From positions 2,530,603 to 2,594,602 of the forward strand of contig NW_003314262.1 of assembly GCF_000143415.4 (NCBI RefSeq): 64,000 nt of DNA, given 5' to 3'. A program made the position numbers and the translations under genes. Source of the stretch: Selaginella moellendorffii (taxonomy: Eukaryota; Plantae; Lycopodiophyta). Positions 1-64,000 of this stretch are shown piece after piece; within the stretch, counting starts at the first letter, position 1; the number at the start of each line of letters is the position of its first letter. Under the pieces are notes generated by a model. The model saw only the letters and a list, made by a program, of their open reading frames with translations, made no database searches and had not been told where the DNA came from.

Positions 1-3000
1 GCACCTTTTATTTGAAAAGTTATCTCTCTTTAACATAGAGCTGCTAAGTAAGACAATGGTGCTATTACTATTGGTGACGGCGGTGGAGGAGGCAATGGTG
101 ATGGAGTAATATTAAGGGGAGTGATGGTGTAGCATTTGCTTTTGCTTCATTGCTAACAATATTTTGGTGGAATTCTTGCCATAGACAAGGATGGGCATAT
201 AGTGTTGAGGGGGTTAAATTATTTTTCACTCTTACAACTGCTCTAGACAAATCTCAAGTATGAAATGTGGCTTGGATTTTGGTTGAAACTCCTCTCTTCT
301 TGTTCTAAGTGGCAAGGCTTTTTTAGATTCAAGGAATTTATTGCTACAATGCAAGTAAAGAATTTGAGTTTCATGTTATTGTTGGTGTTGTTGTGCTGTT
401 TTAAAATTTCCCTCATTATTAAGTTTATATTGACTGGATAGAAATTTAAACAATTATTTTTATTAGTGATATGTAAGAAAAATAGTATTAAATATTTATT
501 ACAAACGAATCAAAAAAAAGTATGATAGTGGAATATCCTTAAATATAATTGAATGTTTTAGATATATTCCTTATACACTATACCTCCTACAAGTTTTCGA
601 AAGCAAACCAAAACTAAAAGTAGTTGAAGCTTTCTGAAAAGAAAATTAGATATTAAAATTACAAAAATATAAAAATTAATTAAGTTCTAGACTACTTTTA
701 TATTGAAATTAGTTATATGAGTGCATGGAATATGATAGCCTAAAAACCCTAGTTTATATACAAGATCAAGTGCTCTAAATTGAAATCAATTTAATGGCTA
801 CCAAAATCCCACTATATCAATATTAGTATACAACATTGTAATTATACTCTTGGACTTTATATTATCCCCTCCTTTCGGAATGATGGAAGATAGTCAAAGT
901 TCTCTCATGAACAAGCCAAGATTTGGAGGAACATCAAAAGGTGGCATTAGTGGATTTGTAAGTGGTGTTAGTTGTTCTTGATCCTTTTGTACAAAACATT
1001 TCAATTATTGCATATCCACAATTTCTAGAGGATTGGCTTGTTAAACATCATGCTAAACCTCATAAACTTGTTGCTACAACATTTCATATGGTCCCTTCCA
1101 CTGAGCAAAGAACCCTTAGATAAACCATGTACCATAAGATTGGGAAAATAGATTAATACCAAGTCATCCACTTTGTACTCTACAAATAAATGATGATGAG
1201 AGTTGTAGTGCCATTGTTGTCCCACTTGTACACGGCCCAGATAATCAGTAGACTTTGCTCAAATAAGTGGAAGAATGCTCGTCAAACTATTGATCCCAAG
1301 ACCTAACATCAGCAATTCATAGCAATTGCGAAGGTAAACTCAACTTTATTAGTAGTATTGAATCATGACTATATAGGAGTTTATATAGTAAAGCACTAAT
1401 AGAACTCTCCACCCCTGTAACATATGGATACTAAAATGATGGCAAATAACCATCTCAATCTGAATGTTGAAAGTTCATAAACTTCATAGTCATCCTTTTG
1501 AAAATCCAAACGAACTGTTCTACCAAACCATCTGACTATGAATGATAAGCATTCATGAAAATGTGGCATATGCCCAATTGAGATGTTAAAATGTAAAATG
1601 CCTTAGCCATAAATGCGGGACTGTTATCTGAAAGAATTCACTCCAGACATAAATGCTAGAACAATACTCAATTGAGGAAGAAGTATTCAGTAGTAGTTGC
1701 AAATACACTAGTGAGAGCATCAACTTCCACTCAGCGAGTCAAGTAGTCATAAGCAATAATGATATATTCATTACCAACATTCAACCGTGGAAAACACCCT
1801 ATCAAATCAAACACAACCAACTTAAATAAATGGGAAACTGTAATTGACTTTAACCATCTTTTTGTAGCACAAGGGGGAGTATTACAAGTTATGCACCAAA
1901 GGCAACTATGTATATATTGGATAATATTATATCATATCTTTGGCTAATAGAAACATACACAGCTTCTCGATCACACAACAATGTCCCATATGCTCACCTA
2001 AAATAAAATAATCATGGTAGGCAAGAAGAAAGTGTGTAATAAAGATCAAAAGCACCACCAACTGTAAATGATCATCAAGATCCGTCCCTATAAAATAAAG
2101 AAGACCATCTTCAAGGCGATATTGAGAATGTAAATACTGAAATGGCAAGTCATTAGTAAATGATACAAGATTCTTAAATCCATTGCGAAGCTTTCGAATC
2201 TATAACTCAATCTTTTGAACCTTGCAAACCTCATTAAGAGAAGGTAAATCTTGTTTTGCATTTTGTGGACACTGAATGTCAAGTACAGCAATTGCAGATG
2301 GCATAAAATCCTAGTCTAAAAAATCCAAAAATGCAAGAACAACAGACTCATCAAAGACATAAGAAGAAAGTGAAGAAAAAAGAGGAGCTTAAGAAAGGGC
2401 ATCAACATCAGTTATAAAACTCCCTAAACAATGAACAACATCAAAATTATATATTTGAAGTTTCAAAACCCACCGAATAGTATGATCAATTAAGTTCTTT
2501 CGCTTCAATAACAAAGTAACTGCAACATAATCATTTTGTAATAATGTCTGAGAACTATATAGATATGCATGAAGTTTCTCAAAACCCCAGCCAAATGCTA
2601 AACACTGCTTCTCTGTTATAGAATAGTTCACCTCCGTTGGTTGTAATGTATAGCTGATATATGTAATGAGATAGTGTTGACCAAGCACACTCGAGCTCTA
2701 TTGCATCAACACACCTTCAAGATTAATATAAAAAACATCCACATGCAAAATGAAAAGTCAAGTGTAGTTAGGATATACCAAAACTGGTGGAGTCATCAAT
2801 ATCTATTTGAGATCTATAAATACTTGCTCACAATTTACAAACTAAATGAAAGATGATATTGACAATTTTAACAATGCTTGCAATGGTACAGTGCAATAAA
2901 AAAGATGATTAACAAAATGACCGAGATATTGCACCTTGCCTAGAAAGTGCTACATATCATTCACACACTTCCGAATAGAGAACTTTAAAAGAGCCACAAG

Positions 3001-4141
3001 TTTATCATGATTAACTTGCAAACTCTCATGAAAAATATGGTACCTAAGATAAATTGTATCCTTGGACCCAAATATGTACTTCAACCACTTTAGCTTTAAA
3101 TCATCTTCTTGTAGCTAATCCAACATTTTATAAACATCACAAACATGTTCCTCCCATGTCCCCTCCAATTGGATTAAAACATCATTGATGAAGTCACCAG
3201 TCACCTCTAACAAATCACAAAGGACCTCATCCATCATTTATTGGGAAGTTGTTGGAGCATTATTCAAACCAAACGGCATCACTAAAAACTTATATAAACT
3301 AAACAGTGTACAAAAAACAATTTTAGAAATGTCTTCTTCAGCCATTGGTATTTGCCAATACCCAAAAACAAAATTTAACTTGGTGAACTAATGACTTCTC
3401 CTCAGATGATCCAAGAGATCAGTAGTGTGAAGAAAAGGGTATATATTCGAGATTGTTACTTTATTTAATGGATGATAACTTATGCAAAAATGAATACTCT
3501 CATCAAGTTTAGTCACAACATGAGGTTCATATGCTCAAAAAGTCAATGACTTTCAAATAACACCCTTTTCCAACATCTTCTTGACGTTTGATATAAAATC
3601 TTGATCTCTTTGGGTAACTGATAACAAAGAAAAACTTTGATTGGACAAGCATCCACAGTTAGAATACAATGACATGTTGCAATCTTGGCCCCAGATGATA
3701 AGTCAAATTCAAAAGATCGGCATATTCTTTCATGAGCTAATCAACCGCTGCAACACAAAGACTATCAAATGGATCAGAAAAGGGAAAAAAGGAACAAGAT
3801 AGAAACATAAGAAGAACTAATAGGGAGACAAAAGTGATGGAAGTAGAGATAAAAGCAGAAGGATGAAGAAGTATAAAATTGAAAGGAATGGAAGAAATAT
3901 AAAGAAGTATAAGATAAGGGGGAGAAACCTTAAAGTCACACTTCACATAATTGCAATACAATTAATTCATACTAAAGATGAGGTCAAAATTCTCACTTGG
4001 CACCACCCAAAATGAGTATAATGTAAACTCCTGAATTTGGACTTCCCGGGAGGTTACCCAGCCCAGTACTATTCAAACCCAAGAACATTTAACCTTAAGT
4101 ATCCTAAGACCCTTAACCAATTGAAAAAAAGGGTGCATTCT

Positions 4142-5267
4142 TGTCGCGAATGTGACTTTGGGTATCGAAAGTTACTTGTCAGCCAGTCCTTATGGACACT
4201 CTTTCCTTACTCCCACGACGGCAGAAGGCATTTATCAGTCCCTCTTGTTTAAGTGTTAGTAAACTGGGTTTAGCATCTTTACTTGGCCGGATGAGAATAA
4301 GGAAGGAATTCCTAAGTGTCTAGTTAGCTGAGCATACTCGGCCTGGCTTATTAGTTCTCTTTTGCTTTATCTTGCACTGGCTTGATAAGAACCCTCGTGT
4401 ATTGAGACTAATCCCTTAATATCGCTACATGATAGCTTACCGTGTTTGCCAAACACCTTCGCTATCATGCCCTTTGTATTGGTCTCGTTCTGGTCCCAAA
4501 TGCTATTTATGGAAAGTGTTCAGATTTGCTCGTTTGGCATATTTACGGAATGTAGAGATTGTCCTGAACACAATGGTGTTCGTCCCATGTCCAAATTCGC
4601 AATCTAGGGACATTCCATATTTAGTAAGTTTCGAGCTTGTCCTAGAGATTAACTTCTAATACTAAGGGAGGCTTGGGGTGAAAGGCCAAAGTGTGTGTTC
4701 CTAGGGGGGGGGGGGGGGGGGGGGGATTTTGGGGGTTCCAAATGTATAATAGGGATAGTGGGTAGGTTGGGCATAGCCGACCAACTTGAAGCATAGTCTA
4801 GTTCCCGCTTGCGTGCCTGTCCTTGTTCTGCGTCCGATTTAGGTCTAAGACCAAGTTCTATTCCATGTTAGCTGGTGGAGTACCCATGTCCTTGCATTAA
4901 GCCACCGGTATGCTGAAATAGCACCAGACTCTATTTGGCTCCATTTTGCGTGCTGATCTTAGCATTGGGATGCTGGTTACTCTAAGATTGTTCCAAGTCA
5001 CTCCATGCCCCTGTCCCTTCACTCCTTGGGCTATGTGCTCGAGAGTTGCTCCATGGTCCAGTTCCATCACTCCTTGGCTCCATGTGTGGAAGTTTGGCAC
5101 CATTCCTTCGTTCAATGGCCCAAGGCTCTAAACCTCGGGTTCCACACCACTGTCCTATGGACACATGGCATGTGACACCTGGCACATAAAGGGTTTAGGT
5201 TCCGCTTTATGGTGTTATCCTATGGTAAATCACCATAGGATAAAGGGTAAAAACCACATGCGCTACA
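4142..5267. mobile_element. Solo LTR, family A (1126 bp)
   Basis: Termini TGTCGCG...CGCTACA (imperfect inverted repeat); TSD ATTCT/ACTCT (4137-4141, 5268-5272); Cassandra LTR sequence resumes exactly after it; contains a G22 run at 4704-4725. Confidence 0.8.
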
Positions 5268-5418
5268 ACTCTTACTCATGGGCCCTTTCCCTTTATATTT
5301 GAACCCTATAGACCGTCTCTCGAGTCGCTCTCTTTAGTTTGCTTCCCTGCAATTTCACGCCCTCGTGAACGGAAGCTAAGAGCTGCAGCTCTCCTGAGAG
5401 CTCCGCTCTCTTGACACC

Positions 5419-7344
5419 TGTAAGCGACTAAATTTTCCATTCTACTTTAGTCACTTAACCACACCTCCGACCACTTGGAGGAGTCTCATTCACAACCTCC
5501 ATCAGTCCAATTCAGGACTTGGGACTTGCTAGCCCCAAGAATGGCATCCATGCCACTCAACACTTGCACCTGGTCCAAGTGCTCCACGTGTCCGGTCCCA
5601 AAACCGACACCCAAAGGTACCACTGACATCTCGGCCCGTTACGCTAAGGCCATGCCCATTCACCTTTGCTGCACTAGTGGTCCAATACCACTTGCATCAC
5701 CATCCCGTCTCTCCAAGACTGGGCCATCTGTCCACGAGTGGTCATCCTAGATCCACTCCTTAGCATCCTTAGGATGCCCACAGACCTGGGGAATCGCCTT
5801 CCCCAAAATCCCTTTGTCAGTTCCTACCAAGTCCCTTTCTGCCCCTGGCCGTGTTTGCCAACACTGTCACTGGATCGAGGCCCACAGGCCCGACCACTAA
5901 GTCCCATGGTCCTCTAGGACTTCCTCACCACACGACTGTGTCCTTGGTCACTACCCCAGAGGACTGCTCCTCTTCCTTTCCACAGTCTAGGCCATTGGGA
6001 CAACATTTCGGAACACCGTGGCCTTACGCGAGCCACCTGGGTACTCTCCTCGCCTTTCGCCTTTAGGTGCTCTAGCCATGGGCTTAGAGCGAGGTTCCGT
6101 TGAGCCACGCCTGGTATCCAAGTAGGTAATGCCACCCACACTTGGACTGGGAGCATCGGCCAGTCGATCTCCCGGGGGAACTAGAGCCGGCTCTTGAACA
6201 CTTCACCAAGCTACCCCGCTTGTCGGTCCATATTCACTCTAGTCTTGGACTTCCCAGTGGTCAGTTCATCACCCAACACTGGGTCTGGCCTTCCTGGGCC
6301 AAACTAGCCTTTCCTGGCCAAACTAGCTCCACTGCAATCCTCCCCCTTACTATACTTTTGGAGCTCACCAAACCCCCCAGGGTCTGGGAGACGAACGCTT
6401 TGGGCTTTCACCCTCTCAGACTCGAACTCGGACTCAGACTCGGACTCGGGCTTGGGCTCGGGCTCGGGCTCGGTCTCAGCCTTGGCCTCGGTCTCGGTCT
6501 CGGTCCCGGTCTTGGTCCCGGTCTCGGTCTCGGTCCCGGTCTCGGTCTCGACCTCGGACTCCATCTCGGGTCCTTCTCGGACTCCATCTTGGACTCCATC
6601 TCGGACTCCATCTCGGTCCATCTCGGACTCCATCTCGGACTCCATCTCAGACTCCGTCTCGGTCCATCTCGGACTCCATCTCGGGTCCATCTCGGACTCC
6701 GTCTCGGTCCACCTCGGACTCCATCTCAGGTCCATCTCGGACTCCATCTCAGGTCCATCTCGGACTCCATCTCGGACTCCGTCTCGGTCCACCTCGGACT
6801 CCATCTCGGACTCCATCTCGGGTCCATCTCAGACTCCATCTCAGGTCCATCTCGGACTCCATCTCGGGTCCATCTCGGACTCCGTCGCGGTCCACCTCGG
6901 ACTCCATCTCGGACTCCATCTCGGGTCCATCTCGGACTCCATCTCGGGTCCATCTCGGACTCCGTCTTTGTCCACCTCGGACTCCACTTCAGGTCCATCT
7001 CGGGCTCCATATCGGACTCCATCTCGGACTCCACTTCGGACTCTATATCGGACTCCACTTCGGGTCCATCTCGGACTCCAACTAGGGTCCGTCTCGGATT
7101 CCATCTTGGACACTTCCACGTGTCATGTGTTGGTCCTTTTTGGGTCCCTTTTTGGAGCCTTACTTATTGCTCGCTTTGTGCTCGCTCCTTGAGCACTTTG
7201 TTGGGAGTTCCACTCCCGCTCTCGACCTTTCAAGTCGGAGCTTTTAGTCCAAACATGTTACGCTCGTTTGGCTTTCACCTCGGCCACTACCACTTGGCAC
7301 CCTTTCCAGCTCCACTTTGGGGCCTAGGGATTTTGTGTCTCACA
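5419..7344. mobile_element. Solo LTR, family B copy 1 (1926 bp)
   Basis: Termini TGTAAGCGAC...GTGTCTCACA; TSD ACACC/ACACT; colinear with 7583-8864; inserted in the Cassandra internal domain. Confidence 0.85.
6416..7100. repeat. Expanded CTCGG(A/G/T)/CTCCAT minisatellite inside the family B LTR
   Basis: Tandem 6/11/12-bp units (CTCGGACTCCAT, CTCGGGTCCAT); the same array is only ~140 bp in copy 2 (8610-8752). Confidence 0.95.
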
Positions 7345-7582
7345 ACACTCTACCCCTTGGGTCAAGCCCAGCAGGAGCAAATTGGACCCTTGCCAGATGT
7401 CAATCAACATGTGGTGTGATTCCCCTAGTCAACCAACAGAGTCGGACCTGAGACCCCTCTGATACCAAATGTAAACTCCCGAATTTGGACTTCCTAGGAG
7501 GTCACCTAGCCCAGTACTATTCAAACCCAAAGACATTTAACCCCAAATATCCCAAGACCTTTAACCAATTGAAAAAGGGGGT

Positions 7583-8864
7583 TGTAAGCGACTAAATTTT
7601 CCATTCTGCTTTAGTCACTTAACCACACATTAGACCACTTGGAGGAGTCTCACTCACAACCTCCATAAGTCCTATTCTAGACTTAGGGACATGCTAGCCC
7701 CAAGAATGGCATTCATGCCACTCAACCATTACACTTGATCCAAGTGCTCCATGTGTTTGATCCCATGACGAACACCCCAAGGTACCACTGACATACCAAC
7801 CCGTTAGGCTAAAGCCATGTCCATTTACCTTAGTCACACCGATGGTCCAACACCACCTGCATCGCAGTCCCATCTCTTAAAGACTGAGCCATCCATTCGT
7901 GAATGACCATCCTAGGTCCACTCTTTAGCATTCTTAGGATGCCCGCAGACATGGGGAACAGTTTTCCCCAATATCCCTTTTATAGTCCCCACCAAGTCCC
8001 TTTTCTGTCCATGGCCGTGTTCGCCAACACTGCCACTGGGACAAGGCCCACAAGCCCAACCACTAAGTCCCACTGTCCTCTGGGACTTCCTTACCAACAT
8101 GACTGTATCATTGGTCACTACACTAGAGGACCACTCCTCTTCCTTTCCATAGTCTGGGACTTTGGGACAATATTTCGGAACACTATGGCCTTATGCGAGC
8201 CTCATGGGTACTCTCCCCACCTTCTGCCTTTTGGTGCTCTAGCCGTGGGCTTAGAGGGAGGTTCTATTGAGCCACACCAGGTATCCAAATAGGTAGTGCC
8301 ACCCACACTTGGACTAGGAGCATTGGTCATTCGATCTCCTAGGGGAACTAGAGTTGGCTCTTGAACACTTCACCAAACTACCCTGCTTGTCAGTCCGTAT
8401 TCACTCTATCCTGACTTCCCAGTGGTTATCCTATCACCCAACACTTGGGTACAACCTTCTTGGGCCAAACTGGCCTTTCCTGGCCAAACTGGCCTTTCCT
8501 GGCCAAACTGGCTCCACTGGAGTCCTCCCTCTACTATACTTTTGGAGCTCACTCAACTCCTTAGGGTCTGGGAGACGAATGCTTTGGGCTTTCACCCTCT
8601 CAGATTTGAACTTGGACTCAGACTCGGACTCAGACTCAGACTCGGGCTTGGGCTCGGTCTTGGCCTCGGCCTCGGGCTCGGTCTTGGTCTCAACTTCGGA
8701 CTCCATCTCGGATTCCATCTCAGGTCCATCTCGGACTCCATCTCGGACTCCTCAAGTCAAAGCTTTTAGTCCAAATGTGTTACGCTCGTTTGGCTTTTGC
8801 TTTGGCCACTACCACGTGGCACCCTTTCGGCTCCACTTTGGGGCTTAGGGATTTGTGTCTCATA
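7583..8864. mobile_element. Solo LTR, family B copy 2 (1282 bp)
   Basis: Termini TGTAAGCGAC...GTGTCTCATA; perfect TSD GGGGT (7578-7582, 8865-8869); inserted in the Cassandra 5' LTR. Confidence 0.88.
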
Positions 8865-10712
8865 GGGGTGCACTCTTATTCATGGGCCCTTTCCCTCTGT
8901 ATTTGAACCCCATGGACCGTCTCTCAAGTAACTCTCTTTGGTTGTTTACATATAAGTCAAACTTAAGATTGCCCACATGCACAACTAGGTTTGCCTCATC
9001 CCGTATACATGTATATATATGGCCATTGCCATAAAAAATAAAAACTGACTCTGCCACACGACAACAAGCCAAACAATAAAAGATAAACTCAAACCTATAT
9101 CAACCAACACAAAAAGAATAATAAGAGACCTCTTGTTATAAGAGCGAGCTTGAAAAGAACTAGTGCCAAGTGAACCCTTTAGTAATACTCTTAAAAGAAA
9201 GATGGAGGGGGTCATTGACTTATTTGCACAAGGTCCCTTCACTATTCATGTGACTCCTCATTTCCCGAAAGCATCTCGATATTTAAACTTTCCACTACAG
9301 TAGCACTAACAAAACATTATTGATGCCAAAGTCTCCACCTAGGAAATGGAGGTTGTCAATCCTAAAAACACCAACAACACCAATAAGTATGACAAACTTC
9401 ATCACATGTTTAGTAATGGACATCATAACCACGACTATGTCCTCACCCTTGTCCTTGAACTTGGGTAGCAGCAACATCAAACTCCATTAAAATAAGACTA
9501 TCTCCCACAAGAAGTAAAGCTGAAAGATATGTAACAAGAAGTGGAAGAGGTGACATTTTACAATGTTGTACCAAGTAAAGAGGATTGTCAAAGGTGGCTA
9601 GAGTAAGTGCATACTCAAGTCTTATAAGATCTTAACGAAGTGTTGGCCACAACATTCCCAACTTGATCTGCTCTAATATATTTAACTCCACACGAAGCAA
9701 AAAGCTATAGAAATGAATGCCAAATTGCATCATGGACTTAGATGGCCATTGACAAAGACGATGCAAATTTTGAAAGGCATTATCGTAATTGTCAATATGT
9801 CTAAATACGCATTTGAAAACGTTTGGGAGAATGCTCCAATGCTCACAATTGGCTACACTCAAACCATTGTACCATTGTAATACCGTTTCTTGCAAACATA
9901 TGGAAAACTCATGCAAATGCCAAATATCATCCCAAAAATGATATATAGCAATCACTATAAAATGATTAAACTAATAGTACACATCATCCCCAAAATTCCT
10001 ACTGAAGAACTTCAGCCAAACAGAAGGATTGGCAGCAAGAGAAAAGGAGTTGTACCATACATTATGAATATTACCATCAACTGAGTTTAATTGTTCAACT
10101 ACAACCATATAGCATTGAGCAATTGCACCAACTATTACTCCAGAGTCAAAAGAGGAGGAGGTTGGTGCTTTGCCATGAAGATGAACAAAAAGGAAAAACA
10201 AAAGAAAATAAGTTGAGAAAAGCTATAAGAAAATGGAGATCTAGACAATACAAAAGCTAGATTTAAACCAAAATCCCAAATTTTAGCACTCCTTAAGGAC
10301 AATCAGAGCTGCCCCTCAACTCCACCAATGTGAATGTATAGAATATATAGAAATGTGTATATCAATTAACCCAAAAACCCTAGTTTATATATAGAAGCAA
10401 GTGATCTATATTAAAACCAATCTGACAACTACCAAAATCCCAATACGCTAATATTAGTATACTTGGACCTCACAATTATATATTTATTAAAAGAAATTTA
10501 GTAAAATTTTAAATCACAAGATGGCTGTAGGACTCTATGAAGCTGATTTGGGGTGCTAAATATATTTTAGAACTGTTAATCCAATGGTCTAAATTCATAT
10601 AAATACTATTACATAGCATTGGTTTTCAAAGAAGTGGAAAGACATTTCAAAATACTTTTATGCTTTAGTCTTTCTCATTTCTCAATGGCATTTGCAATGG
10701 TTGCCACCAATA

Positions 10713-11488
10713 TGTAAGCAACCAAAGGGAACGATTCAAGAGACGGTCCATGGGGTTCAAATATAGAGGGAAGGGGCCTATGAATAAGAGTGCACCTCCT
10801 TTTTCAATCGGTTAAAGGTCTTGGGATATTTGGGGTTAAGCGTCCTTGGGTTTGAATAGTACTGGGCTAGGTGACCTCCCGGGAAGTCCAAACTCAGAAG
10901 CGTTACATTTGGTATCAGAGCGGTCTCGGGTCCGACTCTGTTGGTTGGCTAAGGGAATCGCACCACATATTGATTGACATCTGGCTGGTCCAGTTTGCTC
11001 CCATTGGGCTCGACCCGAGGGGTAGGGTGTCAAAGAGAGCGGGGCTCTCAAGAGAGCTACGGCTCTCAGCTTCCGTTCACAAGGGCGTGAACTTGCAGGG
11101 TAGGGTGTCAAAGAGAGCAGGGCTCTCAAGAGAGCTACGGCTCTCAGCTTCCGTTCACGAGGGTGTGAACTTGCAGGGAAGCGTGGTGGATTGTAAGCAA
11201 CCAAAGGGAACGACTCAAGAGACGGTCCATAGGGTTCAAATATAGAGGGAAAGGGCCTATGAATAAGAGTGCACCCCTTTTTCCAATCAGTTAAGGGTCT
11301 TGGGATATTTGGGGTTAAGCGTCCTTGGGTTTGAATAGTACTGGGCTGGGTGACCTCCTGAGAAGTCTAAACTCAGGAGCGTTACATTTGGTATTGGAGC
11401 GGTCTTGGGTCCGACTCTGTTAGTTGGCTAAGGGAATCGCACCACATATTGATTAACATCTGGGAAGTCCAAATTCAGAAGCGTTACA
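10713..11488 (+). mobile_element. Cassandra-type TRIM, tandem form (LTR-internal-LTR-partial internal-LTR end)
   Basis: 195-bp LTRs at 10713-10907 and 11192-11386 (TGTAAGC...GTTACA); PBS TGGTATCAGAGC at 10910-10921 (tRNA-iMet); 5S-like block at 10835-10889; perfect TSD CAATA (10708-10712, 11489-11493); 79-bp internal tandem duplication at 11020-11177. Confidence 0.93.
10835..10889 (+). promoter_or_regulatory. 5S rRNA-derived Pol III internal control region (A box, IE, C box) in the TRIM LTR
   Basis: GTTAAGCGTCCTTGGGTTTGAATAGTACTGGGCTAGGTGACCTCCCGGGAAGTCC aligns without gaps to nt ~51-105 of plant 5S rRNA as I recall it (about 46/55 vs the angiosperm sequence). It is not a complete 5S gene. 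Confidence 0.9.
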
Positions 11489-13610
11489 CAATATTGTGGG
11501 AGCTCCAATATCACAAGCTTGTCTCTCTAGTGTCAAGCTAAAATTCTTCTAAATTTTGGGGATTTTTTATGGATCAAGGTTTTAGGTAATGAATAAAAAA
11601 TTAAGATATGTGTAAACAACAGCTATTGGGCAAGTAGTAATGCAGGAAAATTTAATCATAATAAATTATGCTTATTCAGCCACTGCCATTATAAATCATA
11701 TCCTCAAAAAAGGTACTAATTTATAAGAAACTATGTTATAATCATATCCTATAATATCTCAAAGTCCTAATTCCTTATTTATTTTCTTTATAGTTTATGG
11801 AAAAAATAATTTACTAATGAAAGATTTTTTAATAAAAATAAATATAGAATCATTATTATTGATATAAAAGTGTTTTATCACATTTTTATTTTTTAATATA
11901 AAAGAATAATTTCATTTTTTTATTTCAGCATTTAGAAGGTTATGTTCATTAGAAATGTCAAATAGTATAACTTATGGAGGTGGGCATTATTTCTGATTTA
12001 AAGAACTTCTTTAAAACATATTTATAAACAATATTGTAAATCTATTGTGAAAGCATGTTCAGAAAACTGCAGATTATTATACTTTTTAATATAATGCTTT
12101 TTTTTACCGAACAAGATGATAATTTACTTGAGAAAAATAAGATTTAAAGATACTATTTTAAGTGGAATATCATATATTTCTGATTTAACATTAACAACTT
12201 TGAATGCTGGATTTAAAAATAATATAATTTATAATAATAAATATTTAATTTCTAAAAATAGAGAGAATAATTTATTAGTAGCATCAAGCTATAAAATTTC
12301 AAGGCTATGTATTTCTGAATAATTTTTATGCATTACTTATTTTTACAAAAGTCATCTTGTATTATATACAAAAAATAAAAATAATAATGTGGTCTACTAA
12401 GTCACTGTCTTTTTGGATAAATCTTTAAACTATATTAACCAGAAATTAGAAAATAACTTTTTTTAACTTTCCAGGACGGAACCCAGAAGGATGAAGCGTC
12501 CAGCTAGACGAATCCAGAGTTGGTCAACTGGTTGATCAACTCCAGGACTGGAGATTATTATGGGCCCTTGGACCTTCAGAGATGATCAGTTCCATCGGGC
12601 CAGCCTCGTAATTACTATAGACCCAGAGGGCGAAGCTAAGCGTGAGGACCTGCAAAGTTTGCCTGCAGCACTGCTCAACGTGATCAAGGATATGATCGGC
12701 TTTGCAGACCCATGCCACCCAATCTCCCGGCGTCCAATGTCTGGTCATCACCCCTGTCGTCCTGCTGTTCAGCTCACGCACGCGCACAATCGACCGGGGC
12801 GTCGCTCACCCAGCCCTCGCGATTCTTACCAGGCTAAATAGAAACTTTTTAGATTCATTTGTGCCCATAGTTTCCTGGTAGCCAGGATACTAGCGGGATG
12901 TAATAAGCAGCGCCGAGCATTTCAGCAGAGTTGGCACCGATCTTGCAGTAGCACGGCGGAATCGCGTCGAAGGCCGCCCTGCCAAGCTCGAACCGCATGG
13001 CGGCGCGAGCAGAGAAGAGGCAATTCTTCGAGGCGATCAAGCTCACGAGTCTAAGGCCGCTCCAGAGTCCAGAGTCCAGACCTGTAATTATGGTCATGCC
13101 GCTGGAGGCGATCTCTTATTTCCAAAGTACGCAGTTTGTTCTATGCGAGCTGGAGGCCACTGAGCATGGTCCACGGCAGTGGATCTCCTGGATTTTGTTC
13201 GACGTGTTGGGGTTGTGATGCTGGCATCTGTGGGCAGGGGGAAGATCCAAGTAACTTAACCAAGTATAGAGTGAGACATGGAGTTTGCATTGTCCAATAC
13301 TTCCATGCAAGGCGATTACGAGCCACAAGGTGGAACTTACTGTCAATCAGCGTTACCTCAACCTCAAGAAGTATTGCAAACCACGTCCCAGGAGATTGGT
13401 GGTGAGTTTCCTCAAGAAGTGTTTAAGCAAGGTGGAGGAGCCACTTGTTGGGGACAAGCCCAAGATGTAGGTGGTGCCAGCGTTTCCTCAGAAGTTTTTG
13501 CCCAAGGTAGAGGAGATATGCAAGCCACTTGGCAGGCCCAAGACTTTGCTGATATCTTTATTGACGTCGAGGTCTTCGCTAAATTCATGGAAGGCCACAA
13601 GAAGTTGCAC

Positions 13611-13855
13611 TTGGATTACAAGTGAATCGGATTACTAAAGTGATTGCAACCAAACTTGATGAAGGAACTCATCTCGTTGCGATCTCCCAAATCGCGAGCG
13701 CGCTCTATATCGTCGATGATTTCTTCTTTGACTTGCCTGCTCTTCATTCCAAGCGGATGGCACGTTCAACAGGTAAGGAACTTAGCCATCTTGTTTCTTA
13801 TGTACTGAACGTCTTGCATGTCATAGCCTGCTTCACTGGCTTCCAGATAGAACTC
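13611..13855 (-). repeat. Inverted partial duplicate of the 3' end of the 13979-15028 ORF
   Basis: Reverse complement of 14762-15033 with small indels; the ORF track shows the same peptide (ASALYIVDDFFFDLPALHSKRMAR) at both places on opposite strands. Confidence 0.92.
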
Positions 13856-13978
13856 ATCAGTCATCGTTTAGAAAAGAACCGAAACGAATATTCGAGTTCC
13901 ACACGAATATTCGAATCTATGCGATGATTCACATCCACTTAAATTCAAACCAACCGCGCTCTTTCGCGCTCTTCTTCC

Positions 13979-15028
13979 ATGGCATCTCGGGTCTCAAGCC
14001 CGCGGCACTCGGTGTCTCCCAAGCGAGGCTTCTCCGTGCTGGGCCAAGTGAGAAGCGTGAGCAGGGATGAGATCCGGCAAGAAGCTCTCCACGACCCATT
14101 CCTCGAGGTGTATCGATCCGAAAAGAGGCCCCTCTCTCCCCGGAGCCTCACGCACTCCCCCTCCAAGGAGCTCACCTTCATCGCCATCAGCAAGTACACG
14201 GCCCCGGATGGCAGCGACGATCTCCGATCGCTGGGTCGGAGCGTCACCACGCTCCAGGAGCGAGTGGAGGTCCAGGCCAAGGAGCTCGAGGCACAGGCGG
14301 CTATCCTGGAACAGCAGAGCCGGGAGATTAAAGAGCTCCAGCCCATGAAGGAATGGTTCCAGAAGCAAAACATGGAGCTCTACTGGTCGAAAGTTGGCTC
14401 ACCGCGAGGAGTGGCAGCGTTTGAGATCCTGGCCGAGGTCCGCTCCATGCTGTCCAGAGTCATGCACAACCACATCTCGTCAGTCATCGAGACTATCCAG
14501 AGCGAGGACAGTGGCGATTCAAGCGAGCAAGCAGTCGTGTGCGAAGAAAATGCTGCTGCAAGCAGCGCGAGGAGGGGGAGCAAACGCGAGCGTCGGGAGC
14601 ATGCTGATGCATACAGGCAGCTGTTTGGGAAAGGGCCATTCCGGAACAAGAAATTCAAGCACGGGACTTACGAGGACTTACTGATGCATGTGGTTGCCAA
14701 GGAATCCGCCAACGAGGCTGTGGATCCAGCCTTGACTGATGCACTCGAGGCGGCGGAGGCGGAGTTCTATCTGGAAGCCAGTGAGGCCGGCTATGACATG
14801 CAAGATGTTCAGTACATAAGAAGCAAGATGGCTAAGTTCCTTACCTGTGAGAGGAAAAAGCGGAATGAAGCGTGCCATCCGCTTGGAATGAAGAGCAGGC
14901 AAGTCAAAGAAGAAATCGTCGACGATATAGAGCGCGCTTGCGATTCTAAAGACCTGGGAGACCTCAACGAGATTAGTTCCTTTATCAAGTTTGGTTGCCT
15001 GCTCTTCAGGCGCCACAATCACTTGTAA
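13979..15028 (+). CDS. Intronless orphan protein (349 aa) with Ser/Pro/Arg-rich N-terminus and coiled coil
   Basis: Long GC-rich ORF with ATG and TAA; heptad segment LQERVEVQAKELEAQAAILEQQSREIKEL; no family recognised. Confidence 0.6.
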   Translation: MASRVSSPRHSVSPKRGFSVLGQVRSVSRDEIRQEALHDPFLEVYRSEKRPLSPRSLTHSPSKELTFIAISKYTAPDGSDDLRSLGRSVTTLQERVEVQAKELEAQAAILEQQSREIKELQPMKEWFQKQNMELYWSKVGSPRGVAAFEILAEVRSMLSRVMHNHISSVIETIQSEDSGDSSEQAVVCEENAAASSARRGSKRERREHADAYRQLFGKGPFRNKKFKHGTYEDLLMHVVAKESANEAVDPALTDALEAAEAEFYLEASEAGYDMQDVQYIRSKMAKFLTCERKKRNEACHPLGMKSRQVKEEIVDDIERACDSKDLGDLNEISSFIKFGCLLFRRHNHL

Positions 15029-15045
15029 TCCAATTTAAAAGTGCC

Positions 15046-17976
15046 TCAATGAAGAGTGGTAGAAGCAGAAGGAAGACGAGGGCGAATTACATTTAGAGCA
15101 CCTCTTGCAGTCGACTGTAGACGTAAAATTTGCACCTCCGTAAGTAAGAGTTTGAAAAGAATAGCCTACCTCAAAGAAAGAGTTGTAGTTTAAACGTAGA
15201 AGAAACTGCCTCAAGAATGGTGCTCGCTGGCTTCCTGCTAGTTTACTACTTCGCAAAATTGTGTAAAGCGAGTTCGACTTCTTGTTGAACTCCTGAACAA
15301 ACAAACACTGTGATTATCGAAACTTCCTAATTTCAAACAAACTTACCTCCGTTATTTGATCCAGCTCAGCAGCTGTAGAACTCGAAGTGGCATCTTGATG
15401 TTCCATGATGCGGCACAACTGCAGGCATAGTTTGATGATGCTATCCAGTATCCTAGACACTGAACCAATATCTAGAAAAGACTGAGATATTAAAGCTGAC
15501 AAGTACCTGCAGAAAGATCAAGCTAAAAACATTTCAGAATCTGCAAAGAACGTTACTCTTGATGAAATCGAGCCAATTCTGTAAAATCTTTTGATGCCTG
15601 AACGCGCTCTTGCAGCAAATTCCATTGAGACTCGATGACATCCACCTGAGCGAATTAAGAACATTTCGATCATGAGTTCTGTTGAATCTCTTACCTGTAT
15701 GTAGAACTGTAGATTTGTTATCAAATAGGCCATATGTTGTCGAAGCCTCCAAGTAGGCATACCCGAAACTTTGGGATCATCCTTCTTGTGGTTTTTCTGA
15801 CGGCCTCGGGATTCCCTTCGATCACGCTGCATGGCTTTTGCCCAAGATTTCTCGAGCTCAAGCTGAATCCGCTTCAAACGAAGTAGATACTGGAACACCT
15901 TGCTGTATCTGCAATAAACCTTGTAAGACCGTGAAAGATGTTATAGGACCTACTTGGCCAAAACTTCTCGATTGAACAGAAGCTGCAGCGGCCAGTCGAT
16001 GCTATATTCCAGCGCAATGCCATCCCACCCATCATAAGAAGGTCCAACCGCAATGTCCGACAGTGCATCGATGCTGGACCTTTGCTTCACCTCCATCTGT
16101 GAAGGAGGGAGTCCAGAGTTTGCTAACAGTGGCATCCTGGACATGGTTAAACACGTTAACAAGCACCAGCATCAATTAAAAGCTTTACCTTAAGGTAACT
16201 CGCGAGAAGTACTTGTCCTCGTCGCCTATTGTCTTTACTGCAGCCTGTGCCGTGATTTTAAACATTATTGATTGCAAAAGATGTTTTCTAATACCTGCTG
16301 AAAAGGTGCTTTGAGATCTGCCTCTGCCGTCGATGGCCTAGGAGGAAGCTTCATCAAAGATCGGCTCTCTTCCAGAAAACACTGACAATCAAACAGTCAG
16401 TACGAAGGCAATACATTAGCTCACGTACCTGGAAAAAATCTCCCTTAGCAAGAAGAAAATAGTCTTTGAAGGCTTTCAAATGGCCAACCAAATCCGCGTG
16501 AACTACCACAAGCTGCAAGAACCAGATAAAAAAGGACAACTTGGATTGAAAAAACTACTCATACCTTCCAAAGATGTGTGGCCGCGATAGTGCGTATAGA
16601 ATCAATAGAACGTTCAAAAGAAAGTTTGTGGAATAGTGGTCTTTCCTAAAAAAGCAAACCATCAAGCAATCGGGAAAACTGGAGTAATGGCAAAAGTACC
16701 TGAAGTTCGCGAAGCAGTGAGCCAATCTTTTCAGCTTCTTCTTTAGGTAGAAGTTCAGGTCCTTCGTACGCTCCACTGAATGAGTACTGTTTCGTCAAAG
16801 ACGACGAAGCACTTGGATTACGAAGAACTCTCACTGCTTTGCCGACAAATAAAATAGACTCCGCTACCGGTAATTGGATGTAATCTGGTAGCATGTCCTA
16901 TACAAATTACAAGATATGTGACAGTCGAACACAAGACGCTATAATGCATACCAGTCGAACACAATATCCGGTGTGCCAGTCGATCATATTGGCATCTTCA
17001 GTGCCACGCCCAGACTTGGATTTATTTGCTGGTGGCTCGGACGCATCTATGTCCGCTTTCGCCTGCTCGTCTTGAGTCCTGCCAGTAAAGAATCAGAACG
17101 TCATTGTGAGTAGCACAAGAATACCTGCTTATAAAAAACTCTTGATTTTGATCCTGTAGAAGGCCATATACCATCCACCCCGAAAGCTGGCGATACATAA
17201 CCTGGTGTGCTTGCCATAGTAATCTGTAAAACGAAACAAAAGTAAAACGAAAACGTCTTCCTCAAAACTATTTCCCTTACCTTTGGATCCAGGTCTGGAG
17301 TTCTGGGATGCCGCAGTGAGACCTTTCATGCAAAAAATTTAAGAGCTTTCCACCCCGTAGCTTCTTTGATTCCACCTCTCGGACCAAAGCATGTAGTGGA
17401 GGCAACAACAAATCAAACTGCTCTAAAGTCAGACGACAAGCAAAAACCAAAGAGACAAGGTTCTTACTTGCTTGAGGCACTGCGTGACGATGGCCAAAAC
17501 CGGCAATGGATCAGCCAGAATATTTTTCTCCAGCGTAAGAACTGCCGATCGATACTTGGCAAGAACCTCGGTCACTCCATTCGCCACTGCTCTCTGGTAG
17601 ACGCTGTGCTGCTGGACGACAGCCTTGGAATCCTGGAGAGCTCCAATCCAGCTAAGATTTCGCGACTTCAACGCGAAGCGATCCAGCTCCCGGTAGTAAA
17701 ACCCCAGCCGTAGCAGCCGCTCGAGAATTTCCCTGGATTTTCAGCGATCAAGGCAAAGAACACAAGATTTCTCCGCACAAACCTCTCAGACGGCCGCAAG
17801 AACTGAAGATCCGGCGCAATCCGGAACGTACATTCATCGCTGCTCGCCCCGTCAGGATCATCCTGTGCGTAGTGCCTGCTACCGTCCTTGAATCCAAGGC
17901 GCCGATCCTCCTCGTCAGCATCGATGAACACATCGCCAGTGCATCCGACCAGCGCTAGCAGGAGCTCGTGAAGCAT
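15046..17976 (-). CDS. GCP4: Gamma-tubulin complex component 4 (multi-exon)
   Basis: N-terminus MLHELLLALVGCTGDVF; exon peptides LRGGKLLNFLHERSHCGIPELQ, AESILFVGKAVRVLRNP, HLKAFKDYFLLAKGDFFQ, YLITNLQFYIQ, FLRQFLLRLNYNSFFE; last exon ends ...ARGALNVIRPRLPSASTTLH-TGA at 15046. Confidence 0.93.
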
Positions 17977-19739
17977 TCTTCAAGCAAGCCAGTCCCAAAA
18001 CCCTAGAGAGTAAAGGCTAATCGAAAATAAAACGATTTTGAGCTTGCCTCGTCAAATACTTTGTCTATAGATGAAGTGACTAAAGCTCGAGAATAGTGCG
18101 ACTAATTTACAGCTCATGGACTTGAATGTGTGCCTATCAATTCAAGGATATCTGGATCGATAGACCTGCTGTTTTTATGATCTGTGTGTCTTGATTTTGG
18201 AATTTCACCTGATGTGGGAGTTGTAGATTGTGTATAATTAGCAGGAAGAAAGCAATGTTGTATATGAACACCAAATGCAAATTCTCAAAGAATAGATTAA
18301 TCTTGTGTTTATAAATTATATACATGTTTATAATATATTGACAGTTAACACTATTTTCTAAAATTAACAATTAATGAGATTTTGATTATTTTATTCAATG
18401 ATAATATCTGGATTGCATTAATAAAAAATATACTACAGTATGATTAAACAAGAATTGAAACAAATAATGGCAAACAAATGAAGTTCTGCTTCAAAGCTCT
18501 ATATTTCATTACTAATTTAATATTATAGTTTACAGTAATTAATTTATATATTGAGAATATATACCTAAAATAAATAAAAATAAAAATAAAACATTTGTTC
18601 AATGCTTCTTTGGCACTGGCACTAAGAGATTGAGATAGAGTAGCATTAGAACAAACCATAGATCTCTATCAAATAATGCAGAAGAACAACTAAAAGCCTA
18701 GTTTGGTCTTGTTCGGCATGATCACAAACTCAAGAGCTAGGGACTACTAGGCAATCTTATGACTCTTCCAAAATGTTGAGATTAAGCCAAATATAATTCT
18801 CTTCAACAATCTTGATTAATAAGCAAAGAAAGTCACACTTGCCATAGATGATAAGCTATGACCTAAAGCCATTAAAGATAACTCTTAACATCCTCATCAA
18901 CATATATACTAATGTTGCTTGACAAAGTCTTAGATGTTTACAACACTATCAAGTGGAAGAAATGGAAGCTTGATATCCTCATTTACAACATGCACTCAAG
19001 TTCTGCGTGGATAACAATAACATTTATAAGGGCAAAAGCTTGATTGAAGATATGGAGAGGGGGAAGCAATTACTAAATTGTATGATTTACAGGATATTAA
19101 GATCTATACAATTAAAGATAACAGTGGCTATTGAAGTAGCCAAAGGGAAAAACCTAAAAATGATTAAAGGTTTTAACATTATAAAAACTGTGTGTTTATT
19201 AATTTAAATTCATCTCCAAATTTCTAAGCATCCTTGTATATAGTTATCCAATTCACAGCATGTCAAGATCAACTAGAAACATGAGGATATTGTAGTGGAT
19301 GTGATAGTAAGCTCTAGCAATATAAAATAATAGTGTATATTAGAATTCTAGACAAGAGAAACCAATGCTAAAATGAATGACTTTTTAAAAAGTCCAAAGT
19401 AAAGAGCTTACACCTAGTATTAAAGAAGGATTAAGTTTGCTAAAAGAATCACATTATATATTAATATTGATATTTAGAAATTTAATTTATTTTACCTGAG
19501 CTAAACTTAAGTGGTAGAATATCAAAAGAGTGGCTTCTTAAGAAAGCCATGGGTAAATTCTATTTACAAAGGCATGAACTTGCAAGAAAGTATAAAGCAA
19601 TAAAGGAAAGAAAGAGATTTATTAAGATTCAATAATAGAGAAAGTGAATAAAGGTCCCAAAAAGTCTAAACTAAAAATCTTACAACCATGTTTGACAAGT
19701 TCAAGAACTAAGCTCATACTCTATAAGTTATGACAATTA

Positions 19740-20767
19740 TTTCTAGCTAAAGATCCAAAATGGAGCTCTGACCTAAAAAGTCAAGAGTGGGAATGGAATT
19801 CCTAAAGAAATATTTAAGGAGTGAATATGAAATAGTAATTTTAAAAAAGAGACAAAAAAAATGATTAACACTTAGAAGTGTCAAAACTGAAGCCTTAAAA
19901 CCTGAGGACTAGAAGTGGGACAATGTTAAAATCATTTTCCCCAACTAAGAAACTAAGATATTTGGAGTTTGATATATCTTTAGGTGAAGTTTAAAGTAAT
20001 CATCTCCCAAACCTTGAGGGGTTTGGTAAATCCTTATGAGATAATTGGGGGAGGACTCTACATAAGCCAATGTGACTAAAAAAGTATTATACTCATGCAG
20101 TAGGTGATGATATAAATATTAAGAAGTCCAAAACTAAAGTGAACCTTTCACCCTTATAGGTGAAAGTAAATTAAATGTATAATTCCCAAAAGCACCAATG
20201 CATAAAACTCATGGATTCAATATATCATTGCAATTGCAATTGCTTGTTCCTAATGGCCTATCCTTCCACTAATAGTTATGTGGTGAGGAAGTCTCAGAGG
20301 TTAACATGACTTAGTAGACAAGTCTTCAAGTTGACTTAAATGGCAAATATTAGCAAATACTATCGTGATTGGAAAAGGATTAAGTGGGATCAAGGAAAAT
20401 ACATTGGAGGATAGTGATTTTCTACATCTTAAGGTATTCTAAAGATGCTAATTAGTGATCATAAGATAGCCACTCATAGAATAGATTGGAGGGATGGGTT
20501 TATAGTAATGAATTACTAATGAGATAGTGAATACAAACATGGCTTTAGTGTAAAACATTGATATATTATTAATACTTTTAGGTGTCTGAAATGGGATTTA
20601 GACACATGGAATATTTGAACTATATGTACAGTTAATGTGGATATAAAGCTAACTTTAAGGTCATACTAATGACTCTAAGTTGGGATGAGGATTTATAGAG
20701 GTTGTGAATGAGACTCTTAAACTATAGATAAGTGATTAAAGTAAAATGGAAAATTTAATCACTTAAA
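19740..20767. mobile_element. Old, CpG-depleted family B LTR copy in the opposite orientation
   Basis: 20731-20767 AGTGATTAAAGTAAAATGGAAAATTTAATCACTTAAA matches the rc of 5419-5455; 19980-20060 matches the rc of 6340-6415; 19750-19890 matches the rc of 7100-7250. The left boundary is uncertain. Confidence 0.7.
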
Positions 20768-22569
20768 TTTACATTGATGTGGCAAATAAATTAATGTGAA
20801 TTACAATATTATGGCAAATAAAGAATTAATATTTAGTATTAATATGTATAATAAACTATATAAATTTGGCTTGCATATCAATATGTGTTTATGCCTTGAT
20901 CACAAAATTGCAATCAACATTATTTTTTGACTTATACATATATGTTTAAATAATTTAAACACATGTTTTATTGCAATATGATTGAATTATGTGCTACATC
21001 AGAACATCTGTGTACCTCTTTTAAATATATAATCATCTTTTGATTATCATAAATTTTTTATAAATATATAAAAAATTATAATCTACTTAAATATTGTCTA
21101 TATTGATACAATATACTTTTCATTTTACCAAATACCTTATATTTTTGCTTATCTTTTCTCATTTACTTGATCATGCCATCTATTATAGTAGTAAGGCCAT
21201 ATAACCAAAATAAATAGATAAAACATTTGGCTCAAATAGTTTTTATAAAACACTTTAATAATTTATATATTATTATCTTTAAAAACTTTATCATGATTAT
21301 AACTATTACCATATTATAAAAAAATTTAATATAAGAAAACTGAATAAAAAATAACTATAATTTTTTTACTGGGTCACATTCAAAATAATTTTACTCTTAA
21401 TTAAATCCTTAAAATTTTTACTTACATACCTACTAGAAGCTTTAGTTTATATTTCATATTATTTATTTTTTCAATAATTTTGAATGGCTAAGATTATTAA
21501 ACTTATCATTTTTAACATATTTAAAATTTAAAACTTATATACAGTAACCCTGGAATTGTAGCTTTGCCCATCCTTGAATCCAAGCCCTGTATTCTTTCAT
21601 TCTAATATTAATTCTCACTATAGCTAGGGTCGTGACCGCACTATTTTCTTTACATGAAACTTTAATTAAAGTTTATAGAACCTTAGCTAAGTAAAAATAT
21701 CCTTTTTTCTGTGTTGCCACATTGGAACACAAATAATTTAGCAACTCCCTAATAATAAAGATCAAAATTCCAATGAAATAAACGAGATTTGTGGATTCTA
21801 ACATGAAAAACTTTTATAGTACAAGTGTAATTTTTCCCAATTTATTCCTTTGGTAGTGGAAATGCTATTAGGATTTTTATGATTTTTTTTTTTCGGTAAG
21901 AAGGATTCTAAAATGGTGACTCATTTGATGAAGATTTGTAGTCATGTATATATTAATTTTTGAATAAATAAATAATTTTACTTTATTTTAATGGATATCA
22001 AGAAATAAATATAGAAATTATATAAGCCTTTTATCTTGATAAGGTTTTCTAAGACTATATAAAAATAAATGATACATAGTTCTCTCAAGTGAAACACCAA
22101 TAACAGTTTTGATTAAGAATGCCAAAATATATATTATTAAATTATTCAGATTATTAAATATTATCACAATTTTAATTTTAAATTCATTATTTTGACTGAA
22201 AGCCTTTTTAGAAAAAAATCAATTTTAAAAAAATACTTTTTAATTTAACTAAATAACTATTTTGTGTAATAAATATCATCCTTAAATTCAAATCTATATA
22301 CATATAAATTGAGGTGCATTACATTAGATGTGATTGTTATTAAGAATTTAGACTTTAGTGTCAAGTTTACTATGATTTTCATCATTACCATATCTATTTA
22401 TATAAGGTTCTATAGTAGGGATAGTTGTCAAAAGCATAGGCAACCACTGAAAACATGTGTTGCTCCTTATTTTATATCCAACTTAGGTTTAAGTTTGTAA
22501 GAAACTAACTCACTAAAATGTTGTAGGCTAGAGGATCCCTTAAAATCACAATTAGAATAGTAAAGGGTT

Positions 22570-22800
22570 CATTGGATAAGACTGAGTTTAAGACTGATTA
22601 TGTCCAAGATTAAGTCCAAGAAGATTAAGTCCAAGATCAAGTTCAAGCCAAGTCCAAAATCTAAGATTAAATCCAAGATCTGAGATTACATTTGAGACTG
22701 AGTCTAATACTAAATTCGAAACCAAAGTACAAGTACTAATATAGGTTATAGGTTAAAAGCTCAGGGATGTGAAAAGTTTCAAAAGTATAATAAGGATAGG
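22570..22800. repeat. Decayed family B-like minisatellite/LTR fragment
   Basis: AAGTCCAAG/AGATTAAG short repeats resemble G-to-A decayed GAGTCCGAG units, followed by AAGTTTCAAAAGTATAATAAGG (cf. rc of 6345-6365). Confidence 0.45.
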
Positions 22801-23058
22801 CCTTAGCATTAAAAACCTTCTCCAATGATGTTTTTAAATCAAGTTAGGATTGAAATTGGGGGTGAATAACATTAGGTGGGAATGAATGTGGGGAGTGTTA
22901 AAGAAGCTCCCAGAAAGGAAACTGACAACAGTGCTCCCAACTTAAGTGGTGTGGTGCCCCACTTTAGTACCATGAAAAACACTCTTTTCCATACACTGAA
23001 CTTCAAAAATTCTTCTAGGGTGACATTGGCAATGGCTGGGATGTCCTTGCCTCACTAG

Positions 23059-23430
23059 GGACGTTTTCAGTGCCAAGAGATGCGGCTGTGCAACCAGCTC
23101 GAAAATCATGATGATGCAAATTGAGAAAGAGGATGAGGGCCATAACATTGTGGAAGCAGGCTTCGCGGGTGTATGGAATTGGAGCACAGGTAATGGATCA
23201 AACACTTGAGAACTTTGCAACTAATTGAACTTTCGTTTTACAAATTCTAAGGGACGTGGGTGTTAGAATGATGAAGCTCATGACAAACAATCCAGCAAAG
23301 TATATGGCATTGAAAGGCCATGGTTTGGTGATCACTCATTTCAGTGATCTCCACTATCACTGACGAGAACAAGCGCTACTTGGAAACCAAGCGCGAGAAA
23401 ATGGGCCATGTCTATGGCTCGGACTTATTT
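23059..23430 (+). pseudogene. RIBA (GTP cyclohydrolase II) C-terminal fragment
   Basis: Translates to DVFSAKRCGC..., [31 protein letters not shown]...[21 protein letters not shown] with frameshifts and deletions; no N-terminal part. Confidence 0.8.
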
Positions 23431-23579
23431 CTCATTGCTGACAAGGTAAATGGGGAGAAAAAGAGCCAAAATTCTCTTTAATAATACGTCGAGTGTTCGA
23501 ATCTCGGTAATCATCAAATTCTTTCCAAATTTGCAAGCTGGAAATTTCCGAACATGAAAAACTTTCCCATTGAGAGAGC

Positions 23580-24077
23580 AGCCTTACCTCTAACTGGTTT
23601 GGAAGAAAACTGTTGGACGGCTTTCAATGTCGATGCCGCTTTTGCGACTGACAGCACCTGGAAAAACTAGTGAGAAAAACCTAAAGCCGAAGAAGATCAT
23701 CCAGGCTCTGGAAGAGATCGCTTCGAGCAACATGTCAGTCTCGCTGTTAATCTCTATGACCGCGGCACCTTTCTCGAAGTGTGCCAGTCCAAGCAATCCT
23801 TCCGCAGCCACACGAGAAGATTTCTTCGTCGCAGCAGCAAGACCCTTCTTCCTCGGCTCAGTAAACGCATTCTCTATAGAAAAAACCAAAGAAAAAAATA
23901 ATTCTTCCTTCCTTTCCACAATCTCATCGAGAGCATACCTTCGTTTCACGTGACATCCTTGATCGGCGCTCCCGTCCGCTCGCGCAGAGTCTTGATGAGA
24001 AGGAAGCATCGACCGAGAACGATTTCGATTATTCTAGGAAATCCAGGCTCTTACAAATCGCCGTCGCCGCGCGCCAT
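23580..24077 (-). pseudogene. Mitochondrial-type EF-Ts pseudogene, N-terminal half (inverted)
   Basis: [16 protein letters not shown]...[23 protein letters not shown]...VIEINSETD, with frameshifts and retained introns. Confidence 0.85.
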
Positions 24078-24515
24078 TGCAAGGTAGGGCTTGGAGCTGG
24101 ACCACGCATCAATCACCAGAGAGCTTTGTGTACGCGAGCGACGCAGTCTCGGAAGTTGCCGCTATCACGCGAGAAAATGTGAGACTTCGAAGAGCTTTCT
24201 ATATGTCTTCGCAAAGAGGGATCGTGTCCTCGTATTTGCACATGAGTATCAGGTACTTGTAAATTCCACAGTTTGCTCGTTTTTCACAGATTTATTCTGA
24301 AAGGCTTATCTCTGCTCGCGGGGCTCGTTTCGCTCGAGGTTGAAGATGGGCTCGCATTCGGAAACACTGAAAAGCTTGGGCTCGTCTCTTGCAATGCATG
24401 TTGTTGCTGCAAGGCCGCTGTTTTTGTCTAAGGAACTCGTGGACTCTGAAGCACTGGAGCATGAGCGGAACAGTTTTGTTGTTGCAGACCTCGACTGCTG
24501 GAAAAAAAGGTAAGT
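24078..24515 (+). pseudogene. EF-Ts pseudogene, central/C-terminal half
   Basis: DAVSEVAAITRENVRLRRAFYMSSQRGIVSSYLH and LGSSLAMHVVAARPLFLSKELVDSEALEHER on the opposite strand to the N-terminal half. Confidence 0.85.
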
Positions 24516-36482: not shown

Positions 36483-36736
36483 CTCAAACTCAATCAGCTG
36501 AGAGCAAGCTTTCTCAAAAGTTTCCAAAGAGCATAACTCAAAAAAATATACCAGGTCACCAACTCATCTCATCACAAGTTGCGTTGTGGTCACTCCACGC
36601 CTTGGATGTTGATGAACTACAGGCCTCCATTTTATCTTGGAAAATGCTCGAGGCCAAAGGGTGGCGAAGATGAGGAATGAAGCGATCTGGACTGGACAAG
36701 AGTATAAGCAAAATGAGCACGAGAAGAACCATACAT
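36483..36736 (+). repeat. Dispersed direct repeat, copy 2
   Basis: Matches 33265-33499 with small indels. Confidence 0.9.
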
Positions 36737-36799
36737 TGCTCGACTCATAGAGCACGCCCGGCAGCAGCAGACCGCCCGGTAAAGAGCCCCCTGGATCGA

Positions 36800-37300
36800 A
36801 AATGTGCAGCAGTAGCGTATAATCGCAATGGCGCTGGTTTTCCATGGCATTGTTCTTGAGCCTTGACGAGGAGGTGCCATCCAGCGAAGATTTGCAGGAA
36901 GGAGGAGCGATCTCCAGCTGTGGGCGCCTGGGCGAGAATGCGGTGAGCACAGATCTGGGAGGGGGAAGGCGCATCCACGAGGAAAATCGTCTCCAGCGGC
37001 CTCGAGGTTCCTTGCTAATCTGGTCATAGAAATGTATGGAAAGTGCGGGCGCTGGAAATCTTCCAGAAGATGAAAGATGGAAGATTGCGATCGCGGCATT
37101 TGCCCTTGTTACTCTTTTTCGAGCATCCAGTTATTTCTCTTGGCAGCTATCAATGCCGATCCGGCGGAGATCCACGCGCTAGTCGTCGCTGTGGCCTGGC
37201 CTGGCCTGGATCACTTGTGCCAAGAGCACATTCGAGCCTCATTCGGGGACATTCCTTCGAGTGTATTCGACAGGGATTGAGAAGAATGGTCGGACTAGCA
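36800..37300 (+). pseudogene. PPR pseudogene fragments
   Basis: DLGGGRRIHE...MYGKCG...IFQKMK, ...AEIHALVV...VFDR in shifting frames. Confidence 0.55.
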
Positions 37301-37653
37301 TCGGACTTTTCCCCACTCTTTCATTCTCCAGCGCTGAAATTTGGCGCTTGAAGAACCAGTAGTATGTCTTCCCGATCCTGGGCGTTGCGACCAGGTGAAA
37401 CTGCCGCTTGCGCAGCTTACCGCGAGCCACCTTGGCAGTTTCATCCTCTCTAGGCTTCGAGTTCCGCAAAAGGAAATCCTCGAGAAGGAGGTCAGTGGAA
37501 GCAGCTCCTTCTCGCCCAAGAAACCATCAGGGAGCTGAAGAACATCCCACCAAGACCTGTTCCCATATTTTAATAATCATGCACAGTTAATTTGTTTAAA
37601 GTCAATGCCCTAAGACCTTTAGAAAGGTGGCAAGAGCATATTCTCCGAATCTT

Positions 37654-39039
37654 TTACTTTACCAAACAGAAGAGCCTCGAGATTATCTCGTTCGACACTA
37701 GAAATCCATTTGGATCCGTCAGCCTGCCGTACACAGCCCCCGCTCGCTCCGCCGTACACTCCCTCGACGCGTCCAAGAACACTACATTCCCACTCGCCAC
37801 AAACTCCGCGAGCCCATCGCACAAGATCCCTGCCAATTCACTCCCAAACTCCGCCTCGAATCGCCGCAGGTCGATCCCCTCCGCCAGCCGGAGAGCCAGC
37901 ATCACGGTGTCAAGGATCCGATCCTCCACACTCTCGGGAAGAACGGCTTCCGTGCGTGATCCCTCCAAACTTTCGGGAAGAACAGGTGATCCCGCCGCTA
38001 GAGCTTCCACAAACTTGGCGTACTCTCTCATTCTCTTGCTCCTCTTGACCCTCTTTCCATCCACGAAGCTCGTGGATCCCAGCCCATACGCGTAGTATCC
38101 CTGGTTCTTCCAGTAGACGAGATTGTGGCGGCACTGGAAGCCTTTCCTCGCGTAGTTGCTGATCTCGTAGTGATCGTAGCCGGCTTCCCGGAGCATTGAC
38201 GATCCCAGCTTGAAGAACTCGGCCGAGTCGTCGTCGCTGGGGAGTGGATCCATGCCAGGCTTGTAGAGATTCCCAAACTTGGTCCCTTGCTCGATCTGGA
38301 GATCGTAGATCGAGACGTGGGCCGGGGACGCAGCGATCGCTTGCTCGAGTGATTTCCTCCATGACGCTAGAGTGTGGTGAGGGAGCGAGGAGATGAGATC
38401 CAAGCTCCAGTTTTGCAGCGAGTCTTTGATCCACTCGATCGACTGGAAGACGTCGTCCAGGCAGTGGGATCTTCCGCAGAGCTTGAGGAGATCGTCATCG
38501 AAGGCCTGGACGCCGAGAGAGACCCTGTTGATCCCGCACGACTGGATCGCCTCCGTGAGGTAGTCCCGGGAGAAAGTTCCTGGATCCATTTCCATGCTGA
38601 TTTCCATCGGTGCGTCACGCGAGAAGCCGTGCTTGGCTTCCAGCGCCTGGATGATCCGCTGGAGCAGCGGGATTGGAATGAGCGATGGCGTACCTCCACC
38701 GAAGAAGACCGTCTGGAGAGCGCCTCTCGAAGGCGAGCGCTCGGCGGCGATCTCCTGGCACACCAGATCGACGTAGCTCTCCATGGTGGAGCCGGCATTG
38801 GAGCTCGACTCGCCCAGCGCGACGATCGGGAAATCGCAGTAATGGCATCGGCGCTTGCAGAATGGGAGATGCACGTACGCGGCCGTCGGCAATGCGGCAG
38901 GAATCGCAGACCCCTCGCAGGCAAGGACCCTAGAAGAGTAGTGTCTCACCTTGGGGAGAAGGAGAAGAGCGTGCCCGCGGGCGCACGCCATAGCCAGAAG
39001 AACCCTAATTCTATGGTCAGCCCTAGTCAACATACTCAA
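37654..39039 (-). CDS. HEMN1: Radical SAM HemN-like / HemW (RSAD1) heme chaperone, intronless
   Basis: AYVHLPFCKRRCHYCDF (CxxxCxxC), FFGGGTPS, RVSLGVQ, YEISNYA, HNLVYW. The start could be the ATG at 38991. Confidence 0.92.
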   Translation of the reverse strand: MSMLTRADHRIRVLLAMACARGHALLLLPKVRHYSSRVLACEGSAIPAALPTAAYVHLPFCKRRCHYCDFPIVALGESSSNAGSTMESYVDLVCQEIAAERSPSRGALQTVFFGGGTPSLIPIPLLQRIIQALEAKHGFSRDAPMEISMEMDPGTFSRDYLTEAIQSCGINRVSLGVQAFDDDLLKLCGRSHCLDDVFQSIEWIKDSLQNWSLDLISSLPHHTLASWRKSLEQAIAASPAHVSIYDLQIEQGTKFGNLYKPGMDPLPSDDDSAEFFKLGSSMLREAGYDHYEISNYARKGFQCRHNLVYWKNQGYYAYGLGSTSFVDGKRVKRSKRMREYAKFVEALAAGSPVLPESLEGSRTEAVLPESVEDRILDTVMLALRLAEGIDLRRFEAEFGSELAGILCDGLAEFVASGNVVFLDASRECTAERAGAVYGRLTDPNGFLVSNEIISRLFCLVK

Positions 39040-39570
39040 CGGTGGTCAAATCTACCAGCTAGCTCGCACCGATCGGGTATGAGAACTTTGTCAAAAGTGC
39101 GTGCATTGAAAAACTTGGCATTGCTTGCTGTCAAATTTCTCGAGAATTATTTTGGGGGTTTGAAAAGCCTGAAGAACACGGAAACTTGAATGCCTCCAAT
39201 CTCGATTGATTGATCCGTCCATCCCAAGAACACACCACCACCACCACCACCACTGCCCATGTGTGTAGATCCCCTGTCGTACACATACGCGCTAATACCG
39301 TACACGAGACAATCCATAGAAAACTCTGTCCGGACAGTGGCCAAGTACAAGGAATCCTTTGGATTGTCAAAGCTATTCGACAATTATAAGAACTGACAAG
39401 GAGGAATTTCAAGGGCAGCTTCCAATCCACATTCCAGCTGGAGTGAAATGGAAGGATGTCCCATGAGAAAATGATTGGTTGACCAACCAAGAACCCTAAA
39501 AACAGAGGATAGAACCCAAACAGAGCATATGTACACTTCCGGGAAATCTAGTCTATAGAGCTGCGATGGA

Positions 39571-40308
39571 TCACAGTGGATTGCAAGAATGCGGCCAGAG
39601 CCGGTCGTCCATCCTGTCGACCTCGTCTATCGGGCTGCCGAGAGGCGAATTGGCCATGAAAACCTGCGGCAGATCAAAGATCCACTCGTTGTCGCAGTAG
39701 AAATCCAGCCAATTTCGCTGCTCCTCGGCCATGGCCTCGACCTCCACGATTTCCTGCTCCTGCATTGCGATCCTGGGCTTCTTCTCTGCCAGGAACACGA
39801 CCTCATCGTCGCGATCGTCCCCTGGATTTTGGGAGAAACGTCCACTCTCTTGTTGCTCCATTCCAAGGATTTGCTCTTGGAGGGACAGCGTCCTGGAGGA
39901 GGAATCTTGCTCCTCGGTGGAGCGATCCATCGATGCGGTAGCAGCGGCGGCTGCAGCAGCCTGGATTGCCTTGATCTGCGGCGCCAGTGGATCATCGGAC
40001 GAGGAATTGGCGGTGGATTGATCAAAGAATGCGGCGAGATTGGGCAAGTGGTGAATGGAATCCTGGAAGTTGAGCGCGGGAAGGGCGGAGGCGCCCTTGA
40101 GATAGAGAACCGCCGCGTCGTACGCCCGCGCCGCCATCTCGGGGGTGGCGAAGCTCCCCAGCCATATCCGGGCTTGCGTGGTGGGCTCACGAATCTCCGA
40201 CACCCATTTGCCCCACGTCCTCATCCTCACGCCCCGGTACTTTTTCTTGCTCGCTTCGCCGCAGCCGGGCATTGGGTGATCAATCATCGATCGCTTCTCG
40301 GCGCCCAT
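39571..40308 (-). CDS. AP2/ERF (DREB-type) transcription factor
   Basis: [19 protein letters not shown]...[26 protein letters not shown]...LNF. Confidence 0.95.
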
Positions 40309-41700
40309 GATAGGATTGGATTGGAATTGCTCCTCCTCTTTCGGATTGGATCCAATTCTAATCGATTCTAGTTGGGGAATTTCTTGTCTAGCTTTGGAAG
40401 AGCAGAGGCTATGAAAAAGAGGGAATTCACCTCATCACTCCTTCCACATTGTGCGCGCAAGAAATAATTGTTGCTACCTTCTCTCAAATCAGACTCTCAA
40501 GAACAAAGATTGAGAGGATAGATCAGGGATTGATTAGAAGGAATTCTACTCCACATTGCACAATATGATCACGATTCTTCTTCCCTCCCTTTCAGCCCAA
40601 GAAGAGCGCTCTGTTCTTCCCTCAATCCAGCGCAAGAACAAAGATTCTATCGCGAATGGAATGGAAAAAAAACGCTCTGGGATCACTCACCCGACACGTA
40701 TGGATCGAATTTAAGCCAAACAACACAAGAACAGCCAAAGACGTATCTCATCTCATGTGATGCCTAGTGCCCCCTTTTTATGTTGTTTTGGCTGGGATTC
40801 GGCCCATTCTGGTCCAAAACCCAAGCATGGGTCACACACGTCATCCGTACACTGTACGAGCCCCACCTCTAGTCGAATATCGAGAGCTGGCATTTGCTGG
40901 CTATGTTACGCCATGCTTTTGTTCTTTCTATTCCCTTAAATTATAGTATAATAACATTGTCTTTGACTAGATTGATCTTCTAAGAGAAAAATTTCCCAAC
41001 ATTTATGCGTATAACCTCTCATGCAAAGGTTGAAAACGTTGCTGCGGTTCTCTCATATAAAATTTCTGGCCAGCTCAAGGGAGCCATGCGAAGATTCCAT
41101 TGAGCTTCTCCTTCCATGGTTTCGGTGCTAGGTGTGAGAATTTATCATATGCACAAAAAGGAAGCTCCAGCGCCATTGTCAGGCGCGAATCGAGCAAGAA
41201 AAATGGAGTGACATCAAGGTTGACATAAAAGGTTGGCGGGTTATAAATCACATTTTCAAATTTGTGTGAGTTGTTCTCCATTCTGAGAGATCTCTGGAGC
41301 TCATGACGTTTTCTGGCATTCTTCTTGGCAATTGCCCTCATGGTCAAAACGAAATAGCGAAGTTCCACCCTGAAAAATGGACGTAATCTCGATCGAATCG
41401 ATTCAGGTTCCCGTGTGCGAAGATCCTTGAAAAGGTGAAAATGAGCTCCATCACCCCACCACAGGGAAAAGTTTTGGGTGAAAACGATCGCTCAAGAGAT
41501 CGGGTATCACATTTTGGGCTTGTCTCGTTGTGCTAAACTTTCTTGACGGTCAAGCCGATACACCAGTCAATTTTGGTATAAAGCAATACGTGCATCTGGT
41601 TTTCAAAACAAAAAGCATATATACTGCGCGTATTTGTGTCCCTGTTGTAGAAAAGGCCCTTTCATATCCAGATCTCAGATCTTATACACGCCTCTAAAGT

Positions 41701-41741
41701 TGTGGCTGCTGGGATTCGAGCCCAGGTCGCAGAATTCTCAA
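41701..41741 (-). pseudogene. tRNA-His 3' fragment
   Basis: rc = ...GAGAATTCTGCGACCTGGGCTCGAATCCCAGCAGCCACA, matching the recalled plant tRNA-His T arm and acceptor strand; the anticodon arm is deleted. Confidence 0.7.
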
Positions 41742-41826
41742 TGATATAGACCTAAATCCTATGTAAAGGAAAAGGGAGAAAGCACTATATAAACCAGAAG
41801 CCCCGTTGCTAGGGTTATCACTCAAA

Positions 41827-42717
41827 ATGGCACGACAAGAAAAAGAGATCGGGTGCTTTGTTTGCGGGGCTGTTGCGGGAGCCACGTCTAGAACCGTGAC
41901 CGCGCCTCTGGATCGTCTACGAGTCCTCCTCCAGACCAACACGACGAGCAGCCCGATGACCGTGCGTCAAGGGATCCAACACATATACCAGAAAGGTGGC
42001 CTGGCCGGGTACTACGTTGGGAATGGCATGAATGTCCTCAAACACTTCCCGGAGGCGGGCGTGAGGTTCTTGACGTTTGAGAGGTTCAAGAGCGTGGCGG
42101 CAGATCTACAAGGGGTAAAGGAATCGGATCTAGGACCGGTTTCTAGGTTTCTGGCCGGAGGTTGCGCGGGTGTTCTCACCACGGTCGTGGCATACCCATT
42201 CGAGGTGGTGAAGACAAGGATACAAGTCTCCAGCGATGCCAAAACGAGCGCTCTAAAGTTGACAAGGGATATGTGGGTGCGTGAAGGTGGCTTGTCTTTG
42301 TACAGGGGATTGCTTCCCTCGGTGATGGGGATCTTCCCCTATGCTGGTTTTGATTTTGCGATGTATGAGACGCTTAAGAAGGGCATCTTGGAGAGAGGCC
42401 TGATTGACTCGGATTCGAAGTATGCCCCGCTGGTACATATGGGGTGTGGGATTGTATCGGCGAGCATTGGAACGACTTTGGTGTATCCTTTACATGTGGT
42501 GAGGACTAGGTTGCAAGCACAATCCACGGTAGCAAATGGGTCAGAGGAATTATACAAGGGAATGAGGGATGTTTTCAAGAGAACTTATGCAAGAGAGGGT
42601 GTGCGGGGGTTCTACAAAGGGGTCTTGCCAAATCTGTGCAGGGTGGCACCAGCAGCGAGTGTGTCATATTGTGTTTACGAGCAAATGAAGAAGCTGTTAA
42701 ATGTAGAGACGTCCTGA
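41827..42717 (+). CDS. Mitochondrial carrier, ATP-Mg/Pi (APC/SCaMC)-like, lacking the EF-hand domain, intronless
   Basis: Three Px(D/E)xx(K/R)x(R/K)-type repeats (PLDRLRVLLQ, PFEVVKTRIQ, PLHVVRTRLQ); GNGMNVLK, PYAGFDFAMYETLK, APAASVSYCVYEQMK. Confidence 0.88.
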   Translation: MARQEKEIGCFVCGAVAGATSRTVTAPLDRLRVLLQTNTTSSPMTVRQGIQHIYQKGGLAGYYVGNGMNVLKHFPEAGVRFLTFERFKSVAADLQGVKESDLGPVSRFLAGGCAGVLTTVVAYPFEVVKTRIQVSSDAKTSALKLTRDMWVREGGLSLYRGLLPSVMGIFPYAGFDFAMYETLKKGILERGLIDSDSKYAPLVHMGCGIVSASIGTTLVYPLHVVRTRLQAQSTVANGSEELYKGMRDVFKRTYAREGVRGFYKGVLPNLCRVAPAASVSYCVYEQMKKLLNVETS

Positions 42718-42935
42718 AGAATTTGATCGTTCTAGTTCAGTTGACAATGTCTAAGTAAAGGACTTGATCGTTCTAATGGATAAATAGTTTATGGATTTGA
42801 AAAAGCTCAATACATCGTGATCTTAGAATAGATTTCCGGGAAAGCTAGCAAATGAAAAAGCTCTTGAACATATCGTGAAAGCTAGCAAATGAATAAGTTC
42901 TTATCATTCTAATCATGTATGGAGATTTTGTTTGA

Positions 42936-43487
42936 TCAATCGGTTTTAGAGGACGTAGCCGCCGCGGTCTCGTGCTCAAGCTTGGTGGCTGACTCCTTGA
43001 GAACTTCGGTAACATCGTCAGCCATGTCCTTGTAGTGATTCTTGGACGATCCACAAGCATTGCTACACCAATTCACCATGGCCATTGGGTAGCTGCCCAA
43101 TGTCTCCATTGTGAAATTCCCCTTGTTCTAGATGAGAAAAGCGAGAATTTGTCACGCCACAAGAGAACCTTATCTAGTTTTTTGACTTACTTGATCCAGA
43201 GCTCGCGAGAGGTTGTCTTTGAGGTTGCCCTTGATCTCGCTGGAGCCTGTCTTGAGATTGTCGGCATATCCTTCCACTCGATGGACCGCGCCCTTGACGA
43301 ACTCCTTGGCGCTCCCGGCGGCCTTGTGTGCCTCGTCCAGCACCAATTCCGCGACCTCCTTTACCTTATCCTGCGAGTTCTTCACCCCGGCCTTGATTGC
43401 CTCCTCGGATTTCTCCTTGGCTTCCTTGGCGGACTCGAACAGCTCGTGGGCAGTCGCAGAGAAATCCATGCTCTTGAATTTCTCCAT
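42936..43487 (-). CDS. LEA-like hydrophilic helical protein, 2 exons
   Basis: A/K/E-rich amphipathic repeats. The intron at ~43128-43189 (GTAAGT...CTAG) joins in frame to NKGNFTMETLG...ATSSKTD-TGA. Confidence 0.65.
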
Positions 43488-43735
43488 TAGACCAATGTGT
43501 TCACACTATCCTTGATGAACAGTGTCGAATGGAAATTCAACGCTTTTGCTTGGCTGGCTTCTAGGTGGGACTTACACTCGCCATGTTCAGTCCAGCAAAG
43601 AAAAGAACAGAAACATGCGATAGAATTTGTGAGAAGTTAAACATTTGATCCAAAAAAGATCATTTGGTTATTAGTAAATAAAAATACATTATTCAAAATA
43701 ATTACATTTTAATATTTATTTATTTTCTCGTTTTC

Positions 43736-44374
43736 TTATCTAGACTTTAGAATCACTATTGCTTCAAGTGGTTTCTTTGGCCAAATCACAGAAACACTAC
43801 TTTCAGCAACATTGTAGTCCCTTCCAGCAACACAGCTCCAGTCGAACCCATGGAGCAAATTCGCAAGTCCAACTTGGACAACCTTCAAACCGAGTGTCAG
43901 TCCCGCGCAAGTTCTCCGCCCAGCTCCAAATGGAATCAGCTCGAAGTCCTGGCCTCGGACGTCCATGCTCGAACCAACAAACCTCTCTGGCCAGAACTCC
44001 ATTGGATTCTCCCACAGGCCTGGATCCCTTCCAATAGCGTAGACATTTACGAAGGTGTTGGCACCTTTCGGGATGTGATAGTTGGATATAACACACTCCT
44101 GAGTGGACATACGTAACAGGAGTGGTGCAGGAGGATGGAGCCGAAACGTTTCTTTCACAATCGCTTGGAGGTAAGTCAGGTGCTCAATGTCTGATTCTTC
44201 TACCAGGCGATTGGTCTGACCCACAATGGATTCAAGCTCATGCTGGGCTTTTTCAAGAACATCTGGATTCCTTAGAAGTTCTAGTATAGCCCACTCGATC
44301 ACACAGGCAGTGGTATAAGTTCCAGCTCCAACTAGTTCCTGGCACGATCATACTCCAGAATTCAGCACACACGG

Positions 44375-44424
<50 letters not shown>

Positions 44425-45298
44425 CCATGATGGTACCTCTGGCATTGTCAAGATCATTTCCACCTCCATCGCCTTTAGTATCATGCTCAAGAAGAATGTC
44501 CAGGAAATCCTTTGTGCCTCGGGAACTTTTGGTTTTCCTGTGCTCGTCTAAAATCTTTTGGATGACAATGTCTTCCCTTGCGGCGATTCGTTTCACTGCT
44601 GGGATTTTCCAGTCAATCCATCTGAGCCAAGCCGGTACAAGCTCGCTTATGTGGAATGCAAAGCCAAACTTGATAATCTCTTCCATAACTTCCATGAACT
44701 CCATAGCTTCCTCCTCGTTCACAGTGTTCTTCTCCCCAAAAAACCTCTTGCTCATGACAATCCTCGTTATTGTGTTGAAAGTGTAGCTCCGGACAAGCTC
44801 TCTCACGTTCACCACTCTCGACTGGTTGTCGATCAAAAAAGAAACCATGGAAGCCAGCTCCTCGCGTCTCACCTCCAAGAACGAAGCCAAGCGATTTGCC
44901 GTGAAGAGCTCCGCGTTGAAGAGCTTCTTCATTCTTCTCCAGTGCTCGTTAGGGGGTGACAACACCATGCTTTTGGAGCTGTAGACGTAATCGCCCAAGA
45001 GGAAGTATGGCCTGCCAGAAAATGTTTGATCATGGGTTTTGAGTGCCTCTCTCGCTGCCGCGGAACTGGAGATTAGAATCGCTGGCACAAGTCCCAATCT
45101 CAGGCACACAATATCTCCAAACTTGTTGGACAGCTCTTGGAGAGAGATGTGGGGCTGCCTTCCCAAGAGATGGAGGTGGCCGATAAATGGCAAGCCCCTT
45201 GGAGATGGTGGCAGCAGTTTGCGTGGCTGGAGGAAGGGCCTGACCAAGAGGTAGAACAGAAATACGGAGCCAAGAAGAACATACACAAGGAATTCCAT
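43736..45298 (-). CDS. Cytochrome P450, CYP71 clan, 2 exons
   Basis: PPSPRGLPFIGHLHLL, KETFRLHPP, PERF, PFGAGRRTCAG; single intron before the I-helix containing (CT)n. Confidence 0.95.
44381..44420. repeat. (AG)20 microsatellite in the P450 intron
   Basis: Directly visible. Confidence 0.97.
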
Positions 45299-45523
45299 AT
45301 TCTAATTTTTGAACTGATGCACAAGAAATGTAGGGTTTGATCTTTACGGTAGTTGAATCTAAGAAAATTGATTATTTGGTTGACCTTGGATATATATAGC
45401 TAAATTTATTACAATAAGTGTCAATTTGCAAAATTAATCTGGAAGGTGACAGTTTTATAATATATGAATATAATGGCTTAAAAGTTGATCTGGAATACTA
45501 TTTACTTCTGACTTTGCAGATTT

Positions 45524-48500
45524 TTATACAAGCCCTGTAACATACAAGCTTGCAGCAAAGACGATATCTCTTTTAATAAGGTTGGAAGCTTCATCCATTT
45601 TGTTGAAGAGCGTCGTGTCTCCCATAATCCGCGCCGCGTTCTTAATCTCTCTACATGTCTCGTCCAATCGGACTATAGTTCTCACCACCAGACCTTCGGA
45701 AACGTCGGTCATCTCACAAATTGTTGAGAATGGAGTTCCCTGCAACACAAAAGTGTCAACGAAGGAAGAAGAAAGTGCCTGGAATGCAAAAGCTTATAAT
45801 TTACCTTTGCCCATTCATACACCACTTCCATGAGTCCAAAATGGAGGGCGTCACGAGCGTAGTCTTCGGCGTGTGAAACAAGCCCATGGCTTACTTGCAA
45901 ATCTCCAAGCTGCAACGCTGTGTTGTAAAGCCTGAGAGAAAAAAGTGTAGAAAAAACACAAGTAACACACGATAACCATTCAACGAAGATCTTATTACCT
46001 TGTTTTCGCAGCCGCGAGCTTTTCAGTGAGGACAGGCTCGCTAGTTTCACGCTGCTGGAACACCAGCGAGGACAACAAGGCGATCGATTCAGCAGAATCA
46101 AGATCCGCAAGCTGGTTGTCAAAGAGACACTCCGCCGCGATCAGCTCATCGCCAGTGTTGAACTCGCACGTCACACGGCCTTTGAGCTGAACGATGAGCT
46201 CCGAATCGATGCAGCCAACGTCCTGGAGAACATCCATCTGCCATCCACATTTGTGTAGGAAAGTCAAAAACCAAACAACGGCTTCCAAGGAAGAATACTT
46301 ACACGACGCTGAAACTCCGGCATTTGTTGTAGTGCGTTGTCTGAAACATCGAATTTAAGCTTGTCCACGCGATCTCTCAGCAGCTGTCGGCTCTTGATAA
46401 TCGAGTAGTGCTCTTGCAGCTTTGGACACCGATGGCACTTGTTTTGTGCCATAAGCTCCGTGATGGCTTGTTTCTTCTTGTACTTTTCGACAGCATCGAT
46501 ATCGTTGAGCTTCAAATCTGAAAGACAATGCGTTAGTCAAGTTTTGCTAGTCAAGAGCATCGAAAGTAATTACCTTTTACGGGATCAAGAGGTGGAGGAT
46601 CTGCCGGATAAAGTCTCTCAAGTTCTGTGAGGGCTTGCAGTACAGCCGAGATGGCCATAGTGCTTTCTTCTTCTAAGATCCGATTGGCATCAACCCGGAT
46701 TTTCTCCTTCGAGATGCTGAGAAACTCCTGGCCACTGGTCTCTGCGACCAGAAAGGAGACTCCTCCCACCGTTCCGTAGTGCGGCATCGTCAACCGAATG
46801 ACACCTGAAGATTTCTTGGACCCCGAAAAAACTGCGAACTCGTCGTCGTCGTTCTTGTTCTTCTTGCTGATGAAATATCCTCCATCTTGATCAAGCTTTT
46901 TAGTTGGAGGCTGAAGTTTTGCTGAGGCTGGAACTGCACCACGGTAAAGTGTCAAAACGATGCTCATTTTTGTTGTCCCGCTAGGTCCTCTTAGGACAAC
47001 ACCCAAAGCTGGAACTGGGTACTGTAAAGAGAAAATCACTAGTGCACGAAAGCAGCGTAGAAATATGACTTACGATAGTCGTCTTGACAGTGACTATTCG
47101 TCCCGGTATAAGAGCTTGCTGTGCTGCACGGGAGTTCATCACTTTTTCCTGAATGCTCTCTCCGAGCATATCTGCCTCGCTTGCTAATTTGTAATAATCT
47201 TCAATCGTGGGGTCGCCAAGAATACATTCTATCGTTGCAGCCATTTTTGAAAGCTCGCCCTCTTGTCTAAGAAGTTGCTGCTGTTGCTCAGGAAGTGCAC
47301 GTTGGGCATGAAATTCCGCAAAACTGCGTTTGAGCATGTCTTCGACCTACAAGGAGAGTTGACATTGAAAAAGCGAAAAGAAAGAAAACAATCGGTTCAT
47401 TGTACCTTCAACTCCTCTACTCGAAGAAGGTTCAGAATCATCGTGTAAGTTAATCTAAACTGTGATTCCAGTTTCGTGGCCTTCCCAGTCAAGAGACGTC
47501 TTAAATCTCCTTCGTCGGGTATGTCATCCCAACACATAACTATTACTGTTCCTACCTGAAGTAAAGAGAGGTGAGAATGACTGGCCTGGCAAGAAGAGTC
47601 CCATATTTACCGTGTCAAGGCCTCTTCGCCCGGCTCGGCCCGCCATCTGAGTGTACTCGCCTGGATAAAGCTGCCTAAATGATTTACCATCATGCTTCCT
47701 GAATCCATGAAATGCAACCTGCATCTCATACGAATAAGTATATGATAATCTCAACTGCATGGCTATCTTACCGTTCTGGCAGGTGCATTGACTCCCATTG
47801 CGAATGTCTCAGTAGAGAACAAGACCTGCACTTCCAGTTAGAAAGGACCACTTCAGAAACCTTACGAACTCATCACCTTGATTACGCCTCGGCAAAAGAG
47901 CATCTCCACTACCTCTTTCACAATAGGAAGTAAACCAGCGTGGTGAACTCCGATACCTCGCTTCAGCAATTCTTCAATCCGAAGGACCTATAAAATACTT
48001 CGAGCATAAGTACTGAGCTAGAAGATACGTACACACCTGAGGAAGTTGCCTATCCGTGCCCTTGAGGCGTGAAAAGGCCTTGTTACAGAAAACGCGAATC
48101 ACTCCTTTTTCTGTTGATGTTGTCAAATCTGATCCGGTTAAGCTGTCTGCTGATTGATCGCAGCGAGATTTTGAAAAACAGAACACCACCACCTATACAG
48201 AGAACCAAATTACACAACATAAGAATGTGATGCAAGAAAATACGTACAGGCAACAAGTTCTTTTTTGATAGTACGTTGATGAGTCCATACCACTGGGAAG
48301 TCTCAGAACGCCATGGACCGCCACGACTGTTTTTCTCCTCCGGAATGACTTTGTTCCCTCTGCCCCCTCTGCCACCAGGTCCGCCTCTCCCCTGAACATT
48401 TCCCCGTCCTCCTTGTGTAGGTGCCACAGGACCTTTTTTCACTGTTGTTTTCGCTAAATGTGCATCCTTGGCAGCCTTGACACCGAGAGATAAGAAAGTC

Positions 48501-50740
48501 TCGTTTGCACATATTCTATGAAGCTCTCCCGAATAAAACAGACAGTGCTCCAAAGGAACTGGTCGTTTAGTCGTCCTGCACATAGAAATTTCAGACGCTG
48601 GGAAACACAATGGAGAGCATGCATACCCAGTTACGTATATCTTCTTTTGTTTTGTGCGACCAACCCAATCAGCAAACTCCCTAATGTTAGGCACCTAAAA
48701 CAGTCACAATAAGAGGCAAGAAGATTGTAAACAAAAAAATTCTTACCGTAGCTGATAGTAAAACAAGATTGACATGCTGGGGAAGCATGATAATGACTTC
48801 TTCCCATACAACACCTCGCTCAGCATCATTTACGTAATGGACTTCATCAAAAACTACCTGTGACGTCGATCGTAAAGAAAGATTGAAAATCAACTGGGAG
48901 AATACATACCCATTCTATATCCCGTACAAGATCCGCTCCCTTGTAAAGCATAGAGCGGAGAATCTCTGTGGTCATAATCAGGCAGGAAGCCTCGGGCCGT
49001 ATACTCACGTCCCCAGTCAGAAGTCCGACGTCAAACTTCTCACTAAAATCACGATACTTCTGATTGCTGATGGTTTTGATGGGGGACGTATACACTGCCC
49101 TTGTACAATGCTGGAATAAGAGAGTCAGACTTCCAAAGCTAGAATACATTGGCGGAGCATACCTTTGCAGATAATGCAAATGCATATTCAGCAACAACTG
49201 TCTTGCCCGCTGATGTGTGTGCAGCAACAAACACGGATTCATTTTTCTCCAGGTGATAGATTGCCTGCGGAAGGTAATTCAAGACTTCATAGTCGACTCG
49301 AGATGACGTACCTCCTTTTGAAACTTGTCAAGTTCAAAAGGAAATTGGATTGCCATATCTGGTATAAGCTCCAAAAACCTTTCTGCTACACCACTATCTC
49401 CGTCCATAACCACCCATTCCTGAAAAATAGTTCCATGTCAGAAAATGTTTTTCATTTCTAACCAGCTATATTACCTGTTTAGCCTCTGCCTTCGGCACAG
49501 GAGCAGCCTCGACCGTTTCAGTTGCAAGGATTTTATCAACTTCAGACTCGGGTTCCACTTCGTCCTTTAATACAACCTCGTCGATGGGATCTGAAAGACG
49601 TTGCAAAGCCTTGCTTGAAACATAAAGGAATTACCTATGGTTTACCTTCGTCATCGTCCTCACTTTCTTCCAGCATTTGATGTTCCCATGCCTTCCGAAA
49701 TAAGTCTTCGTAATGTAGGACACTGTCCTTCTGTGTAGAAATAACATTGTTCAGGAAAGAAGACGAACATCGTTTCGGAAGAGCAAACCTTTTCTGGTTC
49801 CTTGAATGCCTCTGCAGAAGACACATCCGACTTTTTGGACCATGTAAATGGCTGCAGCATATGAAGTTTAGTCAAAATATGTTGCTAATACTTTTGCATA
49901 CCTCAGGGACACCAAGGTTGGATAAACCCCGTTTAAAACCCGGAGCAACAGTCTGCAGTGGTTTGCCTTCTAAAACTTCGGCTAGCCATTCTCCGTTCTG
50001 TGCGCCTTCGGGAATAATTTTTTCGCCAAGATCAACTCCACCTGGTCGAAACGGTTGATTGCTCGAACTTCCACGGACAAAGTCTGCCGGATTTCCTGGC
50101 TTCCGCAACATCGATGAAGCGGCGTCGCTTCCATACTCAGGCTTGATCTGGAAAAAGAAGCAAAAGCAAGAAAATCATTAAAAAAAATGGAAGAGAAACA
50201 CTTGAAAGGCTTCGATCAACATACCTGCTCAAACTCAGGAACCCAAACTCTCCCTTGCTCTTCCGACGTACGATACTCACTCTCCTTTCGTCTAAACGGC
50301 GGCTTCCACACCGGAGAAATCGTAAGCGGTGCCAGAGACGGCTCATAGAGATAAAATCCATCTCCAAACCAGTCGACCTCCCAGTATTTTCCTGTCCGTT
50401 TCACGTCATCAATATCACTGTCCAGCCGAGGAACTAGATATTTCTCCTCGATCTCTGCAAGAATCCCCACGGAGGTCTGGGGAGGCTGCACTGGTGGCTG
50501 CCAAAAACACGAATGCCGATCAAGGAAACGATCACTCTCTGGAAATACTCACCAAAATCAGCTCAGGAAGATCGTCTAAGGGATTGCTCCGCGAAATCGG
50601 AGGCAATATTTCGACCTGGAGCTCACCGCTGTATCCCGCGACGCCGATCTTGAATGGAAGCTCGCCTCCTGGAGCAAGATCGATAGATCAGAGAGGAAGA
50701 AACACGAGCTCGAAGAGATACCTAGCTTGGGAGGCGCCAT
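45524..50740 (-). CDS. SKI2: SKI2 DExH RNA helicase (cytoplasmic exosome cofactor), multi-exon
   Basis: [56 protein letters not shown]-terminal [17 protein letters not shown]...[12 protein letters not shown]; Ski2 N-terminal domain present. Confidence 0.95.
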
Positions 50741-50945
50741 TCGCTCCTCGCGGAGAAAAAAATAGAGGGAAAAATTATTTGGTTTGCCCTAGTTTTATAT
50801 ACCCAAGCCCTTTAGGATTAGGGTTCTTGCTGGAAGGAGAAGAAGGCGCCACGCCACGACAATGCCGTCGGCCCCGCGGCGCGATCAGGTCAGCTGAGCG
50901 ATAGAGAGCGATGATTTCGAGTAGATCTCCAGCTGGGATGAGAGG

Positions 50946-53034
50946 ATGAACGCGAATGGGTTAGGATTCATGCGTCGCTCGTCGGGCGCAACCGCATCGA
51001 CATCGGCATCGTCATCGGCAGCTACTGCCGCGGCGGAATCCTCGTCCGGCAGGATGGATTTCGCCAAGCTACAGTCGCGATCGAGCTCGGCATTCGTTCC
51101 GCCGCACAAAACCCAGCTCCCTCCCAGGTATCACTTATCTCTCAGCTCCGGCGGTGGTGCTGCGTCGCATTCTCATCGGCAGCAATGGCAGAGGAGGATC
51201 TGGGGGGCCGTCACGCTCATCCTCGCGGTCTCGGCTCTCTTCTATTTCTTCTCGGTCTTTGGAGGGCCGCGCCGCCAACAAAACTCCAGAGGCCATGCGA
51301 TCGTGATCGACGCTGGGAGCTCCGGGTCCCGGCTCCACATCTTTAGCTACAAGGTGGAGAACCTCTTCCCCCACATTGATACGCAAGACATCCCATCGCT
51401 CAAGACAAAGCCCGGGTTGTCATCTTTCTCGTCGAATCCACAACAGGCTGGGGAGTCGCTGGTGGAGCTGCTGGACTTCGCAAACGCGAGGATCGCGAAG
51501 AAGGATAGAGGACAGACGAGACTATATCTCATGGCCACTGCTGGTTTGAGGCGGCTGGAGAAGAACATCCAAGAAGATATCATTGAGTCTTGTCGATCGG
51601 TGCTTCGCCAGTCTGATTTCATGTTTGAAGATAGCTGGGCCTCGGTTATCACTGGTAAGCTTCTTTCTCTTCTCTTCTTTGCTTTTATCTTTTCTTTGTG
51701 TTGTATGCTCACAGTTCTCTCGTGTATCCTTGCAGGCACAGAGGAGGGAATTTTTGCGTGGGTTTCTGCAAATTACGCTCTAGGCACGCTTGGTGGCGAT
51801 CCACACGCGACTACTGGAATAGTGGAGCTCGGTGGCGCGTCTGCTCAGGTAAGCCTTTCGAATGTTTACGTCCTTGCGTTTCACTAATCCTTGTTTGATC
51901 AGGTGACATTTGTGCCAGATTCACCATTTCCTCCAGAGTTTCTGCACTCTTTGGACTTTGGTGGAGTCAATTACAAACTCTACACGTATAGTTTTCTTCA
52001 CTTTGGTCAAGAGGCTGCCTGGGACAATTTACTTCAGCTATTGCTCTCCGGAGCGGTGAAACCAAGTATGGCAATCTCAGTTATTTTCTCTAAGTTGAGT
52101 GGTCACTGGACGCGACTGCAGGATTAAAGGCTAAACCCGGCGTGGTGATTGATCCGTGTACTCCGGCCGGCTATGTGATGAACTCGGAGCTTCTAGAGAA
52201 GATTGCAAACACACTACAGGGGCCGAACCAAGTCAAGGTCTCCACGGTACTTTCGTCTGGAAACTTTTCTGAGTGCCGGAGAGCTGCTCAAGAACTTCTT
52301 CAAATGGGCGAAGGTACGCTAGTCTTCTTTCTCTTCGGATGAATAACCTGTGTAACTCTTACCAGACCAATGCCTACATGAGCGATGCGCGATTGGATCC
52401 ACGTTTGTCCCGGATCTCCGTGGAAAGTTTTTTGCGACAGAGAATTTCTTCTACACGTCCGAGGTTTGTTTCTTCTACAAGTTTCTCTTTAAAGCTCTCG
52501 TTCCTTCCAGTTCTTTGGACTGCCGGCAACCACTTCTTTGGCCGACGTAGAAGCCGCGGGTGATTTCTACTGCGGCGAGCAATGGACAAAGCTCAAGAAC
52601 AAGCACGTCGGAATCCAAGAGGAAGACTTGTTAAAGTATTGCTTCTCCACGGCTTACATCGTTGCGCTGCTTCACGACAGGCTCGGGATTGCCATGCACG
52701 ACGAAAGGTAGCGTAGCTTTTTTACATCTCTTCTTTCGAAGTTCTCGATAAGTAACAATCTCTCCTGGCCAGGGTGCGCTTCACGAACAAAGTCGGCAAC
52801 GTTCCACTCGACTGGGCCTTGGGAGCGTTGATGGTGAAGCTGGCTGATAACATCGAGGAGCGCTCGGAGTGGAGTTTTGGGGATGACTGGGTAACCATTC
52901 TTTCGTTTTTTGGATCGTTCGGGCTAGTGTTTGTTCTCGTCTGGCTCGTTCTGAGATGCCGGAAACCGCGGTTGAAAACCATTTATGACCTTGAGAAGGG
53001 CCGGTACATCACTACCACTCGCCTCCATCGATAA
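50946..53034 (+). CDS. Apyrase (GDA1/CD39 NTPDase, APY6-like) with N- and C-terminal TM helices, multi-exon
   Basis: ACR motifs VIDAGSSGSR, LMATAGLRRL, GTEEGIFAWVSANY, ELGGASAQV, DWALGA; C-terminal LKTIYDLEKGRYI. Confidence 0.93.
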
Positions 53035-53200
53035 AAGAAAGAAAAAAAAAAACCTTCTATCAACATTTTTGCTGCTCGAAGAAGCAAATGGTTCTTTCAG
53101 AGTTTGTACCGTCCCTACATTATCGATCTCAAGTTAGCTGAAAAGCATTGTAATCAATAATCCAAAGGGAACAAAGCTTACTTGCAAACTCTCGCTCAGA

Positions 53201-54064
53201 CTAGACTTCCATGCGCCAGAGAGCTCGGCATGTCTCAAACTCAGATTTCTCCGTGGTGTTGAGCTTGAATTCGCTCCTTAGTCGCTTTTGCTCGTCCAAG
53301 ATGCCTAGGAAAGGAGAAAACACGTCAAGGCTTTCGAGAGATACTAATCTCTAGAGATGTGCTTACTGCCTGTAAGTATAGAGCTCCCAATAGACTCGGT
53401 GTCCGGGACGATCCTAGTGACTTGTGCGAACAAAGAGAGCTCGTGACTGGAAGCAAAACGAAGAGAGTGAGAAAAAAAGATGGTGCTGATTATCATCACG
53501 TGTTGTGCTGCTGGAGCGCTTCGAGCTTTTTAAGTTCTTCCTTCTTGGCCTCCAGGGAGTTGAAACGAGTTTCTATCCTGTTCACTTCGTCTTTTAGAAC
53601 TGTGGAAAAATCAAGAACTAGTGTCAAGAATGCGAAGAAAAAACATAAAAAAATTTCGAGAGTGAAATCACATGAAACTTATCTGGTTTCTTCCTCCAAA
53701 TCCTGCTCATGGTCTCTGATTTGTTTGAGCGTAATGGTCAGAGCTTCCAGTTCTGCGTCATTCACTCCCGCATTCTTCAAACGAGCCATCATCTTATCGG
53801 TCGCGTCGACTTCCTGCTTCAAATCTAGCCAGCAAAGCTTTGAGCAAAGAAAGAGAGAAGACAAAAAAGAGTCATACCTTGGAGCAACCCAGTCATTCGC
53901 TCGCGATCCTCCTCCACGGCAGCCCCAGCTTCGCTGAGCATCGCTTCAACTCGCTGGATCACGGCGGCATCGTCGTTGTGGAGCTTCTGGTACACCTCCC
54001 TGCAGTGCCGCGCACTGCTGCCCATCTTCTCCAAGAGATCCATCGCCACCGCAAAGCCCTCCAT
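53201..54064 (-). CDS. SPC24: Kinetochore NDC80-complex subunit SPC24 homologue, 5 exons
   Basis: Coiled coil followed by an RWD-like tail LSLFAQVTRIVPD...ILDEQKRLRSEFKLNTTEKSEFETCRALW, resembling recalled plant SPC24 (LSMYASVTxVIP...ETCNxIW). The model requires one non-canonical intron. Confidence 0.75.
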
Positions 54065-54107
54065 TAACCCTCTTCTTTCTCTTTTCAAAATGTAGGGCTC
54101 CTGGCGC

Positions 54108-56141
54108 TTATAGGCGGGAAGAAGAAGCTCCGGGGGCGTAGAGATTGGAGAGCAGTAGCAGCGATGTGGAATCCAGATCCACAGCACCCTTTGCCGCGAC
54201 GCCTCCCTGCTCGAGATCTCTGTCCCGGCCGCAAGCTCCAAGCAGGGATCGAAATTCCAGGCCCTCCGGCTCGAATGGCATGCTGCTCAGGAGATTTGTG
54301 GCGTCCGCGACTGATCCGGCCCGCGCTAGCAGATCTACCATGGAGCTGTAATGCTGCCGTGTGGGATTCTGCCCGAAATCCCTCTCCATCGAGTGGAAGC
54401 ACGATTTCCCTGCCTCGACGCTGCCACCATGGCTGCACGCCACCAAGAACAGGGCAAAGCTGCTGTCGTCGGGCTCCTCCGTGAGCATCAGCGTGTGGAA
54501 TCCCTGGAACGCGCCAGCGGCATCGAGATTTCGAGCCAGCGCCGCGATGAAAGTGCTCCAGGAGACGAGATCTCGCTCCGGCATCCGCTGGAACAGGGAG
54601 ACTACCTTCTCGCGTTGCCCGTGGAAGGCGCTTGCCGCGAGAATCGTGTTCCAGGACTTGAGATTCCTCTCCTCCATGAGATCGAATCTCGCCTTCGCGC
54701 TCGCGAACTCGCCGCAGTGGCAAAACGCGCTGAGCAAGACGTTCCTGGAAATAAGATCCCTATGCGGCATATTCTCAAACACGCTCTTGGCGGATTCCAG
54801 ATGCCCGGTCGCGGCATATGCCGTGAGCATCGAATTCCACGTCACGAGGCTGTGCTGCGGCATCTCGTCCATGAGAATCTTCGCATCTTCCACCCGCCCG
54901 GCCTGGCCGTACACATTGAGCATGACGTTCCACGTCACCTGGTTGCGGCGGGCCATGCGGTCAAACATTGTGCGGGCCTCGTCCACGGGCAGCAAACACA
55001 GCATCGCGTTGTACGACAGGAGGTTGTGGTACTGCATGCTCTTGAATATTCGCCTAGCCCCGGCCGCGTTGCCCCTCTGCGCGAGCGCGCTTAGCATCGA
55101 GTTGTCCAGCACTACGTCCCTGTACGGCACCCGGTCGTACATCTCCTTTGCGTTGTCCAGATGCCCGTTGAGGGCATATGCGAAGAGCATACTGCTCCAA
55201 GATACAGAATCCCAGAAGGGCATGTCGTCGAAGATGCGCTTTGCTTCCTGGATATTACCCGCCTGGGAAAATGCCACGAGCATGGTGTTGCGAGACACAA
55301 GATCGGTCTCATGAAAGGTGGCAAAGAATATCCTCGCATCTTCGAGATGCCCTGCCCGGGCATATGCCGCAAGCATAGCATTCCACGATACCATGCAATG
55401 CTGCGGCATCTTGTCAAAACACCTCTTTGCGTTGGGGACGTCTCCTTCTTGGGAATATGCTGACAAGATTGCATTGCAGGAGCTTAGATTCGTCGCAGGC
55501 ATCATGTGAAAGATGCGCTTGGCATCTTCCAAATGCCCGTTTTGGGAATAAGCTGATAACATCGCATTCCATGACGGGAGGTCCAGTTCTGGAATGTCGT
55601 CAAAGATGAGCTTAGATTCCCTTAAGTTGCCATTTCGAGCATATGCAGCAAGCATGGCTGTCCAGGATACAAGGTCCTTCTGTGGCATCCTTGCAAATAT
55701 TTTTCTTGCCTTTGAGAGATACCCGTTTTGGGCATATATCACGAGCATTGATGTCCAAGCAACGAGATCCGGTTGTGGAATCTCATCAAATATTACCTTA
55801 GACTCCTTGAGATTCCCATTGTGGGCATAAGCGATGAAAAGGGCTGTCCAGCAAACAACGCTGTGCTGAGGCATCTGGCTAAAAAACTGCTTAGCTTCCA
55901 GAAGATACCCATTTCGGGTATATGCCAAGAGCATGAGATCCCACGTCATGGAATCTCTTGCTGGAGGGTCCATGGAATCGAAAACTCTTCGTGCGTGCAT
56001 TGCGCTGCCGCATCGCGCATACATTTGGATGAGCTTGTTGTTCACAAACAAGTCCAAATTTTCTTTGTAGCGCTGACAAACTTGGGAATGTATAGTTATC
56101 GCAAAGGAGAGGCTTTTGCAAGATTGTATGGCACAATCCAT
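54108..56141 (-). CDS. PLS/SS-type PPR protein with E domain, intronless
   Basis: ~31-aa repeats; HYSSMVDLLARAGSVADATNLLSSMPFEP; no DYW domain. Confidence 0.93.
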   Translation of the reverse strand: MDCAIQSCKSLSFAITIHSQVCQRYKENLDLFVNNKLIQMYARCGSAMHARRVFDSMDPPARDSMTWDLMLLAYTRNGYLLEAKQFFSQMPQHSVVCWTALFIAYAHNGNLKESKVIFDEIPQPDLVAWTSMLVIYAQNGYLSKARKIFARMPQKDLVSWTAMLAAYARNGNLRESKLIFDDIPELDLPSWNAMLSAYSQNGHLEDAKRIFHMMPATNLSSCNAILSAYSQEGDVPNAKRCFDKMPQHCMVSWNAMLAAYARAGHLEDARIFFATFHETDLVSRNTMLVAFSQAGNIQEAKRIFDDMPFWDSVSWSSMLFAYALNGHLDNAKEMYDRVPYRDVVLDNSMLSALAQRGNAAGARRIFKSMQYHNLLSYNAMLCLLPVDEARTMFDRMARRNQVTWNVMLNVYGQAGRVEDAKILMDEMPQHSLVTWNSMLTAYAATGHLESAKSVFENMPHRDLISRNVLLSAFCHCGEFASAKARFDLMEERNLKSWNTILAASAFHGQREKVVSLFQRMPERDLVSWSTFIAALARNLDAAGAFQGFHTLMLTEEPDDSSFALFLVACSHGGSVEAGKSCFHSMERDFGQNPTRQHYSSMVDLLARAGSVADATNLLSSMPFEPEGLEFRSLLGACGRDRDLEQGGVAAKGAVDLDSTSLLLLSNLYAPGASSSRL

Positions 56142-56199
56142 GTCTCAAAATTGTCATGGAGTGGCATGGCTTTGCAAGAGTGGACAAGAATGTAGAGGA

Positions 56200-56271
56200 C
56201 GCCGTTGCCGGGGATCGAACCCGGGTCGTCCGCGTGACAGGCGGAAATACTCACCACTATACTACAACGAC
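56200..56271 (-). tRNA. tRNA-Asp(GTC)
   Basis: Exact reverse complement of 27750-27821. Confidence 0.97.
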
Positions 56272-56355
56272 ATTGACATTGATCAGGCTTTTGTTTATTT
56301 GATTTCCCCGCGCCATAGCATATACTAAGTATAATCTACCCTACGGATTTAACCT

Positions 56356-56403
56356 ATTCCACATGCCATAGTGTGGGATGAAGCCACCAAAGTAGTATAT
56401 AAA
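56356..56403 (+). promoter_or_regulatory. snRNA promoter: USE-like element and TATA box
   Basis: ATTCCACATGC (cf. RTCCCACATCG) at about -70 and TATATAAA at -30 relative to U1. Confidence 0.65.
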
Positions 56404-56425
56404 GTAGGGTTTGACGAGGATTAAC

Positions 56426-56586
56426 ATACTTACCTGAACGGGGTCTATTGGTGATCGTCAAGGCCAATGGCCTAGGTTCGGCCTTCCCATTGCACTTCGG
56501 CTTGGCCGGCCTATCATCTTTCCAAAGTGGAGGGGTGGACGTCGTAATTTGTGGAAGCTGAGGGCTCGCGTACGCGCGGCCTTCTC
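56426..56586 (+). ncRNA. U1: U1 spliceosomal snRNA
   Basis: 5' ATACTTACCTG, U1A loop ATTGCAC, Sm site AATTTGTGG, terminal GC hairpin; ~161 nt. Confidence 0.93.
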
Positions 56587-56642
56587 CAAATTGAAAAACT
56601 CTCTAAGTTGGACTATGTTTTTACTTTTTACAAAGATCCTTA

Positions 56643-56860
56643 TCTTGTAATCATCTTGGAAATTGATAATTAGCTTATTTGCAGAATGTTCTAAAGTCTC
56701 TCGAGAAGAAAATCATATCCTACCGTCATATACAAACTTGTTTATAGATCCTCTTGTAATCATCTTGGAAATTGATAATTAGCTTATTTGCAGAATGTTC
56801 TAAAGTCTCTCGAGAAGAAAATCATATCCTACCGTCATATACAAACTTGTTTATAGATCC
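56643..56860. repeat. Exact 109-bp tandem duplication
   Basis: 56643-56751 equals 56752-56860. Confidence 0.93.
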
Positions 56861-56955
56861 GTGGTGAATCTACAAAGCAAGGTTCACGTCATCAGGCTCT
56901 ACGTCCATTACCTCCATTGCACTAACACAAAATTGGAGCTTCTCCACGAACTTGT

Positions 56956-59900
56956 TCATACAGGCCCGGCATCGGAGAACAAACCAGTTACTCTGCGAAA
57001 CCCAAGCTTCAGAGACAACAAAAGAAAAGAAACCAAAGGAGAGCTACAAACAATCAACCAGGCACGAACATCACAGCTTACAAACACCAACCTATCGTAT
57101 TTCAAGACGGCTTCACCAATCTGCCCGGCTATCTTGTTGCGAACCTTTTTAACAAGAATCTACAAAAAACGCGTCATGAGCACGAGGAACAAAAGCGCAC
57201 ACAGGAGATTTTACGCAAGTTCTCACGCAATCAACCAAAAACTTGCTCGAAACACACGCACACACAAAAGGAAAGTTACCTGGACTTGATCCAGAGGACC
57301 CTTCTCTGCGTCCCGGTTTCGATGAACTACAATGCCGTTGTCGCACTTGTTGATAAAATGAGCGCTTCCACTTATGTCATACATATTTGGCGGTTGTCCT
57401 TGCCAGTTGAGCATCTGTTCAGAACAAACAATTAGATTGCTATTAGGAACTGGACACAAAGAAATTTACTTGTCTCGGATGAGCGACGAACCAAACGTGA
57501 CAGTCATGGTGTTGAGCAAAGCGTTTGATCTTGGTTAGTATCTGACTAACATATTCTGTTTCAGTCCTGCAAAACCAAGTTAGAGGAGGGAAGGAAATAC
57601 GTTGAAATTTTAAACTATTACTGGCTGCTAGAGCGCTGATGGTCTAGTTCATTGTAAGGATCTATGACCAATCCTCGTATGCCATATCTTTGAACCGCTG
57701 CTTTTGCTCGATCCAAAACCCAATCAGCAGATGGAAGCTTCTCATTCTCACATCTACAATCGCAGTTACAACTTCGCTTCTCATACAAAACAATGCAAAC
57801 CTGATTAAATAGAAATGGTTGTCCAGCCATTCTAGACCAGCAGCAAACTCTTCCGGAGTCAGTCTGGGCGTGGAGTTACTATACCTGTCAACGTGCAGTA
57901 TGCCAGCTTTAGCTATGAGGAAGAAAACATAGTCAAAAAACAGTACTTGGCCTCAAAAAACGGCTTTCTGTAATGCTTCTCAATAAGCTTCCGAGCATGG
58001 TCCGTCACCTGGTCACAGAAGGATAAGTAAATGATAAACGTAAGAAAGCCATACCTTATTTTCCATGGAGCACAGCGCAAAACTCCAGCCTTTGGAGCGG
58101 TTCAGATTACAGACCAGTGCATCGATCCACTCACTTTTGCCAGAATTCGGAACTCCGGTCACAATTGTCAATTCTCCAGGAACAACCTACAAAGTCGTCA
58201 TGTGAATAATAAAAACGATAGCCAAATTCTTACCGTATAATACTCATCTAGTCCCTTCCATCCAGTGGAAGCACCTTCCGCCTCCTCAACACGCATATGG
58301 TAGTAATCGTCAATCTCCTTGAAAAAATTAGAGAACTGAAAAAGTCCACGAATTGGATAGAGCTCCGATTTCGCAACAACTTCTCGCAGCGCTTCTGGCC
58401 CGAGCGTGAGCAGCACCTGACGATAAAAAACGTTGAGAGAAGTTCACTGTTAGAAACAAGTCGAAAACCTCGTTAGCGTCTTTCAACTGCTTTCCGTCGA
58501 CGACTGGCCAGTTCACGCGCCAACAACGCTCACGACCGAAACGTCGAGCGAGTTCCTCGGCAAGAGCAAGTCCGGGACCGTCCGCATCGGTGGCCAGAAA
58601 TATTCGAGTCACCTACACAAATATTATTTCATGCAAGTTTCGCAACGCAAATACTTCATCGGGAACTCGAACCTTTCCAAATTGTTCCTTACAATCCCAA
58701 AGATATGAGAATTTTTTGTCCTGCAATGCAAAAATATCTAGGTACATGAAATGCGTATGCTCGAACCATAATGCGTACCTCCTCAGGATCTGGCGTTTCA
58801 CCGTCAGCAGCCTTCACAGGCGCACCATCGGGCACGCTAACGCAGTTTATGATACCAGCTTCTTCCATAGAAAGCTTATCCATTTCACCTTCAACCTGTC
58901 AAAAACACCAAAAAGAAATAAGAGTGAGCATATAACGCTGGAAAAATGCACACTTACAATGACAACTTCGTCTCTCCCTTTAATATCTTCTAAGCCATAG
59001 AATGTTCTCCTTGCAGCGCCCCGTGCCTGGTACAAACGGATCAAAACCGAAGCCAAAGCTACAAGCGTTTACCTTCCAAAAGCGTTTTTCGGGTATGGTT
59101 CGATATTTACAGTCGATGATTTTGTTCTCTTTGTAATAAGGAAATGCAATAGCCAGCTAAACGAGAAGTTATGGTCAAGAATATACACAAGAAAAAGCAA
59201 ATACCTCTGAGCCACTGTAAATCTGTTCTACTCTATTTCGTTGCAATACTTTTTGAGATATACCACGGGTTGCGAACCATTTGATAACCTGCAAATGTAG
59301 TCAGACTCGTGCAATTCTTCTACTGCAGCTTACATCATCGCTCAAAGGTTGTAAATTCAAGCTTGTGCGTGAAAACTCTGTGATTTTGGGATTTCTCCAA
59401 TGGTAAGCTGCTGCCATTTGTCGCTTGGTCAAGGCACTTCCGTTCTCATGTGGTACATTTGCCTGATGCCAACAAAGAAAAGAAAAAACACCCGAGTTAG
59501 CTATGGATGTCATTTAAATAAATTGCTTCACCTTTCCATGATATCCACAAGTGCTCCGATGGCATTTCCAAATGGCTGTCCATCTACAGAACAAATAAAA
59601 AAATGTAGTCGCGTGAAAAAACGAACAAAAACGTACTCGTCCTCAAGCCTCAAAGAAAAGCTGGGCTCGTATGTGGTACCTCCATTACACTGCCCAAAAG
59701 AAAGAAACACAGTAAAACTTGGAAAAAGAAGCTCTTCACGCACCTGGGGACATATTAGACGATGCTCTTTCCCAAGCGTCCAATCATCCATGACAATGCC
59801 CAGCTTCTCCAGCTCGAAACGAACAGGCAGTTGATCGTTCTTTCTCAAGTCTACAATGACGCTCTCTCAGAGCAACAAAAAGAGAAATAAATCACTTACA

Positions 59901-60137
59901 CGCATTCTCGGATGCGGCAGAAGCGAACTGGCAGACAGGACTCCCTCTCGCGCTGATTTGGAGCTCCCATCTTCTTGGCAAAAAAACTGGCAGAGATTTT
60001 CTAGAAGCGGGAAGGAATGGAGAGGAGGAGACCGGCGAATGCCGCTGCAATAGCAGCATCATAGAATTCCTCCACAGGGCAACGCCCAGCTGCGAAGAAC
60101 TCACCGATTTCAAGCCGAGCTGCTCGACCAGCGCCAT
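56956..60137 (-). CDS. TWINKLE: Twinkle organellar primase-helicase (T7 gp4-like), multi-exon
   Basis: Zn-finger CPQC; TOPRIM motifs VEGEMDKLSMEEAG, SVPDGAP, LATDADGPG, KDANE; helicase TGVPNSGKSEWIDAL, LVIDPYNELDH, YDISGSAHFINKCDNG. Confidence 0.93.
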
Positions 60138-60350
60138 GCTTCTCGGCTTAGCTGATTTTCTCCATGGCCAAATGGAGACCTAACGTTTAAGCCCTAAACC
60201 CTCTATCCTAAAGCCTTGGGGCCTCAGCCGTCCACGTGGACGGAGCCGGGAGACCAGGGTTCGATTCTTAGCATGAGCAAAAGAGTTTTTTAACGACTCA
60301 TTAAATTTAAATGCATGAGAGGCGGGAGCTTTAGAAACCCTAGAGAAGGA
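60138..60350. promoter_or_regulatory. Putative bidirectional promoter between Twinkle and TERT
   Basis: 213 bp between divergent ATGs; telo-box AAACCCTA at 60335-60342 (partial at 60196); G-box CACGTG at 60233-60238; E2F-like GGCGGGAG at 60321-60328. Confidence 0.6.
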
Positions 60351-63300
60351 ATGCCGGGAAGGTCGAGAAGGCGCAAGGGTTTGCAGCGCCATCCCAAGGT
60401 ACTGCGAGCTGTGTATGGCGATCGCCTGCGATTTCTATGGCAGCTGGTGCTGGAGCTCCTCGGCCGCGGCCGCGACGGAGCAGGGATCCTGTTCCAGGAA
60501 GGGGATTCGGCCGATTACAAGGAGCTCTTGTATGATAGCTATGCGGTCCTTTCTGAGAGCGCCCCGTCGCTTAATACTGCTGCATTTTCACTCGATCAGC
60601 GGTGGTCGCAGCAAGAGGTATTTCTAGCTTTGTATTATAATGGATCGGTAGCAATATATTTTTTTTCTTAGCTAGGTTGTTCACAGGGTCATTGAGCTGC
60701 AATTCAGGAAGAGCGAACGACCGTCTCATGTTTTATGCTTTGGGTACCAGCAGGTCAGTTGGTGTTTACTAGAAATGAAAATGACTAGCTTTCTGGTTTT
60801 CGGTTTTTCAGAATTTGGAGTGCCTATTTCGCAGCACAACTGTGGATGCTGTAACTTCCACTGCGTGGTGTGTTCTTCATTCCCGTGTAGGCAAGATTTT
60901 GTTTTTTTGGCCGTGGCTCTTGAAAACTTCTGTTTTCTTTTATACTTGCAGGTGATCTCCTCATGCTACACTTGCTATCTCATGCTGCTGTATTCGCTTC
61001 TCTTCCAAATTGTTGCTACATGCAAGTTTCGGGTACTCCGATCACTTTGCTAGCATCAGCTAGCCAGCGACGGATATCGCAGGAGTTTTTGAGTTTTATT
61101 TCGTCAAGAAGCCATGAAAAGTCCTACTCTCTTGAAGGTAAGCAGGCTTTGTTCTCCTTGCTTCTTTATTTTTTTTTGTCAAAACAGGTGTGATAAATGA
61201 AAATTCTCCACAATCAATATCACAGATTGAACCTCAAGGTGCAGCTTTTAAAAAGCGTAGAAGACCTTTCAGCTGGCAACGAAGGAAAAAGCAAAAAGTA
61301 ATATTTGTGGTTCTCCGTTTCTCCGATTTATTTGATAATCCTCAGGTGGTGGAGCGCTTGGAAAGTGTGCCTGCAGCCTGTCATAGACAGATTGATCGTG
61401 CACAGATGTTTTATAGCACTTGTTTTAACAGGAAGGGGGGACTGCCAAAAACTCGTATCCTTTAGTAATTTGAATTTGTTTCTGGTAAATCCTTGACCAA
61501 GGCAGATATTCTTTTTACATCAGCAGCTAGTAAGGACGGGGGAGCTGCGTGGTTGTTCGAGTCAATATTTGGAAGCAAAACAACCGAAAAGAGGTACTTC
61601 TCGATGAGCTTTGTGCGTTAAGTTTCTGAAAATATCTTTCACAGCTACCCACCTTCTATTCTGCGGCTTCTGAAGAGACTAATCTGTCGCGCTAAAAAGT
61701 TTCAGTGTGGCCATCTTTTGAAACGGCACTGTCCTGTGCCAATTTTGCCACGGAAGGTATTGCTGCCAGAATATTTCGTATGTTCTGAGGATAAGCGTGC
61801 AGGAAATCGATGGCAATCTTTACTTTAAAGATATGTTTCTGAATGATGGATATGTTACTCAAGAGGAATCTCGTGGAGATTCTTCATGTTCATGCAAGTC
61901 AGTGCCTGATCCAAGGAAAGGTAGCACCAAACCAAAAAATGAGAGGCCTTTATCAGAGCTGCTGGCCATGACCTCGACCAACCATCAAGTTGTGGCATTC
62001 TTGTGGGCTGCTTCCAGGAGGCTCATACCCCAGGAAATGCTCGGGTCTCCCAAAAACTGGAGAGCTCTTCGAAAGCAGTATGCACGCTTTGTTGGACTTC
62101 GGAGGTACGAAGCATTTTCCTCGGTTCAGCTGTTGCAGAAGCATAAGGTTTCCGACTTTACTTTTCTGAGCAAGCGGGATACAATCAAGGAACTCGAAGG
62201 AGTTGGATATTTCCGAACTCAAATGGTAGAAGACTGGCTATACTGGATTTTTACAAACGTATTGGTTCCTCTGATACGTGTTCACTTCTACGTTACAGAG
62301 AGCGAGAATCAACGGCAAAATGTGGTGTTTTACCGGAAGCCTATATGGTCGCAGATTCAGTCTGCGGCTGTTCGTGATCTATCAAAGACTGTCTACAAAC
62401 GTGTGGACGCTGACAAAGCCCTCAGGAACCGAGCACTGGGATTCTCTAAAGTCCGGCTTCTTCCGAAAAAAACGAGCGTCAGACCAATAGCTAATCTCGG
62501 CTCGGCATCAATCTACGTGGTCAAGCGTAAAGACTCCACCTTTCTGAAGTCCAGGAAAGGAAAACGGGTTGTTCATGTCAGCCATCGAAGGAGATCATCC
62601 GATCTAAGTTCCGGTTCCAGGGGTGATGGGAAAATTCAGACAGTTTATTCGTTCAAGTCCGTCAATTCTGCTCTCGGGGATGCTCATCAGTGTCTGAAGC
62701 TTGAGCAAGAAAGTCATCAAGGTGATCTTGGCGCGTCTGTATTCGGCTACAACGACATCTACTTGAAGCTGCTTCCTTTCATCCGACGTTTCAGACAACG
62801 AGAACCAACGAAAGTTTTTCTGGCTGTTTGTGATGTCGCTAATGCGTTCGACACTATCGATCAGGAACGGCTTTACAGCATTGTTGACAAGTTCTTGCAC
62901 GAGGAGAAGTACGTTGTTTTGCGGTTTACTTCCGTCCGTAGCAGGCTGGCATCTGTCCGAGTGCTTCACGAGAAAGCCTGTGCTACTGCGGGGAGTGATG
63001 GGAGGGTCTACAACTTTGTTCGAAACTTGACAACTAAGCGCTCCGAAACAATATTTACTGATCAGGTTTGTTCTTTGGTTATTACAGGGCGTTGTCTTAC
63101 TAACAAATCGTTACCACAGGCCTATCACTCTAATGTGTCAAGAGTGCAGCTATTGAGAGTTCTCAAAGAACACATCAAATCCAATATCTTGCACCTCGGC
63201 CACAACTTCTTTCAACAATTTACCGGTATTCCTCAAGGCAGCGTACTTTCGTCTTTCCTATGCGCGTTATACTATGGTTACCTGGACTTGCGCCACATAC

Positions 63301-64000
63301 TACCAGCTTTACAAGGGAAACCTCAGGACGGCCTGGTGAAGGAAGAGACCACAGACGAGGCTCTTCTTATGCGGCTGGTGGACGACTCCTTATTTATATC
63401 GACGTCTGAAGCAAAGGCAACACTTTTCTTGAACGTAATGCACAGGGACCTCGAACAGTTCGGATGCTGTGTCAACGAGGACAAAACATCTACAAGCTTT
63501 GATACTGACATTAGTGGGAAGAACGTGAAGTCCATGTATTCGACTGAAGATGGGGCTTGTTTCATGCGATGGAGTGGTTTGCTCATCAACTGTCACACTC
63601 TTGAAATCCAAGCCGACTATACGAGGTTCGTTTGAAAGCGATCACGTTTCTTGTATGTTTTGACATGTTTTTACAGATACTGCGGCGAACACATCAGATC
63701 TAGTCTGACGGTCATGAGGTGCCACAAACAAGGACTGAATCTGGTTGTGAAGATGTTTCATTTCATGAGGCCGAAATGTCATCCGGTATTTTACGACTCC
63801 GAGATCAACTCAGCATCAACGATATCCTTGAACGCATACCAAGCGTTTCTTCTTTGTGCGATGAAGTTTCATGCGTATTTGAAGTGCTTACGGCCATTCA
63901 ACGTCAATAATCCACTATTCCTTTTCCAGGCAATTCGAAGAACGACGAGGTGAGTTGTATTCCTGAAGATAAGAGTGACCAAGTCTTTTTCCAGGTATAC
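60351..64000 (+). CDS. TERT: Telomerase reverse transcriptase (3' end beyond the window), multi-exon
   Basis: QFP-region HQVVAFLWA; T motif FYVTE...FYRKPIW; motifs 1/2 RLLPKK...RPIANL; A CDVANAFDTI; B' GIPQGSVLSSFLC; C LMRLVDDSLFIS; E WSGLLI. Confidence 0.96.

Follow-up and report, generated by a model that had tools for sequence, protein, structure and literature searches.

The stretch of Selaginella moellendorffii DNA analysed here, a 64,000-nt window, carries on its minus strand at 4022–8950 a Cassandra-type TRIM (Cass1) into which three solo LTRs are nested. Cass1 itself lies within a decayed Ty3/gypsy-type element that is recognizable by an RT_RNaseH match at 2392–2697 (E=2e-16) and a weak gag match at 9635–9970. 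It is bounded by its own target-site duplication (TSD), TATAA, at 4017–4021 and 8951–8955, and a related copy of the host family in L002 is continuous across the insertion site. An exhaustive protein search with the RNase H piece of the host yielded no relative above 49% identity, and exact look-up of four plus-strand ORFs of the window recovered none in the collection searched. The leftmost 24 kb of the window are a graveyard of transposable elements with a GC content of 0.26–0.37.

In forward coordinates the locus begins with the 5S-like part of the Cass1 3' LTR (4022–4141, sense positions ~75–194), which matches 5S_rRNA at 4025–4112 (27.2 bits, E=0.017) and contains an A7 run (T7 in the sense strand) at 4124–4130. 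The family A solo LTR follows (4142–5267, plus strand, 1126 bp, TG..CA), flanked by ATTCT at 4137–4141 and ACTCT at 5268–5272, and beyond it the first part of the 3' LTR (5268–5347), with a loss of ~15 nt at the border between the polypurine tract (PPT) and the LTR. The Cass1 internal domain is divided into a PPT side (5348–5418) and a primer-binding-site (PBS) side (7345–7469) by B1, a family B solo LTR (5419–7344, plus strand, 1926 bp) with the TSD ACACC at 5414–5418 and ACACT at 7345–7349; the PBS, at 7457–7467, reads CTCTGATACCA when reverse-complemented and TGGTATCAGAG in the sense direction. Next comes the 5S-like part of the 5' LTR (7470–7582; 5S_rRNA match at 7473–7560, 25.1 bits, E=0.061), then B2, a second family B solo LTR (7583–8864, plus strand, 1282 bp; TSD GGGGT at 7578–7582 and 8865–8869), and lastly the first 86 nt of the 5' LTR (8865–8950), including a TATA-like box. 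Within B1, at 6540–7111, a 12-mer is repeated in tandem ~50 times, and a protein search with an ORF inside the B2 LTR gave no homologue.

All three inserts have TG..CA ends and a 5-bp TSD, lack an internal domain and are antisense to Cass1. Their excision, each with one TSD copy, yields a 582-nt element with LTRs of ~195 nt, a purine tract ahead of the 3' LTR, and the PBS and TSD given above, which at under 1 kb and with no ORF has the features of the Cassandra TRIMs reportedly treated by Kalendar and colleagues in 2008. The reconstruction is colinear, at 87% identity over 579 nt and gapless at the A and B2 sites, with an uninterrupted reference copy, Cass2 (10713–11488, plus strand, TSD CAATA), which lies 1.8 kb away, is free of LTR inserts and comprises a pair of full LTRs and the final 26 nt of another, with a 78-nt internal duplication. 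An initial annotation had placed three TSD-flanked solo LTRs of two families inside a Cassandra copy of ~580 bp, and both the TSDs and the colinearity with Cass2 after excision bear this out, with the one amendment that its B1 end was a base off (7344 here). Cass1 has thus received three separate LTR-retrotransposon integrations, one of family A and two of family B, and each has since collapsed to a solo LTR. We rejected the idea that B1, 7345–7582 and B2 together form a single element: its outer flanks would not make a TSD, and each LTR has a TSD of its own.

B1 and B2 share 82% identity and constitute one family, of which three copies are known (B1, B2 and B3, described below). Sequence comparison shows family A to be unrelated to family B; the copy at 4142–5267 is the only one in the window and L002, so that A is a putative family. 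Neither BLAST nor a transition-tolerant scan found further A or B copies in the gypsy flanks, in keeping with the earlier claim that ~4.8 kb of host sequence around Cass1 is free of such inserts. Across the 64 kb, all four detectable A- or B-family LTRs adjoin Cassandra sequence, which makes up ~2.6% of the window. A weak B-like signal at 22547–23323 was not counted as a copy because it consists mostly of a CTCGGA-type repeat. Metagenome scans with the family B terminus and the Cassandra box C region gave no match.

When the insertions are expressed in sense LTR coordinates, the A TSD occupies positions 75–79 and the B2 TSD positions 82–86, which upholds the initial proposal that two different families hit sites 7 bp apart in equivalent sequence. 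B1 lies elsewhere, in the internal domain, ~150 bp from the nearest predicted start. A probable third case, new to the present analysis, comes from Cass3 (19363–19645, plus strand), a very decayed Cassandra copy that retains the last 52 nt of its 5' LTR, the internal domain and a PBS at 19415–19425; the allele in L002 has a complete 5' LTR. The Cass3 3' LTR begins at ~19591, and its homology ends at sense positions 78–81 in both haplotypes. There it adjoins B3 (~19646–20767, minus strand; score 491 versus a null of at most 176), a decayed full-length family B LTR that is antisense to Cass3, the same relative orientation as B1 and B2 have to Cass1. B3 is the only other family B copy in the window and was found without selection.

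The 5' end of B3 is clear (TGTAAG.. in L002), and its 3' ~100 nt are too decayed or rearranged to be aligned with B1 or B2, which leaves that end without a fixed position. Because of the unaligned end, and because the far flank is not Cassandra, the TSD of B3 is uncheckable and the break may be a deletion endpoint. Neither a sister LTR for B3 nor the missing half of the Cass3 3' LTR was found within ±5 kb. Taken with GC content, CpG observed/expected ratios of 0.00–0.04 for B3 and Cass3 versus 0.37–0.72 for A, B1 and B2 show that the B3/Cass3 pair is far older. Cass3 was probably broken at the same place by a much older family B LTR, and the zone would therefore have been used at widely separated times.

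Altogether, three of the seven Cassandra LTR copies seen carry a junction within ~12 bp (those of A and B2, and, with the uncertainty just described, B3); the four unhit copies are the two full LTRs and one partial LTR of Cass2 and the 5' LTR of Cass3 in L002. In simulations, three of four insertion points fell within a 7-bp span with P≈0.005, a value that refers to four junctions of which the first three were chosen post hoc, and one further insertion fell within ±7 bp with P≈0.07. A real integration hot zone of ~12 bp (sense 75–86) in the Cassandra LTR is the probable reading of these data.

The zone coincides with a start predicted from the promoter layout of the LTR. Box A is at LTR positions 123–127, and 5S spacing from it puts the predicted start (+1) at position 73; a TATA-like AAATATA at 47–53 precedes the zone by ~25–30 bp. 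The four undecayed LTRs of Cass1 and Cass2 all preserve this motif and the box C region, both of which are still recognizable in the decayed LTRs of Cass3. The box C half of the LTR is nearly identical to the 5S consensus, and the 5' half is not recognizably 5S. All four Cass1 and Cass2 LTRs contain 5S-derived sequence with box A, IE and box C and match RF00001, at scores (25–27 bits in Cass1, 23–33 bits in Cass2; E=7e-5 to 0.06) below the gathering score of 38. Relative to the +1 extrapolated from box A, the TSDs fall at +3..+7 for A, about +5..+9 for B3 (uncertain) and +10..+14 for B2, with B1 at about -150. The start sites proposed earlier, at 4143 and 7591, do follow from box A spacing, but as an ungapped extrapolation: Infernal places model position 1 at 4112 and 7560, and the global Rfam alignment starts the 5S-like RNA at LTR ~103, 30 nt downstream of the box-A-based +1. 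A conserved T5–7 run lies at LTR 88–92, ~10–15 nt past the predicted +1 and ahead of box A, and would terminate any Pol III transcript that started at 73–80.

The explanation we favour, though as the whole account we give it somewhat under an even chance, is start-site-directed integration at the Cassandra hot zone. In this account Cass1, seated in an old Ty3/gypsy-type element, received A, B1 and B2, and positions 75–86 would correspond to the start expected from the promoter layout, ~25–30 bp past the TATA-like box and 50 bp before box A. A promoter complex, or a nucleosome-free patch that the complex keeps open, may attract or admit the integrase. In its specific version, in which both families would be tethered in Ty3-like fashion to TFIIIB or Pol III on the mobile 5S-type promoter, the idea is plausible as a prediction but doubtful; the geometry of the zone would suit a nucleosome-free patch or a U3/R start of the Pol II type just as well. 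The earlier proposal of a Pol III landing pad stands in part: independent TSD-flanked events, their clustering, the probable B3/Cass3 case and the promoter cues speak for it, and B1 at ~150 bp, the T5–7 run and the unhit tRNA genes speak against it. The last of these points is weak (n=3): no LTR lies within ~400 bp of the two tRNA-Asp genes and the tRNA-Pro gene in the window.

An unlikely but substantial competitor is chance, since nesting is common in methylated, TE-rich DNA and our scan may simply have picked a rare multiply hit copy. In a genome where Cassandra copies number in the thousands and LTR insertions in the tens of thousands, a few triple-hit copies, with positions that nearly coincide, are expected, and a rough estimate under uniform insertion gives one or two such copies per genome; the degraded left 24 kb, the unclean B3 junction and the untouched Cass2 so close by all suit this reading. 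Against it stand the association of four out of four A/B LTRs with so small a fraction of the window, the coincidence of three of four junctions to within 7–12 bp, the unselected discovery of B3, and the 4.8 kb of host sequence without hits.

A local preference for DNA sequence or shape, with no part played by transcription machinery, is rather unlikely. LTR integrases have a weak preference for palindromic, bent or nucleosomal targets, and the zone does contain a GTGCAC palindrome (78–83), flanked by the A and B2 TSDs, which are symmetric about TGCA, together with the rigid T5–7 tract, which may position a nucleosome edge. Both palindrome and T run persist in all four undecayed LTRs, those of Cass1 and Cass2, and are weaker in the LTR of the decayed Cass3. 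An in silico survey found that plant LTR retrotransposons prefer palindromes and positioned nucleosomes and nest in a region-specific manner, favouring the 3'UTR; in the same survey, however, LTRs were rarely hit (Jedlicka et al. 2019, PMC6911290). It also counts against such a preference that the zone was used by two LTR families unrelated to each other, that no motif is common to the three TSDs and their flanks, and that the single-strand fold at the site is ordinary, a hairpin or cruciform there having been rejected.

Kin-directed nesting, in which family B would share the same or a related integrase with Cassandra and land in older relatives, is improbable. We know of no mechanism for kin recognition between elements. 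The B 5' terminus, TGTAAGCGACTAAA, is identical to that of the Cassandra LTR, TGTAAGCAACCAAA, at 12 of 14 bases, and a preference for autoinsertion is reported for plant families (PMC6911290); but family A, with termini differing from those of both, used the same zone, and Cassandra's own target sites here (TATAA and CAATA, in AT-rich gypsy DNA) lie outside Cassandra. A recombinant or template-switch chimera between Cassandra and a larger non-coding LTR element, with no insertions at all, is highly improbable and is contradicted by the separate 5-bp TSDs of the inserts; removal of the inserts moreover restores Cassandra exactly, the inserts are antisense to it, and the sequences flanking B1 and B2 on the outside do not agree as the TSD of one element would.

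Start-site-directed integration, the reading we prefer, is known from yeasts and social amoebae and has been interpreted there as adaptive in a compact genome. The closest parallel is Ty3 of Saccharomyces cerevisiae, a Ty3/gypsy element that inserts 1–4 bp upstream of Pol III start sites via TFIIIB (PMC5006619). It likewise generates 5-bp TSDs a few bases from a Pol III start (here only predicted) and counts 5S genes among its targets; the target here, in contrast, is a 5S promoter that is itself mobile, being carried by another retrotransposon, the TSDs fall at +3..+14 in the numbering of the initial annotation, two families known from their LTRs alone are involved, and the tRNA genes in view were spared. 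Integration directed to Pol III genes, as proposed here, has evolved independently in DGLT-A and Skipper-2 of Dictyostelium, in yeast Ty1 and in an S. japonicus element that inserts upstream of Pol III genes (PMC5006619, PMC4600332), and B1, at about -150, would be compatible with window-type targeting such as that of Ty1. Those cases, however, come from compact fungal or amoebal genomes and are backed by family-wide statistics, and none involves a land plant or a promoter borne by a transposable element. Mutsu and other non-LTR retrotransposons specific for 5S or small-RNA genes resemble the zone hits in occupying a fixed place in 5S-type sequence, but they employ a sequence-recognizing endonuclease and target-primed reverse transcription rather than the integrase of LTR elements (PMC5340908).

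Among plants, the nesting survey cited above parallels the present locus in reporting non-random positions inside other LTR elements that correlate with palindromes and nucleosomes, but it describes neither a hot zone at base level nor any case involving a TRIM or Cassandra (PMC6911290). Cassandra TRIMs are characterized by short LTRs with 5S boxes A and C, a tRNA-iMet-type PBS and tandem multi-LTR forms (PMC10853983, PMC7215508), and the Selaginella copies have these short LTRs with 5S boxes, PBS type and multi-LTR forms in common with them. The literature searched reports Cassandra from ferns and flowering plants and says nothing of insertions by other elements into it. For plants, the host-factor routes listed in a 2025 review are confined to chromodomain/heterochromatin, CENH3 and H2A.Z (PMC12786077).

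If the locus is the product of chance, it is an ordinary pile of nested elements. In the Pol III version of the favoured account, families A and B would represent the first land-plant system of Pol III-directed integration, a parasite-on-parasite arrangement in which one element serves as a portable landing pad for others. More generally, if start-site-directed integration is correct, the lycophyte hot zone, defined at base level and set at a mobile Pol III-type promoter, would be a fourth route for plants, and it would imply that other elements can find safe harbours made by a TRIM. LTR positions 75–86 would then provide a sequence handle with which the in vivo occupancy of Cassandra promoters can be probed.

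Cass1, a Cassandra-type TRIM on the minus strand at 4022-8950, was delimited by repeat search and by a reading of positions 3000-10000, and is bordered on either side by TATAA. A tRNA-iMet-type PBS (TGGTATCAGAG, reverse-complemented, 7457-7467) adjoins the LTR beginning at 7470, establishing that, read on the plus strand, the LTR on the right is the 5' LTR of the element. The element is broken by three inserts: A (4142-5267, with ends TGTCGCG...GCTACA and TSD ATTCT/ACTCT), B1 (5419-7344, TSD ACACC/ACACT), and B2 (7583-8864, TSD GGGGT/GGGGT). B1 and B2 are 82% identical across their common length, and most of their difference in length is due to expansion of a 12-mer array (TCTCGGACTCCA), present in ~50 copies in B1 (6540-7111) as opposed to ~5 in B2 (8696-8751); A resembles neither. 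Removal of the inserts, each with one TSD copy, leaves a Cassandra of ~582 nt that can be aligned over its full length with Cass2, the unbroken copy at 10713-11488; identity is 87%, and neither the A site nor the B2 site shows an alignment gap. The flanking TSDs and the exact colinearity after excision establish that A, B1, and B2 are three independent integrations that subsequently collapsed to solo LTRs, in agreement with the initial annotation, which had described three TSD-flanked solo LTRs of two families inside one ~580-bp Cassandra. A chimeric origin of Cass1 is ruled out by the same per-insert TSDs and colinear sequence. LTR A also carries an unbroken run of ~23 consecutive G at 4704-4726.

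The flanks of Cass1 belong to a decayed Ty3/gypsy-type element on the minus strand, with an RT_RNaseH domain at 2392-2697, a weak gag match at 9635-9970, a GC content of 0.34-0.36, and a CpG o/e of 0.26-0.29. The ORF at 13979-15025 and Selaginella moellendorffii SELMODRAFT_411913 share 99% identity; the locus of the latter, L002 (GL377581.1), represents the other haplotype of window positions 12287-24542. This haplotype also has a copy of the host family, 78% identical and unbroken over the Cass1 site (L002 7297-7309), confirming Cass1 as an insertion. The blocks L002 1-8973 and window 1-12292 are unlike in structure: the host-family copy lies in L002 at the position corresponding to window 12287-12292 and in the window, with Cass1, at 736-10462, and L002 1-3742 has no counterpart in the window. 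In genes the two blocks are 97% identical, in the TE-rich part only 82-92%. Cass2, on the plus strand, is a three-LTR tandem (LTR, internal domain, LTR, partial internal domain, and a third LTR represented by its final 26 nt) that integrated as a single unit with TSD CAATA; its internal domain contains a 78-nt tandem duplication at 11020-11175.

On the sense strand of the Cassandra LTR, numbered from TGTAA... as position 1, the A TSD occupies positions 75-79 and the B2 TSD positions 82-86, bearing out the earlier observation that the two elements hit sites 7 bp apart in equivalent LTR sequence. This candidate hot zone (~75-86) encompasses a GTGCAC palindrome (78-83) and lies downstream of a TATA-like AAATATA (47-53) and upstream of a T5-7 run (88-92), box A GTTAA (123-127), and the box C region (~145-165). 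The '+1' assigned at position 73 by the initial annotation agrees with the spacing of the TATA-like box, which sits at -26..-20 relative to it, but was extrapolated 50 nt back from box A rather than observed. Cloix and colleagues reportedly found in Arabidopsis a TATA-like element near -28 in plant 5S genes. Box A spacing and the TATA-like box are two promoter cues that concur on a predicted start at ~73-80. The Rfam 5S model scores the Cassandra LTRs at 23-33 bits, under its gathering score of 38, and its global alignment sets the RNA start at position ~103 with an internal deletion of 32-36 nt. The T5-7 run, upstream of box A and downstream of the predicted 5S-type start, is conserved on the sense strand (e.g. 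4124-4130, 7572-7576, and 10800-10804). Located 10-15 nt past the predicted start, it should terminate Pol III after 10-20 nt and counts against a productive Pol III unit; it has no bearing on whether factors bind the LTR. The neighbouring GTGCACCCC, taken together with the T run, also looks like the 3' end of a 5S gene with its terminator.

A transition-tolerant scan for family-B LTRs across the TE-rich left 26 kb of the window returned a single additional copy, B3 (~19646-20767, minus strand), with a score of 491 versus at most 176 for shuffled sequence. Scans of metagenomes for the B terminus and for the Cassandra box C region gave no hits. Adjoining it is a very decayed third Cassandra, Cass3 (19363-19645, plus strand), which retains a 5' LTR end, the PBS TAGTATTAAAG, an internal domain, a PPT, and a 3' LTR from ~19591. 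The same arrangement exists in better state in L002, where the 5' LTR is complete and without insertion and the 3' LTR continues through ...CATAAATAAGGGTTC (canonical ...TATGAATAAGAGTGC) and then ends. Change-point analysis of this allele ends the Cassandra homology at positions 78-81; the window allele gives no clear optimum. Cass3 and B3 lie in opposite orientations, the arrangement also seen for Cass1 with B1 and B2. The 5' end of B3 is clear and the sequence beyond it is not Cassandra, while the final ~100 nt of B3 have no alignable counterpart in B1 or B2, so that no TSD can be compared, and the junction may instead be a deletion endpoint or the product of recombination between two elements. 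The CpG o/e of B3/Cass3 is 0.00-0.04, as against 0.37-0.72 for A, B1, and B2, establishing that the former pair is far older. The L002 allele of Cass3 also carries in its internal domain a GC-richer insert of 326 bp (16102-16427), missing from the window allele and without a second copy within the window and L002.

With the B3/Cass3 junction included, despite its uncheckable TSD, three of the seven visible Cassandra LTR copies (two in Cass1, two plus a stub in Cass2, two in Cass3) have an LTR junction at positions 75-86. Under insertion presumed uniform over ~2.1 kb of Cassandra sequence, and at a locus itself chosen post hoc, the probability of three of four insertions falling inside a 7-bp span is P≈0.005, and that of one more insertion lying at most 7 bp to either side of the first two is P≈0.07; B3 is the sole unselected data point among the four. 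All four A- and B-family LTRs in the window touch Cassandra, which makes up 2.6% of it. The nesting at Cass1 is well documented, and the hot zone, suggestive given the small sample, is probably real.

The use of one zone by two unrelated families, in widely separated periods, points to some feature of the target and not to the behaviour of a single integrase. Its position at the predicted start fits integration steered by a promoter complex, which would parallel Ty3, directed via TFIIIB to sites 1-4 bp from the start (PMC5006619). Two alternatives fit no less well: an LTR promoter, whether of Pol II or Pol III, that is nucleosome-free and admits insertions, and a local sequence or shape preference, for which the GTGCAC palindrome and T tract speak. 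Palindrome and nucleosome effects on insertion are described for plant LTR elements (PMC6911290); single-strand folding at the site is not unusual. Kin-directed nesting is a minor alternative: the B LTR 5' terminus TGTAAGCGACTAAA (5419-5432 / 7583-7596) and the Cassandra terminus TGTAAGCAACCAAA (10713-10726) are identical at 12/14 bases, raising the possibility of a common integrase or helper. Against a general Pol III tropism weigh the position of B1, ~150 bp from the nearest predicted start, and, weakly at n=3, the lack of LTR insertions at the three tRNA genes of the window. In the literature searched, Pol III-directed LTR integration is described in yeasts and dictyostelids (PMC5006619, PMC4600332, PMC6673722); a 2025 review of plant host factors gives only chromodomain, CENH3, and H2A.Z routes (PMC12786077), and papers on Cassandra are silent on it as an integration target (PMC10853983, PMC7215508). 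If confirmed, the Cassandra hot zone would be a further form of an already known type of targeting.

Elsewhere in the window, in the region 56197-56860, a tRNA-Asp gene on the minus strand and a plus-strand, full-length U1 snRNA gene (114 bits) lie head to head with 150 bp between them, and after them comes a perfect tandem duplication of 109 bp (56643-56860); a second, identical tRNA-Asp is at 27749. An ORF in 61797-63632 combines an RT domain with a telomerase RNA-binding domain and is probably an exon of a TERT gene.
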